In this document: one piece after another, positions 1 to 64,000 of the stretch | How positions within the stretch are numbered: the first letter of the stretch is position 1 | Layout: each line of letters opens with the position of its first letter | NCBI GenBank assembly: GCA_964519225.1 | Contig: CAZFJK010000002.1 | Coordinates: forward strand, 1-64,000 | From: an uncultured Methanosarcinales archaeon | GTDB lineage: Archaea; Nanobdellota; Nanobdellia; Woesearchaeales; B54-G15 | Direction of reading: 5' to 3' | Length of the DNA stretch: 64,000 nucleotides | Translations under genes and position numbers: made by a program | Notes under the pieces: model-generated | What the model was told of the DNA's origin: nothing | What the model saw: the letters and a program-made list of their open reading frames with translations, nothing else | Database searches by the model: none

Positions 1-310
1 CAATCCTTGAAAACTAATTAAGCGGTTGGTTAAATCCTTTTAGTCAAGAGGACGGCACGGTCAACTTAAGTTTTATTAATAACTTATTTCTCCACTGCTC
101 TAAAAATAAAAAAAGAAAAAAGGAGGTGATAAAAACGCTATTCAACGAATTAGCAAGATCGTGTTATTTCCTTAAAAAAATCTTTGCCCGAAAGCTGTTG
201 CACGAAGAATCAAGTTGATACTATGGTAAAATTCAAGAATCGTGCAATAAAGCATGTAAGCGAAAAATATTAATTTAAAAACAGAAAAAAATTTTAGATT
301 GAGATTAAAA

Positions 311-3175
311 ATGGCTAATATTCCTAAGTTTAAAAATAAAGCTCAATTTTTGAGGTGGTGGAGACAGCTATCTGATCAACAAGCGGTAGAATTCTCTCAA
401 GAACCAGTAGTTCAAAAATGGATTAAAAAGTGTTGGGAACTTCCAGAAACACGGGAAGAATTAGTAACAATAGCTCGGAAAACTGGCATAGTCATAAAAA
501 GAAAAGCTAACAAAATCATTGTTGAAAAGACAGAAAATCTTGAATTACCAGAGCTGCTTTCTTTCTGTCCGGATACTTTAAAAATTGAAATTACTGGAGT
601 TAAAGAAGTTTCTTCCCAATTGTCCTATAGATATATGGACCAAAAACTTCTTGGAGAAGGCGGAATGGGAAGGGTGATTCTAAGTATCGATACAATGTTC
701 CATAGACCTGTTGCAAGAAAATTCAGTCTTAACCCCGAATTTGTTGAACAATTTTTGCGAGAAGCAAAAATCACAGGCTATCTTGATCATCCTAATATAG
801 TTCCCGTACATGAAATAGGTGAAGAAAACGGGGAGATATATTTCTCTATGAAGGCAATCCAAGGCAGAGATCTCGAAACTGCGATTAAAGAAAATCACAA
901 AAAAGGCTTCAACAAACAAATGTTGAACGATATGTTACAAATCTTTCTTAAGATATGCGACGCAATATCATACGCGCATTCAAAAAACATAATTCACCGC
1001 GATATAAAGCCTGCAAACGTCATGGTTGGAGAGTTCGGTGAGGTTTACGTTACTGATTGGGGACTAGCTAAACATTTAGCTGAAGAAGATCAAAATGGCA
1101 TTTTTGCTTTGTCCGGCGAAAAAGTTTATCAGACGCTTGAAAAAGGTGAAGTTAAAGGAAGCCCTCATTATATGCCTCCAGAGCAAGCTGATGGAAAGGC
1201 TGATAAACGTTCTGATATATATGCTTTAGGAGCGCTGCTTTATGAAATACTTACAGGAAGAAAATTTAGAAAGTTCAGAAAAGGAATTTCTCAAGTAGAA
1301 GCACTGGTAACTATTATCAAATCAAACGGTTTTGTTAATTTTATACCTCCAAGAAAATTAAATCCTAAAATTCCTCCACCTCTCGAAAGCATAGTTCTCA
1401 AAGCAGTTCAATCAGCTCCAGAAGAAAGGTATCAAAGCGTTGAAGATTTAAAACAAGATATTAAAGCTTTTCTTTTGGGTGAAAAAGTAAGTGTGCATAA
1501 CTACTCATTAACTGAAAAAATCTCAATGTGGATATCAAAACACAAAACTTTATCAACTGCGAGCGCTGTTGCACTCCTTGTGGGCCTGGTTGGTCTTGGA
1601 GCTTACAGTGTTATTTATGCTCGCGCCAAAAATCTAGAACTGAAAGTCGAGAGAGAAGAAAAGGCAAGATTATTAGCTGAGGCAAAACTTTCTAAAACAT
1701 TAAAAGAAAGATTGCGTGAGAAAGAAGAACAACTTAAGCGTGCAAAAAGACGAGCAGAGGCTCAAAAACTCTATTGGCAAGCAGAAGAAATCGCAGGAGA
1801 TTTGCTCGTGCAACGTAGAGGAGGAAATCTGGAAAAAGCAATTGAACTATTAACGAAGGCTATAGAAATAGACCCAGAATATGCTGATGCTTATTTTAAG
1901 CGAGGGCTTGCTAAATATTCTCTTTGGGATTTTCGAGGAGCATTCTTTGACATGCTCAAAGCTAATGAAATATCTGAGAAACTGAATAAAGAGCTGGATG
2001 TGAAAGCTCTATATTACGCTGGGCTTATTCAACTTGATTATGGGGCTAATCCTCAGAAAGCGGGTTGGTTCTTTCAGAAAATTATTAAGTATTCAAAAGA
2101 CAATAAAAATAGTTATGTTTTACTAGCAAAAAGTGTACATGAATACTTAAAGGGAAACTTTGAAAAGGCGACAGGGTTGGTAAGAAAAGCGCTTAAAATG
2201 ACTCCTAATTTATGGGAAGGATGGTATATTCTCGCTGCGTTCCATTTTGGTGGATTAGGAGGTATTGTGTGGGATCGTCCTCCAGATGAAGATCAAGCAT
2301 TGAAGTATTTAGATAAAGCACTCAAAATTAATCCATTTCAACTTAGATGTCTTTTTCTTCGTGCACGAATTCATGCTTCCAAAAGAAATGAGAAACTTAT
2401 GCATAAAGATTTAGAACGGATTTTACAAAGATTTTCTCCCAACCGAATAGAAGGGTATTTCATAAAGTCTACTGTATTGTTTGATGGAGGAAAATTTAAA
2501 GACGTGATTGAAACAGTTAATGGAGTTGAAAAACGTCGAATCTACAGTCTTGAAAAGTTATTAAAGTTTCGCGGAGCTTCTTATTACCATTTGTGGGATA
2601 AAACTCAAGAAAACACTTTTTTGCATAGAGCTAAAGAAGATCTAGAAAAAGCGATTAAGCTTGGTGTCAAACACTGGTTGAACTATTTTTATTTGGGAAG
2701 AGTACTGCGTGAATTGGGTGATTATGAAAACGCCTTAAAATGTTTTGATGAGACATTTAAACATTACCTTCCTCGTTTTGAATATGGCCGGATACATCAT
2801 GAAAAGGGAATTACTTTTTTCAAAAAAAGAGATTTTGAAAAAGCAAAAGAAGAATTAGAACTGGCTTATCGGATTGGAGTACCAGCAAACAGTGGAATTT
2901 ATGCAGATCTTGGAGCAACATATTTTAAACTTAAAAATTTCAAAGACGCAAAAATATTTCTTAAGAAACATTTGGCAACGAAGGATCATTACTTCCGTGG
3001 TGAAACCTACTTAATATTAGGAGCTATTTATGCTATGGAAAATGAACTTAGCAAAGCAGTCCAGATGTATGAAAGCTATCTCGGGGAAGGATATACTAAA
3101 GAAAAAGGAAAAGTACTTGATACCCTCAAAGAACTTAAAATTTTGCTTCAGCCCCGAAATTCAGAATCAAAGTAA
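311..3175 (+). CDS. Membrane-anchored Hanks-type Ser/Thr protein kinase with C-terminal TPR repeats
   Basis: Motifs LGEGGMGRV, VARK, HRDIKPANVM, DWGLAK, GSPHYMPPEQ, SDIYALG; one hydrophobic segment (AVALLVGLVGLGAYSVIY), a coiled coil, then many TPR-like helices (AIEIDPEYADAYFKRG). ATG at 311 preferred over TTG 299. Confidence 0.92.
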   Translation: MANIPKFKNKAQFLRWWRQLSDQQAVEFSQEPVVQKWIKKCWELPETREELVTIARKTGIVIKRKANKIIVEKTENLELPELLSFCPDTLKIEITGVKEVSSQLSYRYMDQKLLGEGGMGRVILSIDTMFHRPVARKFSLNPEFVEQFLREAKITGYLDHPNIVPVHEIGEENGEIYFSMKAIQGRDLETAIKENHKKGFNKQMLNDMLQIFLKICDAISYAHSKNIIHRDIKPANVMVGEFGEVYVTDWGLAKHLAEEDQNGIFALSGEKVYQTLEKGEVKGSPHYMPPEQADGKADKRSDIYALGALLYEILTGRKFRKFRKGISQVEALVTIIKSNGFVNFIPPRKLNPKIPPPLESIVLKAVQSAPEERYQSVEDLKQDIKAFLLGEKVSVHNYSLTEKISMWISKHKTLSTASAVALLVGLVGLGAYSVIYARAKNLELKVEREEKARLLAEAKLSKTLKERLREKEEQLKRAKRRAEAQKLYWQAEEIAGDLLVQRRGGNLEKAIELLTKAIEIDPEYADAYFKRGLAKYSLWDFRGAFFDMLKANEISEKLNKELDVKALYYAGLIQLDYGANPQKAGWFFQKIIKYSKDNKNSYVLLAKSVHEYLKGNFEKATGLVRKALKMTPNLWEGWYILAAFHFGGLGGIVWDRPPDEDQALKYLDKALKINPFQLRCLFLRARIHASKRNEKLMHKDLERILQRFSPNRIEGYFIKSTVLFDGGKFKDVIETVNGVEKRRIYSLEKLLKFRGASYYHLWDKTQENTFLHRAKEDLEKAIKLGVKHWLNYFYLGRVLRELGDYENALKCFDETFKHYLPRFEYGRIHHEKGITFFKKRDFEKAKEELELAYRIGVPANSGIYADLGATYFKLKNFKDAKIFLKKHLATKDHYFRGETYLILGAIYAMENELSKAVQMYESYLGEGYTKEKGKVLDTLKELKILLQPRNSESK

Positions 3176-3303
3176 ATTAAAAAGTTACAACTTAAATTTT
3201 GGAGGGTTTATATTATTCCATTGTTGAGCCGGTTACATCTTTACATTACTTTCATCATTTGCCAAAAAATTTAAAAAATCTCATTTTTTTTAAATCGCTA
3301 ATA

Positions 3304-3618
3304 ATGAAAAGGGAAAGGCAAGTTAAATATGCCCAAAAAAAGCGGAGAATTGCTTTGTTACTTTTCATTATTTTTGTATGGTTAATAGGAGTTAGCATTA
3401 TTTTAGGATTTCTAGTAAAAGGGTTTTTGGTTATTTCTGAATTTGATACTTATGAAATAAAATGCCATAGCGCTTGTATCCGAGATAATCCAAGGTGGAA
3501 TGTAGATCATATTTTGGTTGGCGAGCTTTCTAATCTCAAATGTTATTGCAGGGCTTGCGGCTACGTAAGGACATCAACGAAATGGGAATGTCTGTTGTAT
3601 CAAGTTCCACTCAAATAA
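3304..3618 (+). CDS. Small membrane protein with Cys-rich C-terminal domain (hypothetical)
   Basis: ATG at 3304, basic N-terminus, one TM helix, then CxxxC and CxCxxC cysteines. Confidence 0.55.
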   Translation: MKRERQVKYAQKKRRIALLLFIIFVWLIGVSIILGFLVKGFLVISEFDTYEIKCHSACIRDNPRWNVDHILVGELSNLKCYCRACGYVRTSTKWECLLYQVPLK

Positions 3619-3767
3619 AAAATTTCTTAAACTTCCTCATTAAAACTTTCGTGTCCGAAAATTTTATCGAAAATTTAGCAAAAACTTTAAAAATATGTAA
3701 CTACTTTTGAGAAGAAAAATAATATTTGAATAGAGAATTTAGATTTCAGATTTCGGGGGTGGTATCT

Positions 3768-5720
3768 TTGAAGAAAGCGTTTTTCGTGTTCATGCTGTGT
3801 TTGTTTGCTATCTTTAGCTGTGCTGCTGTGTTTGGCGCAGCTCCGACAGTAACTTTGCTCGAGCCTGATGATAATGCAAAAATAAATGCTGGAGCAGAAG
3901 TTGAGTTCAAATTCAGATTGGAATGGAATACAAGTGAAACGTTAGAACTCTGCCAACTATGGAGCGATCGCAGCGGAACATGGCAAAGCGAATTAACGAA
4001 CGATAGCGTAAGCAGTTTAACAAGTGGAAATGAAACTCTTTCTTTTAAACTAACAACCTCTACTACCGACGACGACTTTAAGTGGAATGTGATGTGTAAA
4101 TATCAGAATACCAATGATGAGGGATGGGGAGCAAACAATAGAACTTTGAAGATAAATCACGCTCCTGCATGGACTAAAAATATTGATGATCAAACAATTG
4201 ACGAAGATAGCGGAACAAAAATCATAGTTGATGATTTGAGCAGCTATGTAAATGATCCCGATAATGATGCATTGAGCTTTAGCATTTCTGCAGAAAACAC
4301 TTCGAAAGTTGATTGCTCGATTGATAGCAATGGGAAGAATTTGAAAATCACTCCTGCTGCTAATTTCTATGGCACTGCAAGTTGTACTGTAAAGGTGAGC
4401 GATGGAAGTTTATCAGCTGAGAATACTTTTAGCATCACAGTTAATGCTGTGCAAGATGCTCCTAGTTGGAAAGCGATAGATAAGCAAAAGCTTGATCCAA
4501 ATAGTACGAAAACACTCGACTTAACGCAACATGCTAGTGATGTTGATGGGGATAGTTTAAGCTTTAGCGTATTAACGCAAGCTGATACGAATATTGCTGA
4601 ATGCAGTATAAGTGGAAATACTTTAACGATTTCTACTGTTGGAAAAACCTACGCTGGTGAGACAAGCTGTGTTGTTCAGGTTGATGATGGACATGGTAAT
4701 AAAGTGAATACGACTATTGAAATCGATAGTGGAAAATTAATTTTTGAAGATCTTGACATAAAAGTGGCTGAAGGAACTGAAAGGGACTTGCAGAATGAAA
4801 GAGATGGTTACAAACTTGATAAAAAGGCCGAACCGAATAGCACAATTGAAATCGAATTCAGGGTTAAGAATACTTTTGCCGAAAGCACTAATATTGAAAT
4901 AGATGACATTGTTTTAACTGCTACTCTGGAAGAGATGGGAGATGAAGATGAACAGGAGGAAGAGGTTGATATTGGAAGTTTAGAGCCAGACGAAAAAAGT
5001 GAGCGAGAGACGATTACCTTTGATGTGCCACTATTTTTGGATGAGGAAACGTATGAACTTAAGCTGGAACTTGAAGGTATTGACGATAATAACGTTAAGC
5101 ATATAGTTACAAGGACGTTTAAAATAACAGTAGATAAAGAGAATCACGATTTGAGAATAATTGATGCCGCTGTTTATCCATCAAAATTGATTGGTGATGG
5201 GAGGCTTAGGTTTGATATTGAAGTGGCTAACATTGGCAAGCATGATGAAGAAGATGTTAAAGTTAGAATAGTGTGTAATGGATTGGGTATTTCACTTGAG
5301 CACACAATTGATGAGTTAGAATCTGACTGGGATGATGAAGATAACAGCTGGGAAGGAACCCTTTATGCTGATGTGAAAGATGCTACGCCAGGAACTTATA
5401 CAATTACATTCGCTGTTTACAGAAAGAATGGCGACAAGATGGATGAGCAAGAACTTGAGCTGACAGTTGAATCAAAACCTTCTGTTGCTGAAGAAGAGGA
5501 AGAAGGAACAGTCGAGGTTCAAACTATTAGCGAAAGCGTAAGTGCTGGTGCTGAGACAGGTGAAGAAGAAATAACTGCTGGAGCAGGGACTGAAGGCTTT
5601 ATAAGCACTGTAGAGACCAGCTTTAGAGAAAGCGACACTTATAAAGCGGTATTGATTGGATGTATAATAATTGTGTGCGTACTGATAGTGATGATGTTGG
5701 TGTTTGGGTTTAGGAGGTGA
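3768..5720 (+). CDS. Cell-surface protein with tandem Ig/cadherin-like and CARDB-like domains and a C-terminal TM anchor (S-layer/adhesin-like)
   Basis: SD GGGGGTGGT before TTG 3768; signal peptide; repeats INHAPAW..DPDNDALSFS and VQDAPSW..DVDGDSLSFS; acidic beta-rich domains; C-terminal TM followed by RR. Confidence 0.75.
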   Translation: MKKAFFVFMLCLFAIFSCAAVFGAAPTVTLLEPDDNAKINAGAEVEFKFRLEWNTSETLELCQLWSDRSGTWQSELTNDSVSSLTSGNETLSFKLTTSTTDDDFKWNVMCKYQNTNDEGWGANNRTLKINHAPAWTKNIDDQTIDEDSGTKIIVDDLSSYVNDPDNDALSFSISAENTSKVDCSIDSNGKNLKITPAANFYGTASCTVKVSDGSLSAENTFSITVNAVQDAPSWKAIDKQKLDPNSTKTLDLTQHASDVDGDSLSFSVLTQADTNIAECSISGNTLTISTVGKTYAGETSCVVQVDDGHGNKVNTTIEIDSGKLIFEDLDIKVAEGTERDLQNERDGYKLDKKAEPNSTIEIEFRVKNTFAESTNIEIDDIVLTATLEEMGDEDEQEEEVDIGSLEPDEKSERETITFDVPLFLDEETYELKLELEGIDDNNVKHIVTRTFKITVDKENHDLRIIDAAVYPSKLIGDGRLRFDIEVANIGKHDEEDVKVRIVCNGLGISLEHTIDELESDWDDEDNSWEGTLYADVKDATPGTYTITFAVYRKNGDKMDEQELELTVESKPSVAEEEEEGTVEVQTISESVSAGAETGEEEITAGAGTEGFISTVETSFRESDTYKAVLIGCIIIVCVLIVMMLVFGFRR

Positions 5721-5726
5721 AGCTAA

Positions 5727-7484
5727 ATGAGGATAAAATATCTTTTTCTACCTTTTTTACTTTCTGCCGGACTTGCAAGCAGCTGTAGTCGTGGGAAACA
5801 TAGTATTGAAATACTTAGAACAGCCCCAAATGAGAATGTTAATATCTGTTATTTAGATTCTTTAGCTGGGTACCTCACGCTAAATCAGGCTGGTCTCTTC
5901 GGCGTCAAAGATAACGAAATTGTGCGCTTAGCCAATCCAAGCGATGAAACTACGCCTAATTTCTTAGGGTCTTGTAATGGTATAAACGTTTTCATTCTTA
6001 GGTATATAGGAGGCTACTATGGTCGGAGGACGCGCGAAAAACTATTATTCAGCGATCCCTCAAACTTAAGTGCGGTACAAACGCTAGAAAGTTTTATTCA
6101 ATCGCCTGAGAATTGGGATAACGCTATTGTAAATAAAAATAAAGTAATTCTAGAAGTTAAGCGAGACGGTCAATGGGACCTGTACTTGATAGATCCTAAA
6201 AGTGGTGTTGCTGAAAATCTCACTAACACACCAGATATCGATGAATTGCTAAGCGGTGTTTCAGAAGGTCTTGTTGTGGGGTACGATGTAGATAACAAAT
6301 GCTTGTTTGCAATAGATTTATCTACTAAACAAAAGACTAATTTATGCAACGTGGATGATGCGGATGAAGCGATTTTTTCCAAAGACGGTAACATTGTGGC
6401 TGTTCAGGCCGAGACTACAAGGGGAGGTTTTACCAGACTAGAAGATATTGTTGTATTCAACAAAAGTAAAAACAAAGTATATAAAATAGGTATAGATCGG
6501 ATCATTAATGATCCACTTTTTTTACGTAAGGTTTATGGTAAAAAATTCGTGTTTTTTGAAGTAGGAAGATGGAAAGTCGATCTTGGTGTTTTTGATGCTG
6601 AAAATGGGAATTTCTATAGAACTGATTTAACTGATGAAAGTTTAAAGTATATTTTAGGATATTTAGATAATGGAAGTGTTATCTGCGAGATTGAAGATAA
6701 AACAGGACGCGATAGATTAGCTATCTTTGCTTTGCCTGACAATGCTAGTAATATGAGTCTGCAAAGAATCGATATTAACTACTTTGAATATGATTTCAGA
6801 GCTGTGATAAAAAACGTAGCCATATTTTATGAGGTAGATAACGATCGCTTGGTCTTTTTTAATGGAAGTGACAAAAACTTTTATTCACCTCAGCTTGGGC
6901 AAAAGGAAGAGTTTTTGGCCCAACTTAGGAATGGCAAATTTTTAATCCGTGCTGATGACAAGGTTTATCTTTGTGACGTTGATCAGTTTTTAAATAATCC
7001 GAGTAATCCAGATAACTATGCAAAGAAAATAGCAGAGGGACTGGAAGATATTTTTGATGAAAATATAAAGGACTCGGAAGAAGGAAGATTGTACTTTACT
7101 TCAGGTAATGTTTTATACATCTATGATCAAAACACAGATCAGCTTGAAAGCTTTATATTTGATGAAGAAAACGAAGTGTATCCTATCAGTGAGGTGAAAA
7201 GCGAACCTTATTTTCCTAATGGAAGATTCTGTGTTGTAATAAGCGATTCTGCACTGTACTTGGTAGATAGAGCAAAAAATAGTAGTTCATGTATTTTTAA
7301 AGGGGACCTAAGCATAGATTGGGATGATGATTTTAGAGTTTTCATTCAAGGACTTTTGATTGGATTTGAATACCGAAACAAGAATGATGTTGAAAGGGTA
7401 GTAATTTATAATATTGAAGATGGTAGCAAGAACGAATACGGTGGATTTGACCGAGAAGTTAAGCGTGTTAGAAACCAGCAATGA
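5727..7484 (+). CDS. Putative lipoprotein with TolB-like beta-propeller
   Basis: SD GGAGGTGA; signal peptide ending LASSC; RDGQWDLYLID..ENLTNTPDIDE resembles TolB/PD40 blades. Confidence 0.6.
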   Translation: MRIKYLFLPFLLSAGLASSCSRGKHSIEILRTAPNENVNICYLDSLAGYLTLNQAGLFGVKDNEIVRLANPSDETTPNFLGSCNGINVFILRYIGGYYGRRTREKLLFSDPSNLSAVQTLESFIQSPENWDNAIVNKNKVILEVKRDGQWDLYLIDPKSGVAENLTNTPDIDELLSGVSEGLVVGYDVDNKCLFAIDLSTKQKTNLCNVDDADEAIFSKDGNIVAVQAETTRGGFTRLEDIVVFNKSKNKVYKIGIDRIINDPLFLRKVYGKKFVFFEVGRWKVDLGVFDAENGNFYRTDLTDESLKYILGYLDNGSVICEIEDKTGRDRLAIFALPDNASNMSLQRIDINYFEYDFRAVIKNVAIFYEVDNDRLVFFNGSDKNFYSPQLGQKEEFLAQLRNGKFLIRADDKVYLCDVDQFLNNPSNPDNYAKKIAEGLEDIFDENIKDSEEGRLYFTSGNVLYIYDQNTDQLESFIFDEENEVYPISEVKSEPYFPNGRFCVVISDSALYLVDRAKNSSSCIFKGDLSIDWDDDFRVFIQGLLIGFEYRNKNDVERVVIYNIEDGSKNEYGGFDREVKRVRNQQ

Positions 7485-8052
7485 ACTTCTTTTTTAATTC
7501 TTTTATCCTTTTCCAGCCGTTTTCAAGTTTCTCATTGGCTTTTTTTAGAAAGAATCCTAGCTGATCTGCTGTTACAATTAGTTTTCCATTCTCTCCGATT
7601 GGTATTTCTAATGTTTCAACCGAAGCAATTTCAACAGCATTCTTTTCGAGTGATTGAATTCCGCTTCTTTTGAAGCCGACACTTCTTGCGATATTTACAA
7701 GCTTTATAGCCTCTTCCAAGGTTCTACAGCAGACGTGGAGTATCGGCGGTTCCTGTCTTAGCCAAACTGTTTCTTTTGGGATTTCTTTTAAAGCTTCCTT
7801 AATTTGAGTTAAATTTGTTTTTTCATGCGAAACAAAAAGCCATTTTGAATACGGTTTTCTAAAATCATTTGTTGCTAGCAAAACTATTCTTCCCGAGCAG
7901 CTTGATGTTGTGTAAAAATTCGGGTGCTTATTTATTACTTCAAGAAGTGGCTTTATACGTTCATCGATTTTGGCTTTTTTGCTTTTGTCTTTTTTTGTGA
8001 GTGCTTTCTTTTTCCAGTGGTCGAACGAGCATGTTTTGCCGGAATCCATCAT
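7468..8052 (-). CDS. taw3: tRNA wybutosine-pathway methyltransferase Taw3/Tyw3
   Basis: IDERI..LL..IN and YTTSSCSGRI signature, PPILHV, GFKRSGI. Confidence 0.93.
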   Translation of the reverse strand: MMDSGKTCSFDHWKKKALTKKDKSKKAKIDERIKPLLEVINKHPNFYTTSSCSGRIVLLATNDFRKPYSKWLFVSHEKTNLTQIKEALKEIPKETVWLRQEPPILHVCCRTLEEAIKLVNIARSVGFKRSGIQSLEKNAVEIASVETLEIPIGENGKLIVTADQLGFFLKKANEKLENGWKRIKELKKKFIAGF

Positions 8053-8075
8053 GCTTTTTTTGAGCAGAATTAGTT

Positions 8076-8447
8076 TTAAATGTTTTCTTGTTTAAAGAAT
8101 GTTTGAGCTTTTCTTGTTAGTTTTGTAACATTACCTTTTATTGTATGCATAAGGTGAAAGTAAGGTTCAAATTCTTCTAACATTTTTTTGTATAGCTTTA
8201 AGCCTCTTTTTGTTGGCTTAAGAAAGCGGTTTTCATATCGTAAAAGCTTTTTCTTTTCTAGAACCTCAAGATTTTTGTAGAGGGCCCGTTCGCTTTTATC
8301 TGCGAGTTTTAACTTTTTCAAGAGCTCAATGAAAACGATTTTTGACACTGAAACAGTAAGGGGTGCTTTTTGAAATTGCTTGTTTGCTTCACGAAAATAC
8401 TGATACAGAGCAAATAAAACAAAGAGATGCTTCTTGTTTATCCGCAT
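8076..8447 (-). CDS. Winged-helix DNA-binding hypothetical protein
   Basis: SERALYKNLEVLEKKKLL...PTKRG fits a wHTH recognition helix and wing. Confidence 0.6.
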   Translation of the reverse strand: MRINKKHLFVLFALYQYFREANKQFQKAPLTVSVSKIVFIELLKKLKLADKSERALYKNLEVLEKKKLLRYENRFLKPTKRGLKLYKKMLEEFEPYFHLMHTIKGNVTKLTRKAQTFFKQENI

Positions 8448-8485
8448 TTCAAAAAGAAAGTATAATAGGTATTAAATTTTTTCGT

Positions 8486-8902
8486 CTACTTTAATGATTC
8501 AATGCGTGGCTCGTATTTTTGCTTAAATCTCTTTTTTGCTTTTGAGGTTTTTAATTTTTCATACAAGAAAGGAAATAAAGCCATACTGTATGGTAAAAGA
8601 ACTATAAACACTTTTGGATCCTGCATTCTAATTGATATGTAACTTAAAAGTCCAAAGAAAATAGCAGTTTGTGCAAGTATTGTTGTAGTTGTGATGCTTG
8701 GATCATTTTTATAAGATGCATAAGTCTCTGCGAAATCGTTGAATTCTTCTTCCTTAAGCAGAATTCTTCTTTTTCTTGAATCTAAATAGACTTCGAGGTG
8801 AGTATCATCTACTTTCCTTGTTTCATAAGTCACCCCAAAGGTTACAATTCTAATTAAGTCTTTTTCTTGAACCTCTTTAGATATACGTGATTCGAGATCC
8901 AT
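8486..8902 (-). CDS. Hypothetical membrane protein (2 TM)
   Basis: 138-aa ORF filling the gap between genes, with two hydrophobic segments. Confidence 0.6.
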   Translation of the reverse strand: MDLESRISKEVQEKDLIRIVTFGVTYETRKVDDTHLEVYLDSRKRRILLKEEEFNDFAETYASYKNDPSITTTTILAQTAIFFGLLSYISIRMQDPKVFIVLLPYSMALFPFLYEKLKTSKAKKRFKQKYEPRIESLK

Positions 8903-8917
8903 TTTTAATGAACAAGA

Positions 8918-9039
8918 TAGCCCCGGGCGGATTTTCGTTCCCTTTCCGTTAACGCTTTCGCCGAAGGCGGAAAGGGTTAATTCGAACCGCCGTCGCGAGG
9001 TCCAGAGCCTCGCATGCTTGGCCGCTACACCACGGGGCT
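8918..9039 (-). tRNA. tRNA-Gln(CTG) with 49-nt intron at position 59/60 (intron 8932-8980)
   Basis: Acceptor AGCCCCG/CGGGGCT, anticodon arm CGAGG-CTCTGGA-CCTCG, T arm GGCGG-TTCGAA[intron]T-CCGCC; 73 nt after intron removal; bulge-helix-bulge at the junctions. Confidence 0.93.
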
Positions 9040-9073
9040 ATATGATAAGCACTAAAGAAAAAGATTTAAAAAT

Positions 9074-9487
9074 TTATCTTGTTATTGGCGTTATATAGCC
9101 GAGTTTTACAGATGATTGATCATTCCAGATTTTTATGTATTTGTGTTTGATGAAGTCAAGTTCTTTTTCTTCTTTCGCATAAAGTACGATACCTTCACTA
9201 AGCACTTCGATCTTTAACTTGAGGGGCATTTCTTCAAACATTTTTATGTCGTATTTCTCGCTTTCACCGCAAATAAGAAGTATCTTTTTGAAAACTTTGT
9301 CAAGCACCTCTTTTTTGTGCGAACCAACAACTATGCAGATGTCAATGTCACTCCTTGGTGTTTGTTTACCAACGGCATAACTTCCGTAAAGAATAACTGC
9401 AAAGATTTCATCTTTGAGCAATCTCATAATCTTTGAGAATAAATCTGTTACTTCCTTGGGAAGGGTTTTTAAATCGGCTTTTCTCAT
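9074..9487 (-). CDS. Minimal nucleotidyltransferase (MNT/MntA-like antitoxin)
   Basis: VILYGSYAVG...SDIDI motif (GSx10DxD); 4-nt overlap with the upstream HEPN gene. Confidence 0.88.
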   Translation of the reverse strand: MRKADLKTLPKEVTDLFSKIMRLLKDEIFAVILYGSYAVGKQTPRSDIDICIVVGSHKKEVLDKVFKKILLICGESEKYDIKMFEEMPLKLKIEVLSEGIVLYAKEEKELDFIKHKYIKIWNDQSSVKLGYITPITR

Positions 9488-9897
9488 TTTATTTTTTCTT
9501 TCACGATTTGAGATAATTTTTCAAGAAAACTTTCAAGTTTTGTTTGCATCTCTTCGGAGCTTCTAATAAATCTTTCTTTGTCGTACGAGTTGTATTTATG
9601 CACTACTACGTTTCGCAAGCCATTAGCTTCTTTGAGAAGAGCTGCCTCCTCTTTTGAAATAATTCCTTTAGTGAAGAGAAGCTCGATGTTCGAGTAATCG
9701 TCCTTCGAATTGTTAAACAAATCGGTGCAAAGCATTGATATTATGTCTGTTATAGCTTCGACGCATTCCTGAAAAGCCTTGGCAGAAGCAAAAAGATGCA
9801 GTTCGCTGTGCTCTGCTTGTTCGATCCATTCTGAAAAAGTTTCTAAAGAATGTAAAGCAAAATTTATCTTTTCTTCGTACCTCTTTTTTCTTTCCAT
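9484..9897 (-). CDS. HEPN (DUF86/HepT-like) ribonuclease toxin
   Basis: RNVVVH = Rx4H HEPN catalytic motif followed by KY; adjacent to MNT. Confidence 0.88.
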   Translation of the reverse strand: MERKKRYEEKINFALHSLETFSEWIEQAEHSELHLFASAKAFQECVEAITDIISMLCTDLFNNSKDDYSNIELLFTKGIISKEEAALLKEANGLRNVVVHKYNSYDKERFIRSSEEMQTKLESFLEKLSQIVKEKIK

Positions 9898-9943
9898 AAG
9901 CCTTAGGATTCTTATGGATATAAAAATTTTCTGTAGCTATTAA

Positions 9944-10666
9944 CTATTTAATTTCGTAAAAAGAAAGCATCTCTTCTTCAACAAAATGGAGTTTTCCAGG
10001 AATAACTAAACAATAAGGTGGTTTCCCAAAATCAATAGATCTTAGCTTGTTAAGATTGGCATAAACGATTCTATAATCAGGGCAGCCAATTCTTGCACAG
10101 CCCAAAGCTTTTGTTTTCGGCGAGATTCCTTTTTTGATTAAATAGTCACATGCTTCTGCTATGGCTAGGAAGCGATTATTTTCTGGGTCTAGATCAAGAA
10201 GGAAAAGTGTATGCAAGCCAAGTTGTTGGTTTTGCTTTAGCACTTTAATTGGATAGTCAGTTTCATGAAACGGTATTGATGCTGTTCTGCCAAATTTGTA
10301 AAGTTCCAATCCTGTTATGCCTATGGCTGTTAGGACTGACGCATTATGTATTACTTGAACTTCAACATTTTGTTTTTTAGCCTCAAGAAATAAAGTTATA
10401 TGTGTTGTTGCAGAAAAAACATCTCCGGTGATGAGCAGAGCAATGTTTTTTTCTTTAGCTTTTTTTATTAACTCGTGACTTTCGACAAGTTTTCTATTTG
10501 CAGGCATAATCCGTTTGCCTGTTATTTTTTCTAAAGCTTCTTTGCTACATTGAAGGATAGAAGTATAATTTTCGAGAAAAACCTCGTCGCAATTTTTAAT
10601 GGCTTTAATGGCTTCCAAGGTTAAGTTTTTTTCATTGCAGAGTCCAATGCCAATGAGACAGAGCAT
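9944..10666 (-). CDS. dph5: Diphthine synthase
   Basis: LIGIGL, FLENYTS, GDVFSATTH, GLELYKFG, GLHTLFLLD, LHFVEEE. Confidence 0.95.
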   Translation of the reverse strand: MLCLIGIGLCNEKNLTLEAIKAIKNCDEVFLENYTSILQCSKEALEKITGKRIMPANRKLVESHELIKKAKEKNIALLITGDVFSATTHITLFLEAKKQNVEVQVIHNASVLTAIGITGLELYKFGRTASIPFHETDYPIKVLKQNQQLGLHTLFLLDLDPENNRFLAIAEACDYLIKKGISPKTKALGCARIGCPDYRIVYANLNKLRSIDFGKPPYCLVIPGKLHFVEEEMLSFYEIK

Positions 10667-10748
10667 TTTTCATTAAAGTTTTAATTAAAAGTATATTTTC
10701 TAATCAAGAAAAGTTTATATAGAAGTTAGGTTTTTAAATTTAACGTTA

Positions 10749-10849
10749 AGGCGGTTTAGAATTAGTTTTTAGGCGGTTTTAGTTCAAGGCGGTTTTAAGG
10801 CGGAACTTGACGAATTCTTGTTAAGGTTAGTTAGTTGCATAAGGCGGTT
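10749..10849 (+). repeat. Five direct copies of AGGCGG(TT) in the dph5/ftsZ divergent promoter region
   Basis: Copies start at 10749, 10771, 10787, 10798 and 10842, upstream of a TATA-like TATATAAA near 10877. Confidence 0.75.
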
Positions 10850-10943
10850 AGTTCTAAGAGTAAAAAGACAAAGTAGTATATAAACATTTGTGTTGAGAAA
10901 ACAATATATTACAAAAAACAAAACAAAAAAGGAGGTAAACAAA

Positions 10944-12008
10944 ATGGAATTTATTGTGGAAAACGCCATGCAAAACATGCCAAAATATGAAAATATCGAG
11001 GTTGGACAAGCAAACATAAAAGTAGTTGGAATCGGGGGTGCTGGCAACAACATGGTTGGGTGGCTTTATAACAAAGGAGTAAAAGGAGCTGAAATTGTTG
11101 CTGTAAATACAGACAAACAACATCTTGATGTTACTGATGCTGATAGAAAGATCATTATTGGAAGAGAACTTACTAGAGGTCTTGGCTGTGGAGGCTTTCC
11201 TGAAAAAGGAGCTCAAGCGGCACAAGAAAGCGTGCAGGAATTAAAGGATGTGCTAAAAGGAAGTGATATGGTTTTTGTTTGCGCTGGGGAAGGCGGCGGC
11301 ACAGGAACTGGAGCTGCACCAGTAGTAGCTCAAGTAGCTCGCGATGCCGGAGCTATTGTTATTGGCACTGTAACAATGCCTTTTAACATTGAAAGGGCAC
11401 GTTGCGATAAAGCTGAATTTGGATTACAGCAGTTAAGGCAGGTTTGCGATACCGTTATTGTGATCGATAATAACAGGCTTGTTCAAATCGCAGGCAATCT
11501 GCCAATAAGACAGGCATTTGCTGTTGCTAATGAGTTAATAGCAACAATGATTAAAGGCATAGTTGAAACTATCGCTGTTCCGAGTTTGGTTAATCTTGAC
11601 TATGCTGATGTGAAAGCAATTATGACTAATGGCGGAGTTGCTGCTATTGGTGTTGGAAGCAGCGACACAAATAATAGGGTTGAGGAAGCTGTTAGGGGCG
11701 CTTTAACAAATCCCTTGCTTGATATAAGTTATGAAGGCGCTACTGGTGCATTGATTCATGTCATTGGCGGACCTGACATGACTTTAGATGAAGTTAATAG
11801 AATTGGTGAGCTTGTTACAGAAACGCTCGATCCTGATGCAAATGTTATTTGGGGAGCAAGAATTGATGAGAATATGAAAGGAAAACTTACTGTTATGACT
11901 ATAATAACTGGTGTAAAATCGCCATGGATTTTAGGAAAAATCGATTATAGAAATCCAAGTCCACAAACAAAGAGACTAAGCGAAGAACTTGGAATAAAAC
12001 TTGTGTAG
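10944..12008 (+). CDS. ftsZ: Cell division protein FtsZ (FtsZ2-like)
   Basis: [15 protein letters not shown] tubulin signature, NLDYADV; SD GGAGGT at 10931; N-terminus MEFIVENA and C-terminus resemble euryarchaeal FtsZ2. Confidence 0.96.
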
Positions 12009-12049
12009 GTGATGTTCAGCTAGTTCTGAACCACCACCCCCAACAGCCG

Positions 12050-12081
12050 CCCTGCCCGGCTTTGGGCAGGGTTTATTTTTT
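12050..12081 (+). terminator. GC-rich hairpin followed by a T-tract after ftsZ
   Basis: CCCTGCCC-GGCTTT-GGGCAGGG then TTTATTTTTT, between convergent genes. Confidence 0.6.
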
Positions 12082-12702
12082 GATTTTTCTTTTCGCTTTT
12101 TCTAGTTGCTTTTTAACTGCTTCTCTGAGGACTTGACCATAATAACCGAATACAGCTGGTTTGTTTTTTAGGCTTTCTTTCCATTTGTTGAAATAAGTTA
12201 CTTGCTCGACTTTATCGCGTTCTGTTTCAGCAGGAGATTCGTCCGGATAGCCTATCGGAACTATTGCTTGAGGTCTTGCTTCATCAAGCTTTATGTCAAG
12301 GATTTTAGCAATGAGTTCTTCATCAAAAGCACCGACCCAGCAAGCTCCAAGGCCAAGGGCATGAGCTGCTAAAAGCATGTTTTGTATGGCGGCTGCGCAA
12401 TTTTGAATTGCATACAATCTTTTTCCTCGCAGTCCGTAGAAACGTTCTACTTTTCCTTCGAGAGAGCATACCACTATCAAAACAGGAGCTGTTTCAAGCC
12501 AGTATTGTTCAAGTGCGGCTTCTGCTATTTTGTGCTTTAGTGCAGAATCTGTTACTATGATAAAACGCCAATTTTGTAGGTTTCCACTGCTAGGCGCATG
12601 AGTTGCTGCTTCGATGATTTTGTATAGCATATCCCAAGGGATCTCTCTGTCGAGGAATTTTCTAATAGAATGTCTTGTTTTGATACAATCAAGAGCCTCC
12701 AT
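12073..12702 (-). CDS. Nitroreductase family protein
   Basis: RHSIRKF, APSSGNLQNWRF, QNMLLAAHALGLGACWVG; start at MEALD. Confidence 0.93.
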   Translation of the reverse strand: MEALDCIKTRHSIRKFLDREIPWDMLYKIIEAATHAPSSGNLQNWRFIIVTDSALKHKIAEAALEQYWLETAPVLIVVCSLEGKVERFYGLRGKRLYAIQNCAAAIQNMLLAAHALGLGACWVGAFDEELIAKILDIKLDEARPQAIVPIGYPDESPAETERDKVEQVTYFNKWKESLKNKPAVFGYYGQVLREAVKKQLEKAKRKIKK

Positions 12703-12775
12703 AAAATAGAGTTTGTTTATGCAAAATAAAAAGATTGTGGAAAATTTTTTTAATTTTTTTAGTACTTTGCTATGT

Positions 12776-13375
12776 ATGAAAAGGCCTCTGTTTGTTTCTT
12801 TTAGTGGAACGCACTGTGTTGGAAAAAGCACATTACTCAAAGAGGTTGCAAATCAATTGAGAAGAAAAGGGTATTCTGTAATAGAAGTTGAAGAGTATGC
12901 AAGAAAAGTTCCGAGAGAATTTCATGGGACTTTAAGAGGCCAACAATTAATGTTTGAAGTTTTGAAAAAAGAACTTATTAAAGCTTCTATGGAGGACGCT
13001 GATATTGTTTTGATTGATAGATCTCCTGTAGATATTATTTATTATATTTTGTTTTTTGCATGCGCCAAACAGTGGAACGTTGAAGAAATAAAAAGCTCAA
13101 TTAAATCTCTGAAAGAGGCTTCTGAGCTTATTTCTAAGTTTGATTTACTTTTTTACATCGACGGCGTTGACGCAATTAATATTGTTGATGATGGTTTTAG
13201 GTTTACTGATGAGCATAGCAGGCATGCTGTTGATCTAATTGCAAAAAGTTTCTATATCTTTGCAAGGAATCTCGGATTCATAAAGATAAAACAAAAAGCA
13301 AATGCTGTAGCAGAGACCGCTAACAAGATAATTGATTTGATAGAATCTAAAATTAGAAACAAATCAAAGAAGTGA
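12776..13375 (+). CDS. P-loop nucleotide kinase-like protein (NadR/Ttd14 or thymidylate-kinase-like)
   Basis: Walker A GTHCVGKST, EYAR, IDRSPVD, DDGFR. Confidence 0.75.
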   Translation: MKRPLFVSFSGTHCVGKSTLLKEVANQLRRKGYSVIEVEEYARKVPREFHGTLRGQQLMFEVLKKELIKASMEDADIVLIDRSPVDIIYYILFFACAKQWNVEEIKSSIKSLKEASELISKFDLLFYIDGVDAINIVDDGFRFTDEHSRHAVDLIAKSFYIFARNLGFIKIKQKANAVAETANKIIDLIESKIRNKSKK

Positions 13376-13408
13376 AGATTTAAAAAATCATTTTTAATTT
13401 TAGTTATT

Positions 13409-15166
13409 ATGCTATATTCAAAATTCGTTGAGACCCTTGAGAAGTTAAGTTTTACCTCTAAGAGGCTGGAGAAAACAAATATTATAGCCGAGCTTTTTAA
13501 GAAAGTTCCTTTAGAACTTATTAGCAAAGTAACGCTTTTGCTTACAGGACGTGTTTTTCCAAGTTGGGATGAGCATGAGCTTGGCATTTCTGACAGGTTG
13601 ATTATAAGAGCCATATCTTTGGCTGCAGGAATTTCTCAAGATGAGATTGAAAAGCTTTGGAAGCAGCTTGGTGATCTTGGAAAGGTTGCTGAGCAATGTA
13701 TTGATTTGAAAAAACAAAGCACTCTGTTTTCAGTACCATTAACTGTTTCTAAGGTTTTTGAAAATCTGCGAAAAACAGCTTTGGTTGAAGGCGAAGGTGC
13801 TATGGACATGAAAATAAAACTGATAGCTGAATTACTTACTAGTGCAACACCAAGGGAAGCAAGATATGTTGTGAGAACTGTACTTGGTGATCTGAGAATT
13901 GGTATCGGTGAAGGCATTCTGCGAGACGCGCTTGTTTGGGCTTGTTTTAAAGAAAAGATTGGATTTAGTTATGATGCCGTTAAGAATGAATTGGTTTTTC
14001 AAGACGATGATGGAAGGCAAAGGTATAATGAATATGTTGAACTTGTTCAAAGAGCTTATGATTTAACAAATGATTTTGCAGTTGTTGCAGAAAAGGCTTT
14101 TGCCGGTGAAAATGCTTTGAAGAAAACAAGCGTAGAGATTGGAAAGCCGTTAAAGGTTATGCTTTTTCAAAAAGCAAAGGATATAGAAGATGGGTTTTCG
14201 ATTGTTGGAAAGCCGTGTGCGTGCGAATACAAGTATGACGGTTTTAGATTGCAGATTCATAAATCAGGCGATAAGATTTGGCTTTATACAAGACGCCTTG
14301 AAAATGTAACGAAACAGTTTCCTGATGTTATTGCTGTGATCAAAGAGCACATAAAGGCAGATAATTTTATTCTGGACGCTGAAGTGATTGGATTTGATCC
14401 AAAGACAGGAAAGTGGTTGCCTTTTCAGCAGATTTCTCATAGAATAAAGAGGAAGTATGGTATTGCTGAAATGTTAAAAGAAATTCCTGTTATTGTTAAT
14501 GTGTTTGATGCTATTATGATCAATAGAAAGATTTTGATTGCACTGCCTTTTTCAGAACGGAGGAAATTGATTGAAAGCATTATTGAACAGAAAAAAGACA
14601 AAATAGGAGTAGCAAAACAGATAATAGCAAATTCGATTGCTGAGGTAAAGCGGTTTTATGAAGAAGCTTTAAGCCTTGGTAATGAAGGAATAATGATGAA
14701 AAATTTGAATGCTCCTTATAAGCCTGGAAGCAGGGTCGGTTATGGAGTTAAGCTCAAACCTGTTATGGAAACTCTTGACTTGGCTATAGTTGGTGCTGAG
14801 TGGGGCGAGGGCAAAAGGGCTAACTGGCTTAGCAGTTTTGTTCTTGCTTGTAGAGATGCTGATGGAAATCTTTTAACTATAGGAAAGATGGGAACAGGAA
14901 TAAAGGAGAAAAGCGAAGAAGGAATAAGTTTTGAACATTTGACGAATTTGCTAAAGCCGTATATCGTTGAAGAGAAAGGGAAAGAAGTGAAGATAAAACC
15001 AGCCATTGTTGTTGAAGTGAATTATGAAGAAATACAGAAAAGTCCAACCTACAGCAGTGGATTTGCATTGCGTTTTCCAAGGTTTGTTAGGATAAGGGAA
15101 GATAAAAGTGTTGAAGAGATAAGCACAATTGAAGATGTAAAAAAATTATTTGCTGAGCAAAGATAA
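13409..15166 (+). CDS. lig: ATP-dependent DNA ligase
   Basis: EYKYDGFR adenylation motif, LDAE, EGIMMK, ALRFPRF..IREDK. Confidence 0.97.
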   Translation: MLYSKFVETLEKLSFTSKRLEKTNIIAELFKKVPLELISKVTLLLTGRVFPSWDEHELGISDRLIIRAISLAAGISQDEIEKLWKQLGDLGKVAEQCIDLKKQSTLFSVPLTVSKVFENLRKTALVEGEGAMDMKIKLIAELLTSATPREARYVVRTVLGDLRIGIGEGILRDALVWACFKEKIGFSYDAVKNELVFQDDDGRQRYNEYVELVQRAYDLTNDFAVVAEKAFAGENALKKTSVEIGKPLKVMLFQKAKDIEDGFSIVGKPCACEYKYDGFRLQIHKSGDKIWLYTRRLENVTKQFPDVIAVIKEHIKADNFILDAEVIGFDPKTGKWLPFQQISHRIKRKYGIAEMLKEIPVIVNVFDAIMINRKILIALPFSERRKLIESIIEQKKDKIGVAKQIIANSIAEVKRFYEEALSLGNEGIMMKNLNAPYKPGSRVGYGVKLKPVMETLDLAIVGAEWGEGKRANWLSSFVLACRDADGNLLTIGKMGTGIKEKSEEGISFEHLTNLLKPYIVEEKGKEVKIKPAIVVEVNYEEIQKSPTYSSGFALRFPRFVRIREDKSVEEISTIEDVKKLFAEQR

Positions 15167-16183
15167 TTAGAACTCTTCTTCGTCTTCGCTATTTTGTTGC
15201 TCAGTCTCCAACCATTCGAGTTGTTTTTTATAACCCGTGTAACAAAGATGGTCCATCCAATTCTTTTCTTCATCAGCTGCTTTCTTAAAGCGATCTTTTA
15301 TTTCTTGCGGTATTTGCTCACAGATGTCTCTCTCGTCTTCGGAAAAAGTTTTGTTCTTTGGTCCTAAAATAACAGACTTATGGTAATCTAGAAAGACGGT
15401 GATTTTCCTGGTATTTAATTGGACAGCACTTTCTTTGATTGGAGGTAATTTGCGCATGTCTGGATCCTCACTCATATAAAAGAGGCGATATCCTTTACTT
15501 TGAAGATCTTTTACTATAACTGACATAACCTCAAAATAAGTGATTATTCCTGATGAGCTTAATTTTTCTTTGCCCCTTTCAACTAAATCAACTTTTTTAA
15601 GAAGGATTTCTTTAACTACTTCTGAAATGTCTTTTTTGAATTCTTTTTCATTTGGAGGCTTTCCCTTTCCCTCGTAGATGAACAAGAAGATACTCGCTTC
15701 TTCGTAATCTCCGAAAATTAGTTCATAGATTGGAGAACATGCTTCTTTTGTTGCTGTCTTTGCCATTACAATCTTGGTTGTTATAGTTTTCCTTAACTTC
15801 TCCTCTCCGTTATCTTCTTTAAGAAAGCTTAAATCTAGGGAATAAGGAATTTTTACTTCTATTCTGTTGGCTGGTGTTATTATAATCTGCTCTGATGCTG
15901 GCTNNNNNNNNNNCTGCAGTGGTGATTGGTGAATCAAGAGATAATCTTTTTCTTCGATGAGGATTTCAATCGCATGTTCGACCAGGTCAGCTGCTCTTGT
16001 TCCTTCCTGTTCACAACTTTGATATGCGCGAGAAAAAGCTGAAATGATGTCATCTAAGAATTTCTCTTTTTTTGGAAATCCGCCTTTTTTAGGACAATAC
16101 CCGAGGACATACTCCAATCTGGTCTCAGGACCTTCCAGTTCTATGCAATATATGGGCGATGAGCAGATTTGGTTCATAATCAA
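15167..16183 (-). CDS. Hypothetical protein with an internally duplicated domain (spans a 10-N gap; frame across the gap unverified)
   Basis: SPIY...PKKEKFLDDI...EKDYLL repeats as SPIY...PNEKEFKKDI...SKGYRL. Confidence 0.55.
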   Translation of the reverse strand: MIMNQICSSPIYCIELEGPETRLEYVLGYCPKKGGFPKKEKFLDDIISAFSRAYQSCEQEGTRAADLVEHAIEILIEEKDYLLIHQSPLQXXXXPASEQIIITPANRIEVKIPYSLDLSFLKEDNGEEKLRKTITTKIVMAKTATKEACSPIYELIFGDYEEASIFLFIYEGKGKPPNEKEFKKDISEVVKEILLKKVDLVERGKEKLSSSGIITYFEVMSVIVKDLQSKGYRLFYMSEDPDMRKLPPIKESAVQLNTRKITVFLDYHKSVILGPKNKTFSEDERDICEQIPQEIKDRFKKAADEEKNWMDHLCYTGYKKQLEWLETEQQNSEDEEEF

Positions 16184-16216
16184 TAAGTGTCTTTTATTTA
16201 TTTTTAATTTTTTGGA

Positions 16217-16288
16217 TGCCCCCGCCGGGAATCGAACCCGGGTTTCAGGGTCCGCAACCCTGCGTACTATCCACTATACTACGGGGGC
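16217..16288 (-). tRNA. tRNA-Arg(GCG)
   Basis: Acceptor GCCCCCG/CGGGGGC, anticodon arm CAGGG-TTGCGGA-CCCTG, T arm CCGGG-TTCGATT-CCCGG; 72 nt, no intron. Confidence 0.95.
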
Positions 16289-16346
16289 TTTATTTGAGAT
16301 GTGCCGCAGATTACTTAAATATGTTTTGCTAAGCTAATGCTATAGC

Positions 16347-16688
16347 TTACAAATACTTTACGAATCTGTTTTTCTTGTCAACAAGGATGATTTTAGGTTT
16401 TATCGGTTTGTCCGTTAATTCGAATCCCATTATGATTATCTCTTCTCCTTCTTTGATTAAATGCGAGGCAGCTCCGTTCATACAGATTTTTCCAGAATTC
16501 CTTTCACCAGGAATAATGTATGTTTCTAATCTAGCTCCTGATGTGTTGCTTACAACCAAAACCTTTTCACCGGGCCAAAATCCGGCCTTTTCTATTAAAT
16601 CCTCATCTATCGTAATGCTTCCTATGTAATTGAGATTTGTTTCAGTTACTGTCGCTTTATGAATTTTTGATCTCAGCACGAATCTCAT
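16347..16688 (-). CDS. panD: Pyruvoyl-dependent aspartate 1-decarboxylase
   Basis: SKIHKATVT..NLNYIG/SITID self-cleavage site, GARLETY, ICMNGAA. Confidence 0.95.
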   Translation of the reverse strand: MRFVLRSKIHKATVTETNLNYIGSITIDEDLIEKAGFWPGEKVLVVSNTSGARLETYIIPGERNSGKICMNGAASHLIKEGEEIIIMGFELTDKPIKPKIILVDKKNRFVKYL

Positions 16689-16746
16689 AGCTAATTTTTT
16701 AAAAATTTGAATTTTATTAAGTTTTTGACCAAAAAAAGAGATAAGA

Positions 16747-17154
16747 ATGAGAGGCATTTATGTTTTGCTTATTGGAATAAACAAAGATATTCAGAGAAGG
16801 ATAGGTTCCTTGGGAGAAGTTTATTTTAGCAGAGGAATTTATGCCTATGTTGGTTCTGCGCAAAACAATTTAGAGAAAAGAATTGCAAGGCACACTGCAA
16901 AAAGAAAAAAGAAGTTTTGGCATATCGATTACTTGCTCGACAGCGCATCTGCAAGAATCTTAAAAGTATTTTATAAAGAGGCGGGAAAAGAAGAAGAATG
17001 CAGGACGGCAAAAAAGTTAAGCGAAAAAGGAAGAGCGATTTCAGGATTCGGCGCTTCTGATTGCAACTGCAAGAGCCATTTATTTCAAATCAAGTGCGAA
17101 AAAGATATTTTGGATCTGGACATGAAGGAGCTGAAAAGCAGGCGTAATATTTAA
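16747..17154 (+). CDS. GIY-YIG (DUF123/Uri) family endonuclease
   Basis: GIYVL...YAYVGSA, RIARH, WHIDYLL, GFGASDCNCKSHLF. Confidence 0.9.
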   Translation: MRGIYVLLIGINKDIQRRIGSLGEVYFSRGIYAYVGSAQNNLEKRIARHTAKRKKKFWHIDYLLDSASARILKVFYKEAGKEEECRTAKKLSEKGRAISGFGASDCNCKSHLFQIKCEKDILDLDMKELKSRRNI

Positions 17155-17197
17155 AAACAATCAATGAAAAAAAATTTTGGTTTTCTAGGTGATTAAA

Positions 17198-18547
17198 ATG
17201 AAAGTCGTTGAGTTAAGAGAGTTTGAAAGGGTTGCTGCACATTCACATATTACAGGTCTCGGCTTAGACGGCTTAAAAGCAAAAAAGATCGGCGACGGTT
17301 TTGTCGGGCAGGAAGAAGCAAGAGAAGCAGCTGGTTTAATTGTTAGATTAATAAAGCAAGGAAAATTTGCCGGAAGGGCAGTGCTGATAGCAGGACCGCC
17401 AGGAACAGGAAAGAGCGCTTTGGCTTTAGGTATAGCAAAAGAGCTTGGTAAAGATGTTCCTTTTGTTCATATCGCGGGAAGCGAGATCTTCTCGGCAGAG
17501 ATAAAGAAAACAGAATTCTTGATGCAGGCATTAAGAAAAGCAATAGGGGTAAGAATTCATGAAATGAGAAAAATCTACGAGGGAAAAGTCGTTGACCTGC
17601 ATATCGATAAAGAACAGAATCCCTACAATCCATATCAATACTTGCCTGCTGGTGCAAGCATAACGCTGAAAACAAGAAAGGATAAAAAACGCTTGAATGT
17701 TGATCAGAGTTTTGCTATGCAGATCATTCAGCAAAATATTCAGGAAGGAGATGTCGTGCAGATAGATCCTGAAAGCGGCAGGATCATTAAGGTTGGAAGA
17801 TCAGAGGATGAAGGTAAAAAAGAGGATTACATTGCTGCCGAAGCCTATGTTCCTGTTCCTGAAGGAAATGTCATGAAAGAAAAGGAATTTGTCTATACGA
17901 TGACTTTGCATCAGCTCGACCTGTCCGCTGTTAAGCAATCAACTTCAATATTTGATATGTTCTTTGGCGGAAGGCATGAAGGAGAAATCGACAATGAGGC
18001 AAGAAAACATGTTGATGAAGCAGTAAAAAACATGGTTGAGGAAGGAAAAGCAGAAATTATTCCAGGTGTTATTTTTATAGACGAATGCAGTTTGCTTGAC
18101 ATAGAAACCTTTGCATTTCTTAACAGAGCAATGGAACAAGAACTGGCACCGATTATAATTTTTGCAACAAACAGAGGTATGGCAAAAATAAGAGGAACGG
18201 ATTATAAAGCAGCCCATGCAATGCCGATCGATTTGTTGGATAGGCTTCTGATTATTAATACCAGAAAATACAATGCTGAGGAAATTAAAGAAATCCTGAA
18301 GGTAAGAAGCAAGGTAGAAAAAATCGAATTAAGCAAAGAGGCATTGGATTTGCTTGTAGAAATCGGTAGTAAAACAAGCTTAAGGTATGCTGTTCAGCTC
18401 ATAGCTCCTGCTTCGATGGTAATGCAGGAAGAAGGTAAGAAGCAGATTGAAAAGCGACATATCGAAAAAGCCAGAAAACTCTTTGCTGATGTAAAGCGAA
18501 GCGTAAGATATTTGAAGCAACAAGAAAAAGAATTCTTGGAGTATTAA
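17198..18547 (+). CDS. TIP49/RuvB-like (Rvb1/2 homologue) AAA+ ATPase
   Basis: AAHSHITGLGL, GPPGTGKS, PGVIFIDE, FATNRG, PIDLLDR, SLRYA; SD AGGTGA. Confidence 0.95.
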   Translation: MKVVELREFERVAAHSHITGLGLDGLKAKKIGDGFVGQEEAREAAGLIVRLIKQGKFAGRAVLIAGPPGTGKSALALGIAKELGKDVPFVHIAGSEIFSAEIKKTEFLMQALRKAIGVRIHEMRKIYEGKVVDLHIDKEQNPYNPYQYLPAGASITLKTRKDKKRLNVDQSFAMQIIQQNIQEGDVVQIDPESGRIIKVGRSEDEGKKEDYIAAEAYVPVPEGNVMKEKEFVYTMTLHQLDLSAVKQSTSIFDMFFGGRHEGEIDNEARKHVDEAVKNMVEEGKAEIIPGVIFIDECSLLDIETFAFLNRAMEQELAPIIIFATNRGMAKIRGTDYKAAHAMPIDLLDRLLIINTRKYNAEEIKEILKVRSKVEKIELSKEALDLLVEIGSKTSLRYAVQLIAPASMVMQEEGKKQIEKRHIEKARKLFADVKRSVRYLKQQEKEFLEY

Positions 18548-18592
18548 GGGTTCAAAAACGTTTAAATACTTCTTTTTATTCTTGTTTTTTTG

Positions 18593-19054
18593 ATGAATAA
18601 GAAAGGCATCTCTGCACTGCTTGCAACATTGCTTTTATTAGGCGTTGCAGTTGGCCTTGGTGTGCTTGTAATGAGCTGGGGCAGAGCAATTATTGAAGGT
18701 AATGCTCAATGCAGCGTAAAAAGCGGGTTAAAGATAATTGAACTTGATGGCAAACCTCAAATATGCTATAGTAAAGGAGTGAATGGATTTGTTAGAGTTA
18801 TGGTTGAAAACGGTCCGAATATAGATATTGAAGGCCTAATTTTTAGAATCATCGGAACCAAGGATGTTTATACAACAGAAATACCAACAAAGATAAGACG
18901 CGGACATGCTTTAATGCCGATAATTCCTTATGATTACGATCAATTCGGTGAAATTATTGAAGTTAAGATTACGCCGAGAATAAAGGTTTATGGTGATGAA
19001 ACAGCAATCTGTCCTGAGCAGGCTATAGTACTGACTTCTTTAGAGGAATGCTGA
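18593..19054 (+). CDS. Archaeal type IV pilin-like protein (class III signal peptide)
   Basis: MNKKG/ISALLATLLLLGVAVGLG prepilin-peptidase motif; paired cysteines. Confidence 0.85.
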   Translation: MNKKGISALLATLLLLGVAVGLGVLVMSWGRAIIEGNAQCSVKSGLKIIELDGKPQICYSKGVNGFVRVMVENGPNIDIEGLIFRIIGTKDVYTTEIPTKIRRGHALMPIIPYDYDQFGEIIEVKITPRIKVYGDETAICPEQAIVLTSLEEC

Positions 19055-19055
19055 A

Positions 19056-19862
19056 ATGGTTGAGATTGAGATTGACTGGACTAAAAGCGTTGGAGAGAAT
19101 GCTTCTATTTATTTTGAAAGAGCTAAGAAATTAAAAAAGAAGCTTGAGGGTGCAAAACAAGCTCTTGCTGAAGCAAAAGAAAAGCTGAAGAAGCTCGAAG
19201 AAGAATTCGCAAAGAAAATTGAAAAGGAAAGAAAAGAAAAGAGAGCAAAAAAGGAAAAAAAGAAAGAATGGTATGAAAAGTTTAGATGGTTTTTTAGTTC
19301 TAAAGGATTTTTGTGTATTGGCGGGAGGGATGCAACGACAAACGAGATTGTGATTAAAAAATATACAGAAAAAGACGATATAGTGTTTCATGCCGATTTC
19401 AGCGGAGCTCCTTTTTTTGTTGTAAAAAGCCAAGGAAAGAAAATCGACAAACAAAGCATAGAAGAATGCGGTATTGCTGCTGGCAGCTTCTCAAAAGCCT
19501 GGCGTTTGGGTTTAAGCTATGTTGATGTTTATTTTGTTAAGCCAGAACAGGTTAGCAAAAAAGCAAAGGCAGGAGAATATCTTACGAAAGGTGCATTTAT
19601 GATTTACGGAAAGAAAAACCATATGAAAGTGGAATTGAAACTTGCTGTTGGTTGTGCTGATGGAAAAGTTATTTCTGGCCCTGTTGAAGCTGTTGCAAAG
19701 CAAACAAAAAATTATGCTGTAATAATTCCGGGAAATGAAAAGCCGAGCTCTGTTGCAAAGGAGATAAAGAAAAAACTTAAATGCGATGCTGATCTGGATG
19801 AGATTATCAGAATGCTGCCTCCAGGAGAAAGCAAGATTGTTAAATTTGTGAAGGAAAAATGA
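19056..19862 (+). CDS. NFACT RNA-binding domain protein (short Rqc2/RqcH-like)
   Basis: Coiled coil, then WYEKFRWF, IGGRDATTNE, FHAD..GAP, GEYL.KGAFMIYGKKN; N-terminal NFACT-N region absent. Confidence 0.88.
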   Translation: MVEIEIDWTKSVGENASIYFERAKKLKKKLEGAKQALAEAKEKLKKLEEEFAKKIEKERKEKRAKKEKKKEWYEKFRWFFSSKGFLCIGGRDATTNEIVIKKYTEKDDIVFHADFSGAPFFVVKSQGKKIDKQSIEECGIAAGSFSKAWRLGLSYVDVYFVKPEQVSKKAKAGEYLTKGAFMIYGKKNHMKVELKLAVGCADGKVISGPVEAVAKQTKNYAVIIPGNEKPSSVAKEIKKKLKCDADLDEIIRMLPPGESKIVKFVKEK

Positions 19863-20116
19863 TACCTTTGATGGAACTGAAAAGAAAGGCTAAAGGATTA
19901 AAGCCAACAGTTCAGATTGGAAAATATGGTTTAACTGATGAAGTACTGAAAGAGATCAATAAACAACTTAAAGATAAGAAATTGATTAAAATTCGATTAC
20001 AGCGCGCATTTGTTCTTAGCAAGAGTAGGAAGGATGTTGCAGAGCAAATAGCCAGTAAAACCGGTGCTAGGATAGTGAGTGTTGTTGGTAATACGATCTC
20101 TTTGTTTAAAGAATGA
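19859..20116 (+). CDS. YhbY/CRM RNA-binding protein
   Basis: LKPTVQIGKYGLT, LIKI, VVGNTISLF. Confidence 0.92.
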   Translation: MIPLMELKRKAKGLKPTVQIGKYGLTDEVLKEINKQLKDKKLIKIRLQRAFVLSKSRKDVAEQIASKTGARIVSVVGNTISLFKE

Positions 20117-20130
20117 GCTTTTAGGATAAA

Positions 20131-20905
20131 ATGGGCTTTAAAGAAATACCGCCGGTTCCTTCTGTTGGGGATTTGATCGATATTGCCTTTAAAAGAGCAA
20201 GCAAAAGGGCAAAGCAGTTAAAGGCAAGGAAAAAGAAAGGCAGGGTAAAAGAAAGCGAGTTGCTCAGAATAGGAATAGTAAGGGATATGCTGATCAGTAG
20301 GCTCGATAAAATTGTTGCATCTTTTCCTACTGTTGATGAGCTTAATGTGTTCTATAAGAAGCTGGTGAGCGAATTTATCGGCATTGTTGAACTGAAAAAA
20401 TCTCTTGCTGCTGTGAGATGGGCAAGAGTGAAGATAAACAATTTGTTTAAGCAAGTCAATGCTCAGATGAAAAAAGTTGATGAAAGCNNNNNNNNNNNNN
20501 NNNNNNNNNNNNNNNNNNNNNNNNNNNNNNNNNNNNNNNNNNNNNNNNNNNNNNNNNNNNNNNNNNNNNNNNNNNNNNNNNNNNNNNACTTTGAATAGAC
20601 CGAATAAGATGAATGATATTGAAAAGTATGCTTGGTTAGCTATGAAGTATGTTGCTGATAGGATCATTTATATTTTTGATCCGACAGAGCCCTATCCTTT
20701 TGAAGAACAAGTTCGGCTTTATAAGCGAATAGCTGAACTTGAAAAAGGAATGCTTGTTTACGTTAGCAAATGCGACTTGATTAGCGAGGAAAAAAGAAAG
20801 GAGTTCTTTAAAGCGATTGAAGAAGCATTGGGAAGAGTTCGCGAAATCTATTTTGAAGAAAAGTTGAAAAAATTGATAAGCGCTTTAAGTGAAGTAAAAA
20901 AATAA
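20131..20905 (+). CDS. NOG1-family ribosome biogenesis GTPase (interrupted by assembly gap 20488-20587)
   Basis: N-terminus FKEIPPVP..LIDIAFKRA and FPTVDEL; after the gap LNRP..MNDIE, IYIFDPTE, SKCD (G4). Confidence 0.8.
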
Positions 20906-21474
20906 TCTGGTTTAAGTTTTCCAAGCTTGGTTGTTTTTCTTTTTATGATTGCTGATTTTACTTTTGCTTTTCTTGCTGCAATGATATCATTTTTGTGATC
21001 TCCTATATAAAGAACTTCTTTTGGCCCGAGCTGAAAATGTTTTATTAATTGCCTTATTGCCCATGCCTTTCCTCTTGCTTTTAGCTGCTCGTCTGCAAGA
21101 ATTGCATTTGGTTTCATGTTGAATTTTTTGCATATATTTTTAACGAATGTAAAAGCATTGTTTGTTATTATCGCTGTTTTGATTCCGCTCTTGTTAAGTA
21201 TTTGTATTATATTTGGTTTGTACGGCTTTACTGTGCTTATGGATTTGAGAAAGGTTTGAATTGCTGTTTGTCTGATTTTTTGTTTTGGTATTTTCGGATT
21301 TAATTTATGAAAATAGTCCGCATTCTCGGTTACGCTTCTGCCGACGAATTCAATAAATTCTTTTTGAGAACGCTTTTTTCCTATAATCCTGCAGATTTCA
21401 GAATAAACTTTTTTCATTGCCTGAAGCGAATTAATCAAAGTCATGTCGAGATCGAAGATGAATAATTTGAACAT
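20848..21474 (-). CDS. HAD-superfamily hydrolase
   Basis: FDLDMTL motif I, ITNN, YIGDHKNDI. Confidence 0.9.
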   Translation of the reverse strand: MFKLFIFDLDMTLINSLQAMKKVYSEICRIIGKKRSQKEFIEFVGRSVTENADYFHKLNPKIPKQKIRQTAIQTFLKSISTVKPYKPNIIQILNKSGIKTAIITNNAFTFVKNICKKFNMKPNAILADEQLKARGKAWAIRQLIKHFQLGPKEVLYIGDHKNDIIAARKAKVKSAIIKRKTTKLGKLKPDYFFTSLKALINFFNFSSK

Positions 21475-21497
21475 TTTAGTTATTGATATTGGTATTA

Positions 21498-21944
21498 TTA
21501 ATATAATTGAAGCGTTTTTTGTTTGAGTATCTTTTTTAATTCTTTATATGCTTGTTTAAATTGTTCTTTGTTGTATCTGATAGATTTTAATGCTTCTTCA
21601 TAACTGCACCATTTATAGTCGGAGTGTTCTATGCTTAGCTTTACTTTTTCCTTACTGTTGGCTCTCACAAGAAAGAAATGCAAGAACTTATGGATAAGTT
21701 CTCCTTCCCATTTGAACCAGTAGTCCCCTTTAATGTCTTTTAAGTGAGCTATGACCTTGCAATCTAAACCTGTCTCTTCTTTTACTTCGCGCTTTACTGC
21801 TTCTTCATAGCTTTCCTCTTTCTCTTTTTCGCCTTGAACGAATTGCCATCCCTCCCAAGTTCCCTGTTTTTTAAGGATAAGGAATTTTGGTTCTGTTTGT
21901 TTTTTATCTTCTAAATCAAAAATAATCGCTACTACGGTTTGCAT
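21498..21944 (-). CDS. NUDIX hydrolase (Ap4A hydrolase-like)
   Basis: Nudix box G..EKEESYEEAVKREVKEETGL; SIEHSDYKW. Confidence 0.92.
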   Translation of the reverse strand: MQTVVAIIFDLEDKKQTEPKFLILKKQGTWEGWQFVQGEKEKEESYEEAVKREVKEETGLDCKVIAHLKDIKGDYWFKWEGELIHKFLHFFLVRANSKEKVKLSIEHSDYKWCSYEEALKSIRYNKEQFKQAYKELKKILKQKTLQLY

Positions 21945-21954
21945 TACTTTTACT

Positions 21955-22740
21955 TTAGATGAATTCTTCTGCGTTTTCATCTTTAGAGAGAATCTTTTCA
22001 AGGTTCTCTGGCCGGCACAGTTCTTCGAATGAGTTGAATAAAAAATCTGGATTTGCCTGCTTCAATTCTTCTTTTGAATAGCGTCCTGTTGGAAAGACAA
22101 CAGAAATAACACCAGTTTCTCGTGCACAAGCTACATCGCGAGGAGTATCGCCAAAGAGAATAATTTTATCGAATGGAAGTGCTTTATTTTTTGGAACGAG
22201 CTTTTTTTTAAGGGCATAGTTAATGGCTCTTGCAACAGCAATGTCAACGAGTTTTGCTCTTGATTTTGCATCATCTCCATAGGCTCCGATATCAAGGTTA
22301 AAATATTGAATAAGATTGAAATATCTGAGTTTGATTTCCGTTGTGCGACGAATGTTTCCAGTAAGGAGTCCGTACAAAATTAGTGGATTATGTGGATCGT
22401 CTGGGCACTGAATCTTACTTCTGATCAGCTGAAGAAAGCGCTCAACTCCCGGACAGACATATTTGTTTTCATTTGGTTCTTTTTCAAGTTCTTCTTTGAG
22501 CAAGTCGGGTAATTCAGATAGCACTAGTCTGGTTTTATACTCATGCTCTTTTTCTGGAATGCCTGTTTTAGACAAAACATCTTCAATTATTTCCTGATCT
22601 GTTCTTCCACCGAGATCAAGTTTGGTGAAATCCTTTTTCTTTTTAGTGGCGCGCTCAAAAGCTCTGGAGAAAGCCCTTCGCGAAGCATTGCCTGTTCTCA
22701 GCAAAGTTCCATCAACATCAAAGAGTAAAAGATAGGTCAT
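21955..22740 (-). CDS. HAD-superfamily hydrolase (phosphoglycolate phosphatase-like)
   Basis: FDVDGTLL, GRTD, LLTGN, FGDTPRDV. Confidence 0.9.
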   Translation of the reverse strand: MTYLLLFDVDGTLLRTGNASRRAFSRAFERATKKKKDFTKLDLGGRTDQEIIEDVLSKTGIPEKEHEYKTRLVLSELPDLLKEELEKEPNENKYVCPGVERFLQLIRSKIQCPDDPHNPLILYGLLTGNIRRTTEIKLRYFNLIQYFNLDIGAYGDDAKSRAKLVDIAVARAINYALKKKLVPKNKALPFDKIILFGDTPRDVACARETGVISVVFPTGRYSKEELKQANPDFLFNSFEELCRPENLEKILSKDENAEEFI

Positions 22741-22748
22741 TCTTTGTT

Positions 22749-23099
22749 TCAGCCAAGATAAGCTGGTGTTGTTGGTTCTTTTTTCTTTTGCTTTTTCTGT
22801 TTTGCTCTCTTTTCGAGTTTTTTGATTTGTTTTGGCTTTTCTATTTTTCCGAATTCCTTTTCATAGTTTTTGATTGCATCGCTGAGCAGTTCATGAAGTT
22901 TTTTTGCATGATAGGGATCGAGCATTATCACGTTGTGTCTAATCACATAATGATGTGCTTCCTTGCTTCTCGGGTCTATTCTCGGAGTTATTGTCTTGAA
23001 GTCGAGAACAAACTGCGTTGGACTGAAGTTTATTGAAGTCTCATGTGCAAAAAATTCAGGACCGTCGATGATGTTCAGGTTTATTCTTTTCTTTTCCAT
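22749..23099 (-). CDS. DUF3467-like conserved hypothetical protein
   Basis: EFFAHETSINFSPTQFVLDF...PYHAKKL..LL...IKNYEKEFGKI; SD GAGGTGA. Confidence 0.7.
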   Translation of the reverse strand: MEKKRINLNIIDGPEFFAHETSINFSPTQFVLDFKTITPRIDPRSKEAHHYVIRHNVIMLDPYHAKKLHELLSDAIKNYEKEFGKIEKPKQIKKLEKRAKQKKQKKKEPTTPAYLG

Positions 23100-23608
23100 T
23101 TGTTTTTCACCTCTTTTTGGCTTAAAGAGAATGCATGTTTTAAATCTTTCTTATCGAAGTCGAATAGAAATCCGCCAGGAATGGCTTTACCTCCCGAATG
23201 AAGGTAGATTCGCCATTCTCGTAGAGCAAAAGGGTCTTTTGGATCAAGAACGTAGTTTAGATAATACCACGATAGCAATTCTTGAGCATGGGTACAATTG
23301 ATTATTTTACAAAAGAGGGGTTTTGCTTTATGTATTCTGCACAGATTGTTTTCTAAGAATATGCATTCGCTATATGGCTTTGAACTTGGCTTTGTTTTGA
23401 TTCGATAGACAAGCTTGTTAAACAAAATGATTTCTTCAAGATAGTTTTCTTTGAATTCTTTTTCGCTGAGATTAAGCAGGTTAGCGATATGTTTGATTTC
23501 TTGTTCAAGAACATAGCCAGAACTAAACCTGCAACAATTTCCGCATTGCTTGCATAGGGCATTTAGTTTCAAGATTTGATTAAGCGGTGTGGTTTTTGTT
23601 ATACGCAT
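23081..23608 (-). CDS. YkgJ-family CxxCxxCC Fe-S/Zn-binding protein
   Basis: CKQCGNCC...CIFL....CRIHKAKPLFC. Confidence 0.88.
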   Translation of the reverse strand: MRITKTTPLNQILKLNALCKQCGNCCRFSSGYVLEQEIKHIANLLNLSEKEFKENYLEEIILFNKLVYRIKTKPSSKPYSECIFLENNLCRIHKAKPLFCKIINCTHAQELLSWYYLNYVLDPKDPFALREWRIYLHSGGKAIPGGFLFDFDKKDLKHAFSLSQKEVKNKWKRKE

Positions 23609-23698
23609 TTTTTATTCTTAAATCTATTAGCCCTAACTCGACTTCTAACTCTAACTCGCAAAAGTTTATATATATTCTTCTCTTTTAAACTCCTTGGT

Positions 23699-25633
23699 AT
23701 GAGAAAAGAGGTGAATAAAATAGCTGAGAAATCTTGGATAAATTCTAACTTACTGAAAAAAGCGAAACGCGATGGTGCACTGCTTGTTTTTGACAGATTT
23801 GAAGCACAGCAACCGCAGTGTAACTTTGGTAAAAGAGGCGTTTGCTGTAAAAATTGTTTTAGTGGACCGTGTAGAATAATTCCAGGCAAAGCTGATTACG
23901 GCGTTTGTGGGGCAACAGCTGATGTTATCGTAGCAAGAAATTTGCTGAGGCATGCTGGTGCTGGTGCAACATGCCATACTGATCATGCAAAAGAGACTGT
24001 TCTTGCATTGTATGAGATTGCAGAAGGAAAAGCTCCAGGCTATGGAATAAGAGATAAAGAAAAACTTTTGATGTTCGCCAAAAAGCTTGGAATAAAAACA
24101 AGCGGAAGGACGCTTAAAGCAATAGCGCGTGATCTCGTTTATGAAATTCTTGAAGATTTCAGACGACAGCAAGGATTATTTATTAAGAAAGAGGGAACTT
24201 ATTTGAATTGGTTAAGAATAAGGGCAACGAAAGAAAGAATAAAAACATGGCAAAAACTTGGAATCCTGCCTGTCAATGCTGATGCTGAAACTTCACATAT
24301 TTTACATCAAACAACCATGGGCTGTGATGCTGATCCTGTTGATTTATTACTTTCTGTTTTGAGGATCGGTCTTGTTGACGGTTACAGCGGATTAACTTTA
24401 GCTACAGATATTCAAGATATTATCTTTGGAACGCCAATGCCAGTGAAATCCGAAGCAAATCTTGGTGTGCTTAAAGAGGATTATGTAAATATTGTTGTTC
24501 ACGGGCATGTTCCTATATTATCTGAAAAGATTGTTGAATGGGCTAGGAAGTTGAACAGTACTGCAAAAAGAGTTGGCGCAAAGGGAATTAATGTTGTTGG
24601 TATTTGCTGTACTGGAATCGAGGTTTTGATGAGACAGGGTATTCCAATTGCAGGGCATGTTTTGCAGCAGGAAATGGCAATAGCTACTGGAGTTTGCGAT
24701 TTGATGATCGTTGATTTACAATGTATCTATCCTTCTGTTGCGAATGTTGCACAGTGCTACCATACCAAGATTGTGACGACGATCGATTATGTTAGAATTC
24801 CAGGAGCTGTACATATTCCGTTTGAGGTTGACAAGGCTGATGAAACAGCAAAAAAGATTGTAAAACTTGCTGTTGATAATTTCAAGAACAGAAGGAAGAG
24901 CAAGGTTTTTATTCCAAAGGAGAAAGCAGAAGTGTGGACCGGATTTTCTGTTGAAGCTATAATCGAGGCGTTGAAAAAGGTTAATCCAAGGGATCTTATG
25001 AAGCCACTTGTTGATGCGATAAAAAGCGGTGATATTTATGGTATTGTAGGCATTGTTGGTTGCAGAAATCCAAAAATGCAGGGAATGAAATTCCATGAAG
25101 AACTTACGAAGTTATTGATAAAGCGGAATATTCTTGTTGTAGGAACCGGTTGCTGGGCGCATGCTGCGGCACAGGAAGGTTTGCTTACGCCAGAAGCAAC
25201 TGAAAAATATGCAGGAGCAAAACTGAAAAAAGTTCTCAAAGTAGTTGGACAGGCAAATGGATTACCGGCATTGCCTCCTGCACTGCATATGGGAAGCTGC
25301 GTCGATAATGGCAGGATTGGGGTTTTACTCGGTATGCTTGCTGATTACCTGAAAGTGCCTATTCCTATGTTGCCTGTCGCAGGTAGTGCGCCTGAATATA
25401 TGGCAGAAAAAGCAGTTGCTATTGCGGTCTTTTTCCTTGCTTTAGGTTTGGCTGTGCATATTAATCCTGTTCCGCCAGTAACTGGATCAAAGCTAGTGAC
25501 GAAAGTACTGACAAAAGATCTTGAGGAAATAACCGGAGGAAAAGTTTTGCTGGCTGAAACGCCGGAAAAAGCTGCAAGAGCCATAATAGCGCACATAAGA
25601 AAGAAGAGAAAAGAGCTTGGATTAAGGATGTAA
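23699..25633 (+). CDS. cooS: Anaerobic Ni,Fe carbon monoxide dehydrogenase catalytic subunit
   Basis: D/B-cluster QPQCNFG..GVCCKNCFSGPC...CGA; HTDH; C-cluster ligands HGH, CCTG, VGC, TGCW, HMGSCVDN; EKA. Exact start uncertain. Confidence 0.96.
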   Translation: MRKEVNKIAEKSWINSNLLKKAKRDGALLVFDRFEAQQPQCNFGKRGVCCKNCFSGPCRIIPGKADYGVCGATADVIVARNLLRHAGAGATCHTDHAKETVLALYEIAEGKAPGYGIRDKEKLLMFAKKLGIKTSGRTLKAIARDLVYEILEDFRRQQGLFIKKEGTYLNWLRIRATKERIKTWQKLGILPVNADAETSHILHQTTMGCDADPVDLLLSVLRIGLVDGYSGLTLATDIQDIIFGTPMPVKSEANLGVLKEDYVNIVVHGHVPILSEKIVEWARKLNSTAKRVGAKGINVVGICCTGIEVLMRQGIPIAGHVLQQEMAIATGVCDLMIVDLQCIYPSVANVAQCYHTKIVTTIDYVRIPGAVHIPFEVDKADETAKKIVKLAVDNFKNRRKSKVFIPKEKAEVWTGFSVEAIIEALKKVNPRDLMKPLVDAIKSGDIYGIVGIVGCRNPKMQGMKFHEELTKLLIKRNILVVGTGCWAHAAAQEGLLTPEATEKYAGAKLKKVLKVVGQANGLPALPPALHMGSCVDNGRIGVLLGMLADYLKVPIPMLPVAGSAPEYMAEKAVAIAVFFLALGLAVHINPVPPVTGSKLVTKVLTKDLEEITGGKVLLAETPEKAARAIIAHIRKKRKELGLRM

Positions 25634-25639
25634 AAGGAA

Positions 25640-25752
25640 ATATATCTTTCATCGAGGTTTTTAATCCGAAGAAATTTTCCTTTCCTGATTCTTTCAAGTT
25701 TTTCTAAGTATTCTTTTTTAGCTTTTGGTTCTTTTTCGATCATTGATTCCAT
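25640..25752 (-). pseudogene. Possible remnant of a small antitoxin-like gene (DUF2683-like C-terminus)
   Basis: EPKAKKEYLEKLERIRKGKFLRIKNLDERY looks like natural protein, but the frame has no local stop and runs antisense into cooS. Confidence 0.3.
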
Positions 25753-25777
25753 AGTTCTATTTGTTTACTCACACTCG

Positions 25778-26554
25778 TTATTTAATATTGTTTTTAATCA
25801 TTTGAATTTTTGAGAAAAGAAGCGAATCTTTCGGCAAGCCTTTATCTGCTAGATCAGATGACCTTATCTTATCGTCGTATGGCAGAACTGCAAGTACAGG
25901 TAATCCAAGGATTTTAATTTCTTTTTCAATGAATTTTCTATCTTTTTCATCTTTAATTTTGTTAATTATTACATATATGTTCTTTATTCCAGACTCTTTG
26001 GCTAATTCTTTGATTTTTCTCGCTGTATCGATCGAGTTTGTACTTGGTTCGACAATAATAAGCAAAGCATCGATGTTTTTTATTGTTCCTCTACCGAGAT
26101 GTTCGAGTCCTGCTTCCATGTCGAGTATTATAATTTCTTTTCTTTCTGAAAGCAGGTGATCGATAAATGCTTTAAGTAATGCGTTTTCTGGACAGAAACA
26201 ACCTTGGCCTGCTTTTTTTATTGTTCCGAGAACAAGAGCATATATATTGTTATTACTAAGCTTTATTGCGTACTTATCGAGGAGATCATCTACTTTTGGT
26301 GTTAAGCTGAACAGTGCGCCATAGGAAGTGCCGGGTTTTGCTCCTGTTCTCTCTTCAATAAGATCGTACATTTCAGATAAGGGCGTTATTTTTTCGCGTA
26401 TTTCCTTTGCGATGCCGAATGCAGAAAGAAGATTGCTATCTGGATCAGCATCTATGGCTATGACTTTTTTATTTTCTTGAGCAAATGCCAATGCAAGTGC
26501 TGCGGCAATCGTTGTTTTGCCAACCCCGCCTTTGCCTGTGATTGCGAGTTTCAT
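25778..26554 (-). CDS. cooC: CODH nickel-insertion ATPase CooC
   Basis: GKGGVGKTT, IDADPD, GCFCP (CxC), DMEAGLEHLGRG. Confidence 0.95.
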   Translation of the reverse strand: MKLAITGKGGVGKTTIAAALALAFAQENKKVIAIDADPDSNLLSAFGIAKEIREKITPLSEMYDLIEERTGAKPGTSYGALFSLTPKVDDLLDKYAIKLSNNNIYALVLGTIKKAGQGCFCPENALLKAFIDHLLSERKEIIILDMEAGLEHLGRGTIKNIDALLIIVEPSTNSIDTARKIKELAKESGIKNIYVIINKIKDEKDRKFIEKEIKILGLPVLAVLPYDDKIRSSDLADKGLPKDSLLFSKIQMIKNNIK

Positions 26555-26562
26555 TATTTGAT

Positions 26563-26736
26563 TTATTCAAAAACTATTTTGTGTTTTATGAAATCAATAT
26601 AAAGAAGCTTACCCTGGATTTCTTTTGAGTTTCCTTTGATGTCTTCTAAAATGAAGTCGCCATCGTTTTTAACCTTAAGCACTGCGACGTTCTCCATTAT
26701 TTTCTCATTACCTTTGAATGCATTAGATTCGCACAT
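26563..26736 (-). CDS. cooT: CooT-family nickel-binding protein
   Basis: 57 aa starting MCES (Cys2), MENV, LEDIKG, IDFIKHKI; SD GAGGTGA; directly upstream of cooC. Confidence 0.85.
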   Translation of the reverse strand: MCESNAFKGNEKIMENVAVLKVKNDGDFILEDIKGNSKEIQGKLLYIDFIKHKIVFE

Positions 26737-26743
26737 ATCTTTC

Positions 26744-26803
26744 ACCTCATTAACCGCATGGTACGAAGCTCATTGCCGAGTGCGAGTATTTGCGGTTTGA
26801 GGC
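26744..26803 (-). promoter_or_regulatory. Structured leader whose basal helix pairs with the cooT Shine-Dalgarno
   Basis: Minus strand: CCTCA-AACCGCA...TGCGGTT-AA-TGAGG(TGA), SD within the 3' arm. Confidence 0.5.
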
Positions 26804-26858
26804 ATTTGTTTTATCAATTAGCTTTCATTTAAAAAGATTGGCCTGAAGAAATAGAACT

Positions 26859-27887
26859 TCAATTCAAAATTCTATAGCGACCAATGCCAAGACTTTCATT
26901 TGTGATTTGCATACTTTCTTCTTTGCTTGCGATATTAAACATAGCTCTTATAGCGTCTATATTTTCAGGTATTACTATTGCTTCCTGAGGTATTGCTTGA
27001 ATTAAATAAAGTTCATTATCAATGATTGCTATGCTATCTTTCCATATGATATTCTCGAATAAATCATAACGAAACCTTATCTCTCTTGCGAACTCTACCA
27101 CTTTTGCTATTGAAGTAAACCCATCTTTACTTGATATAAGCATTATTCTTGGCTCTGCTTTTAGTACTTCAATAATATCTTCTGCCTTTACCTGATCTTC
27201 AAGTTCAATGTTTAGTGCATGGACGTGCATAAGCGTGGTTGGAACCTTGAAAGCGACTGTTGTTATATCCACATCAAGAACGGTTTGAACATCAGGACCG
27301 TGATGAGATGGTATGGTTATCGGGTCCGGCATGATGTTATTAACAAGGCCCTTTTTATCATCTTTTGGATCAACAACACGTCTTATCATTGTTGCCCTTA
27401 CTTTCCTAACGCCATAGTTCTGGTTTATGGTATACAATAATCTAACTAGGCCAGTAGTATTACAGCTTACAACCCTAACGTAATCTTTTCCGATGGCTTG
27501 TTCGTAGTTTGCGAGAGCATTGAAAGACACTTCTGCAACATCTTTTTTCTCACCGCCTTGAAATATTGCTTTTATTCCAGCTTTTTCATAATATTTTGCT
27601 TTGTTTTCAGCTCCAGCTTTTTTAGGACTGCAATCGACAACAATGTCTGCTTCTTGGATAAGGTCTTCTATAGTTCCCTTAACAGAAATACCTTCTTTTT
27701 TAAAACTTTCAATCTTTTCAGGAGTAGCGGCATAAAGTTCAAAGCATTTTTGTATGGCAAGTTTTGCTTCGTAATCAGGTTTGGTCTTTGTAACGCCAAC
27801 GACTTCCATGTCTTCTTGGCAATTTACAGCATCTGCAACGCGCTTGCCGATAGTGCCATATCCATGAACAGCAACCTTTATTTTCAT
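26859..27887 (-). CDS. gap: Archaeal (type II) glyceraldehyde-3-phosphate dehydrogenase
   Basis: GYGTIGKRVADA, FQGGEK, RVVSCNTTGL, PSHHGPDV, IPENIDAIRAM. Confidence 0.97.
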   Translation of the reverse strand: MKIKVAVHGYGTIGKRVADAVNCQEDMEVVGVTKTKPDYEAKLAIQKCFELYAATPEKIESFKKEGISVKGTIEDLIQEADIVVDCSPKKAGAENKAKYYEKAGIKAIFQGGEKKDVAEVSFNALANYEQAIGKDYVRVVSCNTTGLVRLLYTINQNYGVRKVRATMIRRVVDPKDDKKGLVNNIMPDPITIPSHHGPDVQTVLDVDITTVAFKVPTTLMHVHALNIELEDQVKAEDIIEVLKAEPRIMLISSKDGFTSIAKVVEFAREIRFRYDLFENIIWKDSIAIIDNELYLIQAIPQEAIVIPENIDAIRAMFNIASKEESMQITNESLGIGRYRILN

Positions 27888-28008
27888 TCGCCCTCCACCA
27901 AACAAAGCAACACTGGGTTAAAAATTTTTTGTATGTTCATTTCACAACATTTAAATATTATTTTCTTTCCGCATGAATAGCTTGTTTAGAGAAGGAGGTG
28001 GTTAGAGC

Positions 28009-29958
28009 ATGTTATTATGGATTATCGGTGTTTCTGTATTGGCTTTGGTTGTGGCTGGTTTGCTTGCTTTTTTTGTGCTAAGGCAAAATGCTGGGACAGA
28101 AAAGATGAAGGAAATAAGCAAGGCAATTCAGCAAGGAGCAGCAGCTTTTCTTTGGAAAGAATACAGCGTTCTTGTTGTTTTTGCAATAGCTGTGTTTTTG
28201 GTTTTGCATTTTCTGATAAGTAAGCAAATAGCAATAGCCTTTATTGTGGGAGCCGTATTTTCTGCTTTAGCAGGAAACATCGGAATGAGGATTGCAACAA
28301 AAGCAAATGCAAGAACTGCAAATGCTGTTAAGAAGAGTTTGAATTCTGGTTTAACGGTTGCTTTCAGAAGCGGTGCTGTAATGGGTTTTTCTGTTGTTGG
28401 TTTGGGCTTACTTGGTGTTGCATTGCTTTATGCTTTGTTTAAAGATCCGAATGTGATTTATGGTTTTGGTTTTGGAGCAAGCAGCATTGCTTTGTTCGCA
28501 AGGGTTGGTGGTGGAATTTATACAAAAGCTGCTGATGTTGGTGCTGATCTTGTCGGCAAGGTTGAAAAGGGAATTCCTGAAGATGACCCGAGAAATCCCG
28601 CTGTTATAGCTGATAACGTCGGCGATAACGTTGGTGATGTTGCGGGAATGGGAGCAGACTTATTTGAAAGTTACGTCGATAGTATAATTGCAGCCATGGT
28701 TTTGGGCATGGCAATTTTTTCCTTAAAAGGGGTTTTTCTGCCCATGGGAATAGCAGCAGCTGGAATAGTTGCTTCGATAACTGGTATGTTTTTTGTTAGA
28801 GCTAAAAGCAAAAAAGGTCTGCATATGGCATTGAACAAAGGAGTTTTTGCAGCTGCAATACTTTCAGCTCTGTTCTCTTATTTTATTGTTCGTTATTTTG
28901 TTGGCGAAATTAATGTTTTTTATGCAATGCTCAGCGGTTTGGTAGCTGGAATTTTGATCGGACTTTCAACAGAATATTACACTTCAGCATACAGAAAGCC
29001 GGCAAGGAGCATAGCAGAGGCAAGCAAAACAGGAGCTGCAACAAATATTATTGCTGGTTTAGCTGTTGGAATGCATAGCACGATTATTCCTGTTTTGGTT
29101 GTAAGTGCAGCATTGATTTTAAGCTATCTGTTTGCCGGATTGTTTGGCGTAGCTATGGCAGCTGCGGGTATGCTTTCAACTTTGGGCATAACTCTTGCTA
29201 CTGATTGTTATGGACCTGTTGCTGATAATGCAGCTGGAATTGCTGAGATGGCAGGCCTTGGTGGAAATGTGAGAAAAAGAGCAGAAGCCCTTGATGCATT
29301 GGGAAATACTACTGCTGCAATAGGTAAAGGTTTTGCAATTGGCAGTGCAGCCTTAACTGCTTTGGCTTTGTTCGCAAGCTTTATGCAGGTTACTGGATTA
29401 AAGGCGATTAGCCTAACGCAGCCGACTGTAGTTGTAGGCTTGTTTATTGGCGGATTAACAACATTCATTTTTTCAGCATTGACCATGAAAGCTGTAGGAA
29501 GAGCCGCATTTAAGATTGTGAATGAAGTTAGGAGACAATTTAAAGAGATTAAGGGATTGATGCGGGGAAGAGCGAAACCTGATTATAAGCGGTGTGTTAG
29601 GATAAGTACAGGAGCAGCATTAAAGGAGATGATTCTTCCGAGCTTGTTAGCGATAGTGATTCCTTTGGCTGTTGGATTTATTTTAGGAGTTGAGGCAGTT
29701 GGCGGCTTGCTTGCAGGCGTAACAGTAACTGGCTTTTTAATGGCAGTGTTCATGGCAAACGCCGGTGGTGCATGGGATAATGCAAAGAAATACATTGAAG
29801 AAGGACATTTCGGCGGTAAAGGAAGTTTTGCTCACAAAGCAGCAGTTGTTGGCGATACAGTCGGAGATCCGTGCAAGGATTGTAGTGGGCCGAGTTTGAA
29901 CATATTGATCAAGTTAATGAGTATTGTGGCTTTGGTGTTTTTACCTTTGTTTTTATAA
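28009..29958 (+). CDS. hppA: Membrane-bound ion-pumping pyrophosphatase, K+-dependent type (probably Na+-PPase)
   Basis: [37 protein letters not shown] (Ala, K+-dependent), [16 protein letters not shown]. Confidence 0.96.
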
Positions 29959-30010
29959 CGGTCGGTTTTCCGACCGATTTTCGCTAAAATTGGTCGGTTT
30001 TCCGACCATT
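29959..30010. repeat. Left repeat: two GGTCGG-TTTT-CCGACC palindromes 32 bp apart
   Basis: Copies at 29959-29976 and 29991-30008. Confidence 0.9.
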
Positions 30011-30014
30011 ATTT

Positions 30015-31226
30015 TTAAAACGTCGCTAAGATAATTTGTTGTCTTGGTTTTAGGATTATAGTTTTTCGTTTGGGAAATTCTGCCAGTTGAGTTTCTGCTT
30101 TTGATTCGCCGCCGATTTCTGTAATTAAAAGCTCTTTACCTTTTTTAATGACATAATCAGGAGATTTCTTTTTACCTTTTATGGTATTAACGTCATATCC
30201 TCTTGAAATGAAACTGAATACCGCCATTTCCTCTCTAATTGCTCCTAAATTTGGTTCTTCGTTTACGGCTTTACAGATACTAGTTCTTAAGCACGGGTGT
30301 CTGAACATTATTTTTGGCTCTCCGCGAATCATTTTTGGTCCTTTACCGTAGGGACGTATAATGCGAATTACCTGCATTTCGTCAAGAATTTTTATTATTT
30401 CATACATGGTAAATTTGCTTATTCCTAAGTTCTTCGAGCATGAATTTATGCTGAATTCTCCGAGAGGAGAGGTTGCAAGCATATAGAGAAAATTTTCCAT
30501 GGCAACAATTTTTTCTCCGCTCATTTTGAGAAAGAAAACAGCATCTTGTCTTATTGATTTTCTAATGGAATTAAAGATTGCAGTAGTTGTAGCTTCATCG
30601 TATTCAAAGTATATTGGTAAACCGTTGTAAAGTGCTGTTTCCCAATTCTGCTTGAGTTCTGGATGCTGAATCAATATTTTTATAGAACTTTCTATTTTTT
30701 TCCATTCTTCTTTAGCTTGCACTTTTTTTCCTGTTTTGAGAAAAACAAATTCTCCTAATCCGAGGAAATCTGCATTGATCTCTTCTTCTCTTCTTTCAGG
30801 TACAAAGACCAAAGGTGCGCTTCCTGAAACAATAAATCTTGCTTTAGGAAACTCATCATATAATGCCTTGACTTCGTTTCTCCAGTTAGGATAAGTATGA
30901 GCTTCGTCTATAAGCAAAATATTGAATCCTCTTTCCAAAGAGGTCTTTCCGATTTGATAAAGCCCGTAGTTTTTGATTAACGGATTATCCATACTAAAAT
31001 ACATTGCTTCCTGTTGCTTTTCTGCGAAGATCTGCAGTAAAGCTGTTGTTTTTCCAGCTCCTCTAAAACCTCTTAGAAGTTTTATTCTTGGCTCCCTTCC
31101 CATAGATTTCATTAACTTTAAAAGAAAATATCTTTTCCTGTATTGTTTTATTTTTTCGATTAATCGCAATGCAATTTCTCTCAATTCTATAAAATCCTCC
31201 GATGGCAGTAGTCTTGTTTTTTTCAT
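30015..31226 (-). CDS. AAA_14/DUF4143 (COG1373-like) ATPase with wHTH and C-terminal PD-(D/E)xK-like domain
   Basis: GFRGAGKTT, LLIDEAH, VSGSA, HTH SKNLGISKFTMYEII, C-terminal PDYVI...EIG. Confidence 0.85.
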   Translation of the reverse strand: MKKTRLLPSEDFIELREIALRLIEKIKQYRKRYFLLKLMKSMGREPRIKLLRGFRGAGKTTALLQIFAEKQQEAMYFSMDNPLIKNYGLYQIGKTSLERGFNILLIDEAHTYPNWRNEVKALYDEFPKARFIVSGSAPLVFVPERREEEINADFLGLGEFVFLKTGKKVQAKEEWKKIESSIKILIQHPELKQNWETALYNGLPIYFEYDEATTTAIFNSIRKSIRQDAVFFLKMSGEKIVAMENFLYMLATSPLGEFSINSCSKNLGISKFTMYEIIKILDEMQVIRIIRPYGKGPKMIRGEPKIMFRHPCLRTSICKAVNEEPNLGAIREEMAVFSFISRGYDVNTIKGKKKSPDYVIKKGKELLITEIGGESKAETQLAEFPKRKTIILKPRQQIILATF

Positions 31227-31266
31227 ATTTTATTTTGAACTAACGCTAGTTTATAAAATTTTCCGA

Positions 31267-31311
31267 TTTTCCGACCAATTTTTGCTATTATTAGTCGGTT
31301 TTCCGACCAAT
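31267..31311. repeat. Right repeat: direct-repeat partner of 29966-30010
   Basis: ttttccgaccaatttttgctattattagtcggttttccgaccaat matches the left copy at 39/45 positions with the same 32-bp spacing. Confidence 0.9.
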
Positions 31312-31368
31312 TAAACATTGGTAAAACCAAACTAAAACTTTTTATTTTTCTTCTTTTCTTCTTTTTGA

Positions 31369-32607
31369 ATGCAGCCAAAATGTTTGAGATGTAAAGGTAG
31401 GGGTTTCTGCGGAAGAATTGTCTGCCCTATGGTTGCAAAAGCATCAGCTCTTTTTAGGATCAGCGAGCAGATTAAGTTAAGAGAAAATTTTTCAGGAGAT
31501 GCGCCAGCACCATTTGTTGGAAGGATTGGATATCCATCTGTAAATGTCGGAGTTCTTGCTTTACAGGAACAGAGAGATGACGCTTGGCTATTTGATGCAC
31601 CAAGATACTGGGCAATGAAAAGCTACAGCATTGATCAGATAATGGTTTATAGAAGCAGTTTAATTAATTCAAGAACGAATTTGCATGTTGGTTCTGTTAA
31701 ATCTGATAAATCAAAGCTTATTGAGCTTGAACAGGAAATTGCTTTAGCTGAAAAGCCCGTTGATGTTGAGGTCTGGCTTAAGAAAAAACCTGTTTTCAGG
31801 CTTAATTTCGATGCTGTGACAATGCCAAGCGGTCCTGTTGCACGTTTGAAGAAAGCAAAATTAATTGAGAATCCCTTTGTTCCTCGAAAAATCGAAAAAG
31901 CATATACTGACTATGATTTAAAAGCAGAAGAGGCTGTATTTTATCTTTATGAAAGCGGTTTTGACGAAAACAAGCTTGCAAAAGCATTAAGCGTTGGTTG
32001 TTTCGGAGTTAAAACACAAAGAAAACTTGTGCCGACGAGATGGAGCATTACAGCTGTTGATGATATTATAGGAAGAAGACTCATTAAGATAGTAAGGGAT
32101 TTTAATTTTCATGACTACGCTTTATTTTTCGATGGATATTTGGGAAACTACTATATGATCTTGTTCTTTCCTTCTGTTTGGCGGTACGAGTTATTTGAGA
32201 TATACGCTCCGAAAGTAAGCTGGAATCAATCAAACCAATTGCAGTATACAACAGACTATGAAGGAAGTTTCGGCAGGAAAACTTATGCTGAAAACTGCGC
32301 TGGTGGTTATTATACCGTTAGACTTGCTGTACTTGAAAAGCTAAGAAGCATGAAGCGACAGGCAAGTGTTTTGGTACTCCGCTTTATAACAGGAGACTAC
32401 TATATTCCTCTTGGTGTTTGGGTAACGAGAGAGGCCGCAAGAAAAAGCTTGCAGGTAAAGAGTATTTGCTTTAATTCGATGGAGTTAATGCTTAAATACG
32501 CTATTGATTTTGCACAGAAAAAATTTGGGATAGATCTAAATAAAATTTTTGAACAGAGCAAATTGCTGAGAGAATTAAAAGAACAAAAAAGAATAGCTGA
32601 TTTTTGA
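31369..32607 (+). CDS. nreA: Nre-family DNA repair protein (PCNA-interacting)
   Basis: CLRCKG..FCG...CP, FVGRIGYP, RKLVPTRWSITAVD, YYIPLGVWVTRE, C-terminal PIP QKRIADF. Confidence 0.93.
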   Translation: MQPKCLRCKGRGFCGRIVCPMVAKASALFRISEQIKLRENFSGDAPAPFVGRIGYPSVNVGVLALQEQRDDAWLFDAPRYWAMKSYSIDQIMVYRSSLINSRTNLHVGSVKSDKSKLIELEQEIALAEKPVDVEVWLKKKPVFRLNFDAVTMPSGPVARLKKAKLIENPFVPRKIEKAYTDYDLKAEEAVFYLYESGFDENKLAKALSVGCFGVKTQRKLVPTRWSITAVDDIIGRRLIKIVRDFNFHDYALFFDGYLGNYYMILFFPSVWRYELFEIYAPKVSWNQSNQLQYTTDYEGSFGRKTYAENCAGGYYTVRLAVLEKLRSMKRQASVLVLRFITGDYYIPLGVWVTREAARKSLQVKSICFNSMELMLKYAIDFAQKKFGIDLNKIFEQSKLLRELKEQKRIADF

Positions 32608-32612
32608 ACGTT

Positions 32613-33056
32613 CTATTTTACCTTTACTTTAATTTCTTTTTTCTTTTTCTTTTCTGGCTTTGCTCTCGGAATTTTTATTCTGAGAATACCTTTATCAAGC
32701 TTTGCTTCTGCTTTTTCTGGAATAACTTTCACTGGCAAGCTGAAATATCGTCTGAAGCCTGCATAACCTCTTTCCTGTCTGAAATACCCTTTTTTCTTTT
32801 CGATAACTTCTTTCTTTTTTTCTGCTTTGATGTCAATGCTGTCTTCTGTGATGCTTAGCTGAACGTCTTCCTTATCAACGCCAGGCAGCTCTATATTAAT
32901 GATTACATCTTTATCTGTTACCTGAATATCTGCCAGCGGCTCTTTAAATCCTGCTGTTACTGGCATGATTGGTTTTCTGAATTCTCTTAACAAGCGCTCC
33001 ATCCTTTCCATTTCTTGCTTAAATCGTTTTTGCATTTCTTCGAAGATATCCCACAT
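32613..33056 (-). CDS. Small heat shock protein (Hsp20)
   Basis: PLADI, ELPGVDKEDV, AEAKLDKGILRIKIP, C-terminal IKV. Confidence 0.95.
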   Translation of the reverse strand: MWDIFEEMQKRFKQEMERMERLLREFRKPIMPVTAGFKEPLADIQVTDKDVIINIELPGVDKEDVQLSITEDSIDIKAEKKKEVIEKKKGYFRQERGYAGFRRYFSLPVKVIPEKAEAKLDKGILRIKIPRAKPEKKKKKEIKVKVK

Positions 33057-33144
33057 TTTTATCACCGTGATGAAGATTTTAATCTGAATTATAAACTTTT
33101 TTATAATCCTAAAAAAAGAAGAATAAAGATTTATTCTGCCGTTC

Positions 33145-33807
33145 CTATTTGATTTTTATAGCTTCAGTTACTGTTGTTGCGAATTCTTCAGCAGCCATTG
33201 GACCCTGCGCTGTTATGATTTTTCCATCTGTTACTACATGTCTATCGACATAGATAGCGCCGTAGTTAGCTAACAGTTTTATGTACCTGTCCTCTGGCCA
33301 TACTGTTGCTTTAACACTATTGAGAATTCCTGCTTCAGCTAATATCGTTGGTGCTAAGCATATTGCTGCAATAATCTTTTCTTTTTCAGCTGCGCTGCTG
33401 ATTAGTTCGTTTAATCCCTTTGTTCCTGCAAGGTTTGATCGCGTACCTGGACCGCCAATGATAACTATAGCGATGTAATCATCTACGTTTACATCAGCAA
33501 TTGGTATTGTTTCTACAGTAAAGCCAGACGTTGCTGTTGCAGCTCCGCCATTAGGTGAAGCTACTTCAACAGCAATACTTTCTGCTTCAAGCGCATCTCT
33601 GACTTTGCTGTATTCCACAGGTTGAAAATCTTTTTGAGCTACTATCAAAAGAACCTTTCCAGATTCTTCCTTTTCATGAACTTCAGTTGCTGGTTCTGGT
33701 TGTAGCGGTGTTTCCTGCATTGTTGGTTTTTTACATCCAAAAATCAACAAAGATATAAACAGAAATCCTGTTATAAACAAAACCCTTTTTCCAATCATTT
33801 TTATCAT
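33145..33807 (-). CDS. DJ-1/PfpI-family protein with lipoprotein-type signal peptide
   Basis: LLIFGC lipobox; FQPVE, IIGGPG, AAICLAP, DGKIITAQGP. Confidence 0.88.
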   Translation of the reverse strand: MIKMIGKRVLFITGFLFISLLIFGCKKPTMQETPLQPEPATEVHEKEESGKVLLIVAQKDFQPVEYSKVRDALEAESIAVEVASPNGGAATATSGFTVETIPIADVNVDDYIAIVIIGGPGTRSNLAGTKGLNELISSAAEKEKIIAAICLAPTILAEAGILNSVKATVWPEDRYIKLLANYGAIYVDRHVVTDGKIITAQGPMAAEEFATTVTEAIKIK

Positions 33808-33858
33808 GTTTTAAGAATGCGTTAAGCTTAAATAAATCTTTCTTTCAATTTTAAATCA

Positions 33859-34533
33859 ATGCAGAAGAAAATCAAAAAAGAAGAAAAAGAAGTGCAAGTG
33901 AGAAGAGTAAAGCAAATAATTCGTTTGCTCAGAAAAGAAGTTGGCAAGACCACCGCAGTAGTTCGTAGTAAAAATCCTTTTAAGGTTTTGATTGCTACTT
34001 TGCTTTCTCAAAGAACAAAGGATGTTAATACTGAAAAGGCTGTGAAGAACTTGTTTTCGAGATTTAAATCAATAAGGGACTTTCTTAAAGCTGACGTAAA
34101 AGAGATTGAGAAATTGATAAGATGTGTTGGCTTCTTCAAAGTAAAAGCGAAGCGAATAAAAGAGCTGGCAAAAATTGTTCATGAGAAATATCATGATAAA
34201 GTACCAAAGGATTTTGATGAATTGATTAAACTTCCTGGCGTCGGTAGGAAAACAGCAAATTGTGTTCTTGTTTATGGCTATGGGATTCCTGCCATTCCTG
34301 TAGATACGCATGTTCACAGGATAAGCAACAGGCTTGGTCTGGTCAAAACAAAAACGCCAGAACAAACAGAAAAGGCTTTGATGAAAGTTATACCAAAGAA
34401 GTATTGGATCGAGTTAAATGAACTTATGGTAAAATTCGGCCAGAGAAAATGTCTTCCTAAAAATCCAAAATGCAGCGAGTGTTTGCTTAGAAAGGTTTGT
34501 GCATACGGAAAGGCGATGAAAAATTCAGATTAG
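33859..34533 (+). CDS. nth: Endonuclease III
   Basis: LLSQRTKD, HhH LPGVGRKTAN, VDTHVHR, Fe-S motif C-x6-C-x2-C-x5-C. Confidence 0.96.
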   Translation: MQKKIKKEEKEVQVRRVKQIIRLLRKEVGKTTAVVRSKNPFKVLIATLLSQRTKDVNTEKAVKNLFSRFKSIRDFLKADVKEIEKLIRCVGFFKVKAKRIKELAKIVHEKYHDKVPKDFDELIKLPGVGRKTANCVLVYGYGIPAIPVDTHVHRISNRLGLVKTKTPEQTEKALMKVIPKKYWIELNELMVKFGQRKCLPKNPKCSECLLRKVCAYGKAMKNSD

Positions 34534-35693
34534 AGAATACTTATTATAAGGAAGATATCTAAAATAGAAAGGATTGCTATCAAGATTAAGCTGATGATAG
34601 TTTGAATTTTGGTATTTTTGTATTTACGCATGATTTTTTTGCTATTGCTGAGCTTAAGCAATATCGCTATTACAAAAGGCGTTAAAAAGCCATTTAGGAT
34701 TTGTGAATAATAGATGAATTTTATTGGGTGGATTGGAACAAGAGCAATAAGCGCTCCGAGTAAGAGAGATATGATGATTATAAAATAGAATCCCTTTGCA
34801 AATCTTGGCTTTTTGTCGAGGCCTTCGTGCCAACCGAATAATTCAGAAACAGCATAGGCAGTACTGCCTGCTATTACAGGTAAGGCAAGAAAGCCTGAAA
34901 AGATTATTCCAAGAGAAAATAGCAAATATGCTAAGTTTCCTGCCAATGGCTTTAAAGCAAGGGCTGCATGCGCTGGAGTGTTAACAACTATTTTAGATGA
35001 GAATAATGTTGCAGCAGCTGCTATGATAATGAATCCGGCTACCACATTTGACCAAAGCATTCCGAGAATGGTGTCAAGCTTCATTTCTCTTGCTATGAAT
35101 GTTGTTTTGTGCTCTTCTAATTCGTCTGACGCTTGCCAGAATAACATATAAGGAGCAATGGTTGTTCCTATTATACCAATAGCTACCGGGATAAAGCCTA
35201 AACTAGGAAATGATGGTATGAACCCTTTTAGAATAGAAGGCCAGTCAGGTTTTGTGAGTATTGCAGAGATGATGTAGAACACAAGAAGAAAAGTTAAGCC
35301 TAGTAAGAAGGTTCTTATTGTTTTGTATTTCTTGAAGATGATGAGATAACTTAATAGTAAAGCAATTGGTATAGTGAATATCGTCCAGTTTATCCCTGTC
35401 ATTAAACCAATGACAGAAGCAATTCCTGCAATATCTGCTGAAATGGTTATGAGGTTTGCAAGTGCGAGAATAGCTATTACTAAAATGGCTGTTGTTTTGC
35501 CATCATATTGTTTTATCAAAGACGCCAGTCCTTTTCGTTTGACTAAAGCGATTCTTGCTGCCATTTCCTGAACGACTGCCATAATTGGAGTACATAGCAG
35601 AAGAATCCAGAGAGGAGCATAGCCAAAGAGCGAGCCCGCGATTGTATAAGTGACTATTCCTGCAGGATCGTTATCAGCGCCCCCGGTGATTAA
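34530..35693 (-). CDS. NRAMP-family divalent cation transporter (NRMT/Mg2+-type motifs); 5' end lost in the assembly gap
   Basis: Frame stays open to the gap: ITGGADNDPAGIVTY...VQEMAARI; GTTIAPY; many TM helices. Confidence 0.88.
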   Translation of the reverse strand, partial: LITGGADNDPAGIVTYTIAGSLFGYAPLWILLLCTPIMAVVQEMAARIALVKRKGLASLIKQYDGKTTAILVIAILALANLITISADIAGIASVIGLMTGINWTIFTIPIALLLSYLIIFKKYKTIRTFLLGLTFLLVFYIISAILTKPDWPSILKGFIPSFPSLGFIPVAIGIIGTTIAPYMLFWQASDELEEHKTTFIAREMKLDTILGMLWSNVVAGFIIIAAAATLFSSKIVVNTPAHAALALKPLAGNLAYLLFSLGIIFSGFLALPVIAGSTAYAVSELFGWHEGLDKKPRFAKGFYFIIIISLLLGALIALVPIHPIKFIYYSQILNGFLTPFVIAILLKLSNSKKIMRKYKNTKIQTIISLILIAILSILDIFLIISIL

Positions 35694-35844
35694 NNNNNNN
35701 NNNNNNNNNNNNNNNNNNNNNNNNNNNNNNNNNNNNNNNNNNNNNNNNNNNNNNNNNNNNNNNNNNNNNNNNNNNNNNNNNNNNNNNNNNNNNTCAAGAA
35801 ACTTTTTTAAACTATGTGAGAATAATAGTTTAAGAGGATATTCG

Positions 35845-37977
35845 ATGAAAAAAAGAGGTCAGATTACATTATTCATTGTGCTAGGTATAGTTATATTACT
35901 TGTAATTGGCTTGTTCTTTTTTATCAGAGCAAGAATTGCTGAAAAAAAATTATTGGAAAGACCTGCTATAGAATTACCTAACGAGCTGAAACCTGTTCAG
36001 TTCTTTGCAGAACAATGCCTTGAAAAAGTTGCTGTTGACGGTTTTAAATTGATTGGTGCTCACGGAGGCTATATTAATCCTGATGCTGTCGGAAAGTTTG
36101 ACTATGATGCGCAAACAGAAAGCGATGGTTTGATGCTTTCTCCGAACGGTTTAAAAGTTGTTTATTGGCTTTATAATAAAGCTCTGCCAAACGAAAAGCC
36201 AGAGTTTGCATCTTTAAGGCCAGTGCTGACTAAAAAAGAAGGAAGGAATTCTATTGAAGAGCAAGTTGAACAGTATATTGAGCATCACATTGATGAATGT
36301 TTTGGCGACTTTGAGCAATTTACTGAGAAAGGATTTAAGATTCAGCTAAAAGGAAAACCTGATGCAAAAGTTGTTATTTTACCGCAGAAAGTTATTATTC
36401 ATCTTGACTACGGTATTGAAATCGCGCTTGGTGAAATAAGCAGCAAATTGGATCATTTGTATAGAGAATTGGATATCGATATTAAAGGAATGTATGACAT
36501 GGCAAGATTTATCACGGAACTTGAAACTAATTATACGTTCATCGAAGAAAGAATATTGAGTGGAATTGAGACCTTTTCTGATACAACCGTAGAAAATCTA
36601 CCGCCAATGGACGAAAGTGAATTTGAACTTGCTCCTACTGCTGTTTGGCTGGAGAGTGATGTTAAAGAGGGAATCAAGCAATTAATGATAGGATATGTTC
36701 CGTTATTTAGATTAGAGGCACCAAACAAGTTCGATGTTAATTTCAAAGATGCGACGACTAAAGCATTTTATGATAACTTTTTGATTCCCGTCAAAAGCAA
36801 ATATGCAGTAAGATTCGATTATCTTGGATGGCCTTTTTACTTTGATGTAAATGACGATGCAGGTTTAATAATGCCAGAACATACGGTGATCAGCAGTGCT
36901 GGCCTGGTTTTTGGGATTCAGCGCTATAAAACTCTGTATGATATTTCTGTTCCGATTTTGATTACACTAACTGATAAAAATGCACTTGGGAAAAAAGGAT
37001 ACAGTTTTAGTTTTGCTATTGAGGCAAACATTAGAAACAATGAGCCAATAAAGCCAGAGAAACCGGTTATGCCCAGTTTAGCGTTCTTTGAAGAAAGCTT
37101 GCTTTGCAGAGAAAACCAAAGAAACAGCGGTGAAATCAGCATTGTAGTGAGTGACGCATATAATAGTGAGTTGCTTCCTAATGTAAGTGTTTTTTATTCT
37201 GTTGGAGAAGAGAGCTGTTTCATTGGAAAGACGGACAGCACAGGATTGCTTAAAGCGAGACTTCCTGTTGCTTTTGGCGGTGTACTTAGCTTTGTGAAAG
37301 ATGGCTATCTGACTGGTTATAAATCCTATGATGCTTTGCCAGAACAATCAGATAAGATTAACATTCGGCTTTACAGAATTGTTGAGCTAAATGCGTCGGT
37401 TGAAAAAAGATTGATTAGAAAAATTACAAAGTCATTTCCGTTCATCAGTGGAAAGGCTTTGGGCGGCTGGCAGTATACTGGAGAAAGTACTTCACTTGAT
37501 GATGTTGAAGAAGCTGTTATTACTTTTAGAAGAATTGGCGATGAAGAAGCTTCTTTTACTTCTGTGTTGAGGCTGAGCGGAAAAAATAGAAGTAGTTTGA
37601 AGCTTGTTCCTGGAGCGTACGAGGTTTCTGGAACACTGATCAGGAATGAGAATCTCACTATTCCAAAAGAAAAGAGATGCATTAAGAAAAAAGTTTTAGG
37701 CGTTACTGTTGGTAAAGAATGTTTTGACATTCCTGCTATTAATCTTGAAAAATTCATAGCCGGAGGTGTTTTGTTTAATAACAATACAGGTTATTTAATC
37801 CTGGATCCTGTGCTTGTTTATAATTCAAAAGAAATTAGATTTTATTTGCTATCACCTGCTTTATACATGGTTGAAGAAAAAGAAAGGAAGGTTGAAGACC
37901 TTGAGCAGCTCGGAAAATTCGAGGAATATACCAAACAGTTTTACGATGATTTATTGCCTGTGCCTGTAGCAAGATGA
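35845..37977 (+). CDS. Large (710 aa) class III signal-peptide surface protein, paralogue A1
   Basis: MKKRG/QITLFIVLGIVILL prepilin-type leader; the provided ORF start (35650) lies beyond the N gap. Confidence 0.8.
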   Translation: MKKRGQITLFIVLGIVILLVIGLFFFIRARIAEKKLLERPAIELPNELKPVQFFAEQCLEKVAVDGFKLIGAHGGYINPDAVGKFDYDAQTESDGLMLSPNGLKVVYWLYNKALPNEKPEFASLRPVLTKKEGRNSIEEQVEQYIEHHIDECFGDFEQFTEKGFKIQLKGKPDAKVVILPQKVIIHLDYGIEIALGEISSKLDHLYRELDIDIKGMYDMARFITELETNYTFIEERILSGIETFSDTTVENLPPMDESEFELAPTAVWLESDVKEGIKQLMIGYVPLFRLEAPNKFDVNFKDATTKAFYDNFLIPVKSKYAVRFDYLGWPFYFDVNDDAGLIMPEHTVISSAGLVFGIQRYKTLYDISVPILITLTDKNALGKKGYSFSFAIEANIRNNEPIKPEKPVMPSLAFFEESLLCRENQRNSGEISIVVSDAYNSELLPNVSVFYSVGEESCFIGKTDSTGLLKARLPVAFGGVLSFVKDGYLTGYKSYDALPEQSDKINIRLYRIVELNASVEKRLIRKITKSFPFISGKALGGWQYTGESTSLDDVEEAVITFRRIGDEEASFTSVLRLSGKNRSSLKLVPGAYEVSGTLIRNENLTIPKEKRCIKKKVLGVTVGKECFDIPAINLEKFIAGGVLFNNNTGYLILDPVLVYNSKEIRFYLLSPALYMVEEKERKVEDLEQLGKFEEYTKQFYDDLLPVPVAR

Positions 37978-40900
37978 AGCATAACTGTATTTGGCGGATC
38001 ATTGCAATGAGCTTAATTGGTTTAGTTATTTCAATCAGCTTTTCTATTGCAGGGGTTTATGCTTCTCTTGAAATAACAAGGAGCAGCGGTTCTGGTAATG
38101 TTGACAATTATTTTGATGGTAAAGGAGATAATTGGATTATTGAAGCTGTTGCCGACCTCGGCGGCAGAACCGTTCAGCCAGAAATGATTACGCTTAGATT
38201 TCCTACTGGCGATGAGCATTTTCAAACATGCGAAAAGCAAAACGAGCATTATGTATGCAGATGGGAAAGCGGTTTTATGACGGCTCCTGAAGGAAGCTAT
38301 TCTGTTGATGCTGTTTTGCATGACCTTGTTTTAGCTGTGGATTATAGTGATAAAGCAGAACTGATTGTTGACGGTTCTAAGCCGAGGATTCATTCTCTGC
38401 AGATAACACAAGAGGGCGGTGAAATTAAAATCGGCATTATAGTTTCTGATAGCAAAATTGTAAATGGCGCTGAAACAAGCAGCGGACTTGACAGAATTGA
38501 AGTTTGGAACGGTGATAATCTTGTTGCAAAGGTTGAAAACATCAGCAGCACTGACTATGAAGGCGACTTAATTGCTGATCTGCCTGAAGGAAGTTTTACG
38601 CAAAATTTCCTGATTAAAGTTTATGATAAAATAGGCCATGTTACTGCTGTTGCAAGCGAGCAATTTGCAGTTGATTTTAGCGTTCCTAAAATTTTGACTG
38701 AAAGCTTTAAGATAGGTGAATTAATTGATTGGGCTCCTTCACAGCCAGGAAAATTTGATATTTCTGTTGAGATTATGGAGGATGAAGGTTTGAGTGAAGT
38801 TGTCGGGGACTTTTCTCAGCTCGGCTTAAGCTCAAATGAAGTAGCTGATAAATGCGAAGAGATTGCTTCTATGCATTTTAAGTGCTATTGGTACAATAGA
38901 TTAGTAAGTTTTCCTGGCAATGTCAGGCTTAAGATAAGCGCAACCGATTTGCGCGGAAATGTTGGTATTGCTTATGTTGAAAGGGCTTTTAAGGTTGATC
39001 AAGCAAGGCCTGTTATATTGTTTGTTGGGAGCGAAGGTTTCTATAACGGAACGAATTATGCAAACAAGAATAGATTGACAAAGTTAATTGCAAGAATACA
39101 AGAGGCAGAAAGCGGAATCTCTGCTGAGAATGTTTTATTTGATGCTGATTATGTTGTAAGCGGCGGAGCTGGAACGCACAAGCGCGTGCATGCTGAAAAT
39201 TGCAGTGAGGTTGAATCCGGCGTGTACGAATGCTATCTTGATATTGCCTTACGAAACTATGGAACTGCTTTTCTAGTTAGCGTAAAAGATAATGCAGGGA
39301 ACAGTGTTTCTGTTGATGAACTTGCGACTCTCGGCAGGATCGAACTTAAGCCGGATGAGGATGCTCCTGTTATTGAAAAAGTAGAGATGAAAGCTACCGC
39401 AGGAATGTACGGAACTGAAAAGGAATATTTTGAAAGCAATGATTTCATTAATTTGCGCGTTTATGTGAAGGATAAGATCGGAGTAAGGTGTTATGCTGAT
39501 CTGAGAAATGTTGTGTTAGGAATAAATGAATATGTTCCTGCAGATGATTGCAGTTTACAGCAAGACGGAAGTTGGCTTTGCGAATGGCTTGGCAAAGGTC
39601 CGATAAGGAGCGGATATGCAAAAGCTTATTATGGGATTAGATGCGAAGATTATGTTGGAAATTATGCAGAGAAGGACGGCGTTATAGAAATACTTGGAAA
39701 AAAGATCGAAACGCATCCTGATTTTTGGAAGACTGTAAGCGTTGAAATGATGCCCTCATTTTTGGACAGAAGCATGACAAAAATAATGAGGAGCAGGGTT
39801 TATTTTGATGCTGAAATACATACAGTAAATCCGAACGTTGAATTCTTGGATGCAAGGTTGAAGGAATGTAAAGGGAAAAGCATTCCTGCTTGCGGCGATG
39901 ATTGTTTGATTGATTATTATATTATTAACAATGTTCCTGGAAGCGAGCATTTTTATATTGTTTTAGAGTTCAAACAATTTGATGCTGAAAATATAGATAT
40001 GCTTCAGTATAACTGCACACTTGAAATCTTCTCTAAGTATGGTGCATTTGCTTTGCAGAATCCAGAAGAAGAAGTTATCCAGCTTGATGTTCCTGTTGGT
40101 GAAAGTAGGATTGGAAGGATAGATACTAATTTAGAAAGGAAAATAGAACGGGTTAAGAAAAGGATTGGTGGAATTTGGAGTAGGATCAGTGATCTAAAAA
40201 AATTCATTGAATGGTCAAAATGGGGTTGTAGGGTGCTTTTTATTTTGGATGTTCCAGTGAGAGCAATTATAGATATTGTTAATAGAAAAAGTGAAGGTGC
40301 AAGAGCATTGCCTGGTGGAGCTGCTATTGCATCTTCGATTTGTTTGTTTAGCGAGCAAACAAAAGAAGAACTTTCGTGGGAACCGGTAAAATGGCTTAAA
40401 CCTTTTTGTTATTTTGTGAGTTGCAGAGGTCCTTGGTATGATAAGTATAAAGATGCGATAGCAAAATTCTTAACAGTTGAAGTAGGAAAAGCAACCGGAG
40501 GGATTAGTTTGCCTTTCACACCAGGAGCGCTTGAAAGAGCAATTGGATTAACTCCAGATCCGTACAGAAGCTTGACTATGGCTGTGGCTATGCTTTGTGT
40601 TCCTGCTATTGTTTATAATCTTGACAAGCTCAGGCAGATTGATTGCAGGTATCTTTATTGTTTGAAAAATGAAGTTCCCGCTGGAATTGTTACAGTACGC
40701 GGATGTAAGGAATTAAGAAGATATATGGCATGTAAATATGTTTGGGGAGAAATATTTGAGTTTATTCCGTTTGTGAAGTTGGTTGATAGAGCTCTTGCTC
40801 TGTTACAAAGTTATTTGAAAGATCCTATTGCAGCATTAAGACTGAGTGCAGCACTTTATTGCAAACAATGGTGTGCTGGCTCAAATATTGGAGCTACTGA

Positions 40901-41009
40901 ATGCAGTATTGCTGCATGGACTTTTGCAATACTCGACTTAATCAATGATATTACTATGCTTGAAAAGGAAGCTAAAAGCATTAAATTTGATTATTGTAGT
41001 ACTATATAA
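37974..41009 (+). CDS. Secreted 1011-aa protein: tandem Ig-like domains with Cys pairs plus a Cys-rich helical C-terminal domain (B1)
   Basis: Signal peptide; repeated D..P.I / V.D..G / C..C.W / D..GN units; ATGA overlap with the upstream gene. Confidence 0.75.
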   Translation: MKHNCIWRIIAMSLIGLVISISFSIAGVYASLEITRSSGSGNVDNYFDGKGDNWIIEAVADLGGRTVQPEMITLRFPTGDEHFQTCEKQNEHYVCRWESGFMTAPEGSYSVDAVLHDLVLAVDYSDKAELIVDGSKPRIHSLQITQEGGEIKIGIIVSDSKIVNGAETSSGLDRIEVWNGDNLVAKVENISSTDYEGDLIADLPEGSFTQNFLIKVYDKIGHVTAVASEQFAVDFSVPKILTESFKIGELIDWAPSQPGKFDISVEIMEDEGLSEVVGDFSQLGLSSNEVADKCEEIASMHFKCYWYNRLVSFPGNVRLKISATDLRGNVGIAYVERAFKVDQARPVILFVGSEGFYNGTNYANKNRLTKLIARIQEAESGISAENVLFDADYVVSGGAGTHKRVHAENCSEVESGVYECYLDIALRNYGTAFLVSVKDNAGNSVSVDELATLGRIELKPDEDAPVIEKVEMKATAGMYGTEKEYFESNDFINLRVYVKDKIGVRCYADLRNVVLGINEYVPADDCSLQQDGSWLCEWLGKGPIRSGYAKAYYGIRCEDYVGNYAEKDGVIEILGKKIETHPDFWKTVSVEMMPSFLDRSMTKIMRSRVYFDAEIHTVNPNVEFLDARLKECKGKSIPACGDDCLIDYYIINNVPGSEHFYIVLEFKQFDAENIDMLQYNCTLEIFSKYGAFALQNPEEEVIQLDVPVGESRIGRIDTNLERKIERVKKRIGGIWSRISDLKKFIEWSKWGCRVLFILDVPVRAIIDIVNRKSEGARALPGGAAIASSICLFSEQTKEELSWEPVKWLKPFCYFVSCRGPWYDKYKDAIAKFLTVEVGKATGGISLPFTPGALERAIGLTPDPYRSLTMAVAMLCVPAIVYNLDKLRQIDCRYLYCLKNEVPAGIVTVRGCKELRRYMACKYVWGEIFEFIPFVKLVDRALALLQSYLKDPIAALRLSAALYCKQWCAGSNIGATECSIAAWTFAILDLINDITMLEKEAKSIKFDYCSTI

Positions 41010-41014
41010 TCGTA

Positions 41015-42616
41015 ATGTTAAAAATGAAAAAGAAAAAAACAAAGGCAAAGACAAAAGAAGTGCGGTGGTTCATTTTGATAGGTATAATTGGTTTATCGGT
41101 AATGCTAACTTTAGTTTCGCTTTCTTTTTCTCAGGAAGAAAAAAGTAAAAATAAAGGTGAAAAAGAGCCACCTATTGATTTGACTAGATATGGTTTTACG
41201 AAGAAAGACTTGGAAGATAGTACTTCATACACTTTAGGCGAGCATTCGTTTGTTTATAGGAATGGGGAATGGTATTATAATGGAAAGAAATGTTCTTTAA
41301 CTTATTTTGATACAGAGCCATATCCTCTGTTCGTGCTACCAGATGGATCTGAGGTTGAAATGCCTAAAGAAGGGAAAGTTATCGTTGCTCATCAAGATAA
41401 GACTCTAGAAGAATATAATTACAGAGAAATGAATGGAAAGTATGTTTTAGAATCAAAAATTAAGTATGATAAACATAAAAGTCCAGTGGCTGGGGAAGAG
41501 CACTTTATCATAAATACAGATTTTTCAAAAGAATATGGAAATGCATTTTACTGGGAATGGGAATATAATGAGAAAACTAAGAAAAGAGAAGGTTATATTT
41601 ATTCTGAAAAAGACGGAAATGTAGTTGGTTATGGCGTAGGAGATGAGCGTTATATTGTTTCTCCTGATTCGTATAAGGTTTTAAGGATGAAGGATAAAAA
41701 GGTAATAGAAAAGTACGAGTATAAGAAAGGAACATGGCGCGATGCCAAAGGAAATGAAGTTAAAGATGAAAATGTTTTGAATGTGTTAAAAGATGTTCAC
41801 AGAGAACGATATTACTACAGATGGCTTACTGGTGAGGTTAGTTTAGGAAAAATCTTAGAAACAGCAGGAGAGATAATTCCTGCTGCAGAAAAAGCACTTA
41901 TGCCAGGACTTAGCGGTTGGATTGGAAAGCAATGGAAGAATTTTAAAGCGTGGCGAGAAACAATCGATGAAAAATTTGCAAAAGCCTGTCTTGGTGAAGA
42001 ATATTGGAAAAGCGAGATATGCGATGCGCATTTGGAAAGATTAAATAAGCAAGGATTAGTTATAGAATCTCCAGCAGGAGAGGTTCAGTTTGTTGCGCAT
42101 GTTGAAGCTGAAAGAAGCAAGCCAATGCCAAAGGAATGTCCTTGCAAAGCTGGTGAAGAATGCATAGGAGGTATCTGCTATAAAGATGGACAGCCGTTAG
42201 TGAAATATTTTTATAAAATTACGTACGGTGTAAGGGCGCCGAGCGATATTGCTTTAACGCCTGAGATTGATGAGAGGGGAGCTATCAGCTTTACGTTGGA
42301 ATTAAAAGGTGAAGTAAACAAATATGCTTATGTTGTTGAAGGCACTCAACAACCGTATTATTTCCATCTTAAGCCTGGTGAGGAGAAATCTGCAGTTGGA
42401 GATAAAGCTTTATTGTTTTTTTCAACGCGAAAATATGATGAGGTTTGTATAAAATTTGGAAAGGAACCAAAGAAAAAATGGAGAGAAATAAAGTATCTTT
42501 GCAATAAAATAGCTGAATCGCAGAGGAGCTATGAGAACTGGCGAGAAGCAGCATTATCTGGTGCAGCTCCAGGAGAAGCACCAACATTAGAACCTGAATT
42601 TAATTCAGATATTTAA
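41015..42616 (+). CDS. Membrane-anchored or secreted hypothetical protein (C1)
   Basis: Basic N-terminus plus one TM; Tyr/Lys/Gly-rich middle; Cys-containing C-terminal domain. Alternative ATG at 41024. Confidence 0.72.
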   Translation: MLKMKKKKTKAKTKEVRWFILIGIIGLSVMLTLVSLSFSQEEKSKNKGEKEPPIDLTRYGFTKKDLEDSTSYTLGEHSFVYRNGEWYYNGKKCSLTYFDTEPYPLFVLPDGSEVEMPKEGKVIVAHQDKTLEEYNYREMNGKYVLESKIKYDKHKSPVAGEEHFIINTDFSKEYGNAFYWEWEYNEKTKKREGYIYSEKDGNVVGYGVGDERYIVSPDSYKVLRMKDKKVIEKYEYKKGTWRDAKGNEVKDENVLNVLKDVHRERYYYRWLTGEVSLGKILETAGEIIPAAEKALMPGLSGWIGKQWKNFKAWRETIDEKFAKACLGEEYWKSEICDAHLERLNKQGLVIESPAGEVQFVAHVEAERSKPMPKECPCKAGEECIGGICYKDGQPLVKYFYKITYGVRAPSDIALTPEIDERGAISFTLELKGEVNKYAYVVEGTQQPYYFHLKPGEEKSAVGDKALLFFSTRKYDEVCIKFGKEPKKKWREIKYLCNKIAESQRSYENWREAALSGAAPGEAPTLEPEFNSDI

Positions 42617-42641
42617 AATATAAAAATGATTAAAAATTAAA

Positions 42642-43388
42642 ATGAAACCAAAATTAAAACTCGCTCTTAAAGAAAGCGTTAAGGATAGCTTTTTGATTTT
42701 TTTACTTTTTGATGCAATTTTCATCGGAATAAATGCTGGTTTAATTTATTTATTTTATTTTAAAATAAAAAGTAAATTGGCTTTTTTCTTCTTGGCGCAA
42801 ACAATCCAACCAGAAAATTTAGAGCAGGTGTATGCATTTTCTCAGCAAATTTCTTCTGCTTTGACCTTCGTTGGAGTTGCTTTTGTCGTGTCTCTAATCG
42901 TTTTGATCTTTTCGCATTCACTCACGCGAACCTTGGCTTGGAATTTGGTAATGAGAAAGAAGCTTGGATTTAGAGCTTTGCATTGGTTAAAATTTACAGC
43001 AATCAGCGTTATTCAAGGGCTTGCATTTATTTTGATAGGTTTTCCATTTGCTTTACCGGCTGCAATTGCTAAATCAGCTACTGTTTTGCTTTTAACTATT
43101 TTGTATGGTTTGCTGTTCTACTTCTTTGCTCTTGTTCAGGCAAACCTTTCAAAATCAGGAAAGATAGGAAAATCATTAGCAAACGGATTTCTGCTTTTTG
43201 ACTGGAAGTTCTGCGGAACAAGCTTAGCAGTATTTTTTGGTATTGGTCTTATATCAACCTTGCTTTCAGCACTTAGAGCGTTAAATTCACCAAACGCTTT
43301 TATACTCGTTACGCTTGTTTTAATATGTTTATACATTTCGTGGATCAAATCGTTTGTGTTTGATCAAATAAGGCAGCTAAAAAAATAA
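42642..43388 (+). CDS. Polytopic membrane protein (about 6 TM)
   Basis: Six hydrophobic segments; lies inside the surface operon. Confidence 0.75.
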   Translation: MKPKLKLALKESVKDSFLIFLLFDAIFIGINAGLIYLFYFKIKSKLAFFFLAQTIQPENLEQVYAFSQQISSALTFVGVAFVVSLIVLIFSHSLTRTLAWNLVMRKKLGFRALHWLKFTAISVIQGLAFILIGFPFALPAAIAKSATVLLLTILYGLLFYFFALVQANLSKSGKIGKSLANGFLLFDWKFCGTSLAVFFGIGLISTLLSALRALNSPNAFILVTLVLICLYISWIKSFVFDQIRQLKK

Positions 43389-43395
43389 AATAAAA

Positions 43396-45258
43396 ATGAA
43401 AAAAAGAGGTCAGATTACGTTATTCATTTTAATAGGCCTAATTATTGTAATTGCGTTCTTTTTACTTTTCTATCTGAAGCAAAAAGAGATCATATTCAAG
43501 CCAAAGCCTCCGCTATTGCCGACTGAATTAGCTCCGTTAGATGCTTATGTAAAGGCATGTATCGAAAAGATAAGCGGTGAAGCTGTAGCTATGATCGGAA
43601 CAACAGGAGGATACATCTATTATCCTGATTTTATTAAGAATGATATGAGTTCTTATCTGCTTATTGCTCCTACAGAGCACGGAATGATGCCTTACTGGAG
43701 AACTTTAGAAGCGTTAAGAATTCCTCCTTTACAGTTTATAGCAGAACAAATGGAAAGATATGTTAATGAGAACTTAAAATCGTGCTTGCAGAACTTCACT
43801 CCTTTTACTGCACAGCACAATATTGTTGAAAAATCAGAGCCAAAGGCAGATGTTGAATTCGGCGATGAAGCTACCTTGGTAAAAGTTGATTACGCGCTTT
43901 CGATCAGCGATAAACAAGGAAGAAAGGTTGCTGATATCGAAGAATTTGAAATTGAACTTCCTTACAGAATCAAGACGATACATCGGATAGCAGAAGAACT
44001 GGTGAAAGCAGAGAATACAAACAAATTTATGGAATATACAGTTATTGACTTGATTGCGCTTGATGAGGATATTCCTTTAAATGGCGTAGAGCTGAGCTGC
44101 AAGAAGAAAAGATGGCGAACCAGCGATGTTGAAAACAAGTTGAAAACATTGATTAGAGTGAATCTTCCGAAGATAAGAGTTGAAAGGACGAGCTATCCTG
44201 ATTTTCCTGCAGATCAGCCTTATCTGGCAAAACATTTTGTTTGGGACCCCTTAAAGCTAAATTATAAGGATTTTAGTATTAGTTTTAGTTTTAATGAAGA
44301 ATGGCCATTTTATTTCTATGCAAGGCCGAATAAAGGCGGCTGGCTTGAAAGCGGAATGCAAAGGATTCAACGCTATTTGCCGTTTGTCTGCATACAAAGC
44401 TGGCAATTCAGCTATGATTTACGCTTTCCGATTATGGTTTCGATTCTGGACAGAAAGAATAATTATCTGTTTTCCTTTGCTTTGGAGCTCGGCATTGAAA
44501 GGAATTATCCTTCTGTTGGAAGTGTTGCAAGTGAAAGCTACAGATTCAGAACAGAAGAGCCGACTGAAGCAGAATACTGCTCGCGAAAGCAAACCCTGAT
44601 GACAATATTCAGCTATGATAATGTTTCAAATAGCTTTTTACCGATTGATGATGTTGAACTTGAATTTACTTGTTTGAAATATACCTGCTCATTAGGTAAA
44701 ACGTCATACGCAAGTGGAGGGGCTGTAGCATTGCTAAAAACATATGTTCCGAAATGTACATACGGGATTCTGAAAGCAAGAAAAGAAGGATATAAAGAGG
44801 GTACTGCCTTTATTTCAACTGAAGTGCCCGGAGAAGTTAGTGTTTATTTAACGCCGATAAAAAAGGTTAAGGTTAAGGTTGTTAAGCACAGGTATGATTT
44901 TGATTCTGGAATGCTCAGTCCTGATGCAGAAGAATTAGGCAGGGATGAGATAGCAAGTATTAATGTAAAAAGAAAAGATCATGAGGCTTATACTGTTTAT
45001 CCTGCAGAATTTAATGAGATTGAATTACTTGCTGAAGATGATTTTACCTATAATATTACCATTCATCTTACTTTAGAGGGTTTGGTGATTGGTGGTTTGC
45101 AAAAGACGATCGAGCTTGAGCGGGATGAACTCAGTCTTGCAAATGAGATTGTTTTCCATGTTGCGTATGCTGATGTAAAAAATGAGGATGATATGTTAAA
45201 GTTAATGAGCTTACTGCCTGAAATATCGGAATCAGTACCTTTGCCTGAATTAAGATGA
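43396..45258 (+). CDS. Large (620 aa) class III signal-peptide surface protein, paralogue A2
   Basis: MKKRG/QITLFILIGLII; shares LP.EL.P, C.EK, IG..GGYI, WPFYF, YD...PI, FSFA.E..I..N.P with 35845-37977. Confidence 0.82.
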   Translation: MKKRGQITLFILIGLIIVIAFFLLFYLKQKEIIFKPKPPLLPTELAPLDAYVKACIEKISGEAVAMIGTTGGYIYYPDFIKNDMSSYLLIAPTEHGMMPYWRTLEALRIPPLQFIAEQMERYVNENLKSCLQNFTPFTAQHNIVEKSEPKADVEFGDEATLVKVDYALSISDKQGRKVADIEEFEIELPYRIKTIHRIAEELVKAENTNKFMEYTVIDLIALDEDIPLNGVELSCKKKRWRTSDVENKLKTLIRVNLPKIRVERTSYPDFPADQPYLAKHFVWDPLKLNYKDFSISFSFNEEWPFYFYARPNKGGWLESGMQRIQRYLPFVCIQSWQFSYDLRFPIMVSILDRKNNYLFSFALELGIERNYPSVGSVASESYRFRTEEPTEAEYCSRKQTLMTIFSYDNVSNSFLPIDDVELEFTCLKYTCSLGKTSYASGGAVALLKTYVPKCTYGILKARKEGYKEGTAFISTEVPGEVSVYLTPIKKVKVKVVKHRYDFDSGMLSPDAEELGRDEIASINVKRKDHEAYTVYPAEFNEIELLAEDDFTYNITIHLTLEGLVIGGLQKTIELERDELSLANEIVFHVAYADVKNEDDMLKLMSLLPEISESVPLPELR

Positions 45259-48200
45259 ATAAAAGAAAGAAAAAACTGGTTTGTGCATGGATTTTAGTAT
45301 TGATTATTTGTATGCCGTTTGGTTTTGCTCAGGTAAAGACGCAGCTAACATTAGAGTTGAATGTTCCTGCTTATGTTAATGAGCGGTACATTGATGTTAC
45401 AGGCAGCACAGAGCAAAATGCTGTTGTTGAACTTTGGCTGAACGGAAAGCTCGCAAGAAAAACTACATTTCCGGATGGAAATATTATATTTTACGATGTT
45501 GCACTCGAGCCGAATACTGCAAATGTTATTGTTGTTAAATCATTTGCTCTTGGGTTAAGTGCGGAAAAACAGGTTACTGTTTTTTGTGATCTGGTAAAGC
45601 CTGCTCTAACGCTTGCAGAACTACCTTTGGTAACGAAAGAGCAAAAGGTAACTGTTTCTGGAAATGTCTCTGAAAGTGCAGATATTGAGATTTTTTTAGG
45701 CGGAAACAGTGTTTTTAAAGCAGAGAACGTTCAATCGTTTTCAAAGGATGTTGTGCTTGAAGAAGGTGAAAATACTTTACTGATTACTGCTGTAGATAAA
45801 GCAGGAAACAAAGAAGAGATTTCCCATACTGTAGTTAAAGATACAAAGCCGCCAAAGATAGAAAAGCTTTATCCTGAAAGCGGTGCTTTTTACTATGAAG
45901 GTAAGGCTATTGATGATGTAAAAGGAAAAACAGAACCATTTGCTAGCGTTAAGCTTTATGTTATCTTTACTGAAGACGGTAAAGAAAAAAGAGAACTCGT
46001 GGCCGAAACAAAAGCAGATGTTGAAGGCAATTTCAAATTTGAAGATGTGAACTTTCAGAATCCAAAAAGAGGAATAAGCTTCTCTATCTGGGAATTCCGC
46101 GTTGGCGTTGGTGGAGAAGCAGGTATTGAGGAAGTAGCACCCGGAGAGGAAACAGAGGAATGGTATGAGCAGAAAGTAATTAGCGCAAGGTTTGTTGTTG
46201 TTGCCGAAGATGCTGTAAAACATAGGACTGAAAAACAATTTACTATCGGCATTGGAACGTGCTGGAGTGGAGCATTCAAGTTTGACATTGATGTTTTGCC
46301 AGAATATGTTTTACCTACCCTGCTCAGTCCTGAAAGATTGGCCGAAGGAACAGAAAGAATAAGCTTTGTAATGAATGTGAGCTATGTTGGTGGAAAGCCT
46401 AAAGGCGATTGGCAGATTGTTGATGTAAGAATTGATCATGCCTGCGGCAGAAGTCTTGCTCAGCTTGCAAAGGAATATGAAGACGATCCGCGATACGAAA
46501 TTGCTTGTGAAATGCTGAAGAGGGTTCCGCATCCGCATAAGGACAGCAATCGGGCTAAAACCCTTTGGTATGTTGAATTCAAGAATATGTATTCTAAAGA
46601 ATTTGAGGAGCTGGTAAATCTTAAATGGGACGAGCTGAAAAAGAAATTAAGGTTTAATCAATTGATCTTTCCGCTTAGGGTTACTATAGCATATAGGGAA
46701 AAGGAAGAAAAGGTTGTTGATGGCAAGCTGAGAAAGGTTTTTGGTCCTGTGAAATATCAAACAAAATGTATTTCTGTTGCTTATTTTGTTGATTTTCCTG
46801 TTGATCCAAGAGATGTGTGGCCTGACTGGTTGATAAATGACGGCATAAAATTTGCAAACAAAACTGTAAGCGCAATAAACAAAATAATGCCATATGTCGA
46901 TAAAACAGTTATGAGTGTTGGTGCTGCATGCATAGGAAGCATGCTCGGAAGGTTTGCTGTGAAAGTAATAAGAAAAGCTGTTTGTGCATGGGAAAGCTGG
47001 GCTGGAAGAGTTATGCAAAGCAAAGAAAGACAGTGTCCTAGTGCAGCAAAACGAATGGAATTAGACGATACCGCATTAAAAACACAATGTCCGCTCTGTG
47101 CAAATTGGTGGAATATTGAAAGCAAACTGTATGTTCCGTACAGGCTTACCTGCGATAGGATTTTCTGTCATAGGGCTCCTGCTGGCTGGACTGCATTCCC
47201 GACTCCAGCTAGCGAAATAGCAATGGCAAAAGCAAGCCAGCTTTTCTGCGGCCTTGAAGAAAAGTTAGGAATAACGCCTTTGAGAAAATTAAAATGGGAT
47301 GCTGTGGAGGAAGAGGTATCGCTTACTCTGAAGAACCTTACACCTATAGGAGGTAAGGGACCAGAATATGTGTATGAATATAAGTTTGCATATTATGCTC
47401 CTGATCCCGAAAAGAAAAATAAATTAGTGAGAATTGCGCAAAGAAGTGACGTAATTACCGATGCACCTGAAACGCTTACGGTTGAAAAAATAGGCGATAC
47501 TTATGGAACTGCCATTGATAGAAAATGTGATGAGATGTGTAAGGATTTCTTTGGAAAGGATTTTGAAGGGCGATGTGCAGAAGAAAAAAGCTGTGCCGAA
47601 GCAGGTAATTATCCTATAGGATATTCTAGAGATTGTTTTCCGAAACAGAAAAGCGTATGTTGTTGCGAATTGCCAGAAAAAGAGCGTGCAAAAAAAGAAG
47701 CGGAGAAAAAGAAACTTTGTCCTGCTAATAAGCTGTGGAATTACAGGACGCAGCAGCTTTACAGGGAAACAAAAGGAAAGTTCGGCTGCAAGTATCCAGA
47801 TGATAGGTATTATCGTGGGCGCGATATATATGCCTGTGCAGGAATGGATCATCTTTTTGATTATTTAGGATTACATCCAACAAAGGCTCCTATTTTAGAT
47901 CCAAAAGACCATATGGTTGCCGTGCAATGTGTATGCTTAACAGGAATAAGGGCGCGACTTGTTCTGCTGAGAAATATAATGACTGGTTTAATGAATTGTT
48001 TAGAGCAAGTGAAAACAACAGGAAAAGCTAATGCAGGTGTATGCAAAGAATTGTTTGCAATGTATTTCTGCGATCTTCTGTATCAGGTCTTTGTTGCATT
48101 TGAAAAGGGATGCATAACTCTGCCTTTCGGAGTTAAGGCTAGAGTTTTGCCCGGAGTTGGAAAAGTAGAATACAATGTTGAAGGAGAGTTTGCTGAGCTT

Positions 48201-49706
48201 GGAGCCGCACTCAAATTTGGAACAAAATCTTTGTTTGAGAGCATACTCGAATTAGGCAGAGATTTAGAAGATGAATACGGAGAAACTGTTTTCAGCAATC
48301 TACTTACCGGCGGAAGCAGGGAGATATCAAGAAAGATCTGTCTTGCAGCTCTCGGCTTTGATGTTGGGTTTGATATGAGAAACTTATTAGATGTTGGTTA
48401 TACGACGCAGTTTAAAACTACTGCTGAAGTTTTTTCTGCAAGAAGGGATTTCCTTACTTATAATCCTGCTACTGGAATTCCGACTTATGAATATAGAGCA
48501 AGCTGGGTCATATTCCCAGGCTGCGATATTGAAAGCTATATTGTTGATCTGGTCTGCGTGAATATGGAGGAAAAAGCAAAATATAGAGGTATTGATTGCA
48601 GCGCTGTTAATGATCTGCAGCATGGAGAAGCTACAAAAGGATGTAATTGCTTGTATTCAACTGAGCCTTACAGTGGAAGAAGCAGAAGGTTTTACGTTAG
48701 CAGAGGACCGATTAAAGCTGGCAGTTTTGTTGAGGAAGCGGCTCATGCTGTAATAGAAGATTCAAAGAGGTATGATCATATAAGAATAAAGATTAATCTT
48801 AAGCCTGGATTTTCTCCTGATAAATGCTTTCCTGAAGGACATAAAGACGGTGTTTTCTTTTTCCCGATAGTAGATAAAACAGCAAGGGATTTGCTTGATT
48901 GTTTCGTTGATCAAAAGGGAATAATGAAATGCACGAGAGGCATTGAATGGGAACAGAAAGGCGATGCCTACTTTATGCCGTTCAGCAAAGAAGAATGCAA
49001 AAGCGAGAAGAAATGCTATTTCTTATGCAGGAAAGGTAGCGAATGGAAGGATTGCGATATTGTAAAATATAGCGTAGCAGAACCGATTAATGTTAAAGTA
49101 AGGGTTGCGCAGAAAAGAGATCAGTGTTTGTTTGCGAAATTTACAACGCATACCGGCAAGGAAAAGCTCGCTAAGTTTTACAAAATACAGACTCAGCTTA
49201 CTACAGACGAATACTTTACAAGAGATGCTGTTATAAATTTAGGCATAGCATCGGCTGCCGATTTTCCCAAGGTTGAATATGGATTTGAAAAGGTATGTAA
49301 AAATATGTCGCTCGAAAGAGAAGAGAATCTTGATAAGGATAAATATGAAGAGAAAGGAATCTTAACTTTAAGAAAAAGCAACAGTATGTTTAGAGTTAAT
49401 ATTTCGTCTGGCGAACTATTGCTGAATGGAAACCGAACAGATAAAAGAACATTTACTGAATCCGAATTTAAGAATGTTGTATGGCGTATTGGCGGTTTTG
49501 CATTTAAGCCAAAACTGAATTTAAATGCTTTCTCTGGAAAATGCAATGTTAGTGTTGTACGGACAAAAAAGGAATATCCGTTTAATTTAAAACTTGAACT
49601 TAGATATCCTGATTCAGATATGCAATGCGATGCTGATGCAAAAGAGGTTATTTATAGTCCTCTTGGATTGACCGAGTTGCAGCAGAGTATAGCAATTCAA
49701 CGTTAA
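45255..49706 (+). CDS. Giant (1483 aa) secreted Cys-rich protein with N-terminal bacterial Ig-like domains (B2)
   Basis: Signal peptide; Ig-like units (LEEGENTLLITAVDKAGN..DTKPP); dozens of Cys; ATGA overlap with the upstream gene. Confidence 0.78.
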   Translation: MNKRKKKLVCAWILVLIICMPFGFAQVKTQLTLELNVPAYVNERYIDVTGSTEQNAVVELWLNGKLARKTTFPDGNIIFYDVALEPNTANVIVVKSFALGLSAEKQVTVFCDLVKPALTLAELPLVTKEQKVTVSGNVSESADIEIFLGGNSVFKAENVQSFSKDVVLEEGENTLLITAVDKAGNKEEISHTVVKDTKPPKIEKLYPESGAFYYEGKAIDDVKGKTEPFASVKLYVIFTEDGKEKRELVAETKADVEGNFKFEDVNFQNPKRGISFSIWEFRVGVGGEAGIEEVAPGEETEEWYEQKVISARFVVVAEDAVKHRTEKQFTIGIGTCWSGAFKFDIDVLPEYVLPTLLSPERLAEGTERISFVMNVSYVGGKPKGDWQIVDVRIDHACGRSLAQLAKEYEDDPRYEIACEMLKRVPHPHKDSNRAKTLWYVEFKNMYSKEFEELVNLKWDELKKKLRFNQLIFPLRVTIAYREKEEKVVDGKLRKVFGPVKYQTKCISVAYFVDFPVDPRDVWPDWLINDGIKFANKTVSAINKIMPYVDKTVMSVGAACIGSMLGRFAVKVIRKAVCAWESWAGRVMQSKERQCPSAAKRMELDDTALKTQCPLCANWWNIESKLYVPYRLTCDRIFCHRAPAGWTAFPTPASEIAMAKASQLFCGLEEKLGITPLRKLKWDAVEEEVSLTLKNLTPIGGKGPEYVYEYKFAYYAPDPEKKNKLVRIAQRSDVITDAPETLTVEKIGDTYGTAIDRKCDEMCKDFFGKDFEGRCAEEKSCAEAGNYPIGYSRDCFPKQKSVCCCELPEKERAKKEAEKKKLCPANKLWNYRTQQLYRETKGKFGCKYPDDRYYRGRDIYACAGMDHLFDYLGLHPTKAPILDPKDHMVAVQCVCLTGIRARLVLLRNIMTGLMNCLEQVKTTGKANAGVCKELFAMYFCDLLYQVFVAFEKGCITLPFGVKARVLPGVGKVEYNVEGEFAELGAALKFGTKSLFESILELGRDLEDEYGETVFSNLLTGGSREISRKICLAALGFDVGFDMRNLLDVGYTTQFKTTAEVFSARRDFLTYNPATGIPTYEYRASWVIFPGCDIESYIVDLVCVNMEEKAKYRGIDCSAVNDLQHGEATKGCNCLYSTEPYSGRSRRFYVSRGPIKAGSFVEEAAHAVIEDSKRYDHIRIKINLKPGFSPDKCFPEGHKDGVFFFPIVDKTARDLLDCFVDQKGIMKCTRGIEWEQKGDAYFMPFSKEECKSEKKCYFLCRKGSEWKDCDIVKYSVAEPINVKVRVAQKRDQCLFAKFTTHTGKEKLAKFYKIQTQLTTDEYFTRDAVINLGIASAADFPKVEYGFEKVCKNMSLEREENLDKDKYEEKGILTLRKSNSMFRVNISSGELLLNGNRTDKRTFTESEFKNVVWRIGGFAFKPKLNLNAFSGKCNVSVVRTKKEYPFNLKLELRYPDSDMQCDADAKEVIYSPLGLTELQQSIAIQR

Positions 49707-49736
49707 ATCTCGAGATGAACATGTATTAATTTTAAG

Positions 49737-49955
49737 TTAAAAAAGACGAAGGTATTTCACAAATAGATATGATTGATAAGGATGGATTTCTTTTCGTTTT
49801 TCACCAGCTTTGGTGGTAAGTCCTGATTTTTCTTTCTTATCCTCTATTATATTCTCTAAATCTCCAATTAAAATACGCTGTGTTGGTCGTTGCAGAAACG
49901 GTAGACGTGGTTGATGATTTAGTTTTTTTGGATCAATTTTGTTGTAGATATTCAT
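49737..49955 (-). CDS. Small hypothetical protein
   Basis: SD-like GGGGTGGG before ATG 49955; 72 aa. Confidence 0.4.
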   Translation of the reverse strand: MNIYNKIDPKKLNHQPRLPFLQRPTQRILIGDLENIIEDKKEKSGLTTKAGEKRKEIHPYQSYLFVKYLRLF

Positions 49956-50033
49956 TCTTAAACCCACCCCTTTTTAACGTGGATGGTTTTTTTAAATAAA
50001 AAGGTTTCTGTAAATAGTGAAAAGTTTTAGGTA

Positions 50034-50849
50034 TTAATGTATTAATTCTTCTATCACTTTTACAGCGAGAGTTAATTGGCTTTCTGTTGGCTCTTTTGTT
50101 GTCAAACGTTGGATTAGTAGTCCAGGATAAATAAGAAGCTTTGTTATGAATGTTTCCTTTTTAGCATTTAGTTTTAGCAGTTCGTAGCTAATTCCTGCTA
50201 TTAACGGAATTAGAAAAATTCTGGAAAGGAGTTTTATTTGCCAATTTCCTTTGATTAATGAAAAAAGAAATATTGAAACAATAAGCACTATTCCGATAAA
50301 AGCAGTTCCGCAGCGTTTGTGAATGGTTGAACATTTCTGTGCTTTTTCTAAGCTGATGCTTGCATGTGCTTCATAACAGTTAACAACTTTATGCTCTGCT
50401 CCGTGATATTGAAACATCTCTTTTGCATCTTTTAATCGGCTTATGGCGGCAATGTATCCAATGAAGAAACCTATACGCAGTAAGCCGTCAACCAGATTGA
50501 AAAGGAATCCTTTGAAAAACAGCTTTGAAATAAGGAACGGAAGAAGAACAAACAATCCTATTGCTAACCCTATAGCAAAACCGATAGAAAGGAAAAGCTC
50601 TTCTGTTTTTAGTTTTTCTCCTTCTGATTGTTCTGCGCTCCAAATCATCGCTTTAATGCCAAGATGGAGCATAAGAATTAATTGGAAAAAACCTCTGATT
50701 ATAGGAATCTTAAACAGGTTTGATTTAGCATATTTCGGGAGAGCTTCTTTTTTGAGTTTAATACCTTTTTTAGCTTTAACTCCCATTACGCATTGCTCTT
50801 TATTTAGAAGCATAATGCCATTAATTATTGCTTGACCGCCTATATGCAT
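50034..50849 (-). CDS. DUF1385 membrane protein (putative metal-dependent enzyme)
   Basis: IGGQAIINGIM, FQYHGAEHKVV, HKRCGTAF, QRLTTKEP; true start MHIGG, the longer ORF start is spurious. Confidence 0.9.
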   Translation of the reverse strand: MHIGGQAIINGIMLLNKEQCVMGVKAKKGIKLKKEALPKYAKSNLFKIPIIRGFFQLILMLHLGIKAMIWSAEQSEGEKLKTEELFLSIGFAIGLAIGLFVLLPFLISKLFFKGFLFNLVDGLLRIGFFIGYIAAISRLKDAKEMFQYHGAEHKVVNCYEAHASISLEKAQKCSTIHKRCGTAFIGIVLIVSIFLFSLIKGNWQIKLLSRIFLIPLIAGISYELLKLNAKKETFITKLLIYPGLLIQRLTTKEPTESQLTLAVKVIEELIH

Positions 50850-50956
50850 TTTATGTATTTTTTCGAGTTGAAATATAATTCTTTCTATAGAAAAAAACAA
50901 AATAAAAAATAAAAGAAAAATAAAAAAACAATAAAAGAAAACAAGAAAAAAATAAT

Positions 50957-51112
50957 CTATTCTCTTCCTTGTCGCTTTTTCCAGCAGTCCCAGCAATAAA
51001 CTGGTCTGCCTTCTTGTGGCTTGAATGGTACTTCGCATTCTTTGCCACAATCTGCACAAACTGCTTTGTGCATTTCTCTTGGTCTAAAACGTTTGAAACT
51101 TCTTCTTTCCAT
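50957..51112 (-). CDS. CxxC-x17-CxxC zinc-ribbon small protein (51 aa; absent from the ORF track)
   Basis: Hand translation MERRSFKRFRPREMHKAVCADCGKECEVPFKPQEGRPVYCWDCWKKRQGRE; SD AGGTG. Confidence 0.93.
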   Translation of the reverse strand: MERRSFKRFRPREMHKAVCADCGKECEVPFKPQEGRPVYCWDCWKKRQGRE

Positions 51113-51271
51113 TTCTTTTACACCTTTCGATTAGACTAAGAAGAACTCGTAAATCGAATTCTTCTTGGACTCAATGTTGAGTGATATTCAAAGTATTTAA
51201 AGGTTTTGGGAATTAGTTTAATACGCTAAAAAAACGACATCTTTAAAAATTAAATAAGTTAAGATTTAAGT

Positions 51272-52315
51272 ATGTATGTTGGCATGCGGATAGGCAGACT
51301 AGAGATTGACAAGGACGGAAATATTTTGCATGCTGATTTTTCGCTTCCTGAAAGAGTAAAAAACATAAGAGAGATAGAAGGTTTAGAAGAGAGATTACAG
51401 GAATTAAAAAAAAGATATGGCGGGATAAAAGTAACGTCTGCAAAAAATGTATTTTTCGAAGGATATCAGCTTGATATAAGACTAAAATGGGAAGGTGAAC
51501 AATATAGAGGGGCTTTAGTTGAAGTTAGAAAACCATTATTTCCTGCGCTCGTAAGCAAAGAATTTACAGCAGAAGTTCCTGTTAATGGAAATGTTTTGGA
51601 GCTTATTCTTGATGGTGAGCTAAAGCAAAGACGAATTACGTTAAAGTTAATTAAAGATAATGCAGACATCCTTCCTCTTTTTGTTGCCTATGCCGAACAA
51701 AACGCATATGTGGATATTCATTTTGAACGCAGATTTAGGGATTTTTCTGAATCAACTCTAATCAAAGTTGCAAAACTGATAAGATATCTGCGTGAAAAGG
51801 GAAGAAAGTTCAGGATAACTCCGGACTATTTACTTCAGTATCTTTTTGTTAAACGTTTGCGATCATTAGCCAGAGAATCCTTGGTAACTTCTCCTGATCT
51901 TGAAGGAGAAGGCAGAACAAGAATCGCCATTTCAAGAGAGGATCTCTACACAAGAGCTTTTACGCTTGACGATGAAGTTTATATTGATCCTTCTATTGCA
52001 AGGGAAGCTGTAAATGAACTTAAGAATGAACTTCTAATGTTAGAGCAGTTATTGAAATTGAAAGGAAGCGAATACAGGAAAACAGCGAGAGGCATTTACA
52101 AAAGAATATCGTCTAAGTACAATGAGTTGTGTGCAAAGAAAAAAAAAGAATTACAGGCGGATGAAAAAGAAGTAAAGACCGAAAATAATGCAATTGAACT
52201 CTGGTGGGTATGTGGAGAAAATCATTTTTTTGTTATTAAAGAACCTGTAGATAGTATTGATAAACATCATAAAAAAGTTGAGATGAAAATTGTTTTCAAA
52301 AATAAAAAAGAATGA
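51272..52315 (+). CDS. Hypothetical protein
   Basis: 347-aa ORF with ATGA overlap to the alaX gene; no motif recognised. Confidence 0.7.
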   Translation: MYVGMRIGRLEIDKDGNILHADFSLPERVKNIREIEGLEERLQELKKRYGGIKVTSAKNVFFEGYQLDIRLKWEGEQYRGALVEVRKPLFPALVSKEFTAEVPVNGNVLELILDGELKQRRITLKLIKDNADILPLFVAYAEQNAYVDIHFERRFRDFSESTLIKVAKLIRYLREKGRKFRITPDYLLQYLFVKRLRSLARESLVTSPDLEGEGRTRIAISREDLYTRAFTLDDEVYIDPSIAREAVNELKNELLMLEQLLKLKGSEYRKTARGIYKRISSKYNELCAKKKKELQADEKEVKTENNAIELWWVCGENHFFVIKEPVDSIDKHHKKVEMKIVFKNKKE

Positions 52316-53022
52316 CAAAATTGCTTTATCTCGAGAATGCTTATTTAAAAGAATTCGAAGCTAAAATTACTGGAATCAATGCCGAACAAAAATTTGTTGT
52401 GCTAGATAAGACTATTTTTTACCCTGTCGGTGGAGGACAACCGTGCGATAAAGGAAAGCTGATCAAAGACGCAACAGCATTTTCTGTTGTGGACGTAAGG
52501 AAAAGTGGTAATGCAGTATTGCACTATTTGGATCGGGTGAATGGACTTTTGGTTGGGGATGAAGTGAAGGGAATAATCGACTGGAATAGACGCTATAAAT
52601 TTATGCGATTACATACTGCTTGTCATATTCTCTCTGCTGTTGTTCATAAAGAGACAGGAGCATTGATTACTGGGAATCAGATTAAAGAAGATGAAGCAAG
52701 AATTGATTTTAATTTGGAGAATTTTGATAGAGAACAAATAAAAAGTTTTGAAAAGAAGGCTAATGAAGTTATTGAAAAAGATCTGCCTGTTGAAATAAAA
52801 TTTCTGCCGCGGGAAGAAGCATTTAAGATTCCGGCTATAGTGAAATTAAAGAACGTTCTTCCGCCGAATATTGAAACGATAAGAATCGTTGATATAAAAG
52901 AAGTTGATCAGCAAGCTTGTGGAGGAACACATGTTAAGAAACTTGGAGAAATTGGTAAGATAAGGATAATAAGAGCAGAGAATAAAGGTAAAAATAATAG
53001 AAGAATTTATTTTATCATTTAA
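52312..53022 (+). CDS. alaXM: Alanyl-tRNA editing protein AlaX-M
   Basis: FYPVGGGQPCD, MRLHTACH (HxxxH), ACGGTH (CxxxH), KGKNNRRIY. Confidence 0.94.
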   Translation: MTKLLYLENAYLKEFEAKITGINAEQKFVVLDKTIFYPVGGGQPCDKGKLIKDATAFSVVDVRKSGNAVLHYLDRVNGLLVGDEVKGIIDWNRRYKFMRLHTACHILSAVVHKETGALITGNQIKEDEARIDFNLENFDREQIKSFEKKANEVIEKDLPVEIKFLPREEAFKIPAIVKLKNVLPPNIETIRIVDIKEVDQQACGGTHVKKLGEIGKIRIIRAENKGKNNRRIYFII

Positions 53023-53026
53023 GAAA

Positions 53027-53105
53027 TGATAAGAGGGGGCCGGTTAAGTGAGGGGTGGTCATAGAAGTAGTAGTTTGGGCCCCCTCTTTTGATCACCTCT
53101 TTTGT
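53027..53105 (-). ncRNA. Candidate small structured RNA (11-bp stem, loop containing ACCACCCCTCAC)
   Basis: AAGAGGGGGCC (53031-53041) pairs with GGCCCCCTCTT (53078-53088); minus-strand TTTATATA box near 53126-53133; loop 13-mer recurs at 61835-61847. Confidence 0.4.
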
Positions 53106-53182
53106 ATATCAGATTACAAAACTAATATATAAAATTTATTATTTTGTATACTAATATAGAAAGATAGACAAAAATAGTATTT

Positions 53183-55087
53183 TTATTGGTTTTTAAAAAA
53201 GGATTTGATTTCGTTTATTGGGTCGATTGAAACTTGAAGATTTAGTTCTGGAGGAAAACATTTTTTGTAATAAGGCGAGATATATCTTCTATCCAAGAAA
53301 ACAATGACTCCTTTATCTTTTTCTGTTCTTATGCACCTTCCAGCAGATTGCATGCATTTTGTAATTGCTGGAAAGATGTAAGCATAATCGATTCCCTTTG
53401 CCGGAAATTTTTTTTCATAGTATTGGATCAGTTCTTTTGTTACTGTGTCTGGTTTTTTGAGAGGTAAGCCGACTACGATGACGCAGCGCAGAAAATCTCC
53501 TGGCAAATCAATCCCTTGGCTGAATGAACCGTTTGCATTAGCAAATAAGACGGCGCCTTCCTCTTTGTGTTTTTTAAAGCTCTTTATAATCCTATTTCTT
53601 TGTTCTTTTTTCATCCCTTTTTCTTCTCGGAATATTGTTTTCTGTGAGTAAAGAGTAAAGAATTTTGCAATTGCATTCATTATAGAATAACTTGGAAAGA
53701 AAACAGCACAATTTCCTTTGACAGCATTTGTAATTTTTGTTATTTCTTTTGCTATCTTACGGAATTCTTCAGGGCAGCGCTTGTTGAATTTCGTTGTTGC
53801 CGTTGGCAGAATTAATGTAAGTTTGTTTTTTTCTGGAAATGGACTGGGATACTCTTTAAGCAAGGCGTTTTGAATACCGAGAATATCTTTATACATCTCT
53901 AATGGAGCAAATGTTCCAGAGATAAGAATCGAAGCATATGCATTATTTATTGGTTCTGAAGTGACGAAAGACGGGTCCAAGCAAACATAATTTATGCTTG
54001 GATTGTCATTGTTTTTGTTAATTCTGATAAATATGCAAAACCCTCTATCAGCGTTAAAGCATGTGGAAAGAAATCTTGCAATGGATTTTAAAAAACTCTT
54101 TTTCTTTACTAACCTTATTTCTTCTCCAGCTAATTCAAATCGTGATATCATTAACTCAATCTCTTCTTCTGAATCCGAGAATAATTCAAGGAGTCTTTCT
54201 TTACTGATTTTGTATTCTATTTGGTCTTCTAAAATATTAAGTTTGTACGGTTCATTGATTGTTTTTGATTTTATCGAATGAACGAGATGGATAAACTTTT
54301 TTTCAATTTTTTTGATCCTATTAGCGATTTCAACAAAGTCGAATGCCCGCGCTTCTTTACAGGCTTTTTTCAATTGATTTAATGTAATCTTTGCAGAAAG
54401 GAGTTCTCTTGCTCTATCTGGTAGGTTGTGGGATTCATCGAAGATGAGTATTGCCTTTTCTATTTCTTTTTTTGTTTTTGCTAAGAAAGTCTTTGATATG
54501 AACGGATTTAAGATGTATGCATAATCACATATTATCACTTTTGATCTTTCTGCTAAGAGAAGAGCTATTTCGTAAGGACAAAGATGCTGCTCCTTTGCCT
54601 TGTGAACTAGTTCATTTACTGTTAAGGGAGTTTCTATTTCTTCCAAAAATCGTTTTGCCTCGATTGTTGGGCTTCCATTTTTTTTACGTGTTAAAGTATA
54701 GAATACGCATTCATTCTTTTCTCTTAGCTCTCTGCAATAATCGTAGAAGTCGTTTATGGGCAAGTCATCGCTTATTTGGGGACATAGTTCTTTTTTACTG
54801 GCTAGACTAATGCAGTTTAAATTTATTTTGTGTTTTCTTTTAATGGCTTTAACCGTTTCTAGAGCGATTAAATGCTGCGTGTAGCGCGAGGTTAAAAAGA
54901 ATACAGTTAGATTGTTTTCGAGTGCAAAGGTTAATGCAGGAGAAAGTACGGCTGCTGTTTTTCCGAGCCCTGTAGGTGCGTGAACAAGTAGATTTCTTTT
55001 TTCAGAGATTGCTCGGGTTACATCGAAAACGAGGTCTTTTTGATACCTTCTTGGTTTTTCGAATGGGAAAAGAAGATTTGTTGTCAT
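53183..55087 (-). CDS. xpd: XPD/Rad3-family Fe-S DNA helicase
   Basis: APTGLGKT, four Fe-S Cys (LCP, YC, EC, CPYE), DESHN, ISGT, QGIDLPG, QSAGRCIR. Confidence 0.93.
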   Translation of the reverse strand: MTTNLLFPFEKPRRYQKDLVFDVTRAISEKRNLLVHAPTGLGKTAAVLSPALTFALENNLTVFFLTSRYTQHLIALETVKAIKRKHKINLNCISLASKKELCPQISDDLPINDFYDYCRELREKNECVFYTLTRKKNGSPTIEAKRFLEEIETPLTVNELVHKAKEQHLCPYEIALLLAERSKVIICDYAYILNPFISKTFLAKTKKEIEKAILIFDESHNLPDRARELLSAKITLNQLKKACKEARAFDFVEIANRIKKIEKKFIHLVHSIKSKTINEPYKLNILEDQIEYKISKERLLELFSDSEEEIELMISRFELAGEEIRLVKKKSFLKSIARFLSTCFNADRGFCIFIRINKNNDNPSINYVCLDPSFVTSEPINNAYASILISGTFAPLEMYKDILGIQNALLKEYPSPFPEKNKLTLILPTATTKFNKRCPEEFRKIAKEITKITNAVKGNCAVFFPSYSIMNAIAKFFTLYSQKTIFREEKGMKKEQRNRIIKSFKKHKEEGAVLFANANGSFSQGIDLPGDFLRCVIVVGLPLKKPDTVTKELIQYYEKKFPAKGIDYAYIFPAITKCMQSAGRCIRTEKDKGVIVFLDRRYISPYYKKCFPPELNLQVSIDPINEIKSFFKNQ

Positions 55088-55301
55088 TTGCTTCAGTTTT
55101 CTTGTTTTGATTTTGTTTTTTGTTAAAAATTTTCCTTTTAAGAATTTTACTTATTGCTGTTTAGTGTCTCGTGGTTTTAGATTCTATCTTTTTTTCATTT
55201 TTCATTTATTATTTAAACTAATTTATATAGAAAAAAATATAAACCTTTATAAATACCTTTTAATATCCATATTTGAAAATATTCCTTGGGGGTGTGGTTG
55301 A

Positions 55302-55577
55302 ATGGCTAAAGAAAAGGAGAAAATATTCAATATCTTTTTTCGTGAAAAACCAGCGATGATGTTGGTGAAGTTGCGACAGGCAAAGAGCGTTGTTTACGCA
55401 TCTTCGCTTGCAAAACAAGTTGATTGCACTTATTCTCATGTCGTTAAAATCTTACAAGAAATGGAAAAAGCCAATTTAATAAATTTTGAAAAAAAAGGCC
55501 GGTTGAAGTTATTAGCTTTAACCAAAAAAGGAAATGAAATGGCAGAACATATCGAAAGAATAAGAAATTTACTCTGA
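55302..55577 (+). CDS. Small winged-helix transcriptional regulator
   Basis: YASSLAKQVDCTYSHVVKILQEME...KKGR...LTKKG; SD GGGGTG. Confidence 0.85.
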   Translation: MAKEKEKIFNIFFREKPAMMLVKLRQAKSVVYASSLAKQVDCTYSHVVKILQEMEKANLINFEKKGRLKLLALTKKGNEMAEHIERIRNLL

Positions 55578-55593
55578 TTTCTTTTTGTTCACT

Positions 55594-55857
55594 TTAATTG
55601 TTTTTCTCTACTTTGCATTCTTCTTTTTCTATGTGAATGCATTTAGAAGCAAGACAATCCTCTGGATAAAGGCAGATATCTTCTGTGCAAGGATCGTTAT
55701 CATCGCAAGATTCGTTTGATATGCATTCGCAATTCTTAGAAGACATTGCTCCAGTTAGATCGCCTCCGAATTTTGTAGTAAAATAGGCTGTGACTGCCAT
55801 AAGACAGACTAATGCCGAGATTATTGCAATAGTCATTATCTTTGTTTTTCGTGACAT
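55594..55857 (-). CDS. Small membrane-anchored Cys-rich protein (CDDNDPCTEDIC repeat unit)
   Basis: N-terminal TM, LTGA, eight Cys. Confidence 0.7.
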   Translation of the reverse strand: MSRKTKIMTIAIISALVCLMAVTAYFTTKFGGDLTGAMSSKNCECISNESCDDNDPCTEDICLYPEDCLASKCIHIEKEECKVEKNN

Positions 55858-55976
55858 TGATACTGCGATGTAAAATGAATATAAAAACTTTTACTTTTGA
55901 TCATTGAAATTATTTTAGAAAAGATTTAAGTTAATGCTCTTTGTTGTTAGTATTATACAGATTTTGGTTTTTGTTT

Positions 55977-57389
55977 TTATCTCTTTCTCAAAAGCCTTTG
56001 CAAGTCCTTCAAATCAAAGCAATAAACAGGCTTACCTTCATAACTTTTTATTTTTTTACTAAAACTTTTTGCAAAAATTGCAAAACTTTCCTTTCTTTTT
56101 TTCTTATGCCAATCCACATAGCTTAGCTTCTCGTTTAATTCCTTAACAACCTTCTCAGCATTGACCCTGCCTTGCCATTTGCATTCGCATGCAAGAATTT
56201 CTTTGGTTTTCTCGTTGATAGCGAGAACGTCTATTTCATAAGTATTTTCTCCCTTTGGCTTTCCTTTAATTTTTCCCCACTGCTTGCCGACAGAATCGGC
56301 ATCAAAGAGTTTAAGTTCTTTAATTATTTCTGCACATATCAGTTCGAATCTTTTTCCTATGTATGATGAAATATTTTCTTTTGTCTTTTTTATAAACTCT
56401 GGATTCCTTTGTTTATAAAGAGACAAATTCTTGTAAAAATGCCTGAACCAAAAATTCATTAAAGAATTTTTTATGTACATTATTCTCTTGTTTCCGCAGA
56501 CCTGCTTTTCATACTCGACCATCTCAAAATATTCTACAAGCTCTTTTACGTATCTCGTTAGTTCAGTTTGCTTTACAGAAAGAAATGATGCGATTTTGGC
56601 TAATGTGTTTCTTCCCGAAGCAATAGCGACTAGAATATCGTAATATCTTCCTTTTCTTTTTCCGAACTCTAAAGCAAGGATTTTTTCGACTTCATCTTCA
56701 AATATTGCATTTTCTCTAAAGAAGAAAGATTCCATTATTTCTTCAAATCCTTTTCCAACGAGCCCTTCATCTTCTATTGCTACCCAATATAATGGAAAGC
56801 CACCGAATATAACATACAACTTAATTATATCTTCAAAATCTAATTTCAATAAATCACCCATTTCCATAATATCAAGCAATGATAGTGGTTTAAGATTTAG
56901 CTTTCTTTTTATTCTACCATACAAAGGCTCTCTGTTATCCTCAAACGTTCTTTTGATCAAGCCAATCAAAGAGCCACAGAACACGATTAACAAGTCTTTT
57001 CTCTCTTCATATCCGTCTATGAAATTCTGCAATGTTCCAAACACAGATGGATCTACATTAAAAAAATTCTGGAATTCATCGAAAACTACGATTCCTTTAT
57101 ACCTTTCAAATATTATTTTAAAGAAGTCATCCCAATTTCTTAATATCTCCAGTTCTGAAATTAATTTATTTTCCCTCAAAACCTCTTGAAAATCTCTTAG
57201 CAAGCCTATAGAGCTTTTGTTTTTATTAACAAAAAAATACAAAGATTTTCCTTTTGTAAATTCCTTGATCAATCTTGTTTTACCGACCCTCCTCAGTCCA
57301 AAAACAACTAAAGTAAACAGTTTTCTTTTACTAAGCTGTCTTGTATCTTCTAAATAAGTAAGTTCTTTTCTTCTATTTATGAATTTCAT
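55977..57389 (-). CDS. Archaeal ATPase (ATPase_2 / COG1672) with wHTH and C-terminal DUF234 PD-(D/E)xK domain
   Basis: FINRRKEL, GLRRVGKT, VFDEFQ, CGS, PLYGR, GGFP, EIDVL...ECKW. Confidence 0.92.
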   Translation of the reverse strand: MKFINRRKELTYLEDTRQLSKRKLFTLVVFGLRRVGKTRLIKEFTKGKSLYFFVNKNKSSIGLLRDFQEVLRENKLISELEILRNWDDFFKIIFERYKGIVVFDEFQNFFNVDPSVFGTLQNFIDGYEERKDLLIVFCGSLIGLIKRTFEDNREPLYGRIKRKLNLKPLSLLDIMEMGDLLKLDFEDIIKLYVIFGGFPLYWVAIEDEGLVGKGFEEIMESFFFRENAIFEDEVEKILALEFGKRKGRYYDILVAIASGRNTLAKIASFLSVKQTELTRYVKELVEYFEMVEYEKQVCGNKRIMYIKNSLMNFWFRHFYKNLSLYKQRNPEFIKKTKENISSYIGKRFELICAEIIKELKLFDADSVGKQWGKIKGKPKGENTYEIDVLAINEKTKEILACECKWQGRVNAEKVVKELNEKLSYVDWHKKKRKESFAIFAKSFSKKIKSYEGKPVYCFDLKDLQRLLRKR

Positions 57390-57392
57390 TTT

Positions 57393-57425
57393 TATACACC
57401 AATTGTATTATACAGTTGGTGTATA
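57393..57425. promoter_or_regulatory. 33-bp palindromic operator between the TATA box and start codon of the ATPase
   Basis: TATACACCAATTGTA-TTA-TACAGTTGGTGTATA (arms match 14/15), equivalent to two TATACA-N5-TGTAT units. Confidence 0.75.
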
Positions 57426-57469
57426 TATATAAACTTTTCGTTTCTTAAAAAAGATGCTTTGTTGCATGA

Positions 57470-57748
57470 TTAATACAACTTAAGACCTTTAGTATTTACT
57501 GTAAACACAAAATATTTTGCTTTATATTTCTTAAGAATATCTAACACTTTCTTTTGATCTCTAATCTTAACAATAAGAACTTCTTTTGAAAGTCTTAGAT
57601 GAGGCATCTTTTTTAGAACACCCTCTCTTTTATAGAAATATTTACCTTTATTTGAATGATCAGTATATCCAAATAAAGCTCTATTCACTAAAACTTTTTG
57701 ATAATGGTTGAGATTTGATAAATTATACACTATTAATTTTGCTTTCAT
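57470..57748 (-). CDS. Small basic hypothetical protein
   Basis: MKAKLIVYNL...RALFGY...YKREGVL; clean ORF between genes. Confidence 0.65.
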   Translation of the reverse strand: MKAKLIVYNLSNLNHYQKVLVNRALFGYTDHSNKGKYFYKREGVLKKMPHLRLSKEVLIVKIRDQKKVLDILKKYKAKYFVFTVNTKGLKLY

Positions 57749-57813
57749 AATTTTCATCACAAAAAAAGAATAAATTTTTTAAATTAGAGTTGGTTCGTTA
57801 TTGGGGTCGATGG

Positions 57814-57865
57814 ATAAACTGGCAAATTTGCTGGTTTATGCCGGAGACAGCAAATAGCTGTCTCC
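57814..57865 (+). promoter_or_regulatory. Twin-hairpin 5' leader of rps15 (candidate ribosomal-protein leader)
   Basis: ATAAACTGGC-AAATTT-GCTGGTTTAT and GGAGACAGC-AAATA-GCTGTCTCC upstream of SD AGGTGA. Confidence 0.55.
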
Positions 57866-57891
57866 TTCTAAGTTTGAGTAGGTGAAGAAAA

Positions 57892-58344
57892 ATGGCAAGA
57901 ATGCATTCAAGGAAAAAAGGAAAAAGCGGTTCAAAAAGACCAGTGCGAAAAGGAGAACCTTCATGGTTACGTTATTCAAAGCAAGAAGTGGAAATGTTGA
58001 TTGTAAAACTTGCGAAAGAAGGTAATCCACCATCTAAAATAGGGCTTTTATTAAGAGATATCTATGGGATTCCTGATGTTAAAGCAATAATTGGAAAAAG
58101 GCTAACAGCGTTTTTAGCAGAGAAAGGACTAGCACAAAAAATTCCTGAAGATTTGCTCGCTTTAATTAAAAAGAGTTTAGCAATAAGAAAGCATTTAGAA
58201 AAACACAAAAAGGATCGGACAGCAAAGAGAGGATTGATTCTTACAGATAGTAAGATTTTTAGATTGTCAAAATACTATAAGCGTGTTGGGAAACTTCCAG
58301 CTAATTGGAAGTATGAGCCGGATAAACCTCGCCTTTATATATAA
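57892..58344 (+). CDS. rps15: 30S ribosomal protein uS15 (archaeal S15/S13e)
   Basis: MARMHSRKKGKSGS, IGLLLRDIYGIPDV, IPEDL, RLSKYYK. Confidence 0.98.
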   Translation: MARMHSRKKGKSGSKRPVRKGEPSWLRYSKQEVEMLIVKLAKEGNPPSKIGLLLRDIYGIPDVKAIIGKRLTAFLAEKGLAQKIPEDLLALIKKSLAIRKHLEKHKKDRTAKRGLILTDSKIFRLSKYYKRVGKLPANWKYEPDKPRLYI

Positions 58345-58345
58345 A

Positions 58346-59737
58346 ATGGGCTACGAATCTTTTTTTTCTTTAGTGAAAGAAAGCGCCAATTTTTTTCTTT
58401 CTTGGGATAAAGAAAAACCTATCCGGGTTGTTTCACACTACGATGCAGATGGCATTTCTTCAGCTGCAATACTTTCTTTTTTGCTTGAACATTTGAATAG
58501 AAAATATGTTCTGACTATAGTTAATCAACTCACCAAACCAAAGTTAGAAGAGCTTAAGAACGAACCTTACGACTATTTTATTTTTGCAGACCTTGGCTCA
58601 AGTTTAATTAAGGACGTTGGAAACTTATTTGACAGATCAAAACAGGTAATCGTTCTTGATCACCACCAAACAGAAAAAGAGGTTCATTTTGAAAATGTTA
58701 TGCACGTAAATCCTCTTTTATGTGATGTTGGTGAGGACGAAATTAGTGGGAGCGGGGTAAGTTTTTTCTTTGCTAAAGAAATAGATGGTTGTGTGAATAA
58801 ATTTGCCCATCTTGCTTTGGTTGGTATGCTTGGGGATTTACAGGACAGTTCAATAGGGTCTTTAAATGGTTTGGTTGTAGATGCTGCTAAGAAGAGTGGC
58901 AGGGTGGTAGTAAAAAAGGGATTGAAGTTATTTGGTGCTCAAACAAAGCCGTTGCATAAATTGCTTGAACGAAGCACAAACCCTTACATACCTAAGGTAA
59001 CTGGAAGTGAAAGCGGAGCGATACAATTTCTTCTTGAGTTGGGGATAAATCCAAAAAATGAAAAAGGATGGAAACGCTTAGTAGATTTATCGCAAGAAGA
59101 GCTTCAGAAATTAATCGCGGGCATCGTTATAAAGCGAAGTTCTGAAGAAAATCCTGAAGATGTTATTGGTGATATTTTTATTTTAGAGGATGCTCCTGTG
59201 GGAAGCCCGTTTAGAGACCTTAGGGAATTTGCAACACTTTTAAATGCATGCGGAAAAATGAACAAAGGTTATATCGGCGTATGCGCTTGTTTAGGATATG
59301 AAAAATATAAAAAAGAAGCGCTTTCTGTTTTAGAAGCTTATCGTCGAGAATTAGTCAGTTCTTTAAAATGGGTTGAAAATAATTTTGAACTAGGAAAGGC
59401 CGATGGTTCTTTTGTTATAGACGGCGGCGATAATATTTCTTCGAATCTTATTGGTGTGGTTGTTTCTATAATATCCAAGTCGGTATTGAAAGACTGTTTT
59501 GTTTTAGGCTTAGCAAATACCGATGATGGAATGGTTAAAGTAAGTATAAGGGGGCCAGGGGATCATAGTGCAAATTTGAAAGAACTCTTGCTGAGAGCAG
59601 TAAATCTCGTTGGCGGCGGTGAAGTTGGTGGGCATGAAAATGCTGCAGGAGCATTAATTAATATTGAACAGAAAGAACGGTTTATTGAAATAATGGATGG
59701 GTTGCTTAGAAAAACAGCAATGGAAGAAAAGATCTGA
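58346..59737 (+). CDS. DHH-family RecJ/GAN (Cdc45-like) nuclease
   Basis: HYDADG, ADLGS, LDHH, ISGSG, GGH..AAG (DHHA1); follows rps15 as in many Euryarchaeota. Confidence 0.9.
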   Translation: MGYESFFSLVKESANFFLSWDKEKPIRVVSHYDADGISSAAILSFLLEHLNRKYVLTIVNQLTKPKLEELKNEPYDYFIFADLGSSLIKDVGNLFDRSKQVIVLDHHQTEKEVHFENVMHVNPLLCDVGEDEISGSGVSFFFAKEIDGCVNKFAHLALVGMLGDLQDSSIGSLNGLVVDAAKKSGRVVVKKGLKLFGAQTKPLHKLLERSTNPYIPKVTGSESGAIQFLLELGINPKNEKGWKRLVDLSQEELQKLIAGIVIKRSSEENPEDVIGDIFILEDAPVGSPFRDLREFATLLNACGKMNKGYIGVCACLGYEKYKKEALSVLEAYRRELVSSLKWVENNFELGKADGSFVIDGGDNISSNLIGVVVSIISKSVLKDCFVLGLANTDDGMVKVSIRGPGDHSANLKELLLRAVNLVGGGEVGGHENAAGALINIEQKERFIEIMDGLLRKTAMEEKI

Positions 59738-59774
59738 GTGGGATAAAAATTAAAAAAAATAAAATTAGAAAAGT

Positions 59775-60353
59775 TTATTCTGTTGTGCTTTCAGTAGTGC
59801 CGGTTTCTTCGGCTGTTTCTTCGGTCGTTTCTTCTTTCGTTGGTGCGTACTCTTCACAATTAAATCTGTATTTGTGACGCTCTCCATTTACTTTCACTAC
59901 AATGAAAATTCTTGGAGTTACCCGATTGTTTCCGTTTAGGTTTATGCATTTGGTGCTTTCTCCTGGTGCCAATTCAATTTTTTCACAGCCAGGGTTGTCA
60001 ACTGGGTATTTGCCGAAATAATCTATTTTAATATCATCACCAATAGTAAGGCTTTTGTCGTAAATGTTAGTTAATGTTGCCTCAATAACTCCCTTTGTTT
60101 CATCACACACAAAATCTGATAATAGTTCTGTTGGGGTTTCTGCTGTTGTTTCCTCAGGCATTTCAGTCTCTGCTGGAGTTTCTGTCTCTGGCGTTTCTGG
60201 CGCTGGTGTTGTTGGTTCTTCTGTTGGTACTTCTGGAGTTTCTGTTTCTGGCATTTCTGTCTCTGGCGCTGTTATTTCTTCAGCTGATTTACAACCGAAT
60301 AAAAGCACACCAGCTAATGCAAGAATACTCAAAATCAAAACCTCTTTTTTCAT
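59775..60353 (-). CDS. Lipoprotein with Glu/Thr/Pro-rich linker
   Basis: LLFGC lipobox; PETEMPETETPE repeats; four-Cys globular domain. Confidence 0.78.
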   Translation of the reverse strand: MKKEVLILSILALAGVLLFGCKSAEEITAPETEMPETETPEVPTEEPTTPAPETPETETPAETEMPEETTAETPTELLSDFVCDETKGVIEATLTNIYDKSLTIGDDIKIDYFGKYPVDNPGCEKIELAPGESTKCINLNGNNRVTPRIFIVVKVNGERHKYRFNCEEYAPTKEETTEETAEETGTTESTTE

Positions 60354-60414
60354 TTTCCTTTCACCTACATTGGGAAAATATTAAACTTATTTATAAAATT
60401 TTAGTAAATTCTTC

Positions 60415-61710
60415 CTAAAGATGCATGGAGATTTCGCCTCTGAGGTCATAAGGAGTTACATTAACAATTTTAACTTCAATTAATCTACCTAAAGACTTTA
60501 CTGGATTTGGTTCTCTATGATTTTTAATTACAATCGGTTTATATGCAAAGTTTCTTCCTGTTAGGCTACTGTTTTTCCCTATTTCATCAATTAACACTTT
60601 TCCTTGCCATCCGATCCATCTTTCGTTTTGCATTCTTGCAATATTCGTATGCAAAGCCGTTAGAAGCGAACTTCTTCTCTTTGTTTCATTGCCATGGATT
60701 TGATTGGGCATTTTTGCTGCTTCTGTTTCTGGTCTTGGCCAGAATCTACTTATGTTGAGAACATCTGGTTTTGTTTCTTTAATTAGTTCTACTGTTTGGT
60801 TAAATTCTTCCTCTGTTTCGCTTGGAAAGCCGCAGATTATGTCTGTTGCTATTGTAATACTTTGAATTTCTTTTCTGAAAGCAAAAACAATCTTTTTGAA
60901 ATCTTCGGCTGTGTATTTTCTATTCATCAAATGAAGAATTCGGTCGCATCCGCTTTGTACAGGAATGTGAAGGAATTTGAATATTTTTGGGCTTTTGAAT
61001 ACGTCTATTAACTCGTCGAGATATTTTAAAACGTGATTTGGATTTGCCATTCCAATCCTGATAAAGAAATTATCTTTTAGAGAAATTATTCTTTTTAATA
61101 GCTCTGGTAAAGAACTATTTTTGTCTAACCCATAACAACCAGTATCTTGTGATGTAAGCCAGATTTCTTTTGCTCCTGTATTGAGCTCATGTTTTATAGT
61201 AGCGATGATATCTTCTATCGGATAAGAGTAAAGATCTCCTCTCGCTAGCTTTACATGGCAATAACTACAATTTCCTGTGCAGCCAGAGGCTATCGGAACT
61301 ATGCCTATCACAGGACTGAATCTTAAAGAAGGAATTTTTAGTTTGTTTATCTGCTCGTCTGCTAGGTATTCAACTATGTTTCCTTCAAGCGTTTCCTCGA
61401 CTGCAGAAACTATTTGATGTATCTGATCAGGACTGATTTGTGAATAGCCAAGAAACAAACTTGGGTTTGCCTTTGGTATGCATCCTGCAACAATGATTTT
61501 CTTTTTTGATTCTTCTAATTGTTTGACGTACTTTATTGCTTTTTTTTCAGCGAGATTTTTTACAGTGCATGTATTTACTATTATGAGTTCTGCTTTTTCT
61601 GGCGAATCTACTATGCTGAATCCTGCATTTTTCAGCAAATAAGCCATTCTCTCGCTATCTGCTTTGTTCAGAGCGCATCCAAAAGTTTTGATGTGTATTG
61701 CGTTTTGCAT
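60415..61710 (-). CDS. Radical-SAM tRNA methylthiotransferase (archaeal e-MtaB/MiaB-like)
   Basis: TFGCALN, NTCTVK, AGC, CTGNCSYC, HIPVQSG, TDIICGFPSET, C-terminal TRAM. Confidence 0.92.
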   Translation of the reverse strand: MQNAIHIKTFGCALNKADSERMAYLLKNAGFSIVDSPEKAELIIVNTCTVKNLAEKKAIKYVKQLEESKKKIIVAGCIPKANPSLFLGYSQISPDQIHQIVSAVEETLEGNIVEYLADEQINKLKIPSLRFSPVIGIVPIASGCTGNCSYCHVKLARGDLYSYPIEDIIATIKHELNTGAKEIWLTSQDTGCYGLDKNSSLPELLKRIISLKDNFFIRIGMANPNHVLKYLDELIDVFKSPKIFKFLHIPVQSGCDRILHLMNRKYTAEDFKKIVFAFRKEIQSITIATDIICGFPSETEEEFNQTVELIKETKPDVLNISRFWPRPETEAAKMPNQIHGNETKRRSSLLTALHTNIARMQNERWIGWQGKVLIDEIGKNSSLTGRNFAYKPIVIKNHREPNPVKSLGRLIEVKIVNVTPYDLRGEISMHL

Positions 61711-61863
61711 TTTGTTTTTACTGGTTACTCATTTTACTTTTTCATAAAAAAGTAGTCTAGTATACAAATTTTATCTGTTTAGGAGAGTTAAATTTTTAAA
61801 ATTTAATTGTGACAGTTTCAATGAAGGGCGGCATGTGAGGGGTGGTCTTTTACCTCTTGCTTT

Positions 61864-62568
61864 TTAATATTTTCCTTGCATTTGCTTCTGCCCTTCTTTT
61901 TTGATTACTAACAAAACTTCATTGTCTAATTCGTGTATTAGTATTTTATATCGGTTTTTCTCTTCGGTAGCTTGGATTAAAGAGTTTGCAATTCTATAGG
62001 CATGGTAATCAAAAAATGTTGCGCAATAAAAAATTCCGTCGCCTTTGAAAAAGTCGAGCCAAAAAGGAAATAATTTTTTGAAGTTATGGTCATCATAGTT
62101 ATAGAAAATAAAGTTTCCAAAGCTTTTCGAAGAAAAAATAAGGTGTTGGTATATCGCTGGGTCAAGATAATCTCCTCTTACGAGTATTAATCGCGGGTCA
62201 TCTTTGAAATTTTTTGCGAGATACTCTTTTGATAGCCTATAAAGTTCTTGGTCATATTCGATTCCAATCACTTTTCCAATACCATATGCTAATGCAAATG
62301 CAAGCACAAGCCCTGAGCCAGAACCAAAATCAAGAAAGACAAGGTTCTCTAAACTTTGTCCTTCTTTTTTAACATGCTCTTTTATATCTTCGAACATAAA
62401 TGCTAACACAGAGGTTGTGCTTTGTCCGAAGATTCCTTTCTTTGTTGCTTTAACTATATGGGGAAACCTCTCCCAAGTTTTTTTTATCTCCCGCAGTAAT
62501 TTGCCGAGCCCTTTTATTTCACAAGTCGGCAAAATCTGCATATCGCTTCTTTCGTAGGTTCGCCGCAT
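61864..62568 (-). CDS. Class I SAM-dependent methyltransferase (start uncertain)
   Basis: FLDFGSGSG, IGIEYD, RGDY. Confidence 0.75.
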   Translation of the reverse strand: MRRTYERSDMQILPTCEIKGLGKLLREIKKTWERFPHIVKATKKGIFGQSTTSVLAFMFEDIKEHVKKEGQSLENLVFLDFGSGSGLVLAFALAYGIGKVIGIEYDQELYRLSKEYLAKNFKDDPRLILVRGDYLDPAIYQHLIFSSKSFGNFIFYNYDDHNFKKLFPFWLDFFKGDGIFYCATFFDYHAYRIANSLIQATEEKNRYKILIHELDNEVLLVIKKEGQKQMQGKY

Positions 62569-63434
62569 TTTTCACATGCAATTGGTTTTGTTAAACCAGT
62601 TTGAAGCTGCTCGCTTATTTTTACTATGCCCTTAATAAAATGAAGTCTGAAGTTTTTGTTCCATTTTTCGATTTCATAGATTTCTTTAAACCATCTTTCT
62701 CTTGTTATGTCGATCATCTTTCGTTTAAGAAAAGGGCAGGTGTAATCTTTAAGATATGGAATGTTATTTAGCTCGCAAAATAGTTTATTTTCATTCCCGC
62801 CGACTTCAAATAAGGGCCTGATTCTTGCAAGCTGCTTTGGATGTGTGCTTGGTAACATTGGCATGAATTTTGCTGCCCATTCTGGCTGTTGTGAAAGGAG
62901 ATCTTTAATAAAGAAAACTATAAAGTCGTCCATATGGTGGCCTGTAGCAACTTTGTTGAAGCCAAGTTCTCTTGGAATTTTGTTCATTAAATATCTCTTG
63001 ATTGTGGCGCATATTGAACAAACGTTCTTCGCTTTGACCTTTTTTGCTATCTCTAATGGTGTTGTGTTGAATTCTTTTTGAAAATCCGTCACATAAAGCT
63101 TAATGTTGCTGTTGCTGTTTTTGATTTGCTTTTTGATTAGCTCGTGTATCGGTTTAAAATCTTCAGAGAGAAGTATGTGGTAGGCTGAAACAGTAGCTCT
63201 TATACCTTCTGTTTCTATGAATTTTTGTAATTTTAGCAAGGCTGAGATGCTGTCTTTTCCACCGCTTAAAGCAACAGCTATCCTGTCATGCTTTTGAACA
63301 AGTTTGAATTTTTTGATAATTCTAAAGATCTTTCTTTCATAGATGCGCAGAAAACAATCTTGACAGAGCTGCATCGAAAATTCTGAGTAAAGTTCTTCTT
63401 TTGGTTTTTTTAGCTTACATGATTGACAGCGCAT
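62514..63434 (-). CDS. TtuA/NcsA/Ctu1-family PP-loop tRNA thiolation protein
   Basis: N- and C-terminal CxxC zinc fingers, SGGKDS, CSIC, ATGHHMDD, RIRPL, CP. Confidence 0.88.
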   Translation of the reverse strand: MRCQSCKLKKPKEELYSEFSMQLCQDCFLRIYERKIFRIIKKFKLVQKHDRIAVALSGGKDSISALLKLQKFIETEGIRATVSAYHILLSEDFKPIHELIKKQIKNSNSNIKLYVTDFQKEFNTTPLEIAKKVKAKNVCSICATIKRYLMNKIPRELGFNKVATGHHMDDFIVFFIKDLLSQQPEWAAKFMPMLPSTHPKQLARIRPLFEVGGNENKLFCELNNIPYLKDYTCPFLKRKMIDITRERWFKEIYEIEKWNKNFRLHFIKGIVKISEQLQTGLTKPIACEKCGEPTKEAICRFCRLVK

Positions 63435-63493
63435 TTTTTTTCTGGTTGAAACAGATATCTTTATTAAATCTTTTTTCCTTTGTGGAAGAAAAA

Positions 63494-63643
63494 ATGGATC
63501 TATCTGTGAAGATTGTTGAAAAAGAGCTTAGATGTGTAATCTGTGGAAAAAGAATTAAGGCTTTTGTTAGGGCCGATGCTGAAGATAAATTTATTTGCCA
63601 GCAATGCGGGAAAAAATGGCACGGCGATATAAAAGAAAATTAA
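63494..63643 (+). CDS. Small zinc-finger protein (49 aa)
   Basis: CVIC...CQQC; start at MDLSV. Confidence 0.6.
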   Translation: MDLSVKIVEKELRCVICGKRIKAFVRADAEDKFICQQCGKKWHGDIKEN

Positions 63644-63951
63644 GTGAATTTACACTGGAAGTGCTTGAGCTTGTGAAAAAGATTCCTCGAGGCAGGGTCT
63701 CGACTTATAAAGAAATTGGAAAAGCTCTTGGCAGGCGCGGCCAGATTTATAGGGCAGTTGGAAGAGCGCTCAAAGAAAACCCCTGTCCAGTTAAAATACC
63801 ATGTCATAGAGTTGTTTGCAGCGATGGTAGCCTTGGCGGTTATAGTGGAAAAGGAGGTATAAAGAGAAAAATTAAGCTACTAGAAAGTGAAGGAATTAAA
63901 ATTAAAAAAGGAAGAATAATTGAGTTCTCAAAAAAGATTTTTAGGTTTTAA
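63616..63951 (+). CDS. ogt: O6-methylguanine-DNA methyltransferase, C-terminal domain only
   Basis: IPRGRVSTY, RAVGRAL..NP, PCHRVV with active Cys, LGGYSG. Confidence 0.9.
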   Translation: MARRYKRKLSEFTLEVLELVKKIPRGRVSTYKEIGKALGRRGQIYRAVGRALKENPCPVKIPCHRVVCSDGSLGGYSGKGGIKRKIKLLESEGIKIKKGRIIEFSKKIFRF

Positions 63952-64000
63952 ATTTAATGGATTGTGCCTGTCCCTTCTTTCTATTGTATTCGCATATATA

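Follow-up and report, generated by a model that had tools for sequence, protein, structure and literature searches.

Genes that combine AAA_14 and DUF4143 (COG1373) make up PDC-S01, a phage-defence candidate of PADLOC. The accessible part of the report describing it gives PDC-S01 an architecture of an ATPase and a PD-(D/E)XK domain, counts it among the commonest candidate defence genes of prokaryotes, with an enrichment in Archaea, reports no mechanism, ligand or DNA target, and treats validation of its defence activity as pending (PMC12988326). DUF4143 is placed in the PD-(D/E)XK superfamily in PMC3424549, and the one PDC-S01 representative assayed in E. coli is not among the protecting systems in the available text of 10.1101/2024.09.26.614923, which reports no protection against T7, T5 or T4. 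The literature on PDC-S01, AAA_14 and DUF4143 that was searched makes no mention of flanking cognate repeats or operators, nor of a bracketed-gene architecture. The gene examined here lies in a 64-kb stretch of DNA, the whole of which is referred to as the window (the ATPase unit, its flanks and its neighbours occupy approximately 28009-32607), and its sequence assigns it to the PDC-S01 family. Like PDC-S01, which is abundant in Archaea, it is a single gene with an ATPase and a predicted PD-(D/E)XK-like domain, but unlike PDC-S01 as published it is bracketed by putatively cognate repeats.

In the lambda CI, lac and gal systems, oligomers bound at both operator sets bridge these and loop the intervening DNA, while the promoter-proximal site autoregulates. 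As with CI at OL/OR and the lac and gal auxiliary operators, a candidate regulator is bracketed in the window by multi-dyad putative operators; here, however, an AAA+ ATPase-nuclease would take the part of the regulator, both sets are near-identical, co-evolving direct repeats, and the loop would hold the gene alone. Archaeal origin recognition boxes (ORBs) flank an AT-rich unwinding element next to the gene and are inverted relative to each other. The window protein shares with archaeal Orc1/Cdc6 a predicted AAA+ and winged-helix organization (Foldseek 2qby and 2v1u, about 1e-6 to 1e-5, with low TM values of 0.24-0.30), and in both cases dyad-containing repeats adjoin the gene for the (predicted) binder. 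The window repeats are nevertheless direct and bracket the coding region, and the protein carries an extra nuclease-like domain.

Among mobile modules, a recombinase of the host or integron recognises the attC, pdif and IMEX sites, which resemble one another in every cassette of a given host. Integron attC cassettes, Xer-dependent pdif modules and IMEX resemble the present units as recombinase-less single genes between dyad-symmetric sites, occurring in mixed tandem arrays, whereas each paralogue here has its own site, which tracks the gene phylogeny, and one copy doubles as a candidate operator. Elements of the IS200/IS605 type are likewise compact, carry palindromes able to form hairpins at their two ends in the same orientation, and lack terminal inverted repeats; the units described here differ from them in lacking an HUH (Y1) transposase or TnpB, in their long near-identical direct-repeat ends and in their low copy number.

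Layout of the ATPase locus and the encoded protein

The features of the locus are collected in Table 1; Pfam confirmed the gene identities proposed in an earlier note on this DNA.

Table 1. Features at the AAA_14/DUF4143 locus (window coordinates).
Feature	Coordinates	Strand	Description
hppA	28009..29958	+	Membrane pyrophosphatase; Pfam H_PPase 8.3e-276, NCBIfam NF001960 above cut-off
Downstream (3') module	29960..30007	-	Direct-repeat copy of the upstream module
AAA_14/DUF4143 gene	30015..31226	-	403 aa; AAA+ ATPase, helical lid, winged helix, C-terminal PD-(D/E)XK-like domain (predicted)
Putative TATA-like box of the ATPase gene	31250..31258	-	From sequence
Upstream (5') module	31260..31308	-	Variant dyad and distal dyad, 32 bp apart
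nre	31369..32607	+	NreA-like DNA repair protein; Pfam Nre_N 5e-84, Nre_C 3e-30

Re-alignment reproduced the direct match of two 45-bp repeats, 29966-30010 and 31267-31311, at 39 of 45 positions, and a repeat search lengthens it to 29963-30008 versus 31264-31309 (87%). The exact sequence GTCGGTTTTCCGAC is found at 29961, 29993 and 31294 and at no other site in the window with one mismatch allowed; these three matches compare with 0.06 expected, and none of 100 shuffles reached three. The locus has three exact GTCGG-N4-CCGAC dyads and one variant, with the 32-bp spacing previously claimed for both sides. In the downstream module two exact 16-bp dyads, GGTCGG-N4-CCGACC, occupy 29960-29975 and 29992-30007 (32 bp start to start) and the spacer between them holds an AT-rich dyad. 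In the upstream module the distal dyad is located at 31293-31308, and the variant dyad nearer the promoter, at 31260-31277 (GGTCGGAAAATCGGAAA when read along the gene), adjoins the TATA/BRE position. The latter had been described as degenerate, but it is not decayed: a second species, with the same synteny and 91% identity of the protein, has it unchanged (18 of 18 positions) in its orthologous locus, L001, and the promoter-proximal site of another locus, L017, is similar to it.

The modules are tightly packed against the genes, largely as noted earlier. Only 2 nt separate the stop of hppA, the convergent neighbour, from the downstream module, which ends 4-7 nt from the ATPase stop codon (30015-30017), while the upstream repeat adjoins the TATA-like box. 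This box lies about 25 nt 5' of the ATPase ATG (31226), a leaderless-type geometry, and its function is assigned from general knowledge of archaeal promoters. The divergent neighbour nre is 60 nt off the upstream module, an arrangement that is the same in L001. In a flanking direct-repeat test of 55 window genes only the AAA_14/DUF4143 gene scored high (31; next best 14.5), and no flanking repeat was found at the other archaeal ATPase of the window (ATPase_2/DUF234, 55977-57389). Target-site duplications are not apparent at the junctions of the unit, and no known RNA family was identified, the only two Rfam matches being sub-threshold.

Pfam and NCBIfam searches of the ATPase protein returned AAA_14 (PF13173, 9.9e-19, 68 bits, cut-off 27), DUF4143 (PF13635, 9.4e-7, 29.1 bits, barely above the cut-off of 28.1) and a weak nSTAND match only, and the PADLOC PDC-S01 model PDLC04787 matches residues 28-370 (7.1e-21). 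A sequence search of the PDB gave nothing significant (best 0.0017, the P-loop region of PtuA). The AF2 model of the 403-aa protein (pLDDT 91.4) has Foldseek matches to the archaeal ATPases 2fna and 2qen, to Orc1/Cdc6-DNA and to STAND NTPases, and its predicted AAA+ and winged-helix fold is like that of Orc1/Cdc6 bound to origin DNA and of 2fna and 2qen. For the C-terminal 114-aa model (pLDDT 72.5) the top Foldseek matches all have the PD-(D/E)XK fold (EndA, Hjc/Hje, EcoRV, VRR-NUC and I-Ssp6803I), but with E-values of at least 0.004 and TM values of 0.41-0.49. Residues invariant among 35 sequences are G56, K59, T60, D107 and E108 in the ATPase part and E332, D357, E370, K376 and Q380 in the C-terminal part. 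The sole clean switch between units with GTCG-type and TTTCC-type dyads falls at residues 272/273, the start of the predicted recognition helix; for the same two types there was no enrichment of specificity positions in the winged helix (4/51 columns versus 15/199 in residues 1-205, the N-terminal/AAA+ part).

Recurrence and conservation of the flanking repeats

Among 30 testable units of the DPANN-archaeal AAA_14/DUF4143 clade, 18 (and one weak case) have a direct repeat of 41-67 bp at both gene ends, with a period of 1204-1332 bp. Their direct-repeat scores of 31-59 compare with a mean of 10.5 and a 99th percentile of 28 for a null of mismatched pairs (n=870), and inverted-orientation flank scores in clade units do not exceed 19. 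The same flanking repeats are found in five of nine more distant AAA_14/DUF4143 paralogues, while among other genes of the same loci only 2/181 reach the threshold, one of them later identified as a family member. The architecture persists over deeply diverged clades (45-55% protein identity). The downstream copy is absent in 11/30 clade units, 4/9 paralogues and 4/4 bacterial plasmid homologues, and is therefore dispensable. For the distant bacterial plasmid homologues flanking direct repeats were rejected as a feature (0/4); one of these (L038) has long inverted repeats instead. A search of a phage collection gave a single partial match.

Clades differ in their dyad sequence, and so do paralogues that lie side by side in one genome, as in L002, L004, L014 and UBA10214, and the dyad class tracks the protein tree. 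Judged from these sequences the modules go with the gene and not with the host; the covariation of dyad and clade could have its source in co-inheritance alone. The dyad spacing is exactly 32 bp, across differing dyad sequences, in 14 of the 17 units having a clear internal repeat (34 tested), compared with 0/11 qualifying control segments (185 tested), and directly after the proximal dyad most homologous loci have an A/T-rich TATA-like motif. No solo copies of a module were found within up to 10 kb either side of the units. In L017 and L031b the duplicated segment takes in the TATA box, and in L002, L004, L013 and L020 the 3' end of the coding region; since selection for binding sites alone predicts neither, this indicates an origin by duplication or recombination.

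These comparisons bear on what the earlier note had left to be checked. The test it suggested, whether COG1373 homologues generally have cognate repeats at their flanks, gave a positive outcome in the 18 clade members and five distant paralogues counted above, each with private dyads. A dispersed repeat unrelated to ATPase genes, which the note had named as a refutation, did not emerge: of the 12 exact dyads found in 477 kb, 11 lie within 200 nt of the ends of family genes; a REP/MITE-like repeat is also ruled out for the sequence examined, all three exact dyads in the 64 kb being at the ATPase gene. An assembly artefact is excluded, as 18 independent loci, taken from separate assemblies, share the layout. 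For these reasons the repeats belong to the gene.

Between the window and L001 the four dyads have all been conserved, whereas the spacers and the third codon positions have drifted. The upstream dyads are identical at 34/34 positions and their spacer at 10/16; the downstream dyads are identical at 15/16 and 16/16 and their spacer at 12/16; the TATA-to-ATG interval retains 22/33 and third codon positions 316/404. Overall, 65/66 dyad positions are conserved as opposed to 62-78% at spacer and synonymous sites, a sequence pattern that points to selection on the dyad sites in both copies. At informative sites pairing of the copies within a genome is favoured by 3 versus 2 (window/L001) and 8 versus 0 (L003/L007), showing that the two copies within one genome co-evolve.

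Proposed binding modules, possible mobile cassettes and other explanations

On balance, the protein whose gene they enclose probably binds both modules as its cognate sites, the upstream module acting as operator, the downstream module as a second site, with bridging of the two ends. In each 46-bp repeat the spacing of 32 bp, or three helical turns, would place two sites of dyad symmetry on one face of the DNA, a geometry that would suit a pair of winged-helix dimers. The putative BRE/TATA position of the gene's own promoter is overlapped by the upstream module, which would be an autoregulatory operator, most likely a repressing one; the proximal dyad adjoins the putative core promoter, as expected of an operator, and the same geometry is found in most loci. 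The downstream module, directly 3' of the stop codon, would be a selected second site, and sites phased at 32 bp (14/17 units) together with a second module 1204-1332 bp away (18/30 units) are what an auxiliary operator would show. If the Orc1/Cdc6- or STAND-like ATPase oligomerises in an ATP-dependent manner, protein at both modules could bridge the ends; this would loop out the 1.3-kb gene and insulate it from read-through by its tightly packed neighbours, and may confine a nuclease that could do harm elsewhere to its own locus. The promoter and gene would be inherited together with their two modules as one compact cassette, in which the modules would stay similar through gene conversion or because each follows the one protein. 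Counting against this reading are the units and homologues that lack the downstream copy, the absence of any enrichment of specificity positions in the winged helix, and the duplicated segments that reach beyond the sites themselves, as well as the possibility that co-inheritance explains why dyads vary with clade. Of the two alternatives in the earlier note, binding of the protein at both ends fits the data, because of the dyad symmetry, the fixed 32-bp phasing, the promoter overlap and the conservation of both copies across species, whereas the evidence for the other, a one-gene mobile cassette, is circumstantial. The downstream module as promoter of the next gene is ruled out as a general explanation, the downstream neighbour in repeat-bearing units being convergent in 8 (window included) and in the same direction in 10.

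Mobility itself is possible, as the contexts are variable, tandem arrays exist and there is one ambiguous single-module site. Possible but doubtful is the explanation that the direct repeats are att- or LTR-like element ends, between which the unit is excised as a one-module circle of about 1.3 kb and re-inserted near genes or other units, through host recombination or its own ATPase-nuclease; DNA binding by the protein may hold as well. The window unit does have direct repeats at both junctions, as att-type sites do. The surroundings of the units are unrelated to one another, neighbouring genes have their ends 0-25 nt away from the module edges, and different units stand in tandem or adjacent in L002, L004, L014, L031 and UBA10214. 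Duplicated segments that at times extend over the TATA box or into the 3' end of the gene, 100% identical repeats in five units (L005, L011, L020, L031 and L002b) and contig ends inside a unit or within about 150 nt of one in 8/36 loci also speak for mobility, as do the nesting of the window's Woesearchaeota protein among those of Micrarchaeota, the presence of some clade members in bacterial-labelled MAGs and the predicted similarity of the C-terminal domain to Hjc-type junction resolvases. One orthologous site holds a single unit in L007 and two in UBA10214, and on a second UBA10214 contig (L003) the upstream gene is joined to a single module X, skipping ATPase-X, which is on contig L022; this junction may however be an assembler path through a 53-nt repeat. 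Against mobility, no recombinase, transposase or tyrosine/serine integrase family was detected in the protein or in the window ORFs (57 of at least 80 aa, Pfam/NCBIfam), as the earlier note had stated for recombinases, and the unit has neither a known transposase or recombinase nor the terminal inverted repeats and multiple copies of a transposon, its repeats being direct. Identical units in different contexts were not seen among 37 sequences (477 kb), and clade copies number only 1-3 per genome among the loci sampled. The unit is stably syntenic between the window and L001, the hppA-nre site of L001 is occupied by a unit, and position-specific differences between the upstream and downstream copies are kept in both; L003 and L007 have a unit at the same site with homogenised repeats, which fits in-situ conversion. 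A stronger form, in which the unit is a selfish single-gene cassette of a kind not described before and the Orc1/Cdc6-like ATPase with its wHTH and Hjc-like nuclease recognises the modules on either side of its gene, synapses them and promotes excision, re-insertion or conversion as a new type of recombinase, we regard as unlikely.

Generic terminator or insulator hairpins, which the ATPase would not recognise and at which transcripts of hppA and of the ATPase gene would end, the upstream copy blocking read-through from genes further upstream, are a very unlikely account of the palindromes. Just 3' of the hppA stop the downstream module does offer two terminator-like sites on the + strand, each a hairpin with a T-run, and this counts against binding modules; as RNA, either strand of it folds strongly (-29 kcal/mol, z -5.3 to -6.0), and of the 16 repeat-bearing units for which an upstream neighbour was called, 7 have this gene pointing into the module across a gap of 0-25 nt. 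The upstream module, by comparison, folds weakly (z -2.3 and -3.0) and faces a divergent gene in the window and L001, so that no transcript would need to be ended there; its dyads are fully conserved all the same. Hairpins, moreover, require neither identical half-sites in both dyads, nor exact 32-bp phasing, nor restriction to one family, and archaeal termination is mainly oligo-T dependent. That the downstream copy is a functionless leftover of a tandem duplication or insertion is extremely unlikely: its absence in 11/30 units and the non-site sequence in some copies, such as the TATA box, would agree with a neutral relic, but its dyads are conserved between species (15/16 and 16/16) while the adjacent spacer and synonymous sites diverge, and the architecture is kept across the deeply diverged clades.

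Consequences for the PDC-S01 family

Predicted cognate DNA sites for each paralogue, with a fixed geometry and evidence of selection, provide a first handle on the workings of the PDC-S01 family, and open binding, regulation, looping and cleavage to direct in vitro tests, also in the case of DPANN archaea that have not been cultivated. As far as their sequences tell, related genes in other tiny archaea have the same layout, each with a different palindrome. Heterologous defence assays in which the ORF is cloned without its flanking modules may miss regulation. The selfish-cassette reading, if true, would explain the re-homogenised direct-repeat ends, the arrays of cassettes with private specificity and the spread across DPANN phyla, and part of PDC-S01 would then represent mobile or addictive DNA, instead of or besides immunity. 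A mobile cassette would imply new recombination machinery; if the modules are regulatory, as we favour, they would represent a compact archaeal case of a gene insulated between two operator sets.

The repeat pair around the focal gene

The AAA_14/DUF4143 ATPase gene is bounded by a direct repeat, as the earlier note had claimed: positions 29966-30010 and 31267-31311 are identical at 39/45 positions in direct orientation, and a repeat search places the pair at 29963-30008 and 31264-31309 (87%). Each copy is a module of two related dyads. The core dyad, GTCGGTTTTCCGAC, occurs as exact copies at 29961, 29993 and 31294, and these are the only sites in the 64-kb window with at most one mismatch (three, with 0.06 expected; three were reached in 0/100 shuffles). 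The fourth site is a variant dyad within 31260-31277, 32 bp from that at 31294. The rest of the window is a normal stretch of archaeal chromosome, with genes for TIP49, NFACT, FtsZ, DNA ligase and others, and the reported absence of a recombinase was borne out, as no such domain was found in the 57 ORFs that reach 80 aa. Among 55 window genes tested, the flanking direct repeat is confined to the focal ATPase (score 31, next best 14.5); the ATPase_2/DUF234 gene, whose product represents the solved family structurally closest to the focal protein, lacks one (score 11.5).

The closest relative, the locus L001 of a Woesearchaeota MAG, encodes a protein 91% identical to that of the window; nre-ATPase-hppA synteny is retained, and both ends carry the same module. 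Between the two, the upstream (promoter-side) dyads are identical at 16/16 and 18/18 positions, the latter being the right-hand unit previously called degenerate, which is thus a conserved variant, and the downstream (stop-codon-side) dyads at 15/16 and 16/16. The spacers (10/16 and 12/16), the TATA-to-ATG interval (22/33) and third codon positions (316/404) are less conserved, which indicates that both module copies are under constraint.

Features of the window and of homologous loci, by coordinates
Sequence	Feature	Coordinates	Strand	Remark
Window	Nucleotidyltransferase (NTP_transf_2/Polbeta) and HepT-like RNase genes	9074-9897	-	Adjacent; usual MNT-HepT toxin-antitoxin pair
Window	Membrane pyrophosphatase	28009-29958	+	Neighbour gene
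Window	AAA_14/DUF4143 ATPase	30015-31226	-	Focal gene
Window	nre	31369-32607	+	Neighbour gene
Window	Six large ORFs in succession	35650-49706	+	775, 1011, 533, 248, 620, 1483 aa; no Pfam match except weak Glucodextran_B in the last
Window	Second "archaeal ATPase"	55977-57389	-	ATPase_2 + DUF234, weak AAA_14
L017	Window-like GTCGG module	20664-20711	opposite	<50 nt from contig end, far from the L017 ATPase gene
L024	45-nt direct repeat (39/45)	4189-5084		Encloses unannotated 185-aa ORF (4379-4936, no Pfam match)
L030	Tandem of two complete modules, four dyads in all	9829-9958		Upstream of gene, none downstream
L031	Three AAA_14/DUF4143 units in 8 kb	3944-11939		Direct repeat of each unit differs from those of the others
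L031	nre homologue	9160-10428		Between units 2 and 3
L037	Two TTTCT-N5-AGAAA dyads	~2300-2370		Upstream, 32 bp apart (counted by eye)
L038	Inverted repeats	1828-2245 and 3831-4247		204 nt at 96%, plus 89 and 74 nt

Flanking repeats in the family

A protein search placed the focal protein in a clade comprising some 100 clusters with identities of 43-55%, plus one at 91%, from sources named as Woesearchaeota, Micrarchaeota, Diapherotrites and similar. A genome scan with a 35-sequence alignment yielded 36 homologous loci, and for each unit (gene plus flanking modules) 250 nt around the gene start were compared with 240 nt around the stop. Seven loci were left out, because a contig end cuts the 3' end (L014, L022, L033) or the 5' end (L015, L032), or as a split ORF (L035) or fragment (L036), giving 30 testable units (29 loci and the window).

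The proposal that COG1373 homologues are generally flanked by cognate repeats found support: direct repeats 41-67 nt long and 85-100% identical (scores 31-59) are present at both gene ends in 18/30 units, and L028 has a weak one (23/25). More distant AAA_14/DUF4143 paralogues, found in the flanks of the loci, have a direct repeat at both ends in 5/9 cases (L002b 52/52, L004b 46/47, L014a 44/52, L031b 36/37, L031c 60/61). None is present in 11/30 units or in the paralogues L023a, L023b, L036b and L012b. Bacterial plasmid homologues (22-29% identity) have a flanking direct repeat in 0/4 cases; one such distant homologue, on an Aliarcobacter plasmid (L038), has long inverted, not direct, repeats around the gene. 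When upstream flanks were paired with downstream flanks of other loci (n=870), scores averaged 10.5, with a 99th percentile of 28 and a maximum of 41, and inverted-orientation scores never exceeded 19 in the 30 units. In a blind control on 181 further genes from the same loci, each 150 aa or longer, 2 reached threshold; the stronger, L031c, is itself a family member, leaving the L024 ORF as the sole pass not identified as one. No mention of flanking repeats of this family was found in the literature searched.

Module architecture and genomic context

Repeat-bearing units have a period of 1204-1332 bp, the start of the downstream copy ranging from 34 nt ahead of the stop codon's last base to 30 nt past it. 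Dyads vary by lineage (GTCGG..CCGAC, GGTCG..CGACC, TTTCCC..GGGAAA, TTTCCG..CGGAAA, TTGGAC..GTCCAA and others), and their class tracks the protein tree, with 3-4 changes against about 11 in shuffles (0/500 as low). Adjacent paralogues of one genome carry differing dyads, such units lying side by side in L002, L004, L014 and L031. Spacing is constant: 17/34 units contain an internal repeat scoring 13/16 or better, spaced exactly 32 bp in 14/17, as compared with 11/185 control segments and 0/11, respectively. In the window and most loci, the promoter-proximal dyad lies immediately next to a TATA-like element that precedes the ATG by about 25 nt. Upstream dyads in L037, a Parabacteroides plasmid homologue (29% identity), hint that the double dyad may be older than the DPANN clade.

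Within up to 10 kb on each side of the units no further module was found, except one at the L017 contig end, and a dispersed repeat unrelated to ATPase genes was not seen on scanning 477 kb, where 11/12 exact GTCGG-N4-CCGAC sites lie no more than 200 nt from an end of a family gene. Repeat-bearing units have unrelated genes on either side, module edges often lying 0-25 nt from neighbouring gene ends; nre adjoins the unit in L031, the window and L001. The downstream neighbour, as called, is convergent in 8 repeat-bearing units and same-direction in 10, a mix that does not fit a downstream module serving merely as promoter of the gene that follows.

Two contigs of MAG UBA10214 each have a block in common with L007, L022 the upstream one and L003 the downstream one. 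In that MAG an extra unit X precedes a unit Y shared with L007. L003 (1-381) carries a second copy of the final 114 nt of the upstream gene, then one module X, which differs by one base, and then directly unit Y. This stretch and L022 9800-9957 share the upstream gene end and one module and then part, L022 entering the ATPase unit and L003 bypassing it; L007 (9860-9960) has just a degenerate half-module at the place of unit X. The single module of L003 is either a real variant or an assembler path through a 53-nt repeat. For five protein-search clusters (P0007, P0017, P0045, P0053, P0057) the longest contig is merely 1257-1282 nt, about the size expected of a repeat-bounded assembly-graph segment or of a one-period circle.

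The encoded protein and the predicted role of the modules

The AlphaFold model of the ATPase (pLDDT 91.4) resembles the archaeal Walker-type ATPases 2fna and 2qen, origin-DNA-bound Orc1/Cdc6 and STAND NTPases. A separate model of the C-terminal segment of 114 residues (pLDDT 72.5) has top matches that are all PD-(D/E)XK-fold proteins, but weak (E at least 0.004); E332, D357, E370, K376 and Q380 are invariant. PADLOC assigns the protein to PDC-S01, a defence candidate described in PMC12988326 as very abundant, Archaea-enriched, an ATPase fused to PD-(D/E)XK and unvalidated in defence. One PDC-S01 representative is not among the systems protecting E. coli in 10.1101/2024.09.26.614923, and PMC3424549 lists DUF4143 among PD-(D/E)XK families as of unknown function.

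The earlier note had offered either a protein binding both ends of its locus or a mobile one-gene cassette. The former is favoured, at slightly better than even confidence: the modules are predicted cognate binding sites of the encoded protein. On that view the upstream module, at the BRE/TATA position, would be an operator for autoregulation, and the downstream one a selected second site through which a self-contained cassette may be bridged and insulated. Points against it are that specificity positions were not enriched in the winged helix, that one unit in three lacks the downstream copy and that in some units the duplicated segment takes in the TATA box or the 3' end of the gene. Informative sites favour within-genome pairing of the two copies, by 3 versus 2 (window/L001) and 8 versus 0 (L003/L007), one indel giving 5/8 of the latter.

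A mobile cassette, compatible with cognate binding, is rather unlikely. High mobility is at odds with the stable synteny with L001, with the position-specific differences that upstream and downstream copies keep in both species, and with identical units in different contexts not being seen among the loci compared. Pure terminator hairpins would fit the hppA side; they are improbable, given that the upstream copy is conserved though beside a divergent gene, that hairpins do not explain the fixed phasing of the dyads and that modules are restricted to one gene family. Dyad conservation likewise clashes with the downstream copy being a neutral relic, which appears very improbable.

Follow-up and report, generated by a model that had tools for sequence, protein, structure and literature searches.

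Large non-pilin adhesins of the PilY1/PilC type occur together with minor pilins in type IV pilus tip complexes, and in the Sulfolobus bindosome, solute-binding proteins carry class III signal peptides that are processed by PibD. Among ultrasmall, host-dependent cells, episymbiotic Saccharibacteria rely on surface machinery built from pilins to bind their hosts, according to the available part of PMC11623550. In Woesearchaeota and Pacearchaeota, the family fam00969, described in 2021, consists of giant lytic-transglycosylase proteins, and the accessible text of that report (PMC8204110) proposes that these giant SLT proteins attach to bacterial walls. The locus described here encodes giant proteins of a related kind as part of a larger, duplicated gene set.

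We identified six co-oriented open reading frames (35845-49706, + strand) in a 64,000-nucleotide stretch of DNA, hereafter the window, from a Woesearchaeota-type archaeon (869 kb), in agreement with the DPANN host cell suggested in the original prediction. The gene order is A1-B1-C1-TM-A2-B2. The tight packing of the genes and the overlap of each A gene with the following B gene, both claimed from the first inspection, are borne out by the coordinates: ATGA overlaps are found at the A1/B1 and A2/B2 junctions, and the remaining intergenic gaps are 5, 25 and 7 nt. The shared start MKKRGQITLFI of A1 and A2 and the motifs quoted for B1 (CKELRRYMAC) and B2 (CKELFAMYFC) are likewise present in the translations. 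A run of 100 Ns (35694-35793) lies directly upstream of A1 and leaves the six genes untouched.

Large, fast-evolving and unannotated genes in a compact block could belong to an integrated virus or some other mobile element and encode its structural proteins. However, the flanks of the locus consist of chromosomal housekeeping genes (Nramp, HhH-GPD, DJ-1 and DUF1385), its GC content resembles that of the remainder of the window, and the only PHROG match is one of unknown function to the Ig part of B2. Together with the wide distribution and conserved order of the genes described below, these observations effectively refute a viral or mobile origin.

The A proteins are ectoproteins of 600-700 aa with one N-terminal hydrophobic helix as membrane anchor and a class III-type site before the helix. 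In A1 (35845-37977, + strand, 710 aa), the MKKRGQ motif and the helix (35845-35925) form the signal and anchor of the first module, and the helix (residues 9-27) is the only one of its kind in the protein. The motif is conserved in the family: in 74 of 82 A-family proteins, [KR][GA]Q precedes a run of 14 or more hydrophobic residues; five of the other eight retain the Q after S or N-A, and Q6 is invariant in A-family alignments A1 and A6. A2 (43396-45258, + strand, 620 aa), the corresponding anchored protein of the second module, is 26% identical to A1 over ~500 residues (BLASTP, 2e-37), and none of its 45 database homologs carries a functional name. The AF2 model of A2 (pLDDT 88.5) consists of a TM helix (residues 3-29), a low-confidence linker, an alpha/beta domain and two beta-sandwiches. 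Following the predicted helix, pLDDT falls below 50 at residues 33-37 and a new helix spans residues 43-69. Residues 397-492 are transthyretin/CnaB-like (Z 10.4 in a structure comparison of the model). No explanatory fold or family match was obtained for the alpha/beta domain or for the helical hub of B discussed below; because beta-sandwich domains dominated the matches, the fold searches barely probed these two parts.

The locus resembles type IV pilus tip complexes in placing the gene for a protein with a class III-type leader next to that for a large, Sec-exported, adhesin-like partner. Like modular pilins, of which S. sanguinis PilB is an example (available part of PMC8179133), A combines an N-terminus of the pilin type with a large additional domain. 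A might be a modular minor pilin, cleaved by the prepilin peptidase and located at the tip of a type-IV-like filament, from where B would be displayed in the manner of PilY1, as a non-pilin adhesin or lysin. The class III-type motif with its invariant Q at +1 is consistent with this arrangement, as are several features of the genome: a Peptidase_A24 gene (G000:C4:15178-16023, scoring 50-53 bits where the cut-off is 26.5), an intein-interrupted T2SSE-type ATPase that adjoins an ORF of 712 aa whose C-terminus is hydrophobic, and a number of small ORFs that look like pilins. In addition, a third and divergent A-like gene lies on contig C3; a giant protein comes after it, and next come 4-5 small ORFs whose N-termini combine KAQ with a hydrophobic stretch, a layout that resembles a minor-pilin operon. 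However, A1 and A2 match no pilin family (Pfam at E<=1, NCBIfam at E<=0.1), and the model predicts a TM helix, a linker and a separate domain where a pilin head on a continuous helix would be expected. The window flanks contain no ATPase, platform or small-pilin gene; the linkage to pilus genes that the original prediction had proposed to look for is absent from the window, the T2SSE ATPase and the peptidase being on other contigs. The size of A, its unexplained alpha/beta domain and the lack of a pilin-fold module also set the locus apart from modular pilins and tip complexes. No Pfam match to the PilY1 beta-propeller was found in B1 or B2, and the C-terminal domain of B1 is all-helical in its model. 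Type IV filament systems are reported not to be widespread among DPANN in the available part of a survey (PMC13705601). Although the peptidase is found in 363 of 371 A-bearing genomes, this co-occurrence is non-discriminating because it is present in 387 of the 401 sampled genomes regardless. Of the proposed pilus association, the N-terminal motif stands; no match to a pilin family and no pilus genes in the window flanks were found. We consider a filament tip an unlikely location for these proteins.

Large globular ectoproteins with a pilin-type N-terminus that are not classical pilins are also the components of the bindosome. However, no solute-binding-protein domain was found in A using Pfam, and A has a giant protein and a TM protein as partners. 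The type IV pili of Saccharibacteria, as far as PMC11623550 was available, are bacterial and canonical, and no homology to the window proteins was found.

B is a Sec-exported giant that combines a variable Ig-like array with a conserved helical hub containing eight invariant cysteines, and it is translationally coupled to A. The AF2 model of B1 (37974-41009, + strand, 1011 aa; pLDDT 85.3) consists of a signal peptide, ~7 Ig-like beta-sandwich domains and a C-terminal Cys-rich domain (residues 712-1011, 40107-41006, + strand) that is all-helical at pLDDT 50-90. In this domain C752, C812, C817, C875, C891, C896, C911 and C920 are invariant across 73 sequences. The B1 family has 1215 representatives at E<=1e-30, and structure searches with B1 (Foldseek, VIA) returned matches to Ig/FN3 arrays only. 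B2 (45255-49706, + strand, 1483 aa) similarly has a signal peptide, Ig-like repeats (Ig-type Pfam matches fall slightly under the cut-off), a Cys-rich core and a Cys-rich C-terminal region. The conserved core (residues 500-1110, 46752-48584, + strand) includes the Cys-helix motif at ~880-940 and contains many columns in which Cys, Trp or Arg is invariant across 18 sequences. The description of these proteins as disulfide-rich holds as far as the conserved cysteines, between which disulfides may form, but a search for disulfide machinery did not find VKOR and gave only a sub-threshold thioredoxin-like match.

The proposed paralogy of B1 and B2 is weakly supported by pairwise comparison, with BLASTP values of 0.002 over the Ig part and 0.032 over the Cys-helix and no match by phmmer. 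At the profile level the relationship is better supported: when 8 B1 sequences are compared with 18 B2 sequences by hhalign, the probability is 96.9% (E 1.5e-10) over 513 columns of the Ig-rich part, and the Cys-helix alone gives E 8.9e-5 at a probability of 59.5%. In distant B proteins from loci with a single module, the B1 and B2 Cys-helix HMMs match at the same place.

No hydrolase domain, SLT included, was found in B1 or B2 using Pfam. Some of the 37 homologs of B2 contain SLT (two proteins, P0063 and P0066), VanY or Trypsin_2 domains. Peptidoglycan-hydrolase domains are present in 7 of 24 single-module B proteins (SLT in six, Peptidase_M15_4 in one), Metallophos is present in two, and one of the SLT-bearing proteins additionally carries GDSL and DUF2272; in the other 15 no enzyme domain was detected. 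As B1, B2 and these 15 proteins have no detectable hydrolase, the conserved core function of B cannot be wall lysis itself.

The named B homologs come from Woesearchaeota or Nanoarchaeota metagenome-assembled genomes, and B very probably is the fam00969 family or overlaps with it. The two share their lineages, size class (up to ~3000 aa) and predicted extracellular location, to judge from the available text of PMC8204110, and the SLT domain is found in the six single-module B proteins and two B2 homologs mentioned above. However, B1 and B2 lack the SLT (GH23) domain, and the B family is defined by its Cys-rich helical core and Ig array rather than by an enzyme. Coupling to A, a TM partner and duplication are unmentioned in the accessible part of PMC8204110, whose Supplementary Table 3 may list the A or TM families. 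The original statement that no named system matches the locus thus gives way for the B family and is retained, within the literature available, for the module and its duplication. Giant transglycosylase proteins have thus been published for these lineages, whereas our literature search found no description of the module, the pilin-like partner or the duplication.

The two remaining genes lie between the A-B pairs. C1 (41015-42616, + strand, 533 aa) is a signal-anchored protein that matches no Pfam family and shows no relation to B1 or B2 (hhalign probability <2%). Positional orthologs of C1 are found in 5 of 6 loci of the same order (phmmer, E 1e-3 to 3e-13), and it is an extra gene of the first module. 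TM (42642-43388, + strand, 248 aa) is a small polytopic membrane protein with ~6 hydrophobic helices and is the sole copy found in its own genome. No Pfam family was matched among 20 members of the TM family. The TM1 proteins align with TM2 and single-module TM proteins with a probability of 98.9% (hhalign, E 1.3e-17).

Of the 401 genomes sampled from the phylum, 371 match the A profile, in 261 of 281 genera. These tallies include six unpublished genomes (G322, G244, G243, G396, G333 and G360), without which A is present in 366 of 395 genomes and the prepilin peptidase in 381 of 395. B1-type proteins are found in 75 of the 101 genomes of the window's order. The order A1-B1-C1-TM-A2-B2 occurs at all six same-order loci, five of which were picked for two A matches 8-9 kb apart. 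In other orders A is directly followed by a giant ORF (1002-2854 aa) at 24 of 24 loci. Twenty of these were screened, with neighbours at loci outside the window compared with the A, B and TM profiles only; 13 match the Cys-helix HMMs and the TM family follows in nine. The gene order that was to be surveyed in relatives is therefore conserved. The ancestral unit is a three-gene module, A-B-TM, which occurs in nearly all archaea of the Woesearchaeota and Pacearchaeota type and is specific to them.

At this locus the module is duplicated in tandem, [A1-B1-C1-TM][A2-B2-(TM2)], with TM2 missing from the window. In a quick tree of A, the A1 clade (support 100), which includes the window's A1, and the A2 clade (99) join at 94, apart from single-module A. 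The two paralogous arms of the original prediction are supported by the homology of A1 with A2 and B1 with B2 and, in relatives, of TM1 with TM2. The module was probably duplicated in the ancestor of the window's order, with copy 1 then acquiring C1 and TM2 being lost in the window.

A module that is almost universal, and that encodes a membrane-anchored subunit and a giant Ig-rich secreted subunit side by side, could be a housekeeping envelope structure. It might form a second surface layer or a stalk and canopy resembling SlaB/SlaA of the Sulfolobales S-layer (8qox), where a stalk protein anchored in the membrane and a giant outer protein rich in Ig domains are likewise the products of adjacent genes. 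It would then serve the integrity of the cell's own envelope, the enzymes being lineage-specific add-ons. A beta-sandwich of A aligns with SlaB (8qox_B, Z 9.2, rmsd 2.1, 84 residues); however, this is one common transthyretin-like domain with many equal-scoring matches, and A is anchored by its N-terminus, not its C-terminus. A separate gene elsewhere in the genome (C12:12281-14623) encodes a canonical S-layer-family protein, which matches PF05124 at 49.4 bits (cut-off 23.9). None of the six window proteins matches an S-layer family model, an assignment that the original prediction had named as speaking against it. Furthermore, an archaeon's own envelope offers peptidoglycan hydrolases no substrate. 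A purely structural role seems improbable on balance.

The add-on hydrolases are diverse (SLT, M15, trypsin-like, GDSL and metallophosphoesterase), and bacterial wall turnover products are proposed as food for Pacearchaeota in the available part of PMC11537232. B could accordingly be a surface scaffold for scavenging, whose enzymes free sugars, peptides or phosphate from dead bacterial walls without a specific partner cell. However, most of the B proteins examined, including B1 and B2, have no enzyme domain, and it is the Ig array and helical hub that are conserved, not the catalytic domains. We regard scavenging as very unlikely.

The likeliest role of the module is that of a cell-surface contact apparatus, and the surface location claimed at the outset is supported as a prediction. 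Such a role is plausible in view of the SLT or M15 wall-hydrolase domains found in 7 of 24 single-module B proteins and in several close homologs of B2; the host-contact apparatus of the original prediction gains from these relatives, but B1 and B2 themselves carry none. That A-B-TM is a duplicated module which contacts, and in some lineages opens, the envelope of a partner cell is in our estimation an even proposition. The prepilin peptidase of the genome would trim A, which would remain anchored or enter a short type-IV-like fibre. The conserved alpha/beta domain of A would hold the helical hub of B, and the Ig array would push B outward from the cell. In many lineages B would bear a hydrolase for the bacterial wall or envelope, and the complex would touch the envelope of a partner, probably a bacterium, and in some lineages breach it. 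With no recognisable enzyme in either protein, B1 and B2 would be only adhesins or spacers in the window organism.

A predicted complex of A and B, with guessed domain pairing, scores 0.34 (runs 0.35, 0.34 and 0.15; best control 0.01), on a scale whose mark 116 of 157 solved complexes pass, as do 2 of 215 mismatches; at scores <=0.60 it is passed by only 18 solved complexes and by both of those mismatches. The runs agree in at least 58% of contacts with partner pLDDT of 51-58, and the model lends weak support to a contact between A and B.

The contact apparatus might also serve for feeding. A, with TM as a platform in the membrane, would mount B either directly at the cell surface or on a short type-IV-like fibre, and the Cys-stapled hub would be membrane-active, reaching the partner membrane once lineage-specific lytic domains have opened the wall. 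This extension is quite doubtful. Were it true, bacterial partners would be the rule among these archaea, and the paralogous arms of this order would represent two specificities. In this tiny archaeon a gene set of lineage-wide occurrence, encoding a pilin-like anchor, a giant secreted protein and a small membrane protein, is thus present as two tandem copies, and as relatives of the module often bear enzymes that cut bacterial cell walls, it probably gives these uncultured cells their contact with others.

The six genes occupy positions 35845–49706 of the plus strand and are packed and co-oriented as originally predicted: A1 (35845–37977, 710 aa), B1 (37974–41009, 1011 aa), C1 (41015–42616, 533 aa), TM (42642–43388, 248 aa), A2 (43396–45258, 620 aa) and B2 (45255–49706, 1483 aa). 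Both the A1/B1 and the A2/B2 junctions are ATGA overlaps, and the gaps at the remaining junctions are 5, 25 and 7 nt. The window contains three runs of N, at 15904–15913 (10), 20488–20587 (100) and 35694–35793 (100), which we interpret as masked or scaffold gaps. The last of these ends 51 nt 5' of the A1 start; the genes themselves are unaffected, and because the run lies directly upstream of A1 the promoter region of the operon is unreadable. No family above the cut-off was identified for any of the six proteins in scans of Pfam, NCBIfam and PHROGs, the sub-threshold exceptions being Ig-type matches just below the cut-off on B2 and one PHROG of unknown function.

The surroundings consist of ordinary archaeal chromosomal genes, encoding H+-pyrophosphatase, Nre, Hsp20, DJ-1, an HhH-GPD glycosylase and Nramp upstream, and DUF1385, AlaX-like, XPD-type helicase, ribosomal protein S15 and DHH-family (PF01368/PF02272) proteins downstream. 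The GC content is even throughout the window, which corresponds to contig C2 in an assembly of 869 kb and 97% completeness. A search for related loci with A2 as the query returned a single record, at 94% identity; this nearest public record and the database homologs are labelled as Woesearchaeota or Nanoarchaeota MAGs. Elsewhere in the window we observed two further plus-strand genes. One (299–3175) encodes a protein of 958 aa in which a Ser/Thr protein kinase is joined to many TPR repeats, and the other, near it (3726–5720), encodes a surface protein of 664 aa that has a signal peptide, cadherin-like and Big_9 domains, and a hydrophobic anchor at the C-terminus.

The proposal that the locus contains two paralogous arms is confirmed for A1 and A2, which align by BLASTP at 2e-37 with 26% identity over about 500 residues. 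The pairwise signal between B1 and B2 is weak: phmmer gives no match, and the BLASTP values are 0.002 for an Ig repeat and 0.032 for the Cys-helix (the Cys-patterned helical domain). Between profiles of 8 B1 and 18 B2 orthologs the match is significant, with a probability of 96.9% and an E of 1.5e-10, and its 513 colinear columns span the Ig repeats and extend into the first long helix. Sub-alignments of the Cys-helix give an E of 8.9e-5 and a probability of 59.5%, and Cys-helix HMMs built from B1 and from B2 independently pick out one and the same position in distant B proteins from other orders. Comparison of sequence profiles therefore supports the predicted homology of B1 and B2.

The duplication goes further than was predicted. 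The TM protein encoded after C1 is homologous to that encoded after B2, or after the B gene of single-module loci (hhalign probability 98.9%, E 1.3e-17), and therefore the ancestral module is A-B-TM. The window's order carries a tandem duplicate of this class-wide module in which copy 1 gained C1. The duplicated unit takes in the TM gene and is found order-wide. We considered C1 as a split-off piece of B and rejected this origin (hhalign probability <2%); C1 is unrelated to B. The second TM gene (TM2) is absent from the window's own 97%-complete genome, where only one TM-family gene was found, and none of 20 members of the TM family matches a Pfam family. In a maximum-likelihood tree of 38 A proteins, obtained by a quick search with the careful search unfinished and the root arbitrary, the A1 and A2 clades have support of 100 and 99, respectively, and join at an SH-aLRT of 94, separate from the single-module A proteins.

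Of 401 genomes sampled from the phylum, 371 contain a match to a profile built from 26 A proteins, and these cover 261 of 281 genera. Six genomes in the sample, G360 among them, are unpublished; without these the count is 366 of 395. Within the order, sampled at one genome per genus, 75 of 101 genomes encode a B1-type protein, and the B1 profile identifies 1215 cluster representatives at E<=1e-30 in a library of 1.84 billion proteins. We fetched ten loci, six from the window's order and four from other orders. Five of the same-order loci were picked for having two A matches 8–9 kb apart, and the sixth comes from a complete genome with one listed match. The order A1-B1-C1-TM-A2-B2 is found in all six, and an extra TM gene follows B2 in four. 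All four loci from other orders have a single A and, after it, a single B of about 2000–2165 aa, with a small TM protein next in three. At a further 20 other-order loci, taken from the top of the A hit list, A is invariably followed directly by an ORF of 1002–2854 aa on the same strand; the Cys-helix HMM matches in 13 and a TM-family gene comes next in nine. Gene order is thus conserved in relatives at 6/6 same-order and 24/24 other-order loci. An origin of the locus in a virus or mobile element was rejected on the basis of the distribution of the module, the chromosomal flanks, the even GC content and the PHROG scan.

Each A protein has a single N-terminal hydrophobic helix. In 74 of 82 A proteins [KR][GA]Q precedes a run of 14 or more hydrophobic residues, and five of the other eight retain the Q, preceded by S or N-A; Q6 is invariant in the alignments. 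We take this pattern to be a class III (prepilin-peptidase) signal, as in PibD/EppA substrates. The model of A2 (pLDDT 88.5) consists of a TM helix (residues 3–29), a low-confidence linker, a long helix and an alpha/beta region reaching to about residue 380, followed by a transthyretin/CnaB-like sandwich (397–492) and a second sandwich. The first sandwich aligns with 3e8v and 5aq0 (VIA Z 10.4, rmsd 1.9, 78–79 residues). In Foldseek and VIA-align searches with the whole model, beta-sandwich matches filled the lists and the alpha/beta domain (about 40–380) was barely covered. A PDB sequence search with A returned one designed protein.

In the B1 model (pLDDT 85.3) a signal helix precedes about seven beta-sandwich domains, which reach to residue 710 (pLDDT mostly >90), and residues 712–1011 form an all-helical domain (pLDDT 50–90) with eight cysteines that do not vary among 73 sequences. 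When the whole model was used in Foldseek and VIA-align searches, only Ig/FN3 arrays were returned and the helical domain was barely covered; an ESM Atlas search with residues 700–1011 was uninformative (best score 0.79). With B2, a PDB sequence search likewise gave only Ig/FN3 matches (Bap 7dm0, 4e-8). The predicted folds of the A alpha/beta domain and the B helical hub, both barely covered, so far appear to be without explained relatives. VKOR was not found in the window's genome, where a thioredoxin_4 match falls below the cut-off. The predicted surface location is supported.

We paired A1 30–530 with B1 705–1011 for complex prediction because the conserved part of each protein was expected to touch. 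The score is 0.34 (runs 0.35, 0.34 and 0.15; best control 0.01). Of 157 solved complexes 116 reached the mark, as did 2 of 215 mismatches; in the range of the present score (<=0.60), it was reached by just 18 solved complexes and by both of these mismatches. The partner pLDDT is 51–58, and at least 58% of the contacts are common to the runs. The prediction weakly suggests a contact between the two domains. Translational coupling and strict class-wide adjacency make an A-B complex likely beforehand.

No hydrolase domain was found in the window's B1 and B2. Such domains recur among B relatives in variable positions. Among 24 single-module B proteins from other orders, six carry SLT, one Peptidase_M15_4 and two a calcineurin-like phosphoesterase domain (loci L050 and L052), with none detected in 15; one of the SLT proteins (locus L055) also has DUF2272 and a GDSL hydrolase, all at the C-terminus. 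In 37 close B2 homologs we identified SLT in two, VanY/M15 in one and a trypsin-like peptidase in one. The phosphoesterase and DUF2272/GDSL domains make the add-on repertoire wider than peptidoglycan cleavage. To our knowledge the archaeal envelope offers no target for peptidoglycan hydrolases, and those on B therefore point to bacterial walls. With hydrolase domains recurring on B relatives, the predicted contact role is supported as likely. A scaffold for scavenging would fit the enzymes, but most B proteins have none. An S-layer function for A and B is weakened by the same add-ons, which speak against it, and by a separate gene on contig C12 (12281–14623, locus L059). Its 780-aa product has a signal peptide, scores 49.4 bits (cut-off 23.9) with PF05124 (S-layer like family, outer domain) and is likely the S-layer protein of this organism.

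The pilus-related genes of the window's genome are all on other contigs. Peptidase_A24 is present, and a 1259-aa T2SSE-type secretion/pilus ATPase on contig C26 (32–5951, locus L072), split by an intein that contains a LAGLIDADG endonuclease domain, is followed by a 712-aa ORF with a hydrophobic C-terminus that may be the platform protein. Peptidase_A24 occurs in 363 of the 371 A-bearing genomes, but this co-occurrence proves nothing because the peptidase is found in 387 of 401 genomes anyway (381 of 395 without the six unpublished). Several small ORFs of this genome have class III-like N-termini. Contig C3 encodes at least six, of 87–244 aa, at 56563–60752 (locus L073; KKGQ, RKGQ, KRGQ, KKGA and similar), which have no match in a Pfam scan and are candidate pilins. 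Within the window, a 154-aa ORF (18590–19054, plus strand) starts with MMNKKGISALLATLLLLGVAVGLGVLV, a pilin-like or archaellin-like N-terminus, and has no Pfam match.

A third, divergent A-like module lies on the minus strand of contig C3 (3409–16833, locus L038). It encodes, in order, a 1039-aa Cys-rich secreted protein, a 659-aa A-like protein (MRRAQITIFIVLG; phmmer 4e-8 to the first 155 residues of A1), an overlapping 1876-aa giant, small ORFs, a 90-aa Cys-rich protein and an ABC transporter (ATPase and ABC-2 permease). The giant combines CarboxypepD_reg and fn3 domains with a hydrophobic segment (1742–1760) near its C-terminus, and the small ORFs, four or five in number, have KAQ plus hydrophobic N-termini. 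The layout, seen at this one locus, looks like a minor-pilin operon joined to an A/B-like pair, which keeps alive the idea that A and B form a pilus-tip complex. As a classical pilin, however, A is a poor candidate: it has no pilin HMM match in Pfam or NCBIfam, a flexible linker follows the helix in the A2 model, the window holds no linked assembly genes, and one survey reports that DPANN do not widely possess type IV filament systems (PMC13705601).

The original prediction recognized no named system, and for the B family this does not hold. Giant proteins that carry a lytic-transglycosylase domain and reach about 3000 aa (fam00969) are among 51 families common to Woesearchaeota and Pacearchaeota, and have been proposed to attach to bacterial walls (PMC8204110). 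Two further studies report 'large lytic murein transglycosylases' in Woesearchaeota MAGs (PMC9723730) and prominent peptidoglycan hydrolases in Nanoarchaeota (PMC12352652). The claim stands for the rest: a full-text literature search, the supplements of PMC8204110 aside, returned no passages describing the module, the pilin-like anchor, the TM partner, the cysteine hub or the duplication. B proteins are very probably giants of the fam00969 type already noted in print, and are here linked to a defined three-gene module.

Few uncultured archaea are as widespread as Woesearchaeota and Pacearchaeota, and we know of no account of their partners or their means of attachment. The giant 'transglycosylase' proteins are now tied to a module present in about nine of ten sampled genomes, with a pilin-type anchor and an invariant-cysteine hub. 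The module offers conserved proteins against which antibodies can be raised and which can be followed by metaproteomics and cryo-ET labelling or used in assays of heterologous binding and of peptidase cleavage. The way in which wall-degrading domains are scattered on B argues for many of these archaea dealing with bacteria rather than with archaea.
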